A program made the translations under genes and the position numbers. Of a stretch of 64,000 nucleotides of DNA, positions 1 to 64,000 are shown one piece after another. Below the pieces are notes generated by a model. The model was not told the DNA's origin and made no database searches. It saw nothing but the letters and a program-made list of their open reading frames with translations. Positions within the stretch are counted from its first letter, which is position 1, and the number at the start of each line of letters is the position of its first letter. The stretch comes from Octopus sinensis (Eukaryota). The DNA is taken from assembly GCF_006345805.1 (NCBI RefSeq), contig NC_042997.1, positions 62,930,001 through 62,994,000 of the forward strand, written 5' to 3'.

Positions 1-186
1 GGACAAACAAGGAGAGACAAACGGATTAAGTCGATTACATCGACCCCAGTGCTTAACTGGTACTTATTTACATCGACCCCGAAAGGATGAAAGGCAAAGT
101 CGACCTCGGCAGAATTTGAACTCAGAACATAGCGGCAGACGAAATACTGCTAAGCATTTCGCCCGACGTGCTAACGTTTCTGCCAG

Positions 187-189
<3 letters not shown>
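1..189 (-). mobile_element. tRNA-derived SINE, type A (core GAGGTCGACTTTGCCTTTCATCCTTTCGGGGTCGAT), cut by window edge
   Basis: Reverse complement matches the SINE at 7740-7960 (head GAGCTGGCAGAAACGTTAGC, B-box-like GAGTTCAAATTC, same core). Confidence 0.85.
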
Positions 190-249
<60 letters not shown>

Positions 250-251
250 TA

Positions 252-296
<45 letters not shown>

Positions 297-474
297 CATA
301 CATTTGTATATATATATATATATATACATACATACATTGTATATATATATATATATATATATACATACATACATTTGTATATATATATATATATATATAT
401 ATACATACATACATTTGTATATATATATATTATATATATATACATACATACATTTGTATATATATATATATATA
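190..474. repeat. (TA)n microsatellite with 5 interspersed CATACATACATT(T)GT units
   Basis: Seen directly. A sixth unit occurs at 7229-7243, on the far side of the composite insertion. Confidence 0.95.
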
Positions 475-1044
475 TTTATAAAAATATGGTAAAGTAAAAA
501 AATTCACTTTACCACACACCGAACTTTTCAGAAATAGCAGCCAAAAATTTGGCTATTTCCTCAACTGCAAATAAAAGTCTCCAGACAATGCATACTCAGA
601 AAATAACCTACATACCGAATACTGCTTGGTCGAATTTATTAACAATTAATTAATTCTACCCCCTTTTTTGATGACAATATAATGCTTTTCTCTCCAAGAA
701 TTTGAACTACAGGTTTTACCTCTGTAGAAATGCACTACTCTATGACTCACGTGGGTGGACAGGGAGAATAACAGATCTCATTCGTATTTTTGGATTCGCT
801 AGTACTGGGTGTCTGGCATGGTTTGTCCGATAATTAAGTATTGAACTTTCACCACGTGAGTTTTTTCAGTGAAATATTGTTGTTGAATTTGTGTTAAAAC
901 CTGTTTAAATTGTCTTGTTAAAAAATTGTTTGAACTGTTGCTGGTTTTGAACCAGGAAAACTTTGTTTTCCCCTCCTCACGGAGGGGAACTGCTGTACAT
1001 TGAAACACACGAAAAAAAAAAAAACACACACATTCCACGGAAAA

Positions 1045-2703
1045 ATGAACAAAAATACTTGTTCAAAAATGTCAAAAAATGATGACGTAGTAGGTTTGCC
1101 TACACAAAAAAATGTGAAAATTGCTGAAGAAGCTAAAATTGCGGAAGATGTGACTTCCAATGAAGCTGTGAAAACAGCAAAAGGGAATGAAGGTTCGCCG
1201 GTTAAAAAAGCTGTGAAAACGGCTAAAGTCGCGGAAGGGTTGACTTCCAATGAAACTGTGAAAACAGCAAAAGCGAATGAAGGTTCGCCGATTAAAAAAG
1301 CTGTGAAAACGGCTAAAGTCGCGGAAGGGTTGACTTCCAACGAAGCTGAGAAATCAGCAAATGTGTGTGACGCTTCCAAACCAAGTGAAAAAACCAAGAT
1401 GTTTAACTTCGCTGCCGCTGCTGGTAGGAAGACAGAGGAAATAAAGATGGAGGAGGTGGAGTACGAAAAGTTTAAAAAAATGTTTAAAAAAGAGGGAAAT
1501 AACGCGATAGCTGCCCTCCCACAAACAATTAAAGAGGAAACCGAGAAAAGGACGATAATTTATAAATCCTATGTAATGAAAGAGAAGAAAATTGAAAGGA
1601 TAACCAAAGACCAAGCTGAGAAATGCCTTAAACCAGTGTGGAGTGATATGGACTACGTTACGTGGGGGAGAAAGTTTGCAACAATAGAGGTGCACTTCAG
1701 AAATGAAGAAACGGCCCAAAAACACTCCCTAACACCAATAAAGACGGAGGAAATAATATTATTACCCTCGTATTTAGGGAGGAGAACCTCAAAAATCAGA
1801 GTGGAGGACATGCCGCCACAGGTCGATGTGAGGTGGTTGCTTCCAGCACTGTTAATGGGGCTGGAAGAGAAAATAACAGTGATAAACATCAGAAGAGTGA
1901 TAAAGGAAAACTGGAGAGGACAAGCATTGCACGTGGTGGTGCAAGCGACCCCGGAGGCAATGGAGGAAGTTCCAGAAGGAATACAATTCGGGGAAGAAAT
2001 TAACTTGCGGGTGGTGGTGGAGGGGCGAAAGCCACGTTGCTACGGATGTGGCGAGATAGGTCACATCCGTATGGAGTGCCCCACCAGCAAGAAAGAGGAA
2101 GAAAGAAAAAAGACAGAAGAAGAAGCAGAGAAAAAAACGGAAGAAGAAGAAGAGAACGACTTCACAACGGTGAGGCGGAAGAAAACGCCAAAGAGAAAGA
2201 ATGCGGACACAAGCCCAACCAACCCTGGCACAATCAAAAAGAAATCCAACTCCCAGGGGGGAAAACCATCCCCACCCAACCACGGTTCCCCACAAAAAGA
2301 GAAGCCCCCACCCAATCCACCCCCACCCCTCAGTGCCGAGCATTACCCCTCCATTTCAACCCCCTCCTCGTGTTCCTCCCCATCATACTCCCCGGGGTCC
2401 TCCCCATCACCCCCACAAAGCCCACAAAAAAGCAGATTTACAGAAGCCCAAATAGTATATGCGGCAATAGACAAAAATAATGACCGACTTAAAAGTGGAA
2501 TGGGAAATATCCCAAGCGCAGAAAGGGTGAAAACCCACAGAAATCTACAAAAAAATGTAGAAATTTATAAATTGGACTTACGGAACTTTAACATGTTAAA
2601 TGCACAGTTCGCAGGGGACATAAAGGGTCCGCGACTCGAAGTGGACGAGTCACTGATTAATGCGGACTTCCCCGCCACGACCACCAAAGGAAAAACGGAA
2701 TAA
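1045..2703 (+). CDS. Tx1/L1-type ORF1 nucleic-acid-binding protein with CCHC zinc knuckle
   Basis: First ATG at 1045 (the ORF track starts at TTG 1000). Contains CYGCGEIGHIRMEC (CX2CX4HX4C), a basic/acidic region and a Pro/Ser-rich C-terminal part. Confidence 0.88.
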   Translation: MNKNTCSKMSKNDDVVGLPTQKNVKIAEEAKIAEDVTSNEAVKTAKGNEGSPVKKAVKTAKVAEGLTSNETVKTAKANEGSPIKKAVKTAKVAEGLTSNEAEKSANVCDASKPSEKTKMFNFAAAAGRKTEEIKMEEVEYEKFKKMFKKEGNNAIAALPQTIKEETEKRTIIYKSYVMKEKKIERITKDQAEKCLKPVWSDMDYVTWGRKFATIEVHFRNEETAQKHSLTPIKTEEIILLPSYLGRRTSKIRVEDMPPQVDVRWLLPALLMGLEEKITVINIRRVIKENWRGQALHVVVQATPEAMEEVPEGIQFGEEINLRVVVEGRKPRCYGCGEIGHIRMECPTSKKEEERKKTEEEAEKKTEEEEENDFTTVRRKKTPKRKNADTSPTNPGTIKKKSNSQGGKPSPPNHGSPQKEKPPPNPPPPLSAEHYPSISTPSSCSSPSYSPGSSPSPPQSPQKSRFTEAQIVYAAIDKNNDRLKSGMGNIPSAERVKTHRNLQKNVEIYKLDLRNFNMLNAQFAGDIKGPRLEVDESLINADFPATTTKGKTE

Positions 2704-2712
2704 AGGTAAGTA

Positions 2713-5700
2713 ATGTCTCATATTCGTGTAGGGTGTTTGAATGTGCGTGGCCTGATGCAGAGCTGGAAGCAAGGGCGCTTCCTAAATGACATCAGGTCAC
2801 GGGATTTAGATGTTGTCGTTGCCACAGAAACCCGGTTAAAGGGGCCAAGAGATCTGCTCCCGCTGTTCAACGGTTACGAGAGTGTCATCTCTCCGAACCC
2901 GTCGGTCAGCGGAAGCGGGGTGTTGGTCCTGTGTAAAAAGAACCGGGTTTCTGAGAAAAAGTTGATTTTTACGGATCCGGAAGGTAGGCTGGTCGTCATT
3001 GAGTTGACGTTCAGTAGCCGTAAGACAATCAGGCTGGTTGCGGTTTACGCTCCCCCCGGTAAGGGGAAAAGTGATTATTATCGGAACCTGGAGAAGTTTC
3101 TGAGTACATCGTGCCCAGTAGTAATGTTAGGGGACTTCAACACAATCTGCGATGTGCGGGTAGACTGTGAAGGCTCGCGAACAGACAGAAAAGGAAATAC
3201 TTGCTTCCTGGATCTACTAAGACGTTTTGAGCTGGTAGATCCATATAGACTGGAACATCCGGGCGCTCCACTGTGGACGTGGTCAAATAGCGACGGATCG
3301 GTAAAGTCATACATAGACAGGATATTAATTAGGAAGGTAGATAAGAACCTAGTTAAGAGTCCACAACTCCATATAGTCAGCTACAGTGACCACAAGATGG
3401 TCACCTGTAGGCTAGACGTAGATAAGATAACTAGAGGTCCTGGTTACTGGAAACTTAATACGTCCCTTTTGGCGATTAAGGAGTACAGGGACAGGATTAG
3501 GTTAATAATCCAGAGGGCCATGACCGGCTCCATTTGTAACAACAAATGGTGGTATGCCCTTAAGCGAGCCATAAAATATGAGTCCGTTAGATATAGTACT
3601 AATCTTGTAGCTAGAGAGGCTAGAGAGGTAACTACACTAGTTAAGGACTTAGAGGAAGCAATGCGAACTGGCAATGCAGACCAGGTGAAGGTCAAGAGAC
3701 TGGTTCTTAACCAGCACCTCGAAGCCAAACACATGGGTTGCATTGTCAGGGCTAGACAACGTACGATGGGGAGCGAAGGAATCAAGGCTGCAGGATGGGC
3801 CCGAGTGGTGGAAGCCCAACGTGGCAACGATGCTACAATTCGATCTCTGGCGAACCAACAAGGTAAGTTGACAGACGAGCCCGAGGAGATGTGTCAAGCT
3901 TTTCAGGACCACTTCGCCCAGCTTTTCGGGGGGAGCGGCGGACCGGATAGGGGGAGGGACCTTACGGACCTCCTCGACGGGCTGCCGCGCCTCTCGGGGC
4001 AGGATGCGAAGTGTAGTGAGGAGCCGATCACACCTGAGGAGGTAATAGAGGCCATGGCGGACTGCGGTGCGGGTAAGGCGCCGGGACTGGATGGTCTACC
4101 CTACGAGCTTTATAAAAGTATGCCGGACTTGTTCGGGGACTTACTGACGGGCGTCTACGCAAACTGGCAGCAGAATGGGTTTATCCCCAGATCTGTGCGC
4201 CGGGGAGTGGTGACGCTAGTCAGGAAGGACCAGAGCAAGGGGGACGTAATAGATAATTTCAGGCCCATCACTCTGCTTAACGCAGAGTTGAAGATTTTGG
4301 CCAAAGTGTTATCGAACAGATTGGCGCGTGTCGCGAATGGACTGATTGGGAAAGCGCAAACGTGCGCCGTACCGGGCAGAGCCATTCAGGATAATCTCCA
4401 TCTTATTAGATACACGATAGAGGGAATAAATAACGATCCCGGCAAGGGAGGGGCAGTGGTCCATTTAGACCAGTCTAAAGCGTTCGATAGGGTCGACCAT
4501 CACTACCTGGTGTCCGTTCTGGCTCAGTTCGGCCTAGGTCTTGGCTTCCTCAGGTGGATCATCGAAATGTATGACAACGCCGACTCGGTAGTTCAGGTGA
4601 ACGGCTTTCTTTCTAAGCCGTTCAAGGTCAAACGCTCGGTTCGCCAGGGATGTCCGCTCTCCCCGCTTTTGTATGTAGTGGCCCTGGAGCCGCTGCTGCG
4701 AAGACTGAGCGGCATCCCGAGGCAACCAGGACGTGATATGTCGGTTTCGGCGTACGCGGATGACATCACTATCATCGTGACTGAAGTGGACCACCTACGT
4801 AAAGTAGGCAAGGCCATAGAGGTTTACGAGACGGTGACAGGAGCAAAAGTTAATCGTGAAAAGTCGGTCGGCTTGCAACTCGGCACCTGGAGAGGCAAGT
4901 CGATGCCTCCAGACAGCGTCGTGGGACGTTGGACGGAGGGCCCGATTAAGTTGCTCGGGGTTTGGTTCGGTCCGGACCTCCAAATAGAGAAGAACTGGAG
5001 CGAGGTATCGAGCAAGGTGGCTGCAATAGTCAAGATTTGGTCTTGGCGGTGGTTATCCTTGAAAGGTAGGGCGGAGGTGGCCAATGTGTTTATAGCATCG
5101 GTGATCACCTACCGCCTTGCCGTCGTGCCTTGCCCGGATTCGTGGTTGATCAAGTTGGAGAGACAGCTCTTTCGCTTCTTGTGGAAGGGCTCGAAACCGC
5201 TTGTGAGACGCTCTGTCTGCTGTCAAAAACCGTTACAGGGTGGACTAGGGATGCCGTGGCTAATGATGCGCAGAAATGCGCTGAGGCTAAGGCACCTGTG
5301 GCTCCATCTGGGTAGTGAACGGGTGTGGTCTCCGCTGGCGAAACAGATGTTCCCCAGGTTCACCAGTTTCGGTGGCCGGGAGGACTGGTATAATCGCAGA
5401 TCGAAGTTGGGTACGTGGTATACGGAGTGTCGCAAGGCACTCCGACTATTCCGTCGCTCGGGTAATGCCTGCGGCAGTGGTTCTACCGCTGTGTTTTATA
5501 GAGGGTTTGTAGAGGCCGGTAACGATGATACGCTAGGGGAAGCCCTAGGTTTCGACGATAATCAGCTGGCCAGTCTGTTCCAAAGTACATTCGGGCCGAA
5601 GACACTGGATAATTTCCAGAAGTCTTTGGCTTGGCAGTGCTACCGAGGAGCCTTACCTGTTCGGGACAAGCTTGCAAGGCACGGTTGCCAAGTCAGCCCG

Positions 5701-6105
5701 ACCTGTACGAGGTGTGGGCGAGAACGGGAAACCGTCTCGCACGCGATCGTGCAGTGTTCGGGGGTGAAAGATATGTGGGATTGTGCCGAACAACTAATGT
5801 CAGGTGAACGAAGAGTACAGCTATCAGCCGAATCTATTGTAAAAATCAGCCCACCTGATTTCTTAACGAAAGAAGGTAAGTTTTGTTTTCTCGCCGTGGT
5901 TTCAACTGCGAAACAGGTAGTATGGAAGACAAGGATGAAAGGAATGATAACAGGCGACTTCATCTCTGGTTCAAGTCTGGTGGAATATTTTAAATTCCAC
6001 CTGAAAAGACATATAGAACTGGAGAGAAGGAGCCTGAGTAAGAAAGTGTTTGATGAAAGATGGAAAAATGTGGAGAGTAAAAGATCCCTCACAAATGTGA
6101 GATAG
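2713..6105 (+). CDS. Tx1-type ORF2: AP endonuclease, reverse transcriptase, C-terminal CCHC finger (1130 aa)
   Basis: EN motifs CLNVRGL, ATETRL, LGDFN, YIDRILI, YSDH. Linker GPGYWKLNTSLL. RT motifs KAPGLDG, FRPITLLN, LDQSKAFDRVDH, RQGCPLSP, YADD. C-terminal CTRC...H...C. Confidence 0.96.
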   Translation: MSHIRVGCLNVRGLMQSWKQGRFLNDIRSRDLDVVVATETRLKGPRDLLPLFNGYESVISPNPSVSGSGVLVLCKKNRVSEKKLIFTDPEGRLVVIELTFSSRKTIRLVAVYAPPGKGKSDYYRNLEKFLSTSCPVVMLGDFNTICDVRVDCEGSRTDRKGNTCFLDLLRRFELVDPYRLEHPGAPLWTWSNSDGSVKSYIDRILIRKVDKNLVKSPQLHIVSYSDHKMVTCRLDVDKITRGPGYWKLNTSLLAIKEYRDRIRLIIQRAMTGSICNNKWWYALKRAIKYESVRYSTNLVAREAREVTTLVKDLEEAMRTGNADQVKVKRLVLNQHLEAKHMGCIVRARQRTMGSEGIKAAGWARVVEAQRGNDATIRSLANQQGKLTDEPEEMCQAFQDHFAQLFGGSGGPDRGRDLTDLLDGLPRLSGQDAKCSEEPITPEEVIEAMADCGAGKAPGLDGLPYELYKSMPDLFGDLLTGVYANWQQNGFIPRSVRRGVVTLVRKDQSKGDVIDNFRPITLLNAELKILAKVLSNRLARVANGLIGKAQTCAVPGRAIQDNLHLIRYTIEGINNDPGKGGAVVHLDQSKAFDRVDHHYLVSVLAQFGLGLGFLRWIIEMYDNADSVVQVNGFLSKPFKVKRSVRQGCPLSPLLYVVALEPLLRRLSGIPRQPGRDMSVSAYADDITIIVTEVDHLRKVGKAIEVYETVTGAKVNREKSVGLQLGTWRGKSMPPDSVVGRWTEGPIKLLGVWFGPDLQIEKNWSEVSSKVAAIVKIWSWRWLSLKGRAEVANVFIASVITYRLAVVPCPDSWLIKLERQLFRFLWKGSKPLVRRSVCCQKPLQGGLGMPWLMMRRNALRLRHLWLHLGSERVWSPLAKQMFPRFTSFGGREDWYNRRSKLGTWYTECRKALRLFRRSGNACGSGSTAVFYRGFVEAGNDDTLGEALGFDDNQLASLFQSTFGPKTLDNFQKSLAWQCYRGALPVRDKLARHGCQVSPTCTRCGRERETVSHAIVQCSGVKDMWDCAEQLMSGERRVQLSAESIVKISPPDFLTKEGKFCFLAVVSTAKQVVWKTRMKGMITGDFISGSSLVEYFKFHLKRHIELERRSLSKKVFDERWKNVESKRSLTNVR

Positions 6106-6410
6106 GAAGAAAAAGGAAACCACAAGGCTAAGTGTCGTGGCGGGGAGCATGGGGTCGCGGACCCGCCCCACTGCATCTTGTAATTTTGTTAATTGTGTCT
6201 ATTGTGTAATCATTCGATTTATTATTCATTTTCGATTTTTAACCGACCCCAAATGTTCATAATTATTTTTTTCATCATTCGTGATTGTATGTGTACTCTA
6301 TGTCGCCCCTAGTGGGTAATAAAGAAATTGGCATGGTTTGTCCGATGTTACAGATATCGGACGGGTATGTTTGATTCTTAGTATTTTCAAATCTAAATCA
6401 GAAGAAATCT

Positions 6411-6470
6411 CTGAGCTGATGAAGGAAAAGTGGCGTTTTACCCACAAATCCAGAAACAGACTGTCCTCGG
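6411..6470 (+). ncRNA. Type I hammerhead ribozyme motif, copy 1
   Basis: Stem I CTGAG/CTCGG, core CTGATGA, stem II GGA/TCC plus GTGG/CCAC, GAAA, stem III ACAG-A-CTGT, GUC triplet at 6463-6465. Confidence 0.75.
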
Positions 6471-6972
6471 GTATCGTATATGGATGTGATCTTTCACTGT
6501 TTTTCCCTTATACCTATGTGAGTTATTTTCTGAGTATGCATTGTCTGGAGACTTTTATTTGCAGTTGAGGAAATAGCCAAATTTTTGGCTGCTATTTCTG
6601 AAAAGTTCGGTGTGTGGTAAAGTGAATTTTTTTACTTTACCATATTTTTATAAATTAATACTTCAAATATACCGTAAATGGTCTTTACATACCGAATACT
6701 GCTTGGTCGAATTTATTAACAATTAATTAATTCTACCCCCTTTTTTGATGACAATATAATGCTTTTCTCTCCAAGAATTTGAACTACAGGTTTTACCTCT
6801 GTAGAAATGCACTACTCTATGACTCACGTGGGTGGACAGGGAGAATAACAGATCTCATTCGTATTTTTGGATTCGCTAGTACTGGGTGTCTGGCATGGTT
6901 TGTCCGATGTTACAGATATCGGACGGGTATGTTTGATTCTTAGTATTTTCAAATCTAAATCAGAAGAAATCT

Positions 6973-7032
6973 CTGAGCTGATGAAGGAAAAGTGGCGTTT
7001 TACCCACAAATCCAGAAACAGACTGTCCTCGG
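6973..7032 (+). ncRNA. Type I hammerhead ribozyme motif, copy 2
   Basis: Identical to copy 1, 562 nt downstream. GUC at 7025-7027. Confidence 0.75.
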
Positions 7033-7240
7033 GTATCGTATATGGATGTGATCTTTCACTGTTTTTCCCTTATACCTATCTGAGTTATTTTCTGAGTATG
7101 TATTGTCTGGAGACTTTTATTTGCAGTTGAGGAAATAGCCAAATTTTTGGCTGCTATTTCTGAAAAGTTCGGTGTGTGGTAAAGTGAATTTTTTTACTTT
7201 ACCATATTTTTATATATATATATATATACATACATACATT

Positions 7241-7284
<44 letters not shown>

Positions 7285-7432
7285 CACACACACATAAGAA
7301 TAGACATATTAAAAGAGGTCCATGGGAAAACTCATTTATATAATAATAGGATTGGGAACCAATGATGGGAACCATTGGTTTAAATTGTATCCAAAATTAC
7401 ATGTTATAAAATACGCAATAAGAAAAGTGAAA

Positions 7433-7610
7433 GTGCATGGTCTAGTAGTTAGGATGTTGCCCTCCCAATCATGGCTCGTAGTTTCGATTTCCAGGCCTGC
7501 CGTGCGTTTTGTTCTCATCAAAACAATTCATTTCACGTTAGCCCTGTTCACTCAGCTGCATATGAGTAACCTTGCGACAGATCGGTCTACAAAAGTGAGA
7601 TGGTGACTCA
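7433..7610 (+). mobile_element. Degenerate tRNA-headed SINE
   Basis: A-box-like TGGTCTAGTAGTTAGG and B-box-like GTTTCGATTTCC followed by a SINE-like body. Confidence 0.5.
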
Positions 7611-7739
7611 GTAAAATCACTCGAACAGATATCTCGTAAGCCATGTTTTGTATTGAGCGATTGAAAGGATGAATAATACAATCCGTTTTAAATTATATTG
7701 CGCATAGCTGCTTTCGATATTTTATAATTTTCACATTTA

Positions 7740-7960
7740 GGCGGCAGAACCGTAAGCACGCCGGGCAAAATGCGTAACCGTATTTCGTCTGCCGTTACGT
7801 TCTGAGTTCAAATTCCGCCGAGGTCGACTTTGCCTTTCGTCCTTTCGGGGTCGATAAATTAAGTACCAGTTACGCACTGGGGTCGATGTAATCGACTTAA
7901 TTCGTTTGTCTGTCCTTGTTTGTCCCCTCTATGTTTAGCCCCTTGTGGGTAATAAAGAAA
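7740..7960 (+). mobile_element. tRNA-derived SINE type A with Tx1-like 3' tail
   Basis: Head and core as at 1-189. Tail CTCTATGTTTAGCCCCTTGTGGGTAATAAAGAAA. Confidence 0.88.
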
Positions 7961-8830
7961 CAGAAATTTTAACATTAGCATTTTACTGAATCAGCCATGA
8001 ATTAATATGGTATATATATATACTGACAATTAAAACTTAGTCAAACTATCCAGTGATGGAGTAGTCACTACTGATCAGCTTATTATTTTCGAGCCACGCT
8101 AGACTAGCAAAGTGATCAAGCTTCACTGTGGGGCGGTTACCTCACCTGTCAGTATATAGAAATGTGCTTTCTTCAGGCTCTAAGGGTTTTTAATTCTTAT
8201 TTCTAGCGATACAGGTGCTACCCGGCACCCTTAGTCACATTTAGTCACAACTGAATTTTTTCTTTATATATATATATAGTAATAATGTGTTTTTTTAATG
8301 GCACAACAATGTACTATAATAACAACAATGGACTATAATAACTGGTGTAATTTAATCATCCATAGTCTGATATAATATTTCGAAATATAAAATTTCCTTC
8401 TTCAGATATCCATAGGAATTGATCGAGTCACTGCTACAATCAGTTTTCCAATGGCTTTTTTCTTTTTTCACCCTTCTTCCTTCTTCCTGTTTTCCTATTT
8501 TTTCATTGAGGCCGATGAAAGAAATTTGGAAGCTATTCTCATAGACAGACTAGGGCCCCAAATCAACAACAGGCTGGAGCTTGGCAGTCACTATACTCTC
8601 TAGCTACATTGGATGCGTGTAATTTTTTTTATGATATGCTCGTGTATTATTTATAAAAAAAGGGGAAGAGAAAAAAGAGAAAAAGGGAAGGAGGAGGAAA
8701 AGAGGAAACTGCACGTATAATTCATAACTTAGAGGCAACGATACTGATGTGCCAGCCTGAGACATTATTACTGTTTATCATTATTGTTTACAAACAATAC
8801 GCAATGCTTCAAGCAAACTACAATACTCTC

Positions 8831-8931
<101 letters not shown>

Positions 8932-9072
8932 GTGTGTGTGTTTGTGTGTATGTGTGTTTATGTATATATATATATATATATTTAAAAATTAAGGGTAGAA
9001 ATTGATATTAGTCAATTAAAACCAGTGGTCTAGCACATTAAAAAGAATCCGAAGATTAAAATATTTATATAT

Positions 9073-9322
9073 ACCAATTAAGGACTGAACACGAAAAGGT
9101 GGACAGTCAACATGCTAGATATAGACGTCAAATCGCCATTCTCCACAAGGATTATGTTCTCAAATAAAAATAAAAATAAAATTCAGCACGACCTAAAGCA
9201 ATTGCTTTAGGTCGTGCTGAATTTTATTTTTATTTGAGAACATAATCCTTGTGGAGAATGGCGATTTTGACGTCTATATCTAGCATGTTGACTGTCCACC
9301 TTTTCGTGTTCAGTCCTTAATT

Positions 9323-9325
<3 letters not shown>
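9073..9325. repeat. Zero-spacer palindrome of about 250 bp between TA tracts
   Basis: Centre AAGCAA|TTGCTT at 9201/9202. Arms differ by two small indels. A diverged single arm lies at about 9992-10085. Confidence 0.9.
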
Positions 9326-9359
<34 letters not shown>

Positions 9360-9644
9360 TTAAAAGTTATTAACTATTAAAACATTCTTTTATTTAACAG
9401 AATCTTTGTGGGTTATGTTTGTATATGGTATTTTATGTCTAGGTATTTTATTGTGTGTAATCACTTTCGTTTTACAACCTTTCAAATACAAATTCTTCAA
9501 AGACACTGCATAAAGAGTAATTTAGTTTTTCTTTTCATGTTAACTATATCCAGTTTTAGAATTATAATTTTGTATAATTTTTTTAAAGTATCCTTCTTTT
9601 GTCTTTCGTAGTTGATCATTTTCATCTTATATTTCGTAAAATGG

Positions 9645-9706
<62 letters not shown>

Positions 9707-10081
9707 GTGAAGGCATTGAAAAGTGATGGCATTTGAAAGATACACATAAATCTAATTTGTTGAACTTTATACATGCTGGATTTCGGTCGGGCGTCCTGTA
9801 TCTATTTCTAGAAATTGCGTTTTGTAAACGACAGACTATGCTGATGATCCTGCAGATGTTTGCGTATCCATATACGTAAATATTAACAAGTGAAACTAAT
9901 TAGTACATAGGTAATGGGTTTTTTTATTTCGTATATTCTCATTTCTCTGGCTTATTTTTACATTTTGTTTTTTTTTGCTGATTTTTTCTTTAGAACACAT
10001 TCTTCGTGGAAAATGGCGATTTTGACGTCTATATCTAGCATATAGACTGTCCATGTTTTTAGTGGTAAGTCCTCTAAATTT

Positions 10082-10121
<40 letters not shown>

Positions 10122-11103
10122 CTGCTGAGGTTTATTGAAGAGGTACGACCAAGTTGCATTAGACAATACTTGGAAAGTTCTACGCCGCAGCAGGGAATCT
10201 AAATCTACGGTTTTGTACTGAAATTCTCGACCACATGCTTATGCACACCACCGAAGAAATGAATTAATACGCTCTATGCTGTTTATATAACTTTGACAAT
10301 ATCTAGTCTCATAAATGCAACTTCCATTTATCCAATCAGTGAGTGGTTGCAACTTTTCGCGAATAATTGACTCCTTCAGGAATGCTTAAAATATTTCTTG
10401 ATTTAAATATCGTTGCGATATTACCTGTCTCCTAAATCCTTTAAACCTTTTCTGAGCTTAGAAAATAATGTCATTTGTAATTGACTTTAGCTAAATTGTA
10501 TAAATCAATGAACACAATGATGGTCAATGGTATTTACTTTATTCATATACTGTATATAGCCGATGATGGGTGTCATTAAATTAAATTCCTAACATCAATG
10601 ATAGCTTTAAATATCTAAATTGCTTCTGAGAATTGAGTTTTTCAGAATATCTCTTAGTGTTTGATGCATTTTCGATTTAATGCTTTTGACTTTTCTCAGT
10701 TACTCATTTCTTTTCGTTGTCTCTTTCAACAGAATACTGCTCCATAAAAACAGATAAAGAATTGGTTATCTAGTTTTCAATTAAGAATATATATCTCCTG
10801 AGGCTACATAATTTTTAGATAAAATATGTATAGAATTTTTAATTTCTATCGCCTTCATAACGTTATTGTGGTTTTAGCATTTTCAATGAAGTTATCAAAC
10901 AGCGTGTCTCAGTTAAATGACGTAAAATAAAAAGGATTTATCAAAAGATTTAGTAAGCCACACACATTGGTAAATAGATAAAAGAGACTGCTTCAAGTGA
11001 GAAACAGTAGAGAGATAGTGAGAGACTGTGATAAAGAAGCGGTGACAGAGGGGTAACGAGAAGAGGTAGAGCGCGAGAGTGAAAATGAGAAAGAGAGAAT
11101 AGC

Positions 11104-11143
<40 letters not shown>

Positions 11144-13808
11144 TAGAGAGAAATAGGAGTGAGAGTGAGAAAGTGCGTGGGTATGTGTGACAGCGTGTGT
11201 ATGTGCATGTGTGAGAGAGAAAGAAAGTGAGAGAGAGAGAGAGAAGGAGGGCAGAGAGTAATTGACATGTTCGGCCTTTATGGCGTAACTAAATTAAATA
11301 ATCTAATATCCACAAACATAATAATTGTATTTTGATTATGTTAAATTGATTTCGAATGAAATTTTTTCGAAGCCCGTTAAATGACAAATTGAGATCTGAT
11401 AATTCTGTTGACTAAAACATCAAAAAATTATATGTTTACCTAGGTTTCCTTTCATCGTATATTTTCACAAGATTACATTTGAGTTTCAATGCCTCTTTTT
11501 TCGCTTAATAAGTGGTTATCTGTTTATGCCAGCATCCCTCTCTATTAAAGATCTCTCATTGACATTATATTTATCTTTATTCAGGTTAATAACTTCAAAC
11601 TAATAGAACCACTATCAATATTATGAAGCTGCTATATTCCTAGAGGATTCCCATCTCTTTCATGAAATAATTAAAAAAAATATCAGACGTGCATCTTATC
11701 GCTTATATGATATTTTTCTTTGTTTATCCTTATTTGCAAAAATATTAGAGACGTTGAATGAATTTCAAGTTATTAATTCCCATGGTGTGAATGTTAGAGG
11801 AACATGAAAGATTGAGGATAACTGTAACTCCTCTGTTTATTTCCCTATTTCAGTCAACAAGTCTGTACAGGATTGCGAAAATATGTTGGAATAATGCGTG
11901 AGATTGTATTTCCACATAGTATTATAGAGTTTGAAAATCATCCAATATAATATGTTGTTCTACATTGCTTCTTTACGCACACATCGCAAGCATTTTTTCT
12001 AATTTCAATTCATACATTTAAACTCGAAGATATAAAAATAGAGAAGCACACACCTCATAAATCACACGCAAAGATGTATCTACTCTACACAAACAGCACC
12101 ACTGCCCAAGAACATACATCCACACAATTCCACAATTATATCAAGCGATTGTTTGATATAGACGATTAAAAACAGCACGAATTTCCTTAACCTATTACCT
12201 ATTAAATGTTTTTTAACTTCTAAAATTTACTTTTAACTATCAATCACACACTTTCTCTTCCCTTGCTACTGTGGATTTCATTACTTTTCACAGTGGACAT
12301 CAATACTATAAAGTTGTTCTCTCTTTCATTTTCAATACATTTACCAACATTTTTTTAATCATCATTTCTTTAGGTTCCACATGTTCCACATTTAAATCCA
12401 CAATTACAACCTTCATCTTATCTCTATCTGTATTTCATTCACACTGTTATTTTCTTCACAAAAATCATGTATGTTATTATTTTGTTATCATTATCACCAT
12501 TGTCATCTTTACAATTTACTGCAAGCTTAATTTCAATAAAAACAATAATGGTATTAACGGTACTCGCAATGAAGATAATAAAGATAATAACAATTTAATG
12601 AGAGCTACTAATAATGTTTTTGATTAGAAAGAGTGTAGTAGTAGGATACCCAGTTGTTGCCCTTTAAGTACTCATTGCATGTGATGTGTCATTTATAAAT
12701 TTACTGTCTATACTAGACACCAAAATTCGATTAAAGGATGCATAGGGTTTTCTAATGATTTTAACAGATCCTACTTGTTACATGTTTCTTCGTTCTCTAG
12801 TTTTAAGCACAAGACTTCTATGTAACTAGCAAATTATATCCATCGTCTCAAGTCTAATAATATTTCGTCTCACGTCCAATAGTATTCTCTGTTATCACTC
12901 CCGGCTTGCAATTAGGCCCGGAAGACCTTACCGGAGTAGTCGCACTGCAAGCAATTTGTGCAGAAGAGAATTCCTTGAGGTACTACACAAGAATAAGGAT
13001 CTGCTAAATAAATAATGAGAGATATTAAGATTGTGCTGTCGAAATATTTTAAAGACAGTTTCCTTTTACCATAGATCGATTTACTCTAACTGATCTAGAT
13101 AACTGCAAGCTTGTATTTTCATCTGACATTCTCGTCTTTGTTTGTGTGCATGTCTCTTTTCCTGCGAACATCTATATTTTCAGTCATGTAATTGATATTT
13201 CCTTTTTCACAGCTCATTCTGATATATTTAAATCTCTATTTAAAAAAAAAATTATTTATTCATTGTTTTTAGCATTCTTATTTACGCATTTGGGCACTTA
13301 TACTATATCAGATCGCAAAACAGTGGCGCTGCCTCTTCTACACAGCCGGAAATTTTTCGTTTGCTATCTCCATTTCCTTTTTAATGTATTTGCTTTGATC
13401 ATCCATCTCAATTCCGCATTTTTCAAACATATATTTAGACCTGTCATTGATAGTCTAGCTTTCCAAACCAACAAAATTGCTCTTTCATCAATCTTTCATT
13501 CTTTATTCCATTTCTCTTTCGTCTTTCTCTTCGTTTTTCTATACCACGTATTCTCTTTTTCACTGTTCTGTTATATACTTTCGATTTTTACCTCACATGT
13601 CTTTCTTTTTCCCCCGTATCAACTCCTACTTAAGAAATTATTCCACTTTTCCTCCGTCTTTGTATAGATGCATGTGCATCGTCTTACATTTTTATTGCCC
13701 TCAGGGAGGGTATTCGCACTTGCCCCTCTCCCTTCCTAACAAAATATTCGACGTTTTTACCTTGAAGATATTAAGACACTGAGCTTCATGTGAGTTTGTA
13801 ATATATAT

Positions 13809-14387
13809 ATTTATAAATGAGGGTGAAAAATTGATATTAATTTAATAATACCATTAATTTAACACCGAGTGACTTAGCACAAAAAACTACGGAGAAAATA
13901 CAAATTTATACATAAATTATTAGAGAGTTAACCACTATGTGGATAACTCTAGTGCTAAAAATAGCTCCTATAGTATAGCCACAGAAAAAAGATGTTTCCA
14001 GCTAGAAGTAACATACATTTAACGGAAGGAAAGTGAAATATAACGAATAAATAGATTGACCCTGAACAAATTGTTTCATTACTAATGTAATATGTAGTTT
14101 TACTTACATACACATCTATAAATCATCGGCAGAGGTTTGTCTTAAATACAATTAATTAGATCGACCCGAGCGTCAAAAACACGAGCGGTTTAACGAATTG
14201 CATTTTTAGTTATACCTCAAATTCCCCGCCAAAAGCATGCCAAGACTCCATTGGAAACGTATGCCGCATCAAATAAAATATTTACTGCTGCATAGTTAAA
14301 TTTATAAATTTATAAATGAGGGTGAAAAATTGATATTAATTTAATAATACCATTAATTTAACACCGAGTGGCTTAGCACAAAAAACT

Positions 14388-14392
<5 letters not shown>
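13809..14392. repeat. PLE pseudo-LTR-like element: 85-bp direct repeats with a degenerate minus-strand HHR (14060-14134)
   Basis: 13809-13893 matches 14308-14392 with 1 mismatch. Minus strand reads CTCTG-CCGATGA...GAAAC-AATTT-GTT-CAGGG. Confidence 0.6.
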
Positions 14393-14425
<33 letters not shown>

Positions 14426-14427
<2 letters not shown>

Positions 14428-14985
14428 CAATAAAGGGTTTAGCAACGAATTGCCTTACCATATACCAAATTTAGAAATAGCAGTCAAAGAGTTATAGCTA
14501 TTTCTTCTACTAAAAAGGGAGATCTCAGTAAAAACAGCAATTGGAAGGCAGACACAAACAGGTAAGAGAGAATGAATTGACGGCAATCTATCATACAATT
14601 TTAAGTTATCTACGGACGTACGTTTCGAAATCAAGTTTTTAGGAAAGTATAAGAATTAAATATTAAATAATTCTATCTCACCAAAACTTCTTTTCTCTTC
14701 AGCGTAGAATACTATAATCATAAATGATTATATATTGAATTTTGAGATACTAGAAGGCACCAACTCAACTCAGTATCAGAGCGAGCTAGAATCCGCAACT
14801 AGTATCACCAAATTCAATGTGTGAATGAAAAGATTGTGTCACCAGGTAAGGCAATTCGTTGCTAAACCCTTTATTGCTTAGTATTACTTAAATTTTCCTC
14901 GAATGAGGCTTTTACATGCCGAAGACTACTTGGTGTAATTGATAATTATTCCAAATTAATTAATTTAACCCTTCATTATTACGGA

Positions 14986-14990
<5 letters not shown>
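14426..14990. mobile_element. HHR-bearing inverted-repeat element, distant relative of the Tx1 target repeat
   Basis: Perfect 34-bp inverted repeat at 14426-14459 and 14845-14878. HHR on minus strand. GAAATAGC...GCTATTTC hairpin and a spacer-plus-core segment (14880-14980) resemble 6564-6602 and 6655-6740. Confidence 0.7.
14609..14708 (-). ncRNA. Type I hammerhead ribozyme motif with long stem II loop
   Basis: Minus strand: TCTACG-CTGAAGA-GAAA...TTTC-GAAAC-GTAC-GTC-CGTAGA. Stem I is 6 bp, 10.1-11.1 is G-C, stem III is palindromic ACGTACGT. Confidence 0.75.
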
Positions 14991-15028
<38 letters not shown>

Positions 15029-15061
15029 TATATATTGGTATGTATAATTATTACCTCATTA

Positions 15062-16510
15062 TAAAACTTAGATAAACTTAGATATGTTTCGACCAAAGAT
15101 TGGTCCAGGCCATGTCTAACTTAATAGCACCACCTGATAGGATTATTTGAATCCTGTTTAAGTCAAGTTTTGTTTATGGTCCATCCAAGTAGTGAGTTTT
15201 TGTTGGGTGAGTTTTATGGGTGAGTTTTATGGGTGGCTTATCTGGTATTCTTTGAAGGAATCTATCCAGACTCCGTTTAATGTTGATGGGATCCTTTTCC
15301 TATTTGATCTCTTTTCGGGACAATGTTAAATAGGGCAGGGCCTGTTGAGGAAAAGAAATTATGTGCATGTATGCTGTGATCTTGAATTGGGCAGGGGACG
15401 TATGGCTCGTGGTCCCAGTCTTGGATGAACCTTGAAGCTAATGTTCAGGTCGTTTGGGCAAAGTTGGCGGTATATTCTCCACATCGTACAAATGATGTAC
15501 CGCTTACGGCGACGCTGGAGAGAGTAGAGTTTCAAGGCTTTAAGGCGATCCCAATAATCGAGAGCAGCCATGCCTTCAATTCGTTTAGTGAGTTCCCTCT
15601 GGGGTGATTCAAACCTCGAGATGTTTTGTCTTGTATGGGGAGACCACAGTGGGCAGCAGTATTCGAGGTGTGGCCGTACGAAGGAGGAGAAAAGTGGTAT
15701 GATGACACCTTGTTCTCTGGACCGGAAAGTTCTTAAGATCCAGGAACTCATCCTACGAGCTATATCGACCTTCTTGTTGATGTGTGCACTCCAACTGAGA
15801 TCGTCATCAACAATTACACCCAGGTCTCTGATATTGTTAGAGGCTGTGAGCGGTTCCCCTGAAGGAAGAGAGTACGGCTGTTTTAGTGAGGAATTTCTTC
15901 CAAAATGCATCAGCTCAAATTTTCCCTCGTTCAGTTGCATTTTGTTTCTGTCTGCCCATTGACGCACAGCATATAGATCAGACTGGAGTTGAGTTCGGTC
16001 TGCTTCTTCATTGACGATTTGCTGGAGCTTAGTGTCATCAGCAAATATTTTCACTTTGCAGTAATGTACGACACTGGAAAGGTCGTTTATGTAAATTATG
16101 AGGAGTAGCGGACCCAAGACAGTCCCCTGGGGGATACCGCTTGTGACTTTTGCTGAGATTGAGTGGACTCCATCAACTACAACATGTTGTGTTCTATTCG
16201 CCAGGAAATACTTAATCCAGTGTAGAACTTTTCCACGGATTCCAACATTTGCCAATTTTGAGAGTAAGATATTATGGTCTACCCTGTCGAACGCTTTACT
16301 GAAGTCAAGATATATGACATCAGAGTTCGAACCCGTTCCCAAGGCTTTGAGTACATCTTCATTGTGGTGTAAGAGCTGTGTTAGACAGTCCCTGCCACAG
16401 CGAAAGCCATGCTGATTTGCATTTAGGAGTTTGTGGGTCTCCAGGAAGTCAGCTATCCTTGATCTTAACACTCTTTCAAACACTTTTGCTTTGGGTACAG
16501 TTTCCTCCAT
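15062..16510 (-). mobile_element. 5'-truncated CR1-group LINE (RT domain and 3' end)
   Basis: ORF 15359-16525 has QHGFR, YLDFSKAFDRVDH, GIPQGTVLGPLL, FADDTKL, PHLEYC. A frameshifted C-terminus continues toward about 15200. 3' tail is (TATCTAAGTT)2. Confidence 0.9.
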
Positions 16511-17905
16511 CCAGTTCCAAACCAAAGTATTGCTCAGTTAATACACAGTGGGATCGGACAGTGAGTCAATTGATTACGAAGGGAACATTTTTGTTTCTGC
16601 TTACGCATCTCATCAATTGCATTAATGTTCTAAATCAAGCACTTTACGAAATTTCAGTGATGGTAGGTATGAAGCATCGGAGTTGTGATTCATGAAAACG
16701 AAGTTTGGGTATCATATGTGGATGTGGAGATCATGAAATTTATAGTGCCGTAGAAATGTTCTGTTCTGCAATGATTAAGCAGTCGTTACTGCTTAGCAAG
16801 CGGCTTGATCTGAGATGGTGTTTTGACATAGAAACAATTACACCGTATAAAAAATCACGATTGCTTTTTAAAACAGTCATTAAATGTTATCGTGATATAA
16901 TTACATTCTATCTAATGGAAGCCAACTATTGGCTAATTCTTCGAATTCATGAAGATTTTTTTGTGTTTCTATACATTTATTTCTTCGTTATTTTCTCATT
17001 ATTAATATTAAAAATATTTCAATTTCATTTCTCTTTACTTATAGGAAAGGTTAATGACTTTATATATGAATTTGATCTATGAAATATATTAATTATTTCG
17101 TGATGCCTTTGGAAAGCTGTCATGTATATATACGTATTCCTGTAAGTATGTGTGCTTCAGTGATTAAATGTGTATGCATGAATAAAAGTGGATGCAAATT
17201 AATTACGATATACAAAAATATGCCCTGGAAGATAGAACCACTTCTGGCATGAATGACCATGGGATTGCACCTAGAAAGTTACACTCCGAGGCACAAATCC
17301 AGGCAATGAGCGTGGGATTGTACCTAAAAACTTACAGTTCGTGGCACAAGTCTGAGTGAGGCTGTTTACGGAAGACCAACATATATATATATATAAAATG
17401 AAAGAGGAATTCGTCTGCATCCTTTCAAGAAAGGTTAACCTTTGTTGTATAAGCTTATAAAGCCCTGAGATTCTGCCCATATAGAATAAAATTTTGTTGC
17501 AGATAACTTTTAATGTATTCTTTGGTCTATCTTTGTTGAGGGTACGTGTATGTTTGTACTTTTACGCGTAAGTGGTGTTCTTAGCTAAACGTTTAGCTTG
17601 GGGAGACGGTCGTTGTTTTCTCATATAAATAAATCAAATAAATCAAAAAATAGTTTTTTTATGGTATTTAATGGATCATTCTTCAAAAACAATGTTATAT
17701 CTCTTAACTTTGTTTTCTTTCACGTTACGACACATATATAAACAAGTGCAAATATGTATGTATACAGGTAGAAATTATATATATATATATACATATATAC
17801 ATATATATATACATATATACATATATATACATATATACATATAATACATATATACATATATATATATATATACATATATATACATATATATATATTATAT
17901 ACATA

Positions 17906-17945
<40 letters not shown>

Positions 17946-17971
17946 ATATATATATATATATCTATATATAT

Positions 17972-18003
<32 letters not shown>

Positions 18004-18024
18004 CATATATATATAATTATATAT

Positions 18025-18069
<45 letters not shown>

Positions 18070-18158
18070 CATATACATATATATATATATATTATATATA
18101 TATATATTATACATATACATATATACATATACATATATATATTATATATACATATATG

Positions 18159-18189
<31 letters not shown>

Positions 18190-18328
18190 GTATATATTCT
18201 ATATGGGCAGAATTCATACATACTATATATACTATATATATAGTATGTATGTACCTAAAAACTTACCGTCCGGGGCACAAGTCTGGGTGAGGCTGTTTAT
18301 GGAATACATTCATACTATATATATATAC

Positions 18329-18362
<34 letters not shown>

Positions 18363-18390
18363 TATATATATATATATATATATAGCATGC

Positions 18391-18435
<45 letters not shown>

Positions 18436-18438
<3 letters not shown>

Positions 18439-20345
18439 GTTAGAGAGGTAATGGTGTCAAGAAGACCCAAAATTTGACACAAATGAGCGTGTATATACTT
18501 GAATGCATGTAACATACAATTCATCCTACACAATAACCACTTCATGTTTGACAATACATTTTACCGTCAAAAATCCGGAATTGCTATGGGTACAAGGGCA
18601 GCACCAGTCATTGCGAACTTAACAATGGGATACATGGAAATAATCATTTACCAGGAATCTTTATCAATCTTTGGAAATCCCCTCTCTCAATACATAAAAG
18701 AGAACTGGAAACGATTCTTAGACGATTGTTTTTTTTCTCTGGAATGAAAACACAGATTAACTCCTAAAATTTAAAAACCTATTGAGCAGCATAAACCCAA
18801 ATATACAGTTCACAATGGAATACAACCAAAAGGAGCTCCCGTTCTTGGATATACTAATTAAAAAAATTAACCTTAAAATAGAAACAGACATTTTCTACAA
18901 AGCCACAGACGCCAAACAATACCTTCTCTTTAATTCATGCTACCCAAGACACACTAAAACAAACATCCCCTTCAACCTTGCAAGAAGGATATGCACAATA
19001 GTGTCAGAACAAAATACCAGGAACTTTAGACTGCAAGAACTCAAAATACCCTAATTGACAGACATTACCCAGCTCAACTCATAGAGGATGGGATCAGACG
19101 TGCAACAGAAATCAACATAGAAACTTTAAGAAAAGTTCAACACAACAACACACCTTCCCCGAAAATACTACCTTACATATCTACATACAACCCCAGAAAC
19201 AAAGAAGCCTTCACCATCATCACCCAGAATTTACCAATAGTTCATAAAAACCCCAAATTAAAGGAAATTCTAAACATACACCAAATCATTAAAAGCTACA
19301 AACAGCCTAAATCACTTAAAAAGATTCTCACAAAGGCAAAATTGTCTTCTGAAATTACGGATGCAAAAGTGAAAAAATGTGGTAGATCGAACTGTGCAAC
19401 ATGTCCTAACCTGCTAGAAGGATCAGAATTCCTCTTTAAAGAGGGACAGAAATTCAAGATCAAATCTAACTTTACTTGTGCCTCTGAAAACATAATTTAT
19501 GTCATAAAATACTTGGGCTGCCACCAAGACTACGTGGGTTCCACGGGACTATCACTCAGACGTAGATGCACACTGCATCGACAACAGATTGCATTCCCAG
19601 AATATAGAATGATACATTTTAGTGAGCACATTGAGAAATGCGCAAAGCAACTACTACCACAATTTTTAATCTTTCCATTTTACCAATGTGCTTTCGGATC
19701 ATCAACACAAATTAGACTAGGAAACATTCTTCATTGAAAAGTACAAGCCCAGACTCAACCATCCGAACATACTGATACAGAGAAATTCACATTAAGGGAG
19801 ACGAAAAAAATTTTTAAGCGATTATCTCCCTTACACCGGAAGAAATCACCCACTACCTTCCCTTATTTAGAACTCTCCGGAGCTTAAACACAAGGATAAC
19901 TCTATTAAACATAAATATAACGTCACAAGAAATTTGAAAAGCTAAATGCGAAACCGGTCTTTCTTTAAAAATTATGTCATTATAAAGGAAAAAAAATTTG
20001 TTTAAAAAATTTTCTAATATTCTTCAGACATATTGACGCAAATATATATATTTTTTAACATTTAAGCCTTCTGTCGTTTTTTCACTCTTTACTATTTTTT
20101 ATATATTCACCACGTGCTTTCACAAACCAACTTTCTTATATATATATATATATAATATATATATTGTGACTGCGTGTGTACCGTTGGCGATTTTTTTCCT
20201 CCGTCCTCCCTTCTTTGGATCTTTCCTTTTCCTATGTTTCTGATGAAGAGCTCCGCTCGAAACGTTAAATCCTCCTTCTTTCCTTCCTACCTGAGCGCCC
20301 AATAATACTATATTTGCTCCACGTCCTCGCGTTGTTGTGTTTTCT
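18436..20345 (+). mobile_element. Decayed Penelope-like element (RT, GIY-YIG, 3' pLTR with HHR)
   Basis: Frameshifted ORFs: QKSGIAMGTRAAPVIANL...WKRFLDD, LPFLDILI, CGRSNCATC...IIYVIK...YVGSTG...R. Confidence 0.9.
20236..20270 (+). ncRNA. Minimal hammerhead motif in PLE 3' region
   Basis: GTTT-CTGATGA-A-GAGC-TCC-GCTC-GAAACGTT-AAAT. Palindromic stem III, short stem I. Confidence 0.6.
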
Positions 20346-20373
20346 CTTTGTGGTTTCATGTTTGGATTAACTT

Positions 20374-20432
<59 letters not shown>

Positions 20433-20892
20433 TCGTAACCACAATAGGCAGTAATTGCACTAATTTAGATAAAAGTTTCTTAGAACACCCCCAAAACCCA
20501 CATCTTAAATACACACAAAGATGCATTTGTCTTGGTTGACTATCTTTAAATTCGCTTGATGAGTCTACGAATCCAAGTAATATGTGATTTAATCTATTAT
20601 GATGATATTGAATGAACATTTCTTGCGAAATAAATTGTAGCAGGTTTAAAGTTTGTTCATCTGTTATTTATTACATTATACTTGATCCGCATCATGTGTT
20701 CTCCTATTACTTGGGTCATTGGTAAATAATTGGAATTGAGAATTGCACAACAACAGTATCCAGTTCTGCATTATTGGTGTCTACCATGATGGAGTGTTTC
20801 ATATCTGCTCCGTGTCAGTAACGCACAACACATTCGTGTGACTCGATTCTTAATAAATCACTTTAATTTACACGCGCGCGCAAACACACACA

Positions 20893-20925
<33 letters not shown>

Positions 20926-20951
20926 GTACATATATTCCTTTATTCGTTTGT

Positions 20952-21312
20952 TCTTTTACTTGTTTCAGTTATTTGTCTGCGGCCATGCTGGAGTCTTGTC
21001 GAACAAATAGACCTCAGGACTTATTCTTTGTAAGCTTAGTACTTATTCTATCGGCTCTTTTGCTGAACTGCTAAGTTACGGGAATGTAAACACACCAGCA
21101 TCGGTTGTCAAGCGAGGGTGGGAGGACAAACGCAGAGACGCAAATACAATGTATACGACAGGCTTCTTTTAGTTTCCGTCAAACAAATCCACCTACAAGG
21201 CTTTGGATCGTCTCGAGGCTACAGTTGAAGACGACCAAGACACTTGCGCAGTGGGACAGAACGCGGAACCATGTGTTTGGGAAGCAAGCTTCTTACGACA
21301 CAGCCACGCTTG
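20952..21312 (-). mobile_element. tRNA-derived SINE type B (near full length)
   Basis: Reverse complement matches 61118-61530 (head GCGTGGCTGTGT..., tail CATGGCCGCAG...TGAAACAAGTAAAAGA). Confidence 0.85.
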
Positions 21313-21319
21313 TGACTAT

Positions 21320-21321
21320 AA

Positions 21322-21363
<42 letters not shown>

Positions 21364-21920
21364 ATGTGTATATATATGTGTGTATGTGTAGGTATGCATA
21401 GGTACACATATGTATATATATATATATATATATGTATGTATATGTATGTGTGTGTATATATGTGTGTATGTGTATATATGTGTATATAGGGACTAGTGTG
21501 ATGTGTGTGCATGTGTGTGTGTGGATATGTGTGTGTATGCGTGTATGTGAGTATGTGTGTGTATGTATATATATATTTTTCTGTGTGTATATGTATGTGT
21601 GGTCGTGTGTGTATATATACATGTGTGTATACGTGTATGCATGTGAGTGTGTGTATGTATACATATATGTGTATGTGTAGATATGTATATGTATGTGTAA
21701 GTGTATATATATGTATATATGTGTGTGTGTATGTATGTGTAAGTGTATATATATGTATATATGTGTGTGTGTATGTATGTGTAGTGTATATATATGTATA
21801 TATGTGTGTATGTGTATATATGTGTGTGTGTATGTATATGTATGTGTAAGTGTATATATATGTATATATGTGTGTGTATGTATATGTATGTGTGTGTATA
21901 TATGTATACATATGTGCATA
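21320..21920. repeat. Compound (TA)/(TG)/(TATG) microsatellite
   Basis: Seen directly. Confidence 0.95.
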
Positions 21921-22132
21921 GGTATAAGTGAGAATCTCCTTATTTACCTAAAACTCTATTCCCTTTTTTTTATATATATATTTTTTTATTTTTTTATTTA
22001 TTCTTCTATCTAATTTAACACTGACTCCTTGACCACTCCCCCAAGTATGATATTTTGCGCTATGCCTACCCCCAAAAAGTCCCCCACCAACACCCCTTTA
22101 AACCTGCCTAAATGTATAAATGCCAATACAAT

Positions 22133-22215
22133 TCTTGTTAACTAGCTTCCTGAATATTTCTCTTGAATGAAACAGTTCTAGTCCTGTAGAAGCTCCTTCT
22201 ATATAATAAATTATA
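22133..22215 (+). repeat. Fragment of an HHR-bearing PLE-type repeat (same family as 45469-45535), core mutated to CTGAATA
   Basis: AGCTTC-CTGAATA-TTTCTCTTGAAT-GAAACAG...CTGTA-GAAGCT, followed by TA tract. Confidence 0.65.
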
Positions 22216-22593
22216 TATATATATATATAAATCAGCACTAAATAATGCCTAATTGAAAAATGCAAAGGCTATGTCTACTAAATATTAAATATTCACACTG
22301 TTACAATTCATAAATAATTTGAATGTATAATATCAGATTTAAATAAAATTTAATGATTATATGGGTATCTATTTACTTCTGTCATGTGTGTGTGTGTATG
22401 CATTTCTACGTAATTAACATATTTATATTCATGTATATTTATATTCATATTTATATTCATGTATATTTATATTATATGCATATGTAGTCCCAACTGAGAA
22501 AAATATCTTTATTACTTATATACACGTAACTAGCCTCACCTAAGTACCCACGGTGCATTATATGTATTTGCTAGTTCCCCACACCTACCGGAT

Positions 22594-22652
<59 letters not shown>

Positions 22653-23684
22653 GTTTAATATTTGTTGTGCGGTCACAGGAGTGTGACGAAAGAACTTTGG
22701 CCGAAATAAGATTAAGATTAAAAAATAAATATCACTGAAGCAAAATAACACCAAATATATAGTGCGTGTGTTTTTATTGGCTAAACTGGCAATATGACCA
22801 TTCCGAAATATAACAATATATATATATATATATGTATGTATGTATGTGTGTGTGTGTGTGTGTGTGTGTGCGTAAATTATCTTATTGTGTATTTATGTAT
22901 ATGTATTATATATCTATATGTACATTTCCAATTAGAAAAATATTTGTATTACTTACATACATGTAACTACCATCAACTAAGTACCCAAAGTGCATTAGAT
23001 GCACCTACACGATCGATAATATATGTTGAAATATATATAAGATATATGCATTGCTGATGGAAACTTTCATTAAAAGAAACAACAACAATATCATTATGAT
23101 AAAGATCGGGGCGAGAAACGGCATTTACATTAAGCTATGATAAAATATATTTTGCTTAATAGTAATTGATATTATTAGAAATAACGACACTACTATTGAT
23201 TTCCGAATATCTCTATGTTCGTGCATGCGTTTTTTATAAACATGTGTGAGTATGCATTCCATTCGCGTGTGTGGGCGCGTGTACGTCTTAATGCATCTTC
23301 TTTTCTCACCAAGGCTGCTTTTTTTAAAATATAAAATAGTAAATCGTTATGATACAGCAACTAAAGCTGCAAAAACAAACTAGTGATTTTATTTTTATTA
23401 TCACTCTCACATAATCCATTTTTCACACGTTACTACTCTGATCTATCTTAAAATAAATCCATTCTGAGAATACAAAGGTTGTTGCAACACAGTTATGCTG
23501 ATGAAGATATGTCAAAAAACATAAGTGTTAAATTTCAGAAAGCGTACGCTCTGAACAGCCGGTTATGAGTTGTTTGGAAGTGATATAATCTATATCACGC
23601 AGGGGCAAATTTTTTCAAGGTGGGCCGCAATACTAATTTTTTTTGTTAAGTTTACCATACAGTTTATAAAATTTCAGTGACGTT

Positions 23685-23883
23685 AGGTCTATCGTCCCTT
23701 TTTCCGAACCGCTAAGTTATGGAGACGTAAACACACCAGCATCGGGCTTCTTTCATTTTCTGTCTACCAAATCCACTCACACGGCATTAGTCGGCCCGAG
23801 GCTATAGTAGAAGACACTTGCCCAAGATGCTACGCAATAGGATTGAACCCGGAACCATGTGGTTGGTAAGCAAGCTACTTACA
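23685..23883 (-). mobile_element. SINE type B, internally deleted
   Basis: Shared core with 20952-21312. Confidence 0.75.
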
Positions 23884-24624
23884 ATGATATGTATGTATAC
23901 ACACATATACACACACACGCCCGCCCATACACACACATACACACACATACATATACATTCATTAACACATCAAAATAACGGTTTCAGGAAAACACCTTCC
24001 TAACATAATGGCATATCGGGAGAATTTGTTTCAATCAAGAGAGAATTGAAGAAAAGTACAACCATGGAGGTGCAAAGAGATGCTAATTAAAACTAATTAG
24101 GGTTTTATTTTCATGTTTTATTTGAAAATACATATTCAAATATAACTACAGTTGTCGCACAAAATTGACAAATTAAGAGATAGACACAAATACAATAATT
24201 AATAATTACAATAATTAATATTTGCATAAGTAATAAACATAATAATTAATTGTCGCATAATTAATGATTGTCAGGTAGCAATTATTTTGGAGCAGTTGCG
24301 TAGGACGTAGTTGTTCTGATATCCAAAATAGAGCATAAGATTTATATGGTTTTAGTAAGCTGAGAATAGAGAAGCAAGATGGCAGTAAAACCATGCCATC
24401 AAGTCACCCTCGTAATCGAAAGTGACTTGATAGTATGCTCTGTGCTTTTGTTAATTGTATCAGGTGCTCATGTAGTAGGCAGGCATCAGGATATGAAAGA
24501 TATGACAGCTAAAATGTGAAATATTGTGTAATGAATGTTCAACAGCTGTACATCTACCCACAAACATACTCACACATACACATACACACATATAAACGCA
24601 CACGCATACATACGTGCTGTTAGT

Positions 24625-24760
24625 GATTTTCCTTCTTTAGACTTTTCCCTTTGTTCTTTCAGACGAAGAGCTAAGCTTGAAACGTCAATAACTCTCTCTT
24701 TTCACGGACCCTCAAACTAATACCTTCTATGTGCACGACCTCTTCTAATGTTATTGTTAA
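24625..24760 (+). repeat. Solo PLE pLTR fragment with degenerate HHR (24656-24690)
   Basis: CAGACGA-AGAGC-TAA-GCTT-GAAACGTC. Homologous to 20210-20345. Confidence 0.55.
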
Positions 24761-24811
24761 TTTTATTGTTTGTTTTATTTGAAGGCACTACACACACACA
24801 CACACACACAG

Positions 24812-24855
<44 letters not shown>

Positions 24856-25611
24856 AGAGAGATTGTTTGAAATGGAGTATAAATTGTATATATTAGGAAA
24901 AAGGAGGTAATCAGAATTTTAGATAATTCTTTATTAATGCTTCCGTATAATTTCTGGAGATTCTCCAGATTCACGTTTTACAGAAAATTACTTTGCTTTT
25001 ATGCAAATTGGGAAGAAGGTGTTTTTTGCTTCATTATCTACGAGCAAATTGCCCCCCCCCCCACGTCCAATGGACGGTGCTGAGTTGTCAAACCAAATTT
25101 TCTCAACACAACTAGTCCGAACGTCCCATAGGCCTCCCCTTTGCGAAACACTGATTTAACCTAAATTTGAGACACCAGCAAAAGAAGAAATAAAGATAAA
25201 CTTTTTTTCTATTCCAAAGAAAAACGATTTCCCACGGCTTTATCGATCGCATTCTTACCTGGAATCGATTTTTGTAATTTTTCAAGACATATACACACCC
25301 TGATACCGTCGGTATCTACATATCGAATTTGAGCGCAATCGGATGGAGGATGCCCGAGATCCTAGAAGCCCCCCCACACACACAGAACGGATTTTGTATA
25401 AGAGATATGCATGTGTATACAGAAAAAGGAAAAGAGAAAAGAGAAAAGAGAAATGAGAAAAGAAAGAAGGAGAGAGAAAAAAGACAGAAAAAGGACAGAA
25501 ATGAGAGAAGAAAGCATACCTACACAATACTAGTCAACTTCTTTCATTACTTTCACCACAAATTTTATAGATATTTTGAACGTTTTTGAACTACTATTCT
25601 CTTCAAATTAA

Positions 25612-25850
25612 TGGCGGCGAGCAGGCAGTAAACGTCGTGTGCTGGCAGAATCGATAGCGCATCGGAGAAAATGCTGGTGGCATTTATTTATTATGGCTTT
25701 TTACGTTCTGAGTTCAAGTTCCACCGTGATTGACTTTACCGTTCACCCTTAGAGGTTGATAAAATAAGAACCAGTCGAGCACTGGGGTCGATGTAATCGA
25801 CTAAACTTCGCCCTTTAAACTTTTTGGCCTTATATCAAATTATGAAACCA
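25612..25850 (+). mobile_element. SINE type A, tail variant GGCCTTATATCAAATTATGAAACC
   Basis: Head and core homology with 7740-7960. Confidence 0.75.
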
Positions 25851-26071
25851 ATATCATTTTCTCCAAATAAAATACCTCCATTCCATTGGTTTACTCATTA
25901 CTCGATGTGTAAATTCGTTTCCAGAAATCCCAGTAAATTGCAATAACTAATTGTTGTAGGTAGCTAAATCAGTTTTGCCATCTAGTTTTATCCTACATTT
26001 CTTAGGCAGAACCATGTAGCGATCAATTTTGGGTGCCATACTTTCGGTGTCGATATAATAAATACGAAATG

Positions 26072-26282
26072 AAGGTGGCGAGCTGACAATCGTTACCACG
26101 CGGGACGCAATGCTTAGCGGTATTTTGCCCATCGCTACGTGCTGAGTTCAAATTTCGCCGAGGTCGACTTTGCCTTTCATCCTTTCGGGGTCGATGAATT
26201 AAGTACCAGTGAAACAGTGAGGTCTATGTAATCGACTAGTCCCCTCCCACCATATTTCAGGCCTTGTGCCTATAGTAGAAAA
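26072..26282 (+). mobile_element. SINE type A, tail variant GGCCTTGTGCCTATAGTAGAA
   Basis: Head and core homology with 7740-7960. Confidence 0.85.
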
Positions 26283-29200
26283 ATATAATAAATACTAAAT
26301 AAATACAAGTTTTATTTTAAGTCATTACAATAATTCACGTGAGAGGTATGGTTCAAATAGCAATTTACATTTATTCACCCGAAGAATCTCGCGTTTGAAT
26401 CTAGTTGTAGGCGTACACTTGCAGATTTTTGCACAAAGGTACATCGCATAAAAGATTAATTTTCATGCAGGTATTCATCTTACGTAATATGAGTAAAAAT
26501 GCTAAGCCTCTATATTCGGTTTCACAGTCTGCTAGAAAGAGTAGCCAAATGTTTTTTTTTTAAATAACACTATACGATCTTCAGAGATAAGCCATATCGA
26601 ATAATGCTGTCAAAGATAAAAAAAAAGTGGAATGATAATAGGTTTGCTTGTTCAGAACTGATGTCGAGCTGACCAACAACAACTGCTGCAGCGGCAGGCG
26701 TATATGACCAAATAGCTAATTAAATCACCCTCTCTCACGAAACTATTGGTATGGGCTGGCGCAGTTTATCACAGTAAGCTGCGGATGTTTTGTTAGCTTG
26801 CAAAGACTGGCTCACATTTTACCATTGCTTTGTGCTGGACAACAATAAACCACTTCAGTGTTTTCTTTCTAAGGGGTTTTGATATAAAATGGCATAATAA
26901 CACCCAGAAGCCGTGTCAGACCTTTTATATTGTAAAGTGGTGCTTTTCAAAATGAATGACATGAATCAGTGACAAATATTTCAGTTGCTCTAACATATTG
27001 GCTAGTAAAACATATTTTACTTTATTTATCGTTTTATAATAGCTATTTCCTTCGGCTTTTTCTGTATTGTTGAAACCTAGAAATTACAAACTACTTTCTT
27101 GTCCTTTCTACATTTTAGAATCAATAAATCACACTTAATATGGGAATGTCCTATCAATGAAAAGTCATTTCAATACAACTATCTAATAATAAACATGGAC
27201 AATTTATGGTCAAGGATTAATAACTACATTTTTTATAAGATAGTAAAAATAGTATTAGCTTGGTATTAACTGATACAAATGGCTGGCTATATTGAATTGC
27301 TAATTTTGCATTCAAGTTGCTTTGGAATGCTTCCAGAATCATTACGGTTGACCTTATTGTTCAAATGTCCTAACATTAATGCTCTGGATACTTGCGTAAT
27401 TGTATTATTGACTATTTGCTACTTAGGTAAAAGATCACAAATTATTTAGTAGAGGAGAATGACATTGTGTGAATTGTATGTCTTCCTCAAGAGCATTAGC
27501 AATATATGTGATGAGAAATGTCTTCAACGGGGATTCGAAACTGGTTTGTGGGATAGGCATAGCAAATTCTTTTCAACGTCATGAAAACATATTAAGTGTA
27601 AAATTGATATGTAGAAAATCAAGCGATTTGTAAGTTGCATTCACACAACTATCTTCTATCTCATGGGTTAGAGAAGATTTCATTTCTGTTACATGTATAA
27701 CACTTCACAAAATATATAAACGTCACATTATCTTATTTTCGTACAGCTCTAAAATTCTAGGGTTGGGTCTAAAGTGATCGCCAAAGCGTAAGCTTTCAGT
27801 TCTGAACATTACATATGCTTATATGTATAACCAGTGGATAAAATGTATCTCTTTGTTATGTATAACAGACAGAAGCGGAAAGCAGAGTTGCTCTCCTTTA
27901 TTTCAAAATGTGACTTAGTCACTCGATAGAATATAGATCGTTAAAATAAATATCGGCCGGAAGTATTGGGGGCAGTAAGCTCACTAACATTCTTGAATGC
28001 AATGCATTATCATTTCTGTTGTCCAACAACTGAAATTAGTAAAAGACTAAAAATAAATATATTTTCAACATTATACCGAGGAGACGACATTACGATACTA
28101 TTAATAATTTTGTTGAGCTCAAAAAGCCGACAAAGAAATCGGTATATCAGGAATTGAGGGACAAAACGAGGCTAAATACTGACTGATGCTCTATCAAGTG
28201 AGTCTTAATAATTTTGATGTCACGTTACACTGGAGATAAAAGAAATCATTAGCGTACTTCACGTGGAAAGTAAAAAGGGAAAAATTCTATTTTAATGCTA
28301 TAACTTTTGAAGAATATAGAAAACTATTGCTTAGTCTTATTAATTATTACATCTTATTAATTATACATATCCTGACATTTAACTACATCCAGCGGTGAGC
28401 CTCTAGCTCGGGAGTTCAGCAGTTTTGGGGCGTGTGGAGTAAATTTTGGTTACCATTACTCCTAGATCCGCTCCTGTCCGGAGTGTTAGTTCCTGTCAAG
28501 GTTCAACTTATGGGTCAAACATCAGAGGATGGTCCCTTTGCTAGGACATACAAAACTCGCTGGAAGGTTGGTTCGCAGACATGTGTCATACAAGCTCTGA
28601 TGTATGTGGACATGCCCTAATGTCACAAGTAGCTATTTCTTCTGACTAAGGGTTAGATTTGCCTTATGCCTCAAGGGTAAAACGCTTGCAAAGTAAAATG
28701 TAAAGAAACCAGCTGAATGCAGCAGGAAGCCATTGCTTTATTTTTACCAAGAAAAATCCTAAATCTTCGGACTCTGCAAGGAGGTCCATGATCACCGATG
28801 TCTTAGGTGAGCACATAAAAAAGTGTGTCTAGCAAGATTATGAATAACATATTTTCATGATGATCAAGCAATTAATATGTATTTTCGGAAACAATGACTT
28901 ACATTTTAAAAAATCTGAGTACATACCCAGATGCTCTCCTTTGTAAAATTTGGTAACTACTACTTTAATATTTCAGTTAATTAGCAGCGCTTTATGATAA
29001 AGTTACATACGCACTGTGGCCGAGTGGTTAAGAAATACTTTAGTCAGTTACGGGCATCACGGGCAAGTATTTTCCCCATAAGTTCGGGAAAACTTAACCT
29101 TGTGTGTGAAAGCAGTAGGCATAAAGAAACTGAATGGGAGCCCATCAGATGGATTGTGCCAATAACTTAAAGCACTAACTTAGTCCGCTTCAGAATTAAT

Positions 29201-30614
29201 GCAAAAGTAGACGTATCCGTGGAATGTTCATCCATTTAAATATTAATTCAATGAGCTGGATATTTAGCTGAGCTGAGTCTACGACTGACTGTTCAGCAGT
29301 CGTCAAAGCAGATAAGTGAGGCATCTACTTATTACATACTAAAGGTAACATTAATGATTTTATTATTTTTCTCCTTTCAAAAGAAATAGTTGACTTTATA
29401 TGTACCGTGCAGCTTTGTCTCTCAGACACAGATATATTCAGAGGTATCGCGAATCATGAAGCATCCAAACATGACCATCTCGTTTTTTATTATAGATATA
29501 CCGTTCAACACATTATCCGATGTATTTTTCCTTCTTTTTAAGGTCGTGCATTATGATGTGAGTGGTATTTCGTGCTTTCGTGGTTATTTTCAGCAGGTCG
29601 AGCGATCATTTAGCTGCTTTCTCATTGGCTCATCTTATATTTGTTAATGTGCGTCCTTATGTACATACGATGACCAATACGAGGAAAACCTTATAAAAGG
29701 CGGAAATAGGCAGGTTTAGTATTGGATTCATATAATATATACATCAAAAATACCTACATACATGCATACAAATATATATATGCTCATAAATATCCATAAA
29801 TACACGCATACGTGTGTATAAATGTGCATATATATTAACTCTATATCTTACTACTTCTTTCTTCTTCTGACAGTTTGAACCATTGTAACTTAGGCCATTC
29901 TGGAGCAACGCCAGATTAGATGTTTACACAACTTTACACAATGACACAGAAAAAAAATAATATGCTCGTATTATATATTAAATAATAAACAATCAAACAA
30001 GCCCTTGGAGCGAAATCGAAATTTATATGAACAGAAAAAAAGCACCTTAAAAAACTGTGTATTGAACGAAAAAGGAATTATTAGCAAATTATGAAAGACT
30101 ACTTTTGCTTCTGTAGCGGAATCATGTATTGATTGGAAATCTAATACATTACCGTGGGTCGATGCAAATAAATATAAAAGGTATTTTGATTAGTCAGAGT
30201 GAGCGGCAACATTCACAGAATTCTGTATACAAATGTCTCCTTTGAACACCATCATATATAGGAAACAATCGCACAGTGGAAATTATAGGTAAAACATGTA
30301 ATTGAGTATTAGTTTGATGTAATACATATATTCTTGCATCTAATGCATGCCAAAAGGAATATGTATTTGAATCATTAAATTATTTCTGATTGTTATAATA
30401 CATGTTACGTCAAGGGCGCAATTCTTTTTTCATCTGAAGTTCAGGACTAATCTCATTTCTCATTTATCTTATATCTGCGTACGTGTGTGTGTGTTCGTGT
30501 GTGTTTGTATGTCTCTGTGCATGTGTATGTGTGTATATGTATATATGTATGTATGTGTGTATGCGTGTAATTTGTTAAAACGAGGCTGGTTTGGTTATTC
30601 CTACCTAGACTTCT

Positions 30615-30878
30615 TTCTGACATTCATCAACATCATTATCATCATCATCGTCGTCGTCGTCATTATTATCATCATCTGTTTCCATCTCTTCCTCCTCACC
30701 ATTATCACTATGTCGACAAACAGCACCGACATCACCATCAGAATCACCACCACCACCACACCACCACACCACCACCACCACCACCACACCACCACCACCA
30801 CCACAACCAACCTCATCATTATCACTACCACTATCACCGCAATCACCACCAACACTACCACCATCATTACCATTGTAA
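30615..30878. repeat. (CAT)/(CAC) trinucleotide low-complexity tract
   Basis: Seen directly. Confidence 0.9.
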
Positions 30879-32265
30879 GGTAGGTCTACCTTGTTCAATG
30901 CATCAATTCGTTTTTAGATGACAATAAAGTGTATTTGAAGGAGAATTGGCTGCGATTTCTAGCAGGATGATCGACTGCATAGAGGCATCCCTTGCTTTCA
31001 AACGTTAGATTTGCGAAGCAAGGAAATAACCAACATTCATTCAAATGTTGACTTTTGTCTTCATAAAACATTGTTTTCTGATGAACAAGTACCAACTCCT
31101 TTCAAGATAAGTGAAAGAAAATGGCTTCATTTGTAAAATACATTCCAAACCTTTATTTACTTTATTTGAATTTGTTAAGAACAGAGTTCAAGTTTGACTG
31201 CATTTATTAATACTTAAAATAAATAAAATCATTTGAATTTATGATAATTTGGATGAAAATGCTTTAACAAGATAGACTCTTCTGTTGACTCATAAGCGTA
31301 AATTCATTAAGAATTGAAACACGTAACCAATTAAGAAGAACCACTTTCAGCTTCATGACAATTCTCAAAAAATCTTAGAAACATACGAATGACAGAGAGA
31401 AAAACAACAATATATAGGTATTATATATACAGGGAAAATGTTTAAGAAACGGTGTATTGAATGAAAAAGGAATTATTAGCGAATTATAAAAAAGACTAAT
31501 TTTGTAGAGAAATCGTGCACTGATTAGAAATGCAATACATTAGAAAACATAAGTGTCTGTGACTCTTATATATGGCCATCTTCTGTAAAGAATGTGACCC
31601 AATGCAAAATTTCAGGTACCTGCGTGAAAAACAGTTCTTTTAGTTTACCATGCGCGCAAACCTATTTATATCAAATATTAAGATTGTTATGAATTTCTTT
31701 AGGTTACAGCTATTTCCACCATTAGATGAAGTGGAGGCATAGTTCAGTGCCTGAGCAACAGCTTACAGTTTCCTCAGAGCCTCTGATATATAGTGCAATT
31801 CATGTTTGAGGCTCTGAAGAAGCTGTAAAGTGTTATTCTGGCACTCAACTATGAGTCCACCGCATCTCATAGTGGAAACAGCCGTAAGCTGATTAAGTTT
31901 ATAAGAGAATCCTTATTTCTTTGTCATCTCTTTTCTCATTACCTTTCTGTACTCGACTAACGCTTCGTTCAGAGGCATACGTATATGAAGCTCTACAGCA
32001 GGTTATTAGTATCGCAATGCCTAAGCAAAATACATTAAGAATAAAGTTTAAATGAAGCTAAAATTTATGAATATATAGTGCGTGCTAGAGTTGTAGACTT
32101 GCTACAAAGGCTACACCATCTTCCGTGTTACCATTCCTGAGAAATGAAAGAAGTATCCAGCATTTACAGCATCACCGAGTATAATCAATTGTCCTACGGA
32201 GTCTTCTTTTTCAGCGTCTATATGCCTGTTAGCCTGTTATTCGAATGCATTGTACCCCACGCTCA

Positions 32266-32336
<71 letters not shown>

Positions 32337-33117
32337 TGTCTCTAATTCTTTTTTCCTCCCCTTCACCACTTATATATACATATATATGTATGTGTGTACC
32401 CCGCAAGCATTTCCGATTAAATTTATCTTAATAATTTTGATCCGACTCTACCCTGCACTGTTCTCTCTCACCCCCTTTCGTTTTCTCTCTCTTGTTTTCT
32501 CTAATTATTTTTTCTCCCCTTCTCGCCCTTTCGTTTTTTTCTCTCATCCTTTCTCTAATTCTTTTTTCTCCCGTTCACCGTTTTCTATCTGTCTCTCTTC
32601 CTCTCTCGTCCCCCTTTACTCTCTCTCTCTTGTTGCTCACACGTGACCGTCGTCCATCTTTCTTTTCCTCACATAATCATCTTTCTTTTACTTCAGTCTG
32701 TCGTACAGACCAGACGCATTCTTATCTGTCTCCTCTTCTGTTTTTTTTTTGTCAAAGATAATATTCCTCCAGTGTTCGCTACCTTATCTCGTCTGGCCTA
32801 ACGGCCCTCCGTGTTTGTTTTCGTTTGGTTTGTTGTATGTCTCCACAGTCCTGTTTTTGTTACCAACTTTGATCCACCGCAAATGCCAAATTTTATTTTG
32901 GTTCGCGGGAGCAATTGCCTTTCGAAGCCTCATATTGTCGTTAAATGCTCGGAATGAGGATAGATGGACAGCCGACAACTGATGAAGGCTCGTTCTTTAT
33001 GTTACCTATCTTGTTTTCCATTTGTTTGTCACGTCGTTTGTTTTCGTATTTCATGTTGTTTACGTTTTGTGACATCCTGTACCCATACATGCATATATAT
33101 ATGTATGTATATATATA

Positions 33118-33192
<75 letters not shown>

Positions 33193-33220
33193 ATATATAT
33201 TACAGGGAATATATATATAT

Positions 33221-33724
33221 TACAGGGAAAAATGCGAGCATGAAAAGTAATATTCTTAAGATTATAAACCCGGAAAAAGTACAGGACAAGTGATTACACC
33301 TGTAAAAGTATTGGACAAGCTATTACTTCTAGTAAAGTAAAGAATAAGAAACGTTTTATTTAAAATATTGCAGCAAAGAATGCCAGTTCTAATTTATCAC
33401 TCTTTACAAGTCTCATCTTTTAAATTTATTGTACAAAACTGTTCAGCTAATTTGTAAGTTTGTCTAATTAGTCATTTTTTCTGTATTTAAGGTAGTTAGT
33501 CAAATTCTACTTAAATAAATATAGTGTTATTTGTAAACTATAATAACATTTTTCATATTCAAATTTTAATTTTAGCTGCAATATTTTAAGTAAAAAGTTT
33601 CTTCTTTACTTTACTAGAAGTAATACCTTGTCCTATACTTTTACAGGTGTAATAACTTGTCCTGTACTTTTCTAGGTTTATAATCGTAAGAATATTACTT
33701 TTCATCCTCGCATTTTTCCATGTA
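33221..33724. mobile_element. MITE-like element with about 130-bp diverged TIRs starting TACAGGG
   Basis: 33221-33352 is roughly the reverse complement of 33598-33724. AT-rich interior. Confidence 0.75.
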
Positions 33725-34689
33725 ATCCATGATTTTTACAGGCATTGCTGTTATAAGATAATTAATAAAGTGTCAATAATTTAAGATTTTACCTTATAAA
33801 ATACTGAAAGATAATATTTCAATTTTTTCATCTTTAACTTAAATATATGTTGCGATTGAATTATTTGATATTACCCGTCCACACCAAATTAATGACAGGG
33901 ATTTTTACCATGTTGTTGGTTGCACCATAGTTCACCAAAAGTTACAAATAAAAATACCCCAAAACCATCAGTTACCAGGCTCACCTTAAATAACCTAATT
34001 TTGCAATATTAGGAGATCACAGGAATTCATTCAACGAAAAACAAAAAATTCCAATGATTCCGGGATTGTGGGGGAGTCTCCCTGCCCCCTCCCCATTTTT
34101 CCCGAACCAAATAGGGGACTTGCAGCATATTAGGAGGTCAGGGTACTTGATTCCACTCAAAAATCCAGTTTTTGTTTTTTTTCTTTGTGAAAATCGGGCG
34201 GATGTTAATATAGAAATTTACCATAATGTTGTTATTTACCCTCAAATCAACCCTGATGCTGCAAACGTATCGTCAAAGACATTCCAGCCTTCAACAAACC
34301 GTCTTTTCGGGATAATCTAGGACATTACGTACAATGGGCGTGTGATTTAGGAAGGGGGATACTTTGGCTGCTATTGTTAGCGTGTAGAGTGACCAGGTTG
34401 AGATTCTTCCATTGGTTCGATTGCGTGATGAGATATTTTTTTACACATATATGTAATATATATATCACCGGCAGAAGCTAGAGGGTAAGTCAAAAGTTGA
34501 GAGTTTCACGTATTGGCACTTATCAAACACGAATTTGTCTATTGTCGCTCTGTAACTTCTGACGAAATAAATCTAAATTACAAAATTTTGTCAAAAATGT
34601 TAAGAGTAAACCTTGTTGTATGTGATACATTCTACCAGTATCGGAAGTTTCAAAGTTAGAAAAGTTAAAAAAAAAAAAAAAATAATCTG

Positions 34690-34826
34690 TACGTCAAATT
34701 GAATAGATCCGAAATAGATAAAAGGAAAAGTCGACCTCTGCGGAATTTGAACCCAGAAAGTAAAGACAAACGGAATACCAAGAAGCATTTCGCCCACTGC
34801 GCTAACATTTTCGCTAGTTCGCTGCA
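34690..34826 (-). mobile_element. Degenerate SINE type A
   Basis: AAAGTCGACCTCTGCGGAATTTGAAC core. Confidence 0.65.
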
Positions 34827-35319
34827 TCAGAATGTAAACATTCATTTTAGAAATATATTCTCATTGCTTAGGTCGTTACACCCTTACTTCCTCACTTATT
34901 TTCCATTTCATGACATTTTAGCACATAACTCTTTTCTACTGATTTTTGTCGAATGCGACTAACGATTCTGAATTCCTTCTGCATTTTTCTATTATTTAAG
35001 CCTAATAAAGTATACTTTTATTTTAAAATTTAAAAAATGTATGTTAATTGAAGATGAATACCTGCCTTACAGCCCACCTTGAGGTCTCACATATTTTGAT
35101 GTGACTTTAATTTCTACTGAATCAAATCTCAAACTATTTATACCAAAGTGTAGCTGAGGAGGTGTCCTCTTTAAAACTATTAACAGTTTGCAAGTTAGTT
35201 AAGCACTGAATTAGTGGTGAGGTTTGGACGTTGCTGAGATTGACGAAATGGTGGACTTAATAATTCAACCACTACCGTGGTTGAATGATATACATGTATA
35301 TGTATGCGTGTACATATAT

Positions 35320-35372
<53 letters not shown>

Positions 35373-35394
35373 CATACATACATACATACATACA

Positions 35395-35463
<69 letters not shown>

Positions 35464-35464
<1 letters not shown>

Positions 35465-35605
35465 TACGGCGGGCTTCCAGTTTCCGTCTAACAAGTCCAC
35501 AAATTCACTCACAAGGCTTTGTTCAGTCCGGGGCTATAAAAGAAAGTGGCACGCAGTGGGACTGAACCCGGAACAACGTGGCTTCTTACCAGCCACACAG
35601 CCACC
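35464..35605 (-). mobile_element. SINE type B, 5' part
   Basis: Core CAAATTCACTCACAAGGCTTTG and B-box GGACTGAACCC on the reverse strand. Confidence 0.75.
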
Positions 35606-35638
35606 TATATCTATCTATCTACTATCTATCTATCTATC

Positions 35639-35704
<66 letters not shown>

Positions 35705-35727
35705 TGATATATATATATATATTATAT

Positions 35728-35758
<31 letters not shown>

Positions 35759-36211
35759 GAAAAATAATGATAAGTTATATACATAGATATTTGTTTCAAT
35801 GAACAAGTTTTATTTTAACATTGAATGTAAACGTTTTTTTCAAATAGGAAATTATAAATATGTTTTCACTTAAAAATTCTCCTATATCACTTTTACTCTG
35901 AAAGTATTAGTGTGTGTTTTCACAACATTTTTTAACATACAAGAGAAGACAGAGAGAGAAAAAGGGAGAGTAAAATAGAAAGCGAGAAAGAGAGAAAGAG
36001 AGAGAGTGTGTGAAAATATTCCAATTACTGAAAAATTCTTGTATAGAAAAAGTTTTACGCAAGAAATTTTGGCGCGCGTTGAAGTAGGTTTTACAGAGGA
36101 AGAAACATCAATTTTTAGGAAGAAAAAAATCACATGCTACGCACTGATGCCGGTTTTCACTGTCGTTCATCTATTAAAGTTCAAAGCGTGATGTTTCAAT
36201 GCATTCAATGC

Positions 36212-36282
<71 letters not shown>

Positions 36283-36314
36283 TTTATTTAAAGCAGCAGA
36301 AAATTCAACAAAAT

Positions 36315-36352
36315 CTGTTACTTTGAGTTTCTCGTTACCGTTCATCAGACAG
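36315..36352 (-). ncRNA. Degenerate minimal hammerhead motif next to TA tract
   Basis: Minus strand: CTGT-CTGATGA-ACGGTAACGA-GAAACTCAAA-GTA-ACAG. Stem I is 4 bp, GUA triplet. Confidence 0.55.
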
Positions 36353-37510
36353 TTTTTGTTTGAATGGAACCGATATATCAATTCTATCCAGACTCTTACA
36401 AACGCTACACCTTTAAAAAATGGACTTGTTTGATTGGCCCTTTAGAAATAACGGTCAATCTTCGAGCGATAAACAAAAAAAATGAGCTCAAAAATATATA
36501 TGTATATATATATAAATTATAAAAATTATAAAATTCGAGGAAAAAACCTTACATTGAATAAAATACATATTGACTTTAATGAAGGAAATATAATTAATGC
36601 ATGGAAATTAAAACGCATTATAAATATTACACTGCAATACATATTTATATAAAAGTGTACATATATATATCAACATACACAGAAGGATGCGTGCAAACGC
36701 CATACATATACAGACGTATAAATATAAATCTAAAATATACACACAAATGCATGCATACATATGTGTACGCAATCTATCTCGCACGCAAGTTAAAATCATC
36801 GATGATAATGTAGCGTTTCTTATTTACGGAGTAAAGCTTAAGTGAGGGGGACGTAAAGTTGTATGCACCAGTATCAGTTAGAGAAAAAAACGAAAGAAAG
36901 GAAGAGAAAGAAAAAGGAACGAAAAAGGGGGAAGGAAAAAAGAAAAAGGAGGGGTGGGGAAAAAACGAAATAAGAAAAATTATGTATACAAGCTGTGTAA
37001 CCACCTTATTGACATATATAGAGACAAGTATACAAACACACAAGTTCAAATAGATACATACACATACAGTCGTGTATGTGTGTGCTTAAGCACAAACATA
37101 CGCTCACTTACACATACACAGAGACACATACTTACAAATACATATTCATGGCTATACACATATTTACATCAAAATTCTAATTTTTGACAACATTGCTTTT
37201 TTAAAAAAATGGTGGGTGCAATAATGAAAAATATACGAAAGACATATAAAATATAACACCCTATTTTGGATCATCTATAAATTAAAAATCAAAGTAATCC
37301 TATACAATACAATAACATGAAATAAACAAAGCCGAAGTTTTTTCCTAATGTATATGTAGAAATATAAACAAAACAAACAAAATATATGCATGAGACTTTG
37401 CTATACGGAATGAAATCTGCATAGCGCGAAACAAATCCATCGTCGCGTTTACATACTAGTCCAAGAGTAAAAATCAAAATTTCAAAAATCAAAAATACAA
37501 AATATATACT

Positions 37511-38900
37511 CTATCCATATGGTATATTTATATTTGACATTTTAAATTTGGTTGCGTGTCTACATAAGTTCATCAGCTCACTTCTTTGATTCAAAGAATT
37601 ATTGTCTTTGAATAAAATATACAGTTTCTCTAATAGGCAAAGATTGCATTTAAAATTATTCATGTGTGCTCCATGCCTGTATGGTGCCGCTCTGTCCAGA
37701 ATGCTCCATGTCACGTTGAAAGGTGGGGTTTCCTTTTCTTTTAGTTCCCAGACATATTTTGATAGGCTGGTCCTCTTCCTATTCTCTGGGTATCTAAATG
37801 AATTTTTATGCGAATAAAATCATGTTTTAAACGAATTTTCTGAAGCCCCTGTATATGTCTTGTATTCCGATGAGCCTTCTATTTGTACCTTGGCTCTATA
37901 AACCACTCCTTTCACTAGACATTTCCCTTCTAACGGACAGGAGTTTTCATTTTTGAAATTGCATTTCTTAATGGGCTCGGCACCATGTTTAATCTCAATC
38001 AGATTCCTATTATGCTGGCTAATGTAAGAGGCGAAATTTCTGCAACAAGAATAGCTAACCTTCAGGGTTCTTCTATTAAATATCCCATAGAATTTATGGC
38101 CCTGCTTAAAATGCTTAGAGACAAATCTCAAAAATTCCTTACCTATATTAGTCTTTACGGCCAAATTGAAAGCCGGGTTGAACCACAAAACTTTGCTGGT
38201 CCTAGTTCTTCGTGCAGCATTATTATCAGCATTAAGCTGGCTGTATTGGATCTTCTCAGAGAATCCACTATTCTTTAATGCGCTATCGTAATAAGGTGCA
38301 GCATTATGGAATGCTGCCTCGTCCGAAGAAATTGAAAATATTCTTCTGCCTATATTGCTGACTAAGTTCCTAAGGATAACTGGTGGATGGTTCGAATCTT
38401 TGCTAATATACGATAGCTTTTCATTGGGCTTACGGAAAGGTTTAAATCTATCCGACCTTACATTAAAATTTACGTCTAAAAAATCTACACTATTTAGGTT
38501 AGCATCTATTGTAACCCGTAAGCCCATCCTTTGAAAGAAAGCAATAACGTCCTTCCTAAGTCTATCTGATTCATGGCCATTTAGATTATGCGTGGCTATA
38601 AGGCCGTCATCCCTATATAAACCTGCATCTATAAATGGGAATTCTACTTTCAGATTATGAAGAATAAAGACTCCTATGAGCATACATAACTAAGCCCCGT
38701 CGTATGCCCCCATCGGTACATGGAAAAGAGAATCCTCAGTCTTCTTAATCCAGGTGGAATCCTCGAAAAAAAGAAACGATTTCCTCGCATGTATAATAAT
38801 ATCAATTTCCGACCTATCGATGCTGCCATACTGCCTGGTGAAGTCCAATGCCCTTAGGAGCAACGTCCTAGATTCGACGGGTAAAAGTCAATAATGTCGA
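37511..38900 (-). mobile_element. 5'-truncated Penelope-like element, RT (YRDDG type) plus C-terminal GIY-YIG
   Basis: DIIDFYPS/...VPMGAYDGA*LCMLIG...LYRDDGL...CPLEGKC...VVY...YTG...FKT*...CNLCLLEK...CRH. One frameshift and two point stops. Confidence 0.9.
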
Positions 38901-38917
38901 TATATATGTATATATAT

Positions 38918-38972
<55 letters not shown>

Positions 38973-38997
38973 GTATATATATGTATATATATGTATA

Positions 38998-39051
<54 letters not shown>

Positions 39052-39112
39052 ACATGTATATATATATATACGCACACCACGCATTTACTTAATTTACTTA
39101 CATACATACATA

Positions 39113-39149
<37 letters not shown>

Positions 39150-39499
39150 CTCATATAGACATAACTGCCGCTCTTTCGGTTATGATGGTGTATGTTTCGG
39201 TCGGTCGATAAGATCAACAGTTCTTCGGGAAATTAACGTGCAATAGCTGAGCACATCTCCGAACACGCAGAACTTCGGGGAGATTCGGAGTGACTCGGAG
39301 TGGGACAAGGTTGGCCCTTTGAATTGCAGATACACCTCAGTTTAGGCAGCTGAATAAACTGATGCAACATGAAATTTACAGTCTTGTGGAAGGACACAGC
39401 CTGCTGCCAAGAATCGGCCTTATAATGTTACAATCATTAGCCAAATACCCTAAGCATTAAGGCACGCGCGCACACACACACACACACACATTCACACAC

Positions 39500-39660
39500 G
39501 CGACGGGCTTCTTTCAGTTTCCCTCCAAATCCAGTCACAAGGTTTTGGCCGGCTCATGGGTATAGTGGAAGGCTTCGACCAAGTTGCCATGCAATGGGAC
39601 TGAACCCGGAAGCGTGTGTTTCGGAAGCAAGCTTCTCATAATGCAACCACGCCTGCACCT
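39500..39660 (-). mobile_element. SINE type B, 5' part
   Basis: Homology with 35464-35605. Confidence 0.7.
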
Positions 39661-42600
39661 GTGTATGTATATATAACATACATACTATATATATATATAT
39701 ATATAATATATATATATATACACACATATATAATATATATATACACCAACATATATATATATATATATATATACACATACATGCATATATGTTGAAGCAT
39801 GCGCTTTGGCTGGACGTTCATTTTACTGAAAGTGAATGGTGAATCAGAGAGAAAACGTTATACGTCATACTTTCGCCACGAAGTTTTCAACTTTTCACAC
39901 TAGCATTTTTGTAACATATTCTCGTTACTAAATGAATGTTTAGTTTAATACACTTTGACAGGTTATGATCTGTTTTCACGCCTTCTCATTCTACAGAATT
40001 ACTCACGCATGTAATATACATGTTTCCATTTTGTAACCTCAAACGCTTTTTCAGGATGGAAATGTAAAGGTTTTCGTAGAGGGAATTTATCTACATTTTA
40101 TATCTATGAGAACACGAGCTATCCCCCTACATGCTGCAGATGTGATGTATGTGTTGTTCATTGTTTCTATTCTATGGAAAGAAAATGAGGTTAAAGGTGT
40201 CATCTGAAACCTGAGAGCTATGTCGAATGATACATCTGAAGGTGGAATATTTTTCAGACTCAAGTCAATTCCAATAATAAAACAACAATGTTTCTATTAA
40301 GATTTAGATATTTTGAGAGAGGATATGAAATAATTCTTACCGTTTTCTGGAATGGTGTAACTCGAATCAGATAAAGCAATGAATAATATATTGTAACTAT
40401 TTAAAAAATCCTTCTTGTTAGAAAAATTCTAAGGCTTCTCGTCAACAACATACAATTCTTGCTGGTAAGTATACAGTTTTCAAAATGGAGAGAGAAATTC
40501 AGAGGATTGGTTTGGTCCGATGGTAGAACATCCGCCAGGTTTACAGAACATGTGGGCTCGTATTCTACGGTCACCTTTGGACTTTTTCTATCCAAAGGGT
40601 TTTTCCCTCAATATTTACACACTAAGATGTATAACTTTATCTACTTCGAGTTTCAGCGTCCTCCCACAAAATTATTTCACCATTCCCGAAATTCTTCCAA
40701 TCAAAAATCTCAGCCATAAATATGTCACAATAAACTACACTTCATTCATAAAATGAGACTGAGAAGGTATAGCGATGTAAATAAACTTAGAAAAATCATT
40801 CCTCCAAACTAGACGTATAAGACAAATAACAAAATATTTTAAAATCATTACCAGAAAAGATTAAAAACCATCTTAATTGTGCTTTAATTTAATATGATTG
40901 GAAGAAATGTTTCGCTACATATGGGCATAGTCGAAGAGAGACATACATATACGTATATATGTGTATGTGTGTGTAACACATACACACACACGCGCGCGCG
41001 CTAACACACACACGCGCGCTAACACACACACGCACATATAGATATTATTATTTCTCGAGAAAGTAATTGCACCAATGCGGAGTACATGCACTGGCCCAAT
41101 TCTTTATCATTATTCGTATATTGGTTAGCTATTTAACCATTAATCATTATTCAGTAAATCAACGGATCAGCTATGTTTACCGATGTCCTTCCATTACCAT
41201 TCAAGACCTCTTGAATGACATGTCTTCGCTGGTAAAAAAAAAAACGATCAGTTAGTTAACTACTGAATCAGTGTGTGTGTTTATTATTGGTGTACTGACC
41301 CTCCCAAAATACAACAAAATCAGCAAACGGGTTCACATTAATAGTCTTGGAAACCAAATTCTCTGTCTCCCTCTTCCTCTCTATATTTACATGTATAATA
41401 TATATATAATATATATATGTGCATTTCTCTCTATAGGTATCTCTCCCTCACTCTCTCTATCTATATATAGAGATATAAATATTCAGATAGATAAGTGTGT
41501 GTGTGTGTGTGAGGACGTGCATAGAGACTAGATAAATACACGTGTGAGTATACGTTTCTATGTATGTGTGATTTCTTTCGTTGTGCGTGATAATTCCTAT
41601 TTAACCAACACCCCACTACTGATACCTTTACATATCATTATTATGCGACTAAATTATCAAATATGCTCTCAAGACAAGTGTTTACCAAATATTAAAAGTG
41701 ATAATGTTTCCATACGGGATAAATTTAACGAGGTTAACACTCACAATGGTAAAATTTGATTCCAAAGCTAATTCTTTTATCATTTCATAAACAAAAAAAA
41801 AACAATAACAAAATTGTTTTGCGAACAGAGACTGAGGCGTATAGACATCATCCGTAACATTTGAAAACTATATCCAAATTGAATATAATTCTAATGGATT
41901 TCTCACCATTAGAGTTTCCATTAAAACAGAAACTGAAAATAATAAAGAAAAGAAAGAATAAGTAGTGTATTATCAAGAATTTAATATTTCGGCTTATGTG
42001 GCGGCCATCTTTGTCATGATATTTTATTGCGTTTTAAGACCATAAAATATAATTGTGATATCTATTCAAATAAATGGTATTTTATGAATGCATAAATATA
42101 TATCTATAAAACAATATTAATTAGAATAATGTTTTATTTCACATTGACAGAAAGCCACTACAAGTTGGAGGAAATAACAATTACTGCTTCTAATATAGGC
42201 ACAAGGCCTGAAATATCCGGAGAAAATGTTAGTCAATGATATCAAACTTAGTACTTTAATTGTGATTTATTATCGAAATGTGAAGATGAAAGGCAAAATC
42301 GAAGGTAATCATCGTATGTCTGTAACCCAAAGAAGGATGATCACCACGTGGTTAGCTTTAAATAAAGCTCATGTGACTAAATAGCTTATGAGACATATAT
42401 ACATTGGATAAAACGTGTATATTGAAACAAGAGTTTCCAATTTTGAGTATAAGGTAAACTTCTAGATTTCTTTCTATCTTCAGTGAAAACTGATCCTTTT
42501 TATCCCTTTAGTACGTAATATAAGACCTTATCGATTGTGGTATTGCACAGAGCTGCAGATTAAATCTAGAACTCAAAACATACACTTCATGCCGACGGAA

Positions 42601-42778
42601 TTCAGCATAATTTCTGTCTGGCACATATCATCCAAAAAGGCTCGAGTCAATACGAGGCTATGGTAGAATATGCTCACTCAAACACACACTCACGTATATT
42701 CATTCGTGCTATTGAACATTTACAGCATATAAGAATTTTTCATGTACTGTAACATACACTTTATATGTTACATATGAT

Positions 42779-43269
42779 TACCATAAATCCTCGTTTATAA
42801 TCCGTATTTTCCCCCAAAATTTAAGGGTCAAAATCACTAGTTAAAAATGAAAAATATTTTCTAAGCAATGTCCGAGTCTGTATTTGCTATCCGACATTGT
42901 TTATTCAGCCGCATTTTGTGATGTCGGACGCGAAAATACCTTAAGCTAAGCCTGAAAGCAATGAAGTCATAAAAGAATCATCCATAACATTTATTAAAAT
43001 AAAAGTATTCAGAACCCAGAATAACATATAACAAAACCAATTTGCAAACATTTACATTCCCATATAACAGTTAAGAACATCACCATTATTGTATTACGCG
43101 TGCGCGTAAGTGTTTGTTCGACTAGGTGCTACTAGCTTAATTACGGACGACTCAAGTTAGAGAAGGGGAGCGTATTATACACAAGGTTTAGGTTTTACAG
43201 AATTACAACCCCCTAAAAATCCCCTGCGTATTATACTCAAGGGCGGACTATACTCGAGGATTTACGGTA
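42779..43269. mobile_element. pogo/Tigger-like MITE with TA ends
   Basis: Left TACCATAAATCCTCGTTTATAATCCG versus reverse complement of right TACCGTAAATCCTCGAGTATAGTCCG. Confidence 0.75.
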
Positions 43270-44482
43270 TCTTAACCGTTTTCAACGAACGTCTACAAAT
43301 TATATTGAAAGTACTAACATGCTTAAGAAACTGCACCTGATTAAAAATTAAGATAACATAAGTAACCCGATATATTACGTAGATACCATCAAGGGTTATA
43401 ACGGCATACACTGAAGCAGTTATTTATTGAAATGTAGAAGAAAACTATTTTAATAGATAGAAATTTGTAAGGAGTATTTCGGAAGATATCTTTGAGGTAG
43501 CAACAATGCAGCTGATTATTTTAATTCAGATTCGTTTAAAAGTTAAATATAACGTGAAAATAATAGTTGGTAAGACAAATCATCTAGGTTTTCAAAGCAG
43601 CACGATTAACTATGAATTTCATATTGTCTGCTGTTAATTGCAGAGTAATCTGAAATAAATATTAAAAACGCCCAATTCTTTAAATTGGATCGACGAACTT
43701 AAATTAAGTCTTCGACTTCATCACTGGGTCCAAAGTTAGCTCATCCTGACTGATTGTCGGCTTGGATGTACAATTGACTACAGCCAGATGAATTACTAGT
43801 ACTAGATTCAACTGCGGATATCTTTACTGGTTGTCCATCGAGATATCTACAGAGCTAGTTGTGAGGTTTGTGCGGTGTGGCAAGCACACGTCCTTACAAC
43901 TGTACTCATTACAGCTGTATATCGCTATCCATCCATCCATTCATCCGCCCGTCCGTCCGTCCTTCTACCCATCCAATCGTCCGTCCATCCACCCATCCAC
44001 CGTCCGTCGGGTCATCCGTCTGTCCATACATACATACGTACATACATACATACCTACGTACATGTTTGAAACTACACTCATTACAACGTATACACATATA
44101 AAGTAAGAGCTTCCCCTATCAATGCACAGGTATTTACATAAATGTGAAACTGGTTGTGTGTGTGTGTGTGTGTATATATATGTGTGTGTGTGTGTGTATG
44201 TGTGTGTGTATTTGAAAGTATATATACGTATGTATAAATATGCATACATGCATGTCTCTCTCTCTATATCTATCTATCTATATGCGTATACACATGTACC
44301 TGAATGTATGTATGCATGTATGTATGTATGTATGTATGTATGTATGTATGTATGTATATATATATATCCTTCATTTAATGCTAATATTGTCCTTACGACA
44401 TATGCAAACGGTTTGAATACGCTGTAACATATTCCAGTGATTTCACATAATTATATTAAATATTTTCATAATTTTGTTTGCT

Positions 44483-44513
<31 letters not shown>

Positions 44514-45152
44514 CAGTGTTTCTCATTTCCTTTAAATCTCAAGGCCTTTCGGTTTAGCCAAAAGTAAACCAATATTTAGTATATGTTGTGGAAAGCTATA
44601 GGGTAAGTGGTTAGCTTCTAGTGTATGTGTGTGTGGAGAGAGAGAGAGGGGGAGAGAAAGAGTGCAAGAGAGAGACAGAAAGAAATAGAGAGGGTGAGAG
44701 GGAGTAGAGAGATGGGAGAGAGATGGGAGAGAGATGGGAGAGAGATGGGAGAGAGATGGGAGGGAGAGAGAGATGGAGAGAGAGAGAATTTTTATTCGAC
44801 CAGTCTCGGAATATAACTGATGTATCACTAAATATATTCATATATTCTTATATATAGTGAGAAAAACGATAAGCATACCACGAAACTAGAAACTCAGGAG
44901 AATTGAAGTAAATCACTACATACAAATACATAAGCACAAATACATCAGTACATGTTATACAAAATAAATGTGGTGAAGAATCACATACATACATGCATAC
45001 ATACATACATACATACATACATACATACATACATACATACATACATACATACATACATAAATAAATACATACATACATACATGCATACATAGATACATAC
45101 ATACATGCATATATACATACATACATACATACATACATGCGTGCATGCATAT

Positions 45153-45290
45153 AGGCGTGGCTGTGTGGTAAAAAGCTTGTTTCCCAAACACATGATTCTG
45201 GGTTCAGTCCTACTGCGTGACTACTATAGCCTCGGGTCGACCAAAGCCCTGTGAGTGGAATTGTTAGACAGTAACTGAACGAAGACGGTC

Positions 45291-45292
<2 letters not shown>
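45153..45292 (+). mobile_element. SINE type B, 5' part
   Basis: GGCGTGGCTGTGTGGTAA head and GACCAAAGCCCTGTGAGTGG core. Confidence 0.75.
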
Positions 45293-45331
<39 letters not shown>

Positions 45332-45409
45332 TCAATAAATGGTGGGGTTTTGTTGACCGCACGTGGAGAAATGATAAGCAAGGAAAAATTGTAAAAAAAT
45401 TGTAATCTG

Positions 45410-45468
<59 letters not shown>

Positions 45469-45469
<1 letters not shown>

Positions 45470-45884
45470 TTATTATATAGAAGGAGCTTCTACAGGACTA
45501 GAACTGTTTCATTCAAGAGAAATCTTCAGGAAGCTATGAAGTCATAAAAGAATCATCCATAACATTTATTAAAATAAAAGTATTCAGAACCCAGAATAAC
45601 ATATAACAAAACCAATTTGCAAACATTTACATTCCCATATAACAGTTAAGAACATCACCATTATTGTATTACGCGTGCGCGTAAGTGTTTGTTCGACTAG
45701 GTGCTACTAGCTTAATTACGGACGACTCAAGTTAGAGAAGGGGAGCGTATTATACACAAGGTTTAGGTTTTACAGAATTACAACCCCCTAAAAATCCCCT
45801 GCGTATTATACTCAAGGGCGGACTATACTCGAGGATTTACGTGAAACAGTTCTAGTCCTGTAGAAGCTCCTTCTATATAATAAA
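45469..45884. mobile_element. HHR-repeat inverted arms enclosing a 306-bp copy of 42961-43266
   Basis: 43-bp perfect inverted repeat at 45469-45511 and 45842-45884. HHR on minus strand at 45485-45535. Insert at 45536-45841. Confidence 0.85.
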
Positions 45885-45951
45885 TTAATTTTACTCTGCT
45901 ATGTATTGAGTACCTTATTTACTGTGGTTAACCCCGAATCAACCCGGGACC

Positions 45952-46004
<53 letters not shown>

Positions 46005-46157
46005 TATATATAATTATAGGGTAAAATCATTAAAATTAATGAAATTTATTAGTGGCCAGCATATAAAAATAATCTTTTTGGTAAAATTCAGATATAGAGA
46101 TATATAATTATGTAGAATAAAATTAAACTATAAATAAGGGAACAGAATCTACCATAT

Positions 46158-46460
46158 CTATACGCTAGAAAGAGATGTCAACCAGTATAAATTTTGACTT
46201 CAATATACACACGTTAAAACCGGAAAAGTGGACCGACCAAAGTTTCATAGAATAATTCAGATATTTCTAGATTTATCGATTTCTGGAATAGTTTAATAAA
46301 TCTTCCTTCATCAGTAGAATATACTGGCAAAATAAATGAAAATATTTATACATACTCACAGAACCTTTTGGTCGGTTCATTTTCCTGCTTCCACCCTGTG
46401 CATATTGAAGTGAAAATTTATAATGGTTGGCCGTATTTGGCGTCTCTTTCTAACATATAG
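46158..46460. repeat. Diverged inverted repeat enclosing a degenerate minus-strand HHR (about 46270-46320)
   Basis: Arms 46158-46242 and 46366-46460. Minus strand reads CTGATGA-AGGA...TCCA-GAAATCGATA. Confidence 0.55.
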
Positions 46461-46591
46461 GCAAGGTGGCTTCTGTGGCCTTAATTATAATTGTATTATA
46501 TACAATTATCTCTTTCCTTCTTTCTTTCTTTCTTTTTTTCTTTCTTTCTTTCTCTCTTTTTTTCTCTCTTTCTTTCTTTCATTCTCTCTCT

Positions 46592-46630
<39 letters not shown>

Positions 46631-46959
46631 ACACACACACACACACACTTCTTGAGCACGTCTTCACGTTGTTTTTGTATTTTTCGTTTTTATTCGTTTA
46701 TTTGAATTGAATATATATACACGTATACGTATGCATGTGTATACATTCTCACTTGTACTTCCAAACAACTTATGAGAGCTACACCCACACACTATGTGCC
46801 CAGCGCGACCACGTCACACAGGAAATCCCCCACTACCGTTCTCTTCTCACCGCTCTTTGCTCGACCACACAGACACACCACATCAATAGCAAACTGCACA
46901 AAAGACACGCAAAATTCGCTCACTCATATCCCACCGTCTCACTTTTGCCTCGCTCAACA

Positions 46960-48350
46960 CCTCTACTGTCTATACTATCCCGAGCGATTTAACGATTTAC
47001 CTCTCACTCATGCCGAACGAGCTTTACTTAGCAGAGGTCTTAATTTCGTTCCTCTCAAAAACACACTCAGTGAATTTGACGCGCGCGCCCATACATGAAG
47101 TTTCCTCCGTCGGATCCAACTCAGGGCATTTTCCTACAACAGAAGCCTAGTTTTTCCAATTGAAGACGACTTCACTACACTCAAAAAGCATTTTTCCAAC
47201 TGGACACCAAACTCAAAATTACACCGCTCGGTAGATATATTCATTAATAAATGCCGTTTCGACCTCGGTACCTTCAATTTCGATAGAAAACCAAGGATTT
47301 CGAACCTTCCCCCATCGGGACTGGACGCCCCCCCCCGGAAGCTCCGCCAACGTAAGGACATTGTTATCAAGCAAGCCGACAATGGGAGTACCGTTGTTGT
47401 TTGGCGAGCCGATCTTTACAAAAAAGAAGCACTCGGTCAACTGCATGAAGATACCAAATGATCTTACCAACCATTACCAGAGGAATGTTTCGACCACTGT
47501 ACATCAGCTGACCTCTTCTGGTTCACTGTCACCAACATCATTACCCCCACACCCCGAACTTCCACTATCTTTCGTTCCTAAAATACATAAACAAGATAAT
47601 CTAGGCCGCCCTATTGTCTATGCTTGCAATTGCCCCACAGAACTTTTATCTTCCTACCTCGGCAAACTTTCATCCCCTCACGTCACTGCTCTACCTTCAT
47701 ATATAAAAGTCTCTAACCAAGCACTATACCTCTTCAATACATTCTCTTTTCCATCTAGTGAATCCAAACTCCTTTTCACCATGTACATTAAATCTTTGTA
47801 CATAGTCATCCGACACAATGACGGTCTACTAGCACTTAAACACTTCTTAGACCGTACCTGAACCCAGCACTAATACACTCTTCCGCAGTTCGTCTTAACA
47901 CTCAATTGTTTATTTCTCTCTGGTGAATTCTATAATCACGTCAGCGGTGTTGCTATGGGCACCAGGATGGGGCCCAATTATGCCAACCTCTTTGTAGGTT
48001 ATGTAGAGGAGCAAATTTTTGCTCCTTTCCTTGGATGCATCCCAGAGCTTTATGATCGTTACATTGACGACTTCATTGGCGCCACAAACATTAACAGACA
48101 ACAGCCCAACGATTTTATTCCTTTTGTTAACACATTCACGCAGCTTTGGATTCACTCGCACCACATCTGATACTTCTGTTTGCTTTCTTGACATCTCCGT
48201 CAAAATACACAATACCCACCTATGTCTACTATAAACCTACTGACTCCCACTTCTACCCCTACTACTCTTCCTCTCATCCCAAACACATTAAATCTGCTAT
48301 ACCTTTCTAGCAATTTCTTCGCCTTCGACGACATTGCAACTTCGTTCCAG
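46960..48350 (+). mobile_element. Decayed Penelope-like element (N-terminal region and RT)
   Basis: LLSRGLNFVP, VIKQADNG, PKIHK...GRPIV, GVAMGTRMGPNYANLFVGYVE...RYIDD, with many frameshifts. Confidence 0.88.
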
Positions 48351-48519
48351 CAACCAAAAATAATTCGTAAGCGATTGATGGTTCTATGAAATCCAACAAG
48401 CATTGATGAAAGCCTTAAGAGATCTATTGTTCCAAACAGCCTGCAAGAAACTCACATGACAATATGAAAGACTTTAAAATAAAAGTCATGTTTTCAATCC
48501 AATATGTCTAAAAGAAAAT

Positions 48520-49070
48520 GCGCGTCTATCTCTACGGCGGTCGCTTCCGGGGCGATTTCGTTTCATTTAATTCTGAAGTATATTGTGTTTTAATACAATA
48601 TATCTGCAAAGGAATCTTTACTGAGACGACTACTCCAGCCTTCACTAACGTTTCAAGGATACCCATTCAGGTATACATGATTGAGACATTTTTGCGCCCC
48701 GCCATTCAAAGTAGATATCACACATGGTTCCAGCAAGTTGGGCAACTGCTCATATCGCAAGAGAAACAATGTAGTTGTTATGGGAGTGCTTTGGAAAGAT
48801 AATAATCTCCCGCTACGGCAATGTCACTGGCCGTCATGCTCCCCAGACTTGACTAGCCCGGATTTTTTCTTGTGTAGATACTTGAAAGAGAGGCTATACG
48901 TCAATAAACCGGAGACCCTGATGCAACTGAAGGAGAACATCAATATAGAAATCAGGGAAGTGTGGTCTGAAACTGTTGAGGGTTTTATAGTGCAAGTTTT
49001 GGAAAGAGTACGGGCGTGCGAAACCGAAGATTGCTGCTATTTAAGCGATGTCATTTTTCATATGTGACGT
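48520..49070 (+). mobile_element. Tc1/mariner-superfamily transposase remnant (C-terminal catalytic region)
   Basis: WFQQ(D)G, then WPSCSPDLTSPDFFL...YLKERLYVNKPETL.QLKENI across frameshifts. Confidence 0.75.
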
Positions 49071-49540
49071 TGCAAAATTTGACGCGTGCGCATTAATTTC
49101 CATTATGTTCTTTATATTGTATCAAAGTTTCATGTGCACACGCACACACACACACGCGCGCGCGCGCACACACACACACACACGCGCGCGCGCGCACACA
49201 CACATACACGCGCACACACGCACACACACACACACACAACGCACAACACCCACAACACACACACAACATATACGCGCGTACATATACACACACGCACACG
49301 AACACAAACACAAATATACGCACGCGAACGTACACACACACATACACTACACACAAAGATATACATACACATGTACACACGATCAACTTGAACTTGAACA
49401 GTAATAGGTCAAATACGAATTTTGGAATGCCAATTGATTTATTCTGTTTCTTTATGAATGCACTGGTTGGTGTTTTGCCCAAATTTTGTCTATCAAACAT
49501 CTATAAATATACAATTCAAAAATTATAATATACTGTCAGC

Positions 49541-49577
<37 letters not shown>

Positions 49578-49995
49578 TTCCAACTCGTTCATTAATTCTA
49601 TAGGGTGCATTATTTTGAATATATAATTGATAAAGGCATTGTCAATGGTCTTTTTTCTGAAAAGGACAAATTTTACACAAAGAACATGAATATTCTGAAA
49701 ATATTGTTTAAAACAAATTATAAAGACAGATAGACAGACACTCAGGTACACACAGACTCGCGCGCGCTGTGGTACAATATGTGTGTGGTTCGTGTAATTT
49801 TGATTTGTTGACGTATTTGTTATTGTAGCGGCAGTGTTTTATAGGCTTGACCGTTAGTTTGTTAGAAATCCATTATTAGTGTTTGCTATATTGTGTGGAA
49901 TATTCTATCATATATCTATATATAGACATGCACAATTTTGTATATCTACACATACACATACACACGCACGTATACACATACACACAGCAATAAAC

Positions 49996-50029
<34 letters not shown>

Positions 50030-50590
50030 GAAAGAAGGTTTGAAAATGCAATTTAAAAGATGTTTATTTACTTTACAGGTTTCACTCTTTGGAAAAAGAT
50101 TGTCAAAAGTAACATGTAGAAGTTTGGTTGCATTAATTATTGGTTGTTACAAATTGCTACATTACATATATACAGTCTTTGGTAACAGGGACATGTTAAG
50201 GACATAAAAAAGTTCAACAAGTTCCTTAAAATATTGGGCACAAAAGATTACTACATAAATAATCGTTCTCAAGGACATGCTTAAGATAGTTTCCAGAAGG
50301 AATTGATATTGGTATTGGTATTGTATCTGTATATTCAAACATGCACAGAATATTGGTTGACACAGAGTACTACAATCCATATAAATATACATTCTTTGGT
50401 GACAAGAACATGTTGAGAATATAAAAAAAGTTTAACAAGATCATTGAAATAATGGGCACAAAAGATTACAACAAAAATATTATACATTCTCAAGATAATT
50501 TCCAGAAGGAATTATTAGAAAAGTTCAGTATACACGTACAGAATATTATGAGTTCAAAAAGATTTACATTATAGTAGTAGTGAAGCTAAA

Positions 50591-50683
50591 ACTGACCTGT
50601 CCGCTATGGTAGCGTAAAAGAATATTATCTATTTCAAGAGACACAGATAATATTCTTTTACGCTACCATAGTGGCAGGTCAGT
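50591..50683. repeat. Short hairpin or mini-MITE (40-bp arms, 14-nt spacer)
   Basis: ACTGACCTGTCCGCTATGGTAGCGTAAAAGAATATTATCT and its near-exact inverse. Confidence 0.75.
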
Positions 50684-51085
50684 GCCTATTGGTTAGTGAA
50701 ATTTGGAATTAGTGCGTTAATACCACAGCTTTTCGAGGAAAGTAAATGTATTCTTAACGGTTTTTGTAAAATGTTGATGTCTAAATGTACGTATGAATAT
50801 AACTTCAGACACAGATACGTATGCGTGGCTATGTACGTAGAGTTAATCATACATATACATACACACACACATACATATGCATACGCATGCATAGGCATAG
50901 ACATATCCACACATATACATACATATACACGCGCAGTCATATATAAAAATTAAAATATATGTTTCTACATATATGTACGCATATACACACTTACACACAC
51001 ACACACGTTCATACATACGCATACATACAGACAGGCAGATACATATATATATATACGTATATATATATACATATATATATGTACA

Positions 51086-51123
<38 letters not shown>

Positions 51124-51764
51124 GATATATATACATATACATACACACATACACATACACACACATATATATACATACATACATATACAGACATGCGCTT
51201 GCGCACAACACATAAATATGTATACATCTATGCATATACACATGTACGTAAATACACATCCATATACATACTTAAAAGTTATCTTCACATACTCATAATT
51301 AATTACGTATTTGTGTGTGTATATACATTCATATAGGTACAAGTAAAAAGGAAATGATTAAAGTCGTTTATATATCTGATTAAATAACGTGAAATAGCTA
51401 ATATTAATATGTGGAATTATAGTTACGCACGAACATATCGATTTACATACATACACATACACATATACACGAATACATAGATAGACACACAAATATTCGC
51501 GCGCATATGTAATACATATACATACATTCATATGTATGTATATGTAAGTACAATAAAAATAAGTACATATATTAGTACGCGCATATGATCAAAGTATCAT
51601 GTATGATATAATTATAAGTCAATCGATGTCTGACTAGCAAGGTAAAGCCGCTGACTTCCCCTGTTCGAAGGTTGTAATGGACGCAGGTTCGTGTGTCATA
51701 TAGCTAGCTAGAGGCGATGGCCTCTTGGAGCTAATCAGCGATAGCTTTAGTCTTATATTTATAG

Positions 51765-51912
51765 GCTGCCATAGCTTTCTCTCACTCTTTCTTCCTGTTT
51801 CTCGAGTAACGCTGCGGTGGACTGGCGTCCCGTCCAGCTGGGGCGGAACACATACGTCACAGAAACCGGGAAATCGGGCCCATGAGCCTGGCTAGGTTTG
51901 AAAAGGCCGCAT
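51765..51912 (-). mobile_element. SINE-like fragment (third family)
   Basis: GC-rich body (reverse strand CCTAGCCAGGCTCATGGGCCCGATTTCCCGG) with an A/T-rich tail. Recognised by composition only. Confidence 0.45.
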
Positions 51913-52371
51913 AAATAAATAAAAGTAAACACATATAAATATAAATATACATGCATATACATGTGTACACACACATACTCCCACGTACTCGTATGTATGT
52001 GCATCCACTCACATACAAACACATTCATATAAGTGTGCATAAGTGCACACACATATATTGATGGTTTCTAAGAATATGTAAATGTAGTTATTAATGTAAG
52101 ATCATGGTAATGTGAGATGTGAGGATTTTAGTTATTCCAAAGAGTTTCAAATAAGCATAAATGAATAAATAAATGGGCACATATATCAATATCAATTGTA
52201 TGTACACACACACACACACTTTTTCGTTTCTTCTTTTAAATGGACATAAATTATATTTTTAATATATACCTATATTTTAAGGGAATTTCATTCCCCCAAA
52301 ATACTAGGTATTGAACTAGTATTTATTTGGATACAACCATCCCTTCACGAATTTAACATTTCCTCTAATTA

Positions 52372-52403
<32 letters not shown>

Positions 52404-53334
52404 TATTCCTGGGTACAAAACGTGTGCAACGGTACAAATCACATTAAATATGTAAACAAACGAGAGAAAAACGAGTGAAGTACATTAACACACACACACA
52501 CACACACACACAAACATATACAGGTAGATAGATAGATAGATAGATATATATATATATAGATAGATAGATAAATAGATAGATAGATAAACAGAGACAGATA
52601 GAATGTATTAGGTCTAGGATGGCCAAACTGAAAATGTACGCTTCATCATCAAAAGTCTTGGTTACGAGTTCCCTGCGTGCATCTTTAGCAAGTGTCACTC
52701 TATACACCCTTGGGCGGATACTTACCTCAAGAAAGAAACTGGATAGACGGAAACTGTATAGAAGCCCATCCGATAGAGTGATAGTGTGTACCTGTAATAA
52801 ATGGTCAATCCTTATTTTAATCTCATATTGCCTGAGAATGACGTTAAGAATACATTCATCTCTGAAATATTCAAATACACACTAACAGAACGCAAATCGA
52901 TGGAAGCAATGATTTTATTAACATTCATTATTCATCTCCTGCTTTGTGTTTCTTGCCACTGCGGCCTTCAAGCATGCTATTTATAGTGCTAATGTACGTA
53001 GAATTTGTTGCGGTTAATATGAAGAGTTTCTTTTACGATGTGTGGCATTCAATATAACTCGTATGCTAAACTAAAGAATTTTCATTTTTTATTCATAGGA
53101 TTGCATGTACTGTTTGAATTTAGGATTTTAGGCGTGTTCATTTGTGTGTACATGTATGTGCGAGTGTATGTGTGCTGTGAACTTGATTCTCGGTAAAAGA
53201 TGCCTTTGGACTGACAGCTTTTCTAACACCGCAGCGTTTGCTACCTCGTATTTCCTGCTTATCTAGCCAATCTACTAAAGATCCTTATCTCAAAGACATC
53301 ATCTTGTCCATTTCTCTGTACATTGTCCAATTTC

Positions 53335-53585
53335 TGCTCAGTAGAGAATAGTTGGCATAATGTATCGTATTTGAAACATGTTGCACCATTGCCCAAGACC
53401 ATCGCAAGAGACAGAGGGAAGGGAAAGAGAGCAATAGGCTGTCAAAGATGTTTGTGAATGGATGAGATCAAAGAATGGGTCGGAAATATGAGCCTGGCTG
53501 AGACATGCCCGAAGCTCAACGCAGCGGGAAGATGAGAGCTTCGGCAGCTTTGGAAAATCGAAACCTTGAAACAGGCAGAGCACCT
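53335..53585 (+). mobile_element. RTE-like LINE 3' coding remnant
   Basis: Frameshifted translation resembles (G)HVAR...EGR...WMDEIKEW, the typical RTE C-terminus. Confidence 0.5.
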
Positions 53586-53768
53586 GGGTGATTATGAAGA
53601 TGTGTGTTGTGGAAAAAACTTGTGTTACATCTTATGTGTGGTCCAGTATAGTTGTTTATGTGTATTTGTTTGCTTGTTTTGGAAAAGCCTTGTTTTTTGT
53701 TTTTTACTGCTGACATAAGTGTGTATAAAGTGTTTATCTCGGGTAGACTTTATATAGGTCGAGTTAAC

Positions 53769-54572
53769 TACAGGGTGTTCGGACGAATGTTGACCATTTG
53801 CATAGAAGGAAATGAAATCACATTATCCCATCAAAACTAAAACTATTTTAAAAAATAAAAAATAATTTCAAATATATAATGACTAAAAGATAATGGTTTG
53901 CTCCAAGTAGTCGTGCTTTGCTTCCACCACAGTTTTCAACATGGCCCTGAAACCTGGTACATGAGTTCCTCCAAATATCTTTGGTAAGATCTTTGAACAC
54001 TTCCAGCTCGGTTTTGTTGTTGCAGGCAGAGCTGGTGACGTCATTCTAAACCGCGCCCCACAGTAATTCATGTGATTACAATGAGCGGGAAATTAAGAGG
54101 CGAGAAATTGGTGCCGGTAAAGTCGTAGAAACTCTCCGACAACCGTTTCTGACTCTTCCTGGAAGTGTATCAACGAGTGATCCACTACAGACACAGTTTC
54201 CAACAACTTCACTCAAGATGTGCGGAGGAAATTCAGCGTGCGGACGCAGTGAGAACGACTGTGGTGTCCATTCCTGCTTGCAACACCGGTTTCGTACTCT
54301 GCCCTGTATCTGTCCATATCACATCTTACTGTCTTCACAGTGTTCACAGAGCATTGAACAGCAGTCATGATGTCAGCATTTTGATAACCGGCGCAAATAA
54401 TAATGGCAGATGCAATTTCCAATATCTAAATGGCTTCCATTCTTCCATGTCAACTAATTTTTCTCAATTACAACGTCAATTTTTATACTCTCCAACGCCG
54501 TTGGGTGTTCATCAATAAATCACTCTGTCGCCGAGGACATAAAAATCATTAAATCTAATTGAACATCCTTAT
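53769..54572 (-). mobile_element. Internally deleted Tc1/mariner (maT-like) element
   Basis: Weak TIRs TACAGGGTGTTC and GAACATCCTTATA. N-terminal HTH-like piece (54213-54422) and C-terminal DYC(W)GA...CNNKTEL...RF...VVEAK.DY piece. Confidence 0.65.
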
Positions 54573-54671
54573 ATACAATATATCAATCGTATATTATGAT
54601 ATATATTCTTACATAAACGTGCGACGTGCGTGTAATATAGATACTATATACATATGTATATATATATATAT

Positions 54672-54709
<38 letters not shown>

Positions 54710-54767
54710 TATATATATATTATATGTGTGTGTGTGTGTGTGTGTGTATGTATATATGTATATATCA

Positions 54768-54801
<34 letters not shown>

Positions 54802-55099
54802 ATGTATATATATATGTGTATGTATATATGTATATATCAATATATATATATATATGTGTGTGTGTGTATGTATATATATATATATGTATGTATAATATGT
54901 ATATATGTATATATGTATATATCAATATTATATATATATATATATTATATACACACAGCTTTACTATAGCATCGTATAGTATCGACCGCTATTTCCAGTG
55001 AATACTGGTACATTGTAGTACCACTATACATATGTGTGTGTGTATCATAGAAAAAATATGTGTGTGTAATGCACACATCTATGCTTGGAAATATATATT

Positions 55100-55165
<66 letters not shown>

Positions 55166-55237
55166 TATATATATATATATATAAATAGATATATATATTA
55201 TATATAGTTCTATTTTAAGAGATGAGGAATTATGTAC

Positions 55238-55748
55238 ATTATTTACAATTGACGGATATTTGTCCTCATCTTGATTGTTGTTAACACAACGTTTTGGCTG
55301 ATATACCCTCCAGCCTTCATCAGGTGTCTTAGAGAAATTTCGAACCTAGGTTATCATTCCTAAAGTATTTTTCGATGTTATTTATATTATTATTATTATT
55401 ATTATTATCATCAATATTATTCAGATCACTGAATAATAATAACTATTATTATTACTATTTAGGAATCGAACTCGGAATCTTGGGGTTAGTAGCCCGCGCT
55501 CTTAACCACCACGCCATATACCCGTGGGCAATTAGATTTATAGGCCCTAAAATTCACTCCATAATTGTTCACGGGCATATGGCGTAGTGGTTACGAGTTC
55601 GATTCCAGGCAGTGATCCGAATAATAATAATAACATTAAAAATACCTTAGGAATGAGAAACCAGGTTCGAAATTTCCAGAAGACACCTGATGAACGTTGT
55701 GTTAAAAACAAACAAGATGAGGACAAATATCCGTCAATTGTAGATAAT
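55238..55748. mobile_element. Inverted dimer of a tRNA-headed, HHR-tailed short element
   Basis: Arms 55238-55526 (minus) and 55570-55748 (plus, two deletions). A-box TGGCGTGGTGG, B-box GAGTTCGATTCC. HHR on minus strand at 55284-55327. Confidence 0.8.
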
Positions 55749-55776
55749 ATATATATATATATAATATATAGATATA

Positions 55777-55822
<46 letters not shown>

Positions 55823-56021
55823 GTAGGGAATATAAAATTCCAAACTTACTAAATCAAATTTCACAATATATAATATATGTATATAGTTAAGAGAAATAAC
55901 CTCTATTAAGTAATTCAAGTGATAGTGAAGGATATTTAAATATATTATAATAAATATTATTCTAATATTATTTGTAAAAGTGTATTTAATTTTCATTGGG
56001 CTTTAGTTTCCTTCAACATTG

Positions 56022-56895
56022 TATGCCTGCTCGTGAGAGAGGAAGGAGGAAAATGACATGCAGACCACTTCGTATAACATATAGGCTGTCCTGCACGTTT
56101 TGATGTCGTTGGTGGAGCAGTTTTGGTAAAGCGTTGTGTGGTATTATTTTAAAGAGGTTTGTTGTGCAAGGCTAGAACAATACAAGAAGGTAAACTACAA
56201 AAATGAAAACGAAAAGAAAAGACAAATTTGTAATTCTATATTTCGGTGTTGTAACATTTGTAAAAAGCGAGGGATGGAAAAGTCGTTACTTCAAGCCAGT
56301 CTACTTCAAGTAGTTCCTTCCTGTTTTTAATGGCTGGTCTCAGTTTGCTGATAATGCGGGCCTCCATGGATCTGAGATTGCCTTGTTGCGTTGAGTGATA
56401 CCTTAAAGTCCTGGGTCTGGTACTTCTTTAGGTGTTCTTTTAAGTGTTTGTGTGCATATGTTCTTTTGTTCGGATTTGCGATTTCCTGGTGTTGCTCTCT
56501 AAGTAGGCTGTGCGACCAAGCTTTTCCTCTAGAATTGAGCACACAACTGTTATCCGCCATCGGTAGCCAAATGACTGCTTCTACAAAATACCAAAGCGAG
56601 TAACCCAGATAAGAAGGCCCATAATCCCAAGTCTGAAAGGTGCTTTCTTAAACTGCTCTACATTGATGACAGAACAACTGCGGATATGCAGTCCGTTGGA
56701 GGAACTCAGCATACTGTGCACATCGATCCATCTCTGAGGAAATTTCTGTCTAGGAATAATAATCACAGATAGCATCGTGGGGAGCACACTATCCAATTGC
56801 CCCATCAACGACATCAAAACGTGCTGGACGGCCTATGTGGTATACGAAGTGGTCTGCATGTCATTTTCCTCCTTCCTCTCCCAGGAGCAGGCATG
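56022..56895. mobile_element. About 90-bp inverted repeats enclosing decayed coding-like sequence
   Basis: 56022-56111 is roughly the reverse complement of 56807-56895. The interior is more GC-balanced, with short broken minus-strand ORFs. Confidence 0.55.
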
Positions 56896-57735
56896 GATAG
56901 CAGTTTATATACCGATATAATGTTGAAGGAAACTAAAACCCAATGAAAATTGAATACACTTTTACAAATAATATTTGAGTAAATATTTGTATTCTTAACA
57001 TACATACTATTTTTTAGGCAATAAATAGAGTTTTCTTCCTGATAGGGATGTGTACATACAGACGTCTTTTCTGTAAAACATACTGCGTTGAAAATGCATT
57101 AGAGTTGTAGCTTTATTTTTTTTTTAAGTATTCCCTTATCTATTTTGTATGAATTCATAGTAGTTTGTTGGCTGCAAAAAAGTTTATAAAATCATTATTA
57201 ATGTTTCTATAGCTTCGAAGTCAAGTCTTTAGGATGAAGTGATTTTTGACTTTTACTGCTTCTTTAGAGTAAACAGTGCCAATGTGATTGTTCTAGACAT
57301 TACTGCTGGAATCTGAATTTTTTACTTATAGGAATTTATACGTTTTCGCTCAGATCATTACTCTTGTCTCTAACTGATATATGTCGTCTGTGTGCTTATG
57401 TAACATTGTTCTTTTATTTACAATACTTTTATTACTAATCATCTAAATGTTTCTGGTAACATTGTGGGATAAAAATGTGTTATCCACTAACGTTTTGTGT
57501 CTAGTATTGTTTTATGTCATGAAGTGTCGATCTTTGTTATCGTTTCATGTTGTAAGTGCATTATAAGCATAGATTTTGAGCAATCAGCTGGAACGAGAGG
57601 CTTATATATTAGATAGTTACTTCAGCAAAGATACTGCATTTTCTTTTTTCAGCATTGCCATAAACATAACATTGTATAAAACACACATGCACACACACAC
57701 AGACACAGACACAGACACACCCACCCACCCACCAG

Positions 57736-57783
<48 letters not shown>

Positions 57784-58185
57784 ACACACACACACACAAA
57801 GAATGTGTACGTACATATGCATACCAACAAACACACACGCACACAGAATATGTATGTACATATGCAAACACTCATACATAGACATGTATGTTAGTGACAA
57901 CTAGTGTGTTTGTATGTGTATAGATGCACACACATAACTACATATTACGTATACATACATACGCGTGCACACACATGCACACATATACATATGCATAGAT
58001 TTATATCCACTTCACATGCGTAGATTTAAATTATCATTTGGTAATTGAGTGACATCCTCTAGAGATTTAGATAATTTTTATAACTCAAGAATTTTTATTG
58101 TATGGCATTTAATATACACTCATTTGTCTATTTTGTTCCAATACATTCTACTGGCCACTTTTATTTATTTATCTTACTATATATG

Positions 58186-58261
<76 letters not shown>

Positions 58262-59266
58262 GTATACATATATGCATGTATGTATGTATTTATATATGAC
58301 ATAAGTAAGATATATATGTATGTAAGTATACACGTATACTTATATTCATATAAATATATATATATATATATAGTAATATAAATAAGTACATTTAGATACA
58401 TAACAGATATATGTATATATTTACACTCACATACATATACATACATAAATGCATACATACGTACATACATACATGCGTTATTGCTCTAGCTAACAGGAGG
58501 AAAGCTGTCAGTAACGGCCTAGTGTGTAGATAATTTAATTCGGTCAGCTGAAATCATTTAGTTGAAGCTAAAAGTTTCTAAGCGTGCTGGGGCATCCGTT
58601 TCGTAAAGTCAGGTATTTATTTCGGATTGGAAACATGAAACAACAAAGGATGTAGCAAGATGGAGAACGGAAATATTCCTCTGACTGATCGATATAGAAC
58701 TCCCGTTTGTGTGATATCACTTTAACAGTAAGCACAGGTATTCATGTAAAGCTAGCACACGACAGCTAACTCTCAGAGAATTTCAGAATAAATGAGGAAA
58801 TATTTAGATTTATACACGTGCACATATTAAGACACGGATGGACGATTTTACATCAATTTCGCATTTCCCAACACAACATAGGCGATGTACATATTTGCCA
58901 CTTCCATGCTCACATACACTTGCACATATATATATGCAGATACACGACATATTCAACACACAATGTTCGTGTATGCACGTTTTTAACGTACATAAACACG
59001 CAATTCCATATCCGTGCTAATGTGATAATATATAAATATAGATATATTCGCACATAAAATTATAAATATGTTCCCGCCCATATGTCAATACAATTGCAAA
59101 TAATATACATTTTAAAATTAACGCACATTCTGAATGTGTCGCTCTTTGAATATCCAATGCATATTCGCAAATACATGCATTTGCAAGCATAATAATCCCA
59201 CCTCACATAACCAGTCACTTACAAATTCATATGTGTGTACACTGTATGTATACAGGAACATACGTA

Positions 59267-59330
<64 letters not shown>

Positions 59331-59430
59331 ATTTTATTTTATTTATTAGGGAATAAAAATTCCGGCATCACAGGGGTTCAAATTATTCTCAATGAGGAAA
59401 TATATATAGAGAGAGATAGTAGCCCCCATC

Positions 59431-60711
59431 ATCACGCCATATAAACGAATTTTGATTTAATACTTACTGCACATTTCTCTGTTGCAAGTGTTTCTTGAGG
59501 TTCTTTTACGGTTCCTTAAGCACGCAGTGTGTTACAGGAACATTTCTTAAAATGCAATCCCAATCATCAAGCCTCTAAATAACTTTATCATAGTCCGATA
59601 CCAACTACTATAATTTTATTTTAACAGATAAGTATGCGTATGTGTAAATAGATTCGCCGGACCTTTCTGTGCAAGACATAATTTAATTCAAATAAAATTA
59701 ATAAAACTAAAAATAAATAAATAAATAAAATATAAAATTTACAAAAATTAAATTCTCACATAACTTATGTCTGTAAACATTCATATAAAATTAATAATAT
59801 GTAGGGATAAAAATAAAATATATACTTGCGATGATATAATAATGAAAGTAATGACAAATAAATATATTCTAATAAAAACTATAGTTAAAAGTAGACATAC
59901 ACAAGTACGAATGACAAAATGCAAAAAGAATATTTACAAATGATAAGAATGATAAAAATTAAAAATTTACAAAGTAAAAATTAGAGCTTAATTACTTAAG
60001 AGTAACGTAAAGGAATATCGTAAAAAATATGTACAAACTACCGTTGACTACCATGGTCCTACTACGTATTAATTTCGGCTTAACGTCGCAAGGCTCGGCG
60101 AAGATCTACACTCCTACCTACTTCCTGCTTCTTTTAAACTATTACTTAGCATATTAAGTAAATAGTAACACTGGTCCAGAAAATAAAAAGATGCATCATG
60201 GGAGCATTGCTTTCTTTAATTTCGTATTATTCCCACCCCTTGTTCACTCATACCGCACTACTATACCTCCCCACATCGAATGGTAAGTTAATTTAAACTA
60301 GTACGTTCATATTAGATAATAATAGTAGTAATAATACTTACGAGTTAAATTTAGGTTTAAGCATTTCAGTCTATGTTTACGTTTTATTTTTATTTTCTCC
60401 TGAACGTTTAGAAGTCCCGTTTTAGCCCATAATATCTCCATGACCTATTTCCAATTCTGTACGATTTCGTTTTACTTATTATATCCCATTTTAATTCATA
60501 ATTGATTTCTTTCGACTTTAACCTCCAAATGTATTTACTTGGTATCGAACTATGATAAAGTTATTTAGAGGCCTTATGATTGGGGTTACATTTTAAGAAA
60601 TGTTCCTGTAAAACACTGCGTGCTTAAGGAGCCGTAAAAGAACCCCGAAAAACACGTGTAGCAGAGAAATGAGTAGTAAGTATTAAATTTAAAATTCTTT
60701 TATATGGTGTG

Positions 60712-60713
<2 letters not shown>
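59431..60713. mobile_element. 1.28-kb non-autonomous element with about 175-bp diverged inverted arms
   Basis: 59431-59604 versus 60539-60713. Very AT-rich interior. Right end abuts (TA)n. Confidence 0.75.
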
Positions 60714-60806
<93 letters not shown>

Positions 60807-61086
60807 TATATATATATAGTCAATCTGTTGGGTGGTGGTAATAACTGAATCCTCTCGCAATGATGGTTTTTGAGAGAATTATTAGGGTTGTACATGGGAT
60901 GTGTAACCTTGGAAGGATGTTTGTTGGAATCTGTGGAGATATGTATAATTATTTTATTATTTTGCTTCGTGTCGCTGGTTGTTTTGTTATTTTTGTTTTT
61001 TTAGCCCAAATTTCTAATATATGCATTTCCGTAATGTTACAGATGTTGTTTGTGATCCCTCTCTCCCCCTCTCTCTTCCTCTCTCT

Positions 61087-61117
<31 letters not shown>

Positions 61118-61119
<2 letters not shown>

Positions 61120-61530
61120 CGCAGGAGTGGCTGTGTGGTAAGTAGCTAGCCTACCAACCACATGGTTGCGGGTTCAGTCCCACTGCGTGGCATCTTGGGC
61201 AAGTGTCTTTGCTATAGCCCCGGGCCGACCAATGCCTTGTGAGTGGATTTGGTAGATGGAAACTGAAAGAAGCCCGTCGTATATATATATATGTGTATGT
61301 ATATGTTTGTGTGTCTGTGTTTGTCCCTCTAGCATTGCTTGACAACTGATGCTGGTGTGTTTACGTCCCCGTCACTTAGCGGTTCGGCAAAAGAGACCGA
61401 TAGAATAAGTACTGGGCTTATAAAGAATAAGTCCCGGGGTCGATTTGCTCGACTAAAGGCGGTGCTCCAGCATGGCCGCAGTCAAATGACTGAAACAAGT
61501 AAAAAGAGTAAAAAGAGTAAAAAGAGAGTA
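61118..61530 (+). mobile_element. Full-length SINE type B with (GTAAAAAGA)3 tail
   Basis: tRNA-like head (A-box TGGCTGTGTGG, B-box GGTTCAGTCC), core, internal TA/TG tract, tandem 3' repeat. Confidence 0.9.
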
Positions 61531-61874
61531 TATATATATATATATATACACACAGATATAGATATAGATATAGATATATAATTAATCCCCAACCAAAAAA
61601 AAAAACGAACAAAAAACAAGAAGAAAAAACAACAACGTGAGGATGTGGTACATGCAAATTATTAACAGACGCTCAGAGAAGGAAAGAAAGTTAGCTTTAA
61701 GTTTCGAGCAAAGTTCTTCACAAACAGGAGACAAAGGTAAGTCCAAGAGAAAAGGAAGACGGAGGAAAAAAGAGCCAACAATCCACACAAACAATAACAC
61801 ACACACACACACATACACACACACATATGCAAACACACACACACACATGCACACACACACACATTTATATATAT

Positions 61875-61909
<35 letters not shown>

Positions 61910-62619
61910 GCACGTAGAAAAATAACAACTAATTCAACAACAAAAGGCAAGAAAGTTGAACTAAACTGTTTTAAAGCTAAAAGTGGAAAAATAGACAAAA
62001 ACTATTGCTTACGATGTTTTACTAATAACATATAAGAATAAATATTATCAATAACATGTTTTTCGCGATACTCAAAAATTTATATCGATTTTATAAAGCC
62101 TTAAAATATAAACACATAATACATTTAAATATACTAGCGATATATCTAGATATCCCTTAAAGTGCACCTAAAGTGCACCCAAAAACCTCCTGAACGGCAC
62201 GAGGAATATTCTTTGAATGCACCGAGATGCATGTTGCGGCACATCGTTTGGAAACAATTACAGTAGGAAGTAAAATTAAGTGTTCTGTTGAAAACTACTA
62301 AGAAATAACAGTATCCGTTGTTTTTGAGTGAATTTTGGAAATGTATATCTTTTGTAATATCTGTTTTGTATCATTACGTTCTTAGTTTTAATTCGTTCCA
62401 GGTCATCTTTATGTTTAATACTTTCACGATCAGTAAAATAAGTAAAAGAGAACAAGCACTATGAAGTCGATATAACGGATTAAATCATTGAGTAAGGAAG
62501 TACTCTAAGAAGGTTGTAACAGTTCAATCACTAGGAATCGAGGAGAAAAATATATTAACGAAAAAGAGAGATACAAACCGCAAAGAAGTTAATGGGTGAC
62601 TGGGTTGAAGAGAAAGAAT

Positions 62620-63425
62620 AATAATGTGTAGAACTGAAGAAAGAAGTCTATGATATTCGTTATGATTACGCAAATGAGATCGATGCAAAAATTCAGAAAA
62701 GAAAATGAAAACAACAAAAAAAAAAACCCCAAAAAAACGAGTTGATGAAAAAGTGAAATTGAAAACAGAAGTCAATGAAAATATGGCGACAAAAGGAAGC
62801 GGGAAAAAATTAATGTAGAAGGAAAAGTAGAAAGGAAAAAATAATAAAGAAGGAAAAGTAGAAAGAAAAGAAATATAAATGTAAAAATGTCGAGGAGATG
62901 GATGAGGAAAATGTATGATGAATGGAGACGAAGAGGAGGGAAAAGAAAGAGTAAATTGGAAAAAAGTGGTAGAAGATTCAGATCAGAAGATGCTAGGCAG
63001 TTGAAGCAGATGATGATGATGATGATGATGATATTAAGAACAATAACAATAATAAGAAGAAAAAGAAGATAAAGAAGTAAAACACAAGGAAGAAGAAGAT
63101 CAAGAAAAAGTAGATGCAACGATGCAGAAGATGATGAAATAATTTAAGAGGACGTTGTTAATAAGCAAGACAATAACCAGTAATGATTGATTGACATGAG
63201 CAATAACTACAACAAATGGCAAACTTTAGTTACACTGTCGTTTGATGATAATAAAGCAGTGGAGGAAATTGTGTGAATGAGGGAGGAGAATGAGTTAGTG
63301 GTGGTGGTGGTGGTGGTGGCGGTGGTAATAGTAGAAGTAGTAGAAGATATTTAGAAGATGAATCAGGAAATATTTTAACGGTGAAGTAACGCAAGCAAAG
63401 AAGATGAGAAAAGAAGAAGAAAAGC
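62620..63425. repeat. Purine-rich (GAA/GAT/GGT) low-complexity tract
   Basis: Seen directly. Confidence 0.85.
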
Positions 63426-63789
63426 TGAAGATAAATATTTCTATCTTTTACTTGTTTGAGTCATTGGACTGCAGCCACGCTGGGTTACCGCCTTGAAGTG
63501 TTTTCGCTGAAGAAATTGACACCATGTGTCATTGTTGAAAGTCCGCTACGTATCAGTCTCTTTTACTGAACTTGTCACACTGTTTGTCAAGCGGTGGTGA
63601 GAGAAAAACATGCATGCACATACTTATCTATATCTACAATGGGTTTCTTTCAGTACATGTCTGCAAATGGTACTATTAAGTCAGGCCAAAGAGCCACGTA
63701 GAAGGACTGAGCCTGGAAACGTGTGGTTGGGAGGAAAACCTCTTACCACTAAGCTACGCATTGCACGCACGCATGTATGCACGCACGCA

Positions 63790-63825
<36 letters not shown>

Positions 63826-63871
63826 TGCACACGTTCGCACACACACTTACATGCACACGTTCGCACACACA

Positions 63872-64000
63872 TAGGCATTGGTGTGTAAGAAGCTTGCTTC
63901 CCAATCACATGGTTATGGCTTCAACTCCACCGCATGGTACCTAGGGAAAGTGTCTTCTACTACAGCCTTGGGTCGACCAAAGCCTTGTGAATGGATTTAG
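63872..64000 (+). mobile_element. SINE type B, 5' part, cut by window edge
   Basis: Head and GACCAAAGCCTTGTGAATGGATTT core. Confidence 0.75.

What the first reader, a model, noticed from the sequence alone, without database searches (positions are those of the whole stretch)
475..7214. Intact Tx1 retrotransposon inserted into a hammerhead-ribozyme tandem repeat: candidate new site-specific target class
Seen: the element (832-6328) is flanked by a perfect 18-bp TSD. It interrupts one unit of a 562-bp tandem repeat, and the second unit shows the uninterrupted site (6891-6908). Established: many Tx1-clade elements are sequence-specific (Keno in U2 snRNA, Mutsu in 5S rDNA, Dewa in tRNA-array spacers, Kibi/Koshi in microsatellites, Xenopus Tx1L/Tx2L in internal repeats of Tx1D/Tx2D). 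Inference: this family may specifically parasitise an HHR-bearing PLE or retrozyme repeat, a target type I do not know to be described. One insertion cannot prove specificity.
Basis: partly seen in the sequence, partly recalled or inferred. Interest (0 to 1): 0.9.

Follow-up and report, generated by a model that had tools for sequence, protein, structure and literature searches.

The report
Young LINE nested in ribozyme-bearing repeat
A complete, apparently still functional 5.5-kb LINE retrotransposon of the L1/Tx1 group sits inside a small repeat that carries a hammerhead-ribozyme motif; the anatomy is real, but one copy cannot show that the LINE aims at this repeat, and LINEs of this group landing in other mobile elements are already well known.

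Summary
A 5,497-bp element (832-6328) with two open reading frames is flanked by a perfect 18-bp duplication. A paralogous unit shows the empty site at 6891-6908. With the insert removed, the host is a 562-bp repeat of 1.9 copies at 99% identity.

Two corrections:
- An inverted 131-nt copy of the unit's 3' end lies at 477-607, and the whole structure sits in a (TA)n-rich array. This matches how Penelope-like elements (PLEs) insert.
- Rfam finds no hammerhead, even at E<=10. My own descriptor scan does find one (0.005 hits expected per 64 kb). Two other hammerhead-like motifs in the window keep every stem I and stem III pair through compensatory changes, and one lies in a homologous element.

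The interpretation, site-specific parasitism of a ribozyme repeat, could not be tested. No other copy exists in the window or in any searchable collection. Indirect evidence leans slightly against strict specificity:
- A SINE whose 3' tail ends at the same point as the LINE's sits in an unrelated AT-rich site.
- Relatives about 40% identical have varied flanks.

Tx1 families that target DNA transposons, LTR elements and satellites are already published. Verdict: an ordinary nested insertion until shown otherwise, a new member of a known kind, of modest interest.

The parts
185..476 (.). Left flank: (TA)n / ATACATACATACATTTG(TA)n minisatellite into which the host repeat is inserted
   Evidence: TRF period 2 and 38-39
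477..607 (-). Inverted, 5'-truncated copy of the host unit: reverse complement of the unit's last 131 nt
   Evidence: 0 of 131 mismatches to 6522-6652; inverted repeats I1 and I2; blastn
609..831 (+). Host unit 1, upstream part. It lacks the first ~33 nt of a full unit.
   Evidence: 100% identical to 6686-6908
814..831 (+). Left copy of the 18-bp target-site duplication TGGCATGGTTTGTCCGAT
832..6328 (+). Full-length L1/Tx1-group non-LTR retrotransposon, 5,497 bp. 5' UTR 832-1044, 3' UTR 6106-6328. Ends ...GGGTAATAAAGAAAT with no poly(A) tail. 48% GC against 35% for the window.
   Evidence: The 5' motif TTTCACCACG lies at about the same distance from the 5' end as in relatives.
1045..2703 (+). 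ORF1, 552 aa, with a CCHC zinc knuckle and five 45-nt (15-aa) internal repeats at 1132-1401
   Evidence: zf-CCHC E=0.003, below the Pfam cut-off.
2713..6105 (+). ORF2, 1130 aa: AP-type endonuclease (aa 22-227), reverse transcriptase (511-751, YADD motif), zf-RVT (970-1022)
   Evidence: Matches human L1 ORF2p 8sxt over aa 2-863, E=6e-69. EN alignment.
6329..6346 (+). Right copy of the 18-bp target-site duplication
6347..6652 (+). Host unit 1, downstream part
   Evidence: 99% identical to 6909-7214
6410..6471 (+). Hammerhead-like motif H1, copy 1. Stem I is UCUGAG/CUCGGG. The core is CUGAUGA ... GAAA. Stem II is GGA/UCC above an A.A mismatch. Stem III is ACAG/CUGU. The predicted cut is GUC|C after 6465, 137 nt downstream of the LINE's 3' end.
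   Evidence: descriptor scan; pair table; no Rfam hit
6653..7214 (+). Host unit 2, a complete 562-bp unit
6891..6908 (+). Unoccupied (empty) target site in unit 2, unit positions 239-256. Its 3' half GTCCGAT, together with ATCGGAC 9 nt downstream, forms a 7-bp inverted repeat.
   Evidence: hairpin in the fold
6972..7033 (+). Hammerhead-like motif H1, copy 2. Predicted cut after 7027. The interval 6466-7027 is an uninterrupted 562-nt ribozyme-to-ribozyme monomer.
   Evidence: the monomer fold has z = -8.2
7215..7290 (.). Right flank: the same (TA)n / TACATACATACATTTG array, in the same direct orientation as the left flank

Best explanation
This is a two-step nest of retroelements.

Step 1 (shown by anatomy; mechanism inferred from the PLE literature). 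A 562-bp non-coding element that carries a type-I hammerhead-like motif inserted into a (TA)n-rich array. It inserted in the way Penelope-like elements and their non-autonomous derivatives (animal 'non-LTR retrozymes') do. The result is an inverted 5'-truncated piece (477-607), then a slightly 5'-truncated unit, then a full unit.

Step 2 (shown). A full-length L1/Tx1-group LINE later inserted into unit 1 by target-primed reverse transcription. It has the same orientation as the ribozyme strand and created an 18-bp duplication. The implied first nick is on the bottom strand at 5'-CCATGCCA/GACACC. The second nick is 18 bp away on the top strand, after GTCCGAT.

Both events are recent. The host units differ at 2 of 529 positions, the TSD is perfect, and both ORFs are open.

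My committed reading is that this is an ordinary nested insertion in a repeat-rich genome. Any target preference is unproven. I put about 25-30% on a real preference for this repeat family.
For: TSD and empty site.

LINE domains and catalytic residues.

Host architecture. It matches the published PLE hallmarks: partial tandems, an adjacent inverted 5'-truncated copy, (TA)n insertion bias, and an HHR in the pLTR (PMC8557442).

HHR-like motif:
- The descriptor scan expects 0.005 hits per 64 kb and finds 4 hits at 3 independent loci.
- All 6 stem I pairs and all 4 stem III pairs are kept across H1, H2 and H3, with compensatory changes.
- The H3 element at 14425-14990(-) is homologous to the host's 3' region (nhmmer E=7e-4).
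- H3 has the same build, and its predicted cleavage site lies 181 nt from the element's 3' end, against 187 nt in the host.

The 562-nt monomer RNA is unusually structured, z = -8.2.

Context and evidence against strict targeting:
- About 66% of the O. vulgaris genome is repeats, so a random insertion usually lands in one. 13 L1-Tx1 families with 421 recent insertions are reported there (PMC13282606).
- The SINE at 7740-7961 shares the LINE's terminal ~50 nt and ends at the same point, yet lies in a different, AT-rich site with TSD AATTTTCACATT/AATTTTAACATT.
- Relatives have diverse flanks.
Against: For a real target preference:
- Many Tx1-clade families are target-specific, including for other transposons.
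- The nick site is not AT-rich although the genome is 35% GC.
- The insertion is precise and full-length, with no poly(A) tail.
- One subfamily of relatives (L005, L008) forms head-to-tail arrays separated by the same 14-mer, which suggests re-use of a target.
- Another relative (L003) also sits in a tandem repeat, with an 18-bp TSD.

Weaknesses of the host identification:
- Rfam does not recognise the HHR.
- The motif has an A.A mismatch at positions 10.1/11.1 and a weak stem III.
- Self-cleavage is untested.
Confidence: 0.6

Rival explanations
1. This LINE family is sequence-specific, or strongly preferential, for a site in the HHR-bearing 562-bp retrozyme-like repeat. It uses a multi-copy selfish element as a safe haven, as Tx1L does with Tx1D.
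For: Target specificity is common in the Tx1 clade and includes other TEs. The nick site GTC|TGGCATGG is GC-balanced in a 35%-GC genome. The insertion is precise and full-length, with a long TSD and no poly(A). It has the same orientation as the ribozyme strand. Some relatives show re-used targets or tandem-repeat hosts.
Against: There is one copy only. The identical second site 562 bp away is empty. The SINE with the matching tail is elsewhere. Relatives' flanks differ between subfamilies. With about two thirds of such a genome being repeats, landing in some repeat is expected by chance.
Confidence: 0.27
2. The host is a MITE or foldback-type DNA transposon with ~131-146-nt terminal inverted repeats and an internal tandem duplication. 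On this view the hammerhead-like motif is a chance match. The case would then be a close analogue of Tx1L in the internal repeats of Tx1D.
For: Inverted arms 477-607 and 7084-7214 bracket the structure at 99% identity. Rfam finds no hammerhead. A TA-rich flank could hide a TA duplication.
Against: The third arm (6522-6652) and the 33-nt inter-unit linker need an extra ad hoc duplication. The descriptor hit is about 200-fold above expectation per window. Pairing is kept with compensatory changes in a homologous element that has the same inverted-piece-plus-unit build in another (TA)n tract. This build is the documented PLE signature.
Confidence: 0.07
3. Assembly artefact. On this view the two-unit arrangement, or the LINE's placement, results from collapse or mis-joining of repeats.
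For: PLE-type tandem/inverted structures are known to trouble assemblies (PMC8557442). No reads were available here.
Against: The 18-bp duplication and the exact resumption of unit sequence on both sides are what a real TPRT insertion produces. A mis-join would not create them.
Confidence: 0.03

Closest known systems
Xenopus Tx1L inserted in Tx1D, a non-autonomous piggyBac DNA transposon (Christensen et al. 2000, as cited in PMC4494074)
   Same: A LINE of the L1/Tx1 group sitting inside a repeat unit of another multi-copy, non-autonomous mobile element, flanked by a target duplication.
   Different: There, specificity rests on many copies and on endonuclease biochemistry; here there is one copy. 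There the host is a DNA transposon; here it is an HHR-bearing, PLE-style retroelement.
Crocodilian Tx1-Mar (targets Mariner-N4_AMi), Tx1-9_AMi (Harbinger), Tx1-8_Crp and Tx1-4_AMi (LTR retrotransposons), with SINEU sharing the target (PMC4494074)
   Same: These show that 'Tx1 targets another transposon' is an established category, and that a partner SINE then shares the target.
   Different: Here the SINE with the LINE-like tail does not share the LINE's insertion site. No PLE or retrozyme target is listed in that survey.
Animal non-LTR retrozymes and HHR-bearing pLTRs of Penelope-like elements (PMC7229834; PMC8557442; bioRxiv 10.64898/2026.07.22.740005)
   Same: The host matches on several points: low GC (36%), tandem units each with a type-I hammerhead-like motif, a weak helix III, an adjacent inverted 5'-truncated copy, insertion into (TA)n, and a highly structured monomer RNA.
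   Different: The unit is 562 bp against the typical ~150-450 bp. There are only 1.9 units. There is an A.A mismatch at the base of helix II. No Rfam hit. No self-cleavage or circular-RNA data.
Recently active L1-Tx1 families of Octopus vulgaris (13 families, 421 insertions, 2.29 Mb; PMC13282606)
   Same: The mean of ~5.4 kb per insertion fits a 5.5-kb full-length young element. The window's SINE and repeat content look octopus-like, but that is my inference and is unverified.
   Different: That paper gives no target analysis. I could not show that the window comes from that species.

Membership tests
L1/Tx1-group non-LTR retrotransposon | N-terminal AP-type endonuclease with its catalytic residues | tested here: met
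   Exo_endo_phos E=8.6e-14. The alignment to L1-EN chains keeps the N, E, Y, D-x-N, D and D-H positions.
L1/Tx1-group non-LTR retrotransposon | Reverse transcriptase homologous to L1 ORF2p, followed by a Cys/His domain | tested here: met
   RVT_1 E=3e-31 and zf-RVT E=1.4e-9. Human L1 ORF2p 8sxt E=6e-69 over aa 2-863. YADD motif in the translation.
L1/Tx1-group non-LTR retrotransposon | Insertion by TPRT leaving a target-site duplication | tested here: met
   Perfect 18-bp TSD plus a paralogous empty site.
Tx1 clade proper (as opposed to the L1 clade) | The RT domain groups with Tx1L, Keno and similar elements in a phylogeny (RTclass1 / Repbase references) | not testable with these tools
   No Tx1 reference sequences were available. 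The support is only circumstantial. ORF1 has a CCHC knuckle and no Transposase_22 hit, which is consistent with Tx1-type ORF1 (PMC5203782). One distant named homologue is labelled 'Transposon TX1'.
Target-specific Tx1 family | Independent copies share the same flanking sequence and position | not testable with these tools
   One copy in the window. No close relatives in the collections.
Hammerhead ribozyme, type I | Conserved core (CUGANGA, GAAA, UH cleavage site) framed by helices I, II and III | tested here: met
   The descriptor scan hits 6416-6465 and 6978-7027, with 0.005 hits expected per 64 kb. All stem I and stem III pairs are kept, with compensatory changes, across three motifs.
Hammerhead ribozyme, type I | Recognition by the curated covariance models (Rfam Hammerhead families) | tested here: not met
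   No hit at the gathering score in the window, at E<=1 on 9 kb, or at E<=10 on 354 nt. The two other motifs in the window are missed as well.
Hammerhead ribozyme, type I | Self-cleavage | not testable with these tools
   This needs in vitro transcription. The A.A mismatch at 10.1/11.1 and the 2-4-bp helix III leave activity open; it may require a dimer.
Animal non-LTR retrozyme / non-autonomous PLE derivative | Non-coding, low-GC units in head-to-tail tandem, each with an HHR | tested here: met
   Period 562, 1.9 copies, 99%. 35.6% GC. One motif per unit. The only ORF is an 87-aa one within the repeat.
Animal non-LTR retrozyme / non-autonomous PLE derivative | PLE-style insertion: partial tandem, adjacent inverted 5'-truncated copy, microsatellite target | tested here: met
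   Inverted 131-nt copy at 477-607 and (TA)n on both sides. The criteria come from PMC8557442.
Animal non-LTR retrozyme / non-autonomous PLE derivative | Multi-copy family, 3'-end similarity to an autonomous PLE, circular RNA | tested here: inconclusive
   One related element in the window (14425-14990). No autonomous partner was identified: PLE-like ORFs picked by eye gave no Pfam hit. No RNA data.
MITE / foldback DNA transposon | Terminal inverted repeats at both ends with a target duplication | tested here: inconclusive
   Inverted arms exist. However, a third arm and a tandem unit lie inside, and a TSD cannot be read within (TA)n.

The most novel reading that the evidence does not exclude
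The LINE family is dedicated to this retrozyme family and exploits its ribozyme. The LINE is inserted in the sense orientation 88 nt upstream of the hammerhead motif. A read-through or co-transcript would therefore be cut at GUC|C, 137 nt past the LINE's 3' end. That would give a poly(A)-less RNA with a defined 3' end that carries target sequence (TGGCATGGTTTGTCCGAT...). This tail could anneal to the nicked target at the next retrozyme copy. It would be a 3'-end counterpart to the ribozyme processing of R2 co-transcripts (from my own knowledge). The retrozyme itself would keep an intact 562-nt ribozyme-to-ribozyme monomer (6466-7027).
Probability: 0.1. Interest if true: 0.7.

Novelty: new member of a known kind. 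Interest (0 to 1): 0.3.

Why it matters
If other copies showed the same junction, this would add PLE-derived, ribozyme-bearing repeats to the list of Tx1 targets. It would also offer a natural case of one retroelement class living on another's non-autonomous offspring, possibly using its ribozyme.

As it stands, the locus is a clean, young example of nested retroelements. It is useful for annotation in three ways:
- It gives a full-length, apparently coding-competent L1/Tx1 element.
- It documents a PLE-style hammerhead-like repeat that Rfam models miss.
- It hints that this LINE lineage supplies the 3' tails of the abundant SINEs in this genome.

Tried and rejected
Rfam. I searched at the gathering score and at permissive E-values. 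There was no hammerhead hit; the only hits were microsatellite-driven miRNA matches, which I dismissed.

Other copies.
- blastn and tblastn of the LINE, and blastn of the host unit, against the window found none at high identity.
- The protein search gave a best hit of 58% identity, on a 3-kb GC-rich contig that ends before the 3' junction.
- The exact-sequence look-up of ORF2 found nothing.
- Scans of metagenome contigs with the 25-nt target, and of metagenome, genome and viral contigs with a LINE/SINE tail pattern, all gave 0 hits.

Relatives from ENA sample ERZ21867824 (~40% aa identity). I examined eight 3' junctions in six loci (L003-L008). The flanks vary, and none has a hammerhead-like motif. 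They are too distant to decide this family's behaviour.

A second LINE-HHR adjacency in the window looked like a pattern: an RT ORF at 15359-16525(-) and motif H3 at 14702-14615(-). I rejected it. There the HHR element sits in its own (TA)n tract beside the LINE tail, and the LINE is not inserted in it.

MITE reading of the host: considered, and judged less likely (see rivals).

ARAGORN found no tRNA-like head in the SINE. Two ORFs that looked PLE-like by eye gave no Pfam hit. A literature search for a Tx1-to-PLE/retrozyme target found nothing.
Full report
**1. Observation**

The 18-mer TGGCATGGTTTGTCCGAT occurs exactly three times in the window, at 814-831, 6329-6346 and 6891-6908. Dinucleotide shuffles give no expected matches. 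The first two copies bracket a 5,497-bp insert at 832-6328.

The sequence left of the insert (609-831) is 100% identical to 6686-6908. The sequence right of it (6329-6628) is 99% identical to 6891-7190. The two matches overlap by exactly the 18-mer. So the next unit shows the empty site and the 18-mer is a true target-site duplication.

With the flanks joined, TRF reports period 562, 1.9 copies and 99% matches. The two units differ at 2 of 529 positions. This part of the finding is confirmed.

**2. The insert**

ORF1 (1045-2703, 552 aa) has a CCHC knuckle and five 15-aa repeats. ORF2 (2713-6105, 1130 aa) is open. It carries an AP-type endonuclease, a reverse transcriptase with YADD, and a zf-RVT domain.

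ORF2 aligns with human L1 ORF2p over residues 2-863 (8sxt, E=6e-69). The endonuclease catalytic positions are retained.

The 5' end carries TTTCACCACG about 16 nt in. Related elements carry the same motif at a similar distance from their 5' ends, so the copy is full-length. The 3' end is ...GGGTAATAAAGAAAT, with no poly(A).

The element therefore belongs to the L1/Tx1 group. Assignment to the Tx1 clade proper could not be tested, because no reference sequences were available. The zinc-knuckle ORF1 fits Tx1-type ORF1 proteins (PMC5203782). L1-Tx1 families with about 5.4 kb per recent insertion are reported in Octopus vulgaris (PMC13282606). The octopus origin of the window is my inference from its SINE and repeat content, not a tested fact.

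**3. The host**

Positions 477-607 are the exact reverse complement of 6522-6652, the last 131 nt of the unit (0 mismatches). The layout is:

- an inverted 5'-truncated piece,
- unit 1, which lacks the first ~33 nt,
- a complete unit 2.

The whole structure lies in one (TA)n / TACATACATACATTTG array that continues in the same orientation on both sides.

This is the published signature of Penelope-like element insertions: partial tandems forming pseudo-LTRs, an adjacent inverted 5'-truncated copy, (TA)n bias, and hammerheads in the pLTR (PMC8557442). The unit has no meaningful ORF, 36% GC and an unusually stable RNA fold. For the 562-nt monomer 6466-7027 the MFE is -172 kcal/mol against -126 +/- 5.7 for shuffles (z = -8.2).

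**4. The hammerhead**

Rfam gives nothing: not at the gathering score on the whole window, not at E<=1 on 9 kb, and not at E<=10 on 354 nt.

I wrote a descriptor requiring helix I of 5 bp or more, CUGANGA, helix II of 3 bp or more, GAAA, helix III of 3 bp or more including A15.1-U16.1, and H17 not G. It hits 6416-6465 and 6978-7027. It also hits two independent places on the minus strand, at 45491-45529 (H2) and 14615-14702 (H3). The expectation in Markov-2 simulations is 0.005 hits per 64 kb on both strands.

Across H1, H2 and H3, all six helix I pairs and all four helix III pairs stay paired, with several changes on both sides of a pair.

The H3 element (14425-14990, minus strand) is homologous to the host unit's 3' region (nhmmer E=7e-4). 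It has the same build, an inverted piece plus a unit in a (TA)n tract. Its predicted cleavage site lies 181 nt from its 3' end, against 187 nt in the host.

I therefore accept a hammerhead-like motif of the weak-helix-III kind found in animals (PMC7229834). The caveats are an A.A mismatch at 10.1/11.1 and no test of activity. The host is best called a retrozyme-like, non-autonomous PLE-type element.

**5. Is the LINE site-specific?**

This is the core of the interpretation, and I could not test it.

- The window has one copy.
- The protein collection has nothing above 58% identity.
- The exact ORF2 is not on record.
- Four DNA scans of public collections found nothing.

Indirect points in favour:

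- Target specificity is common in the Tx1 clade.
- The inferred first nick, bottom strand CCATGCCA/GACACC, is not AT-rich although the genome is 35% GC.
- The insertion is precise and lies in the ribozyme's orientation.

Indirect points against:

- The SINE at 7740-7961 shares the LINE's last ~50 nt and ends at the same point (...GTGGGTAATAAAGAAA). It lies in an unrelated AT-rich site with its own TSD, AATTTTCACATT/AATTTTAACATT. If this LINE lineage drives that SINE, its machinery is not tied to one site.
- In one other genome (ENA ERZ21867824), relatives about 40% identical have different 3' flanks in different subfamilies. One subfamily does form tandem arrays separated by a constant 14-mer, and another copy sits in a 465-bp tandem repeat with an 18-bp TSD.
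- With about two thirds of such a genome being repeats, landing in some repeat is the default outcome.

I put 25-30% on a real preference.

**6. Comparison with the known**

Tx1 families are already documented in piggyBac (Tx1D), Mariner and Harbinger DNA transposons, LTR retrotransposons, satellites, snRNA and 5S genes, and microsatellites (PMC4494074). A LINE of this group inside another mobile element is therefore a known kind of event. Only the PLE/retrozyme identity of the host would be new, and I found no paper describing that.

**7. Most novel reading not excluded**

The LINE lies 88 nt upstream of hammerhead copy 1, on the same strand. A read-through transcript would be cut 137 nt past the LINE's end. 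That would give a defined, target-bearing 3' end for the next round of target-primed reverse transcription. The retrozyme would keep an intact 562-nt monomer. This is speculation; I give it about 10%.

**8. Verdict**

The anatomy is confirmed and refined. Specificity cannot be judged from the data available. The finding is a new member of a known kind, of modest interest (0.3).

Noticed in passing
window 7740-7961 (+), compared with 6279-6328: A SINE copy has a last ~50 nt that matches the LINE's 3' end and stops at the same point (...GCCCCT[T/A]GTGGGTAATAAAGAAA). It has its own ~12-bp TSD in an AT-rich site. This suggests that the L1/Tx1 lineage supplies the tail of, and may mobilise, an abundant SINE family. 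A second copy of the same SINE lies inverted at 1-184.
   Followed up: partly
window 26070-26330 (+); loci L003-L008: Another SINE copy has a different tail containing GGCCTTGTGCC. The same motif lies near the 3' end of the related LINEs from ENA sample ERZ21867824 (...AAGGCCTTGTGCCT...AAATAAA). SINE tail classes may therefore track different LINEs of this lineage.
   Followed up: partly
window 14425-14990 (-): A second hammerhead-bearing, PLE-style element with motif H3 at 14702-14615. Helix III is the palindrome ACGUACGU (dimer type) and helix II carries a ~60-nt insertion. It is flanked by ~34-nt inverted ends, sits in its own (TA)n tract, and is homologous to the 3' region of the 562-bp unit. 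It lies next to the 3' end of a different LINE (RT ORF 15359-16525, minus strand).
   Followed up: partly
window 45491-45529 (-): A third hammerhead-like motif (H2). It folds as a canonical monomer with a U.U mismatch at the base of helix II. It lies ~20 nt from a (TA)n tract. Rfam misses it as well.
   Followed up: partly
L005 3733-3747 and 10169-10183; L008 2735-2749 and 9162-9176: Related LINEs form head-to-tail arrays on two different contigs. The copies are separated by the same 14-mer, GCAGACTAGAAGGT, and the last copy in L005 is followed by it. This is the pattern expected from repeated insertion into a regenerated target. L004 has a similar TSD, GCAGCTGTAGTAAG.
   Followed up: partly
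L003 3549-3566 and 10180-10197; repeat 10166-11060: A related LINE (~40% aa identity to the window's ORF2) also sits in a tandem repeat, of period 465. It has an 18-bp TSD, GAATCCTTCATTTGTTGA, and an empty site in the next unit. No hammerhead-like motif is present there.
   Followed up: partly
window 6901-6923 (also 6339-6361): The 3' half of the target, GTCCGAT, together with ATCGGAC 9 nt downstream, forms a 7-bp inverted repeat. The inferred second-strand nick falls at the edge of this hairpin-capable site.
   Followed up: no
window 832-6328 against the whole window: The LINE is 48% GC in a 35% GC window. Its closest database relative (58% aa identity, L001) is from a GC-rich contig of assembly GCA_024449705.1, organism unknown to me.
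   Followed up: no
window 37820-38683 (-) and 47361-47861 (+): Two ORFs that looked like PLE fragments by eye gave no Pfam hit. They remain unidentified.
   Followed up: partly
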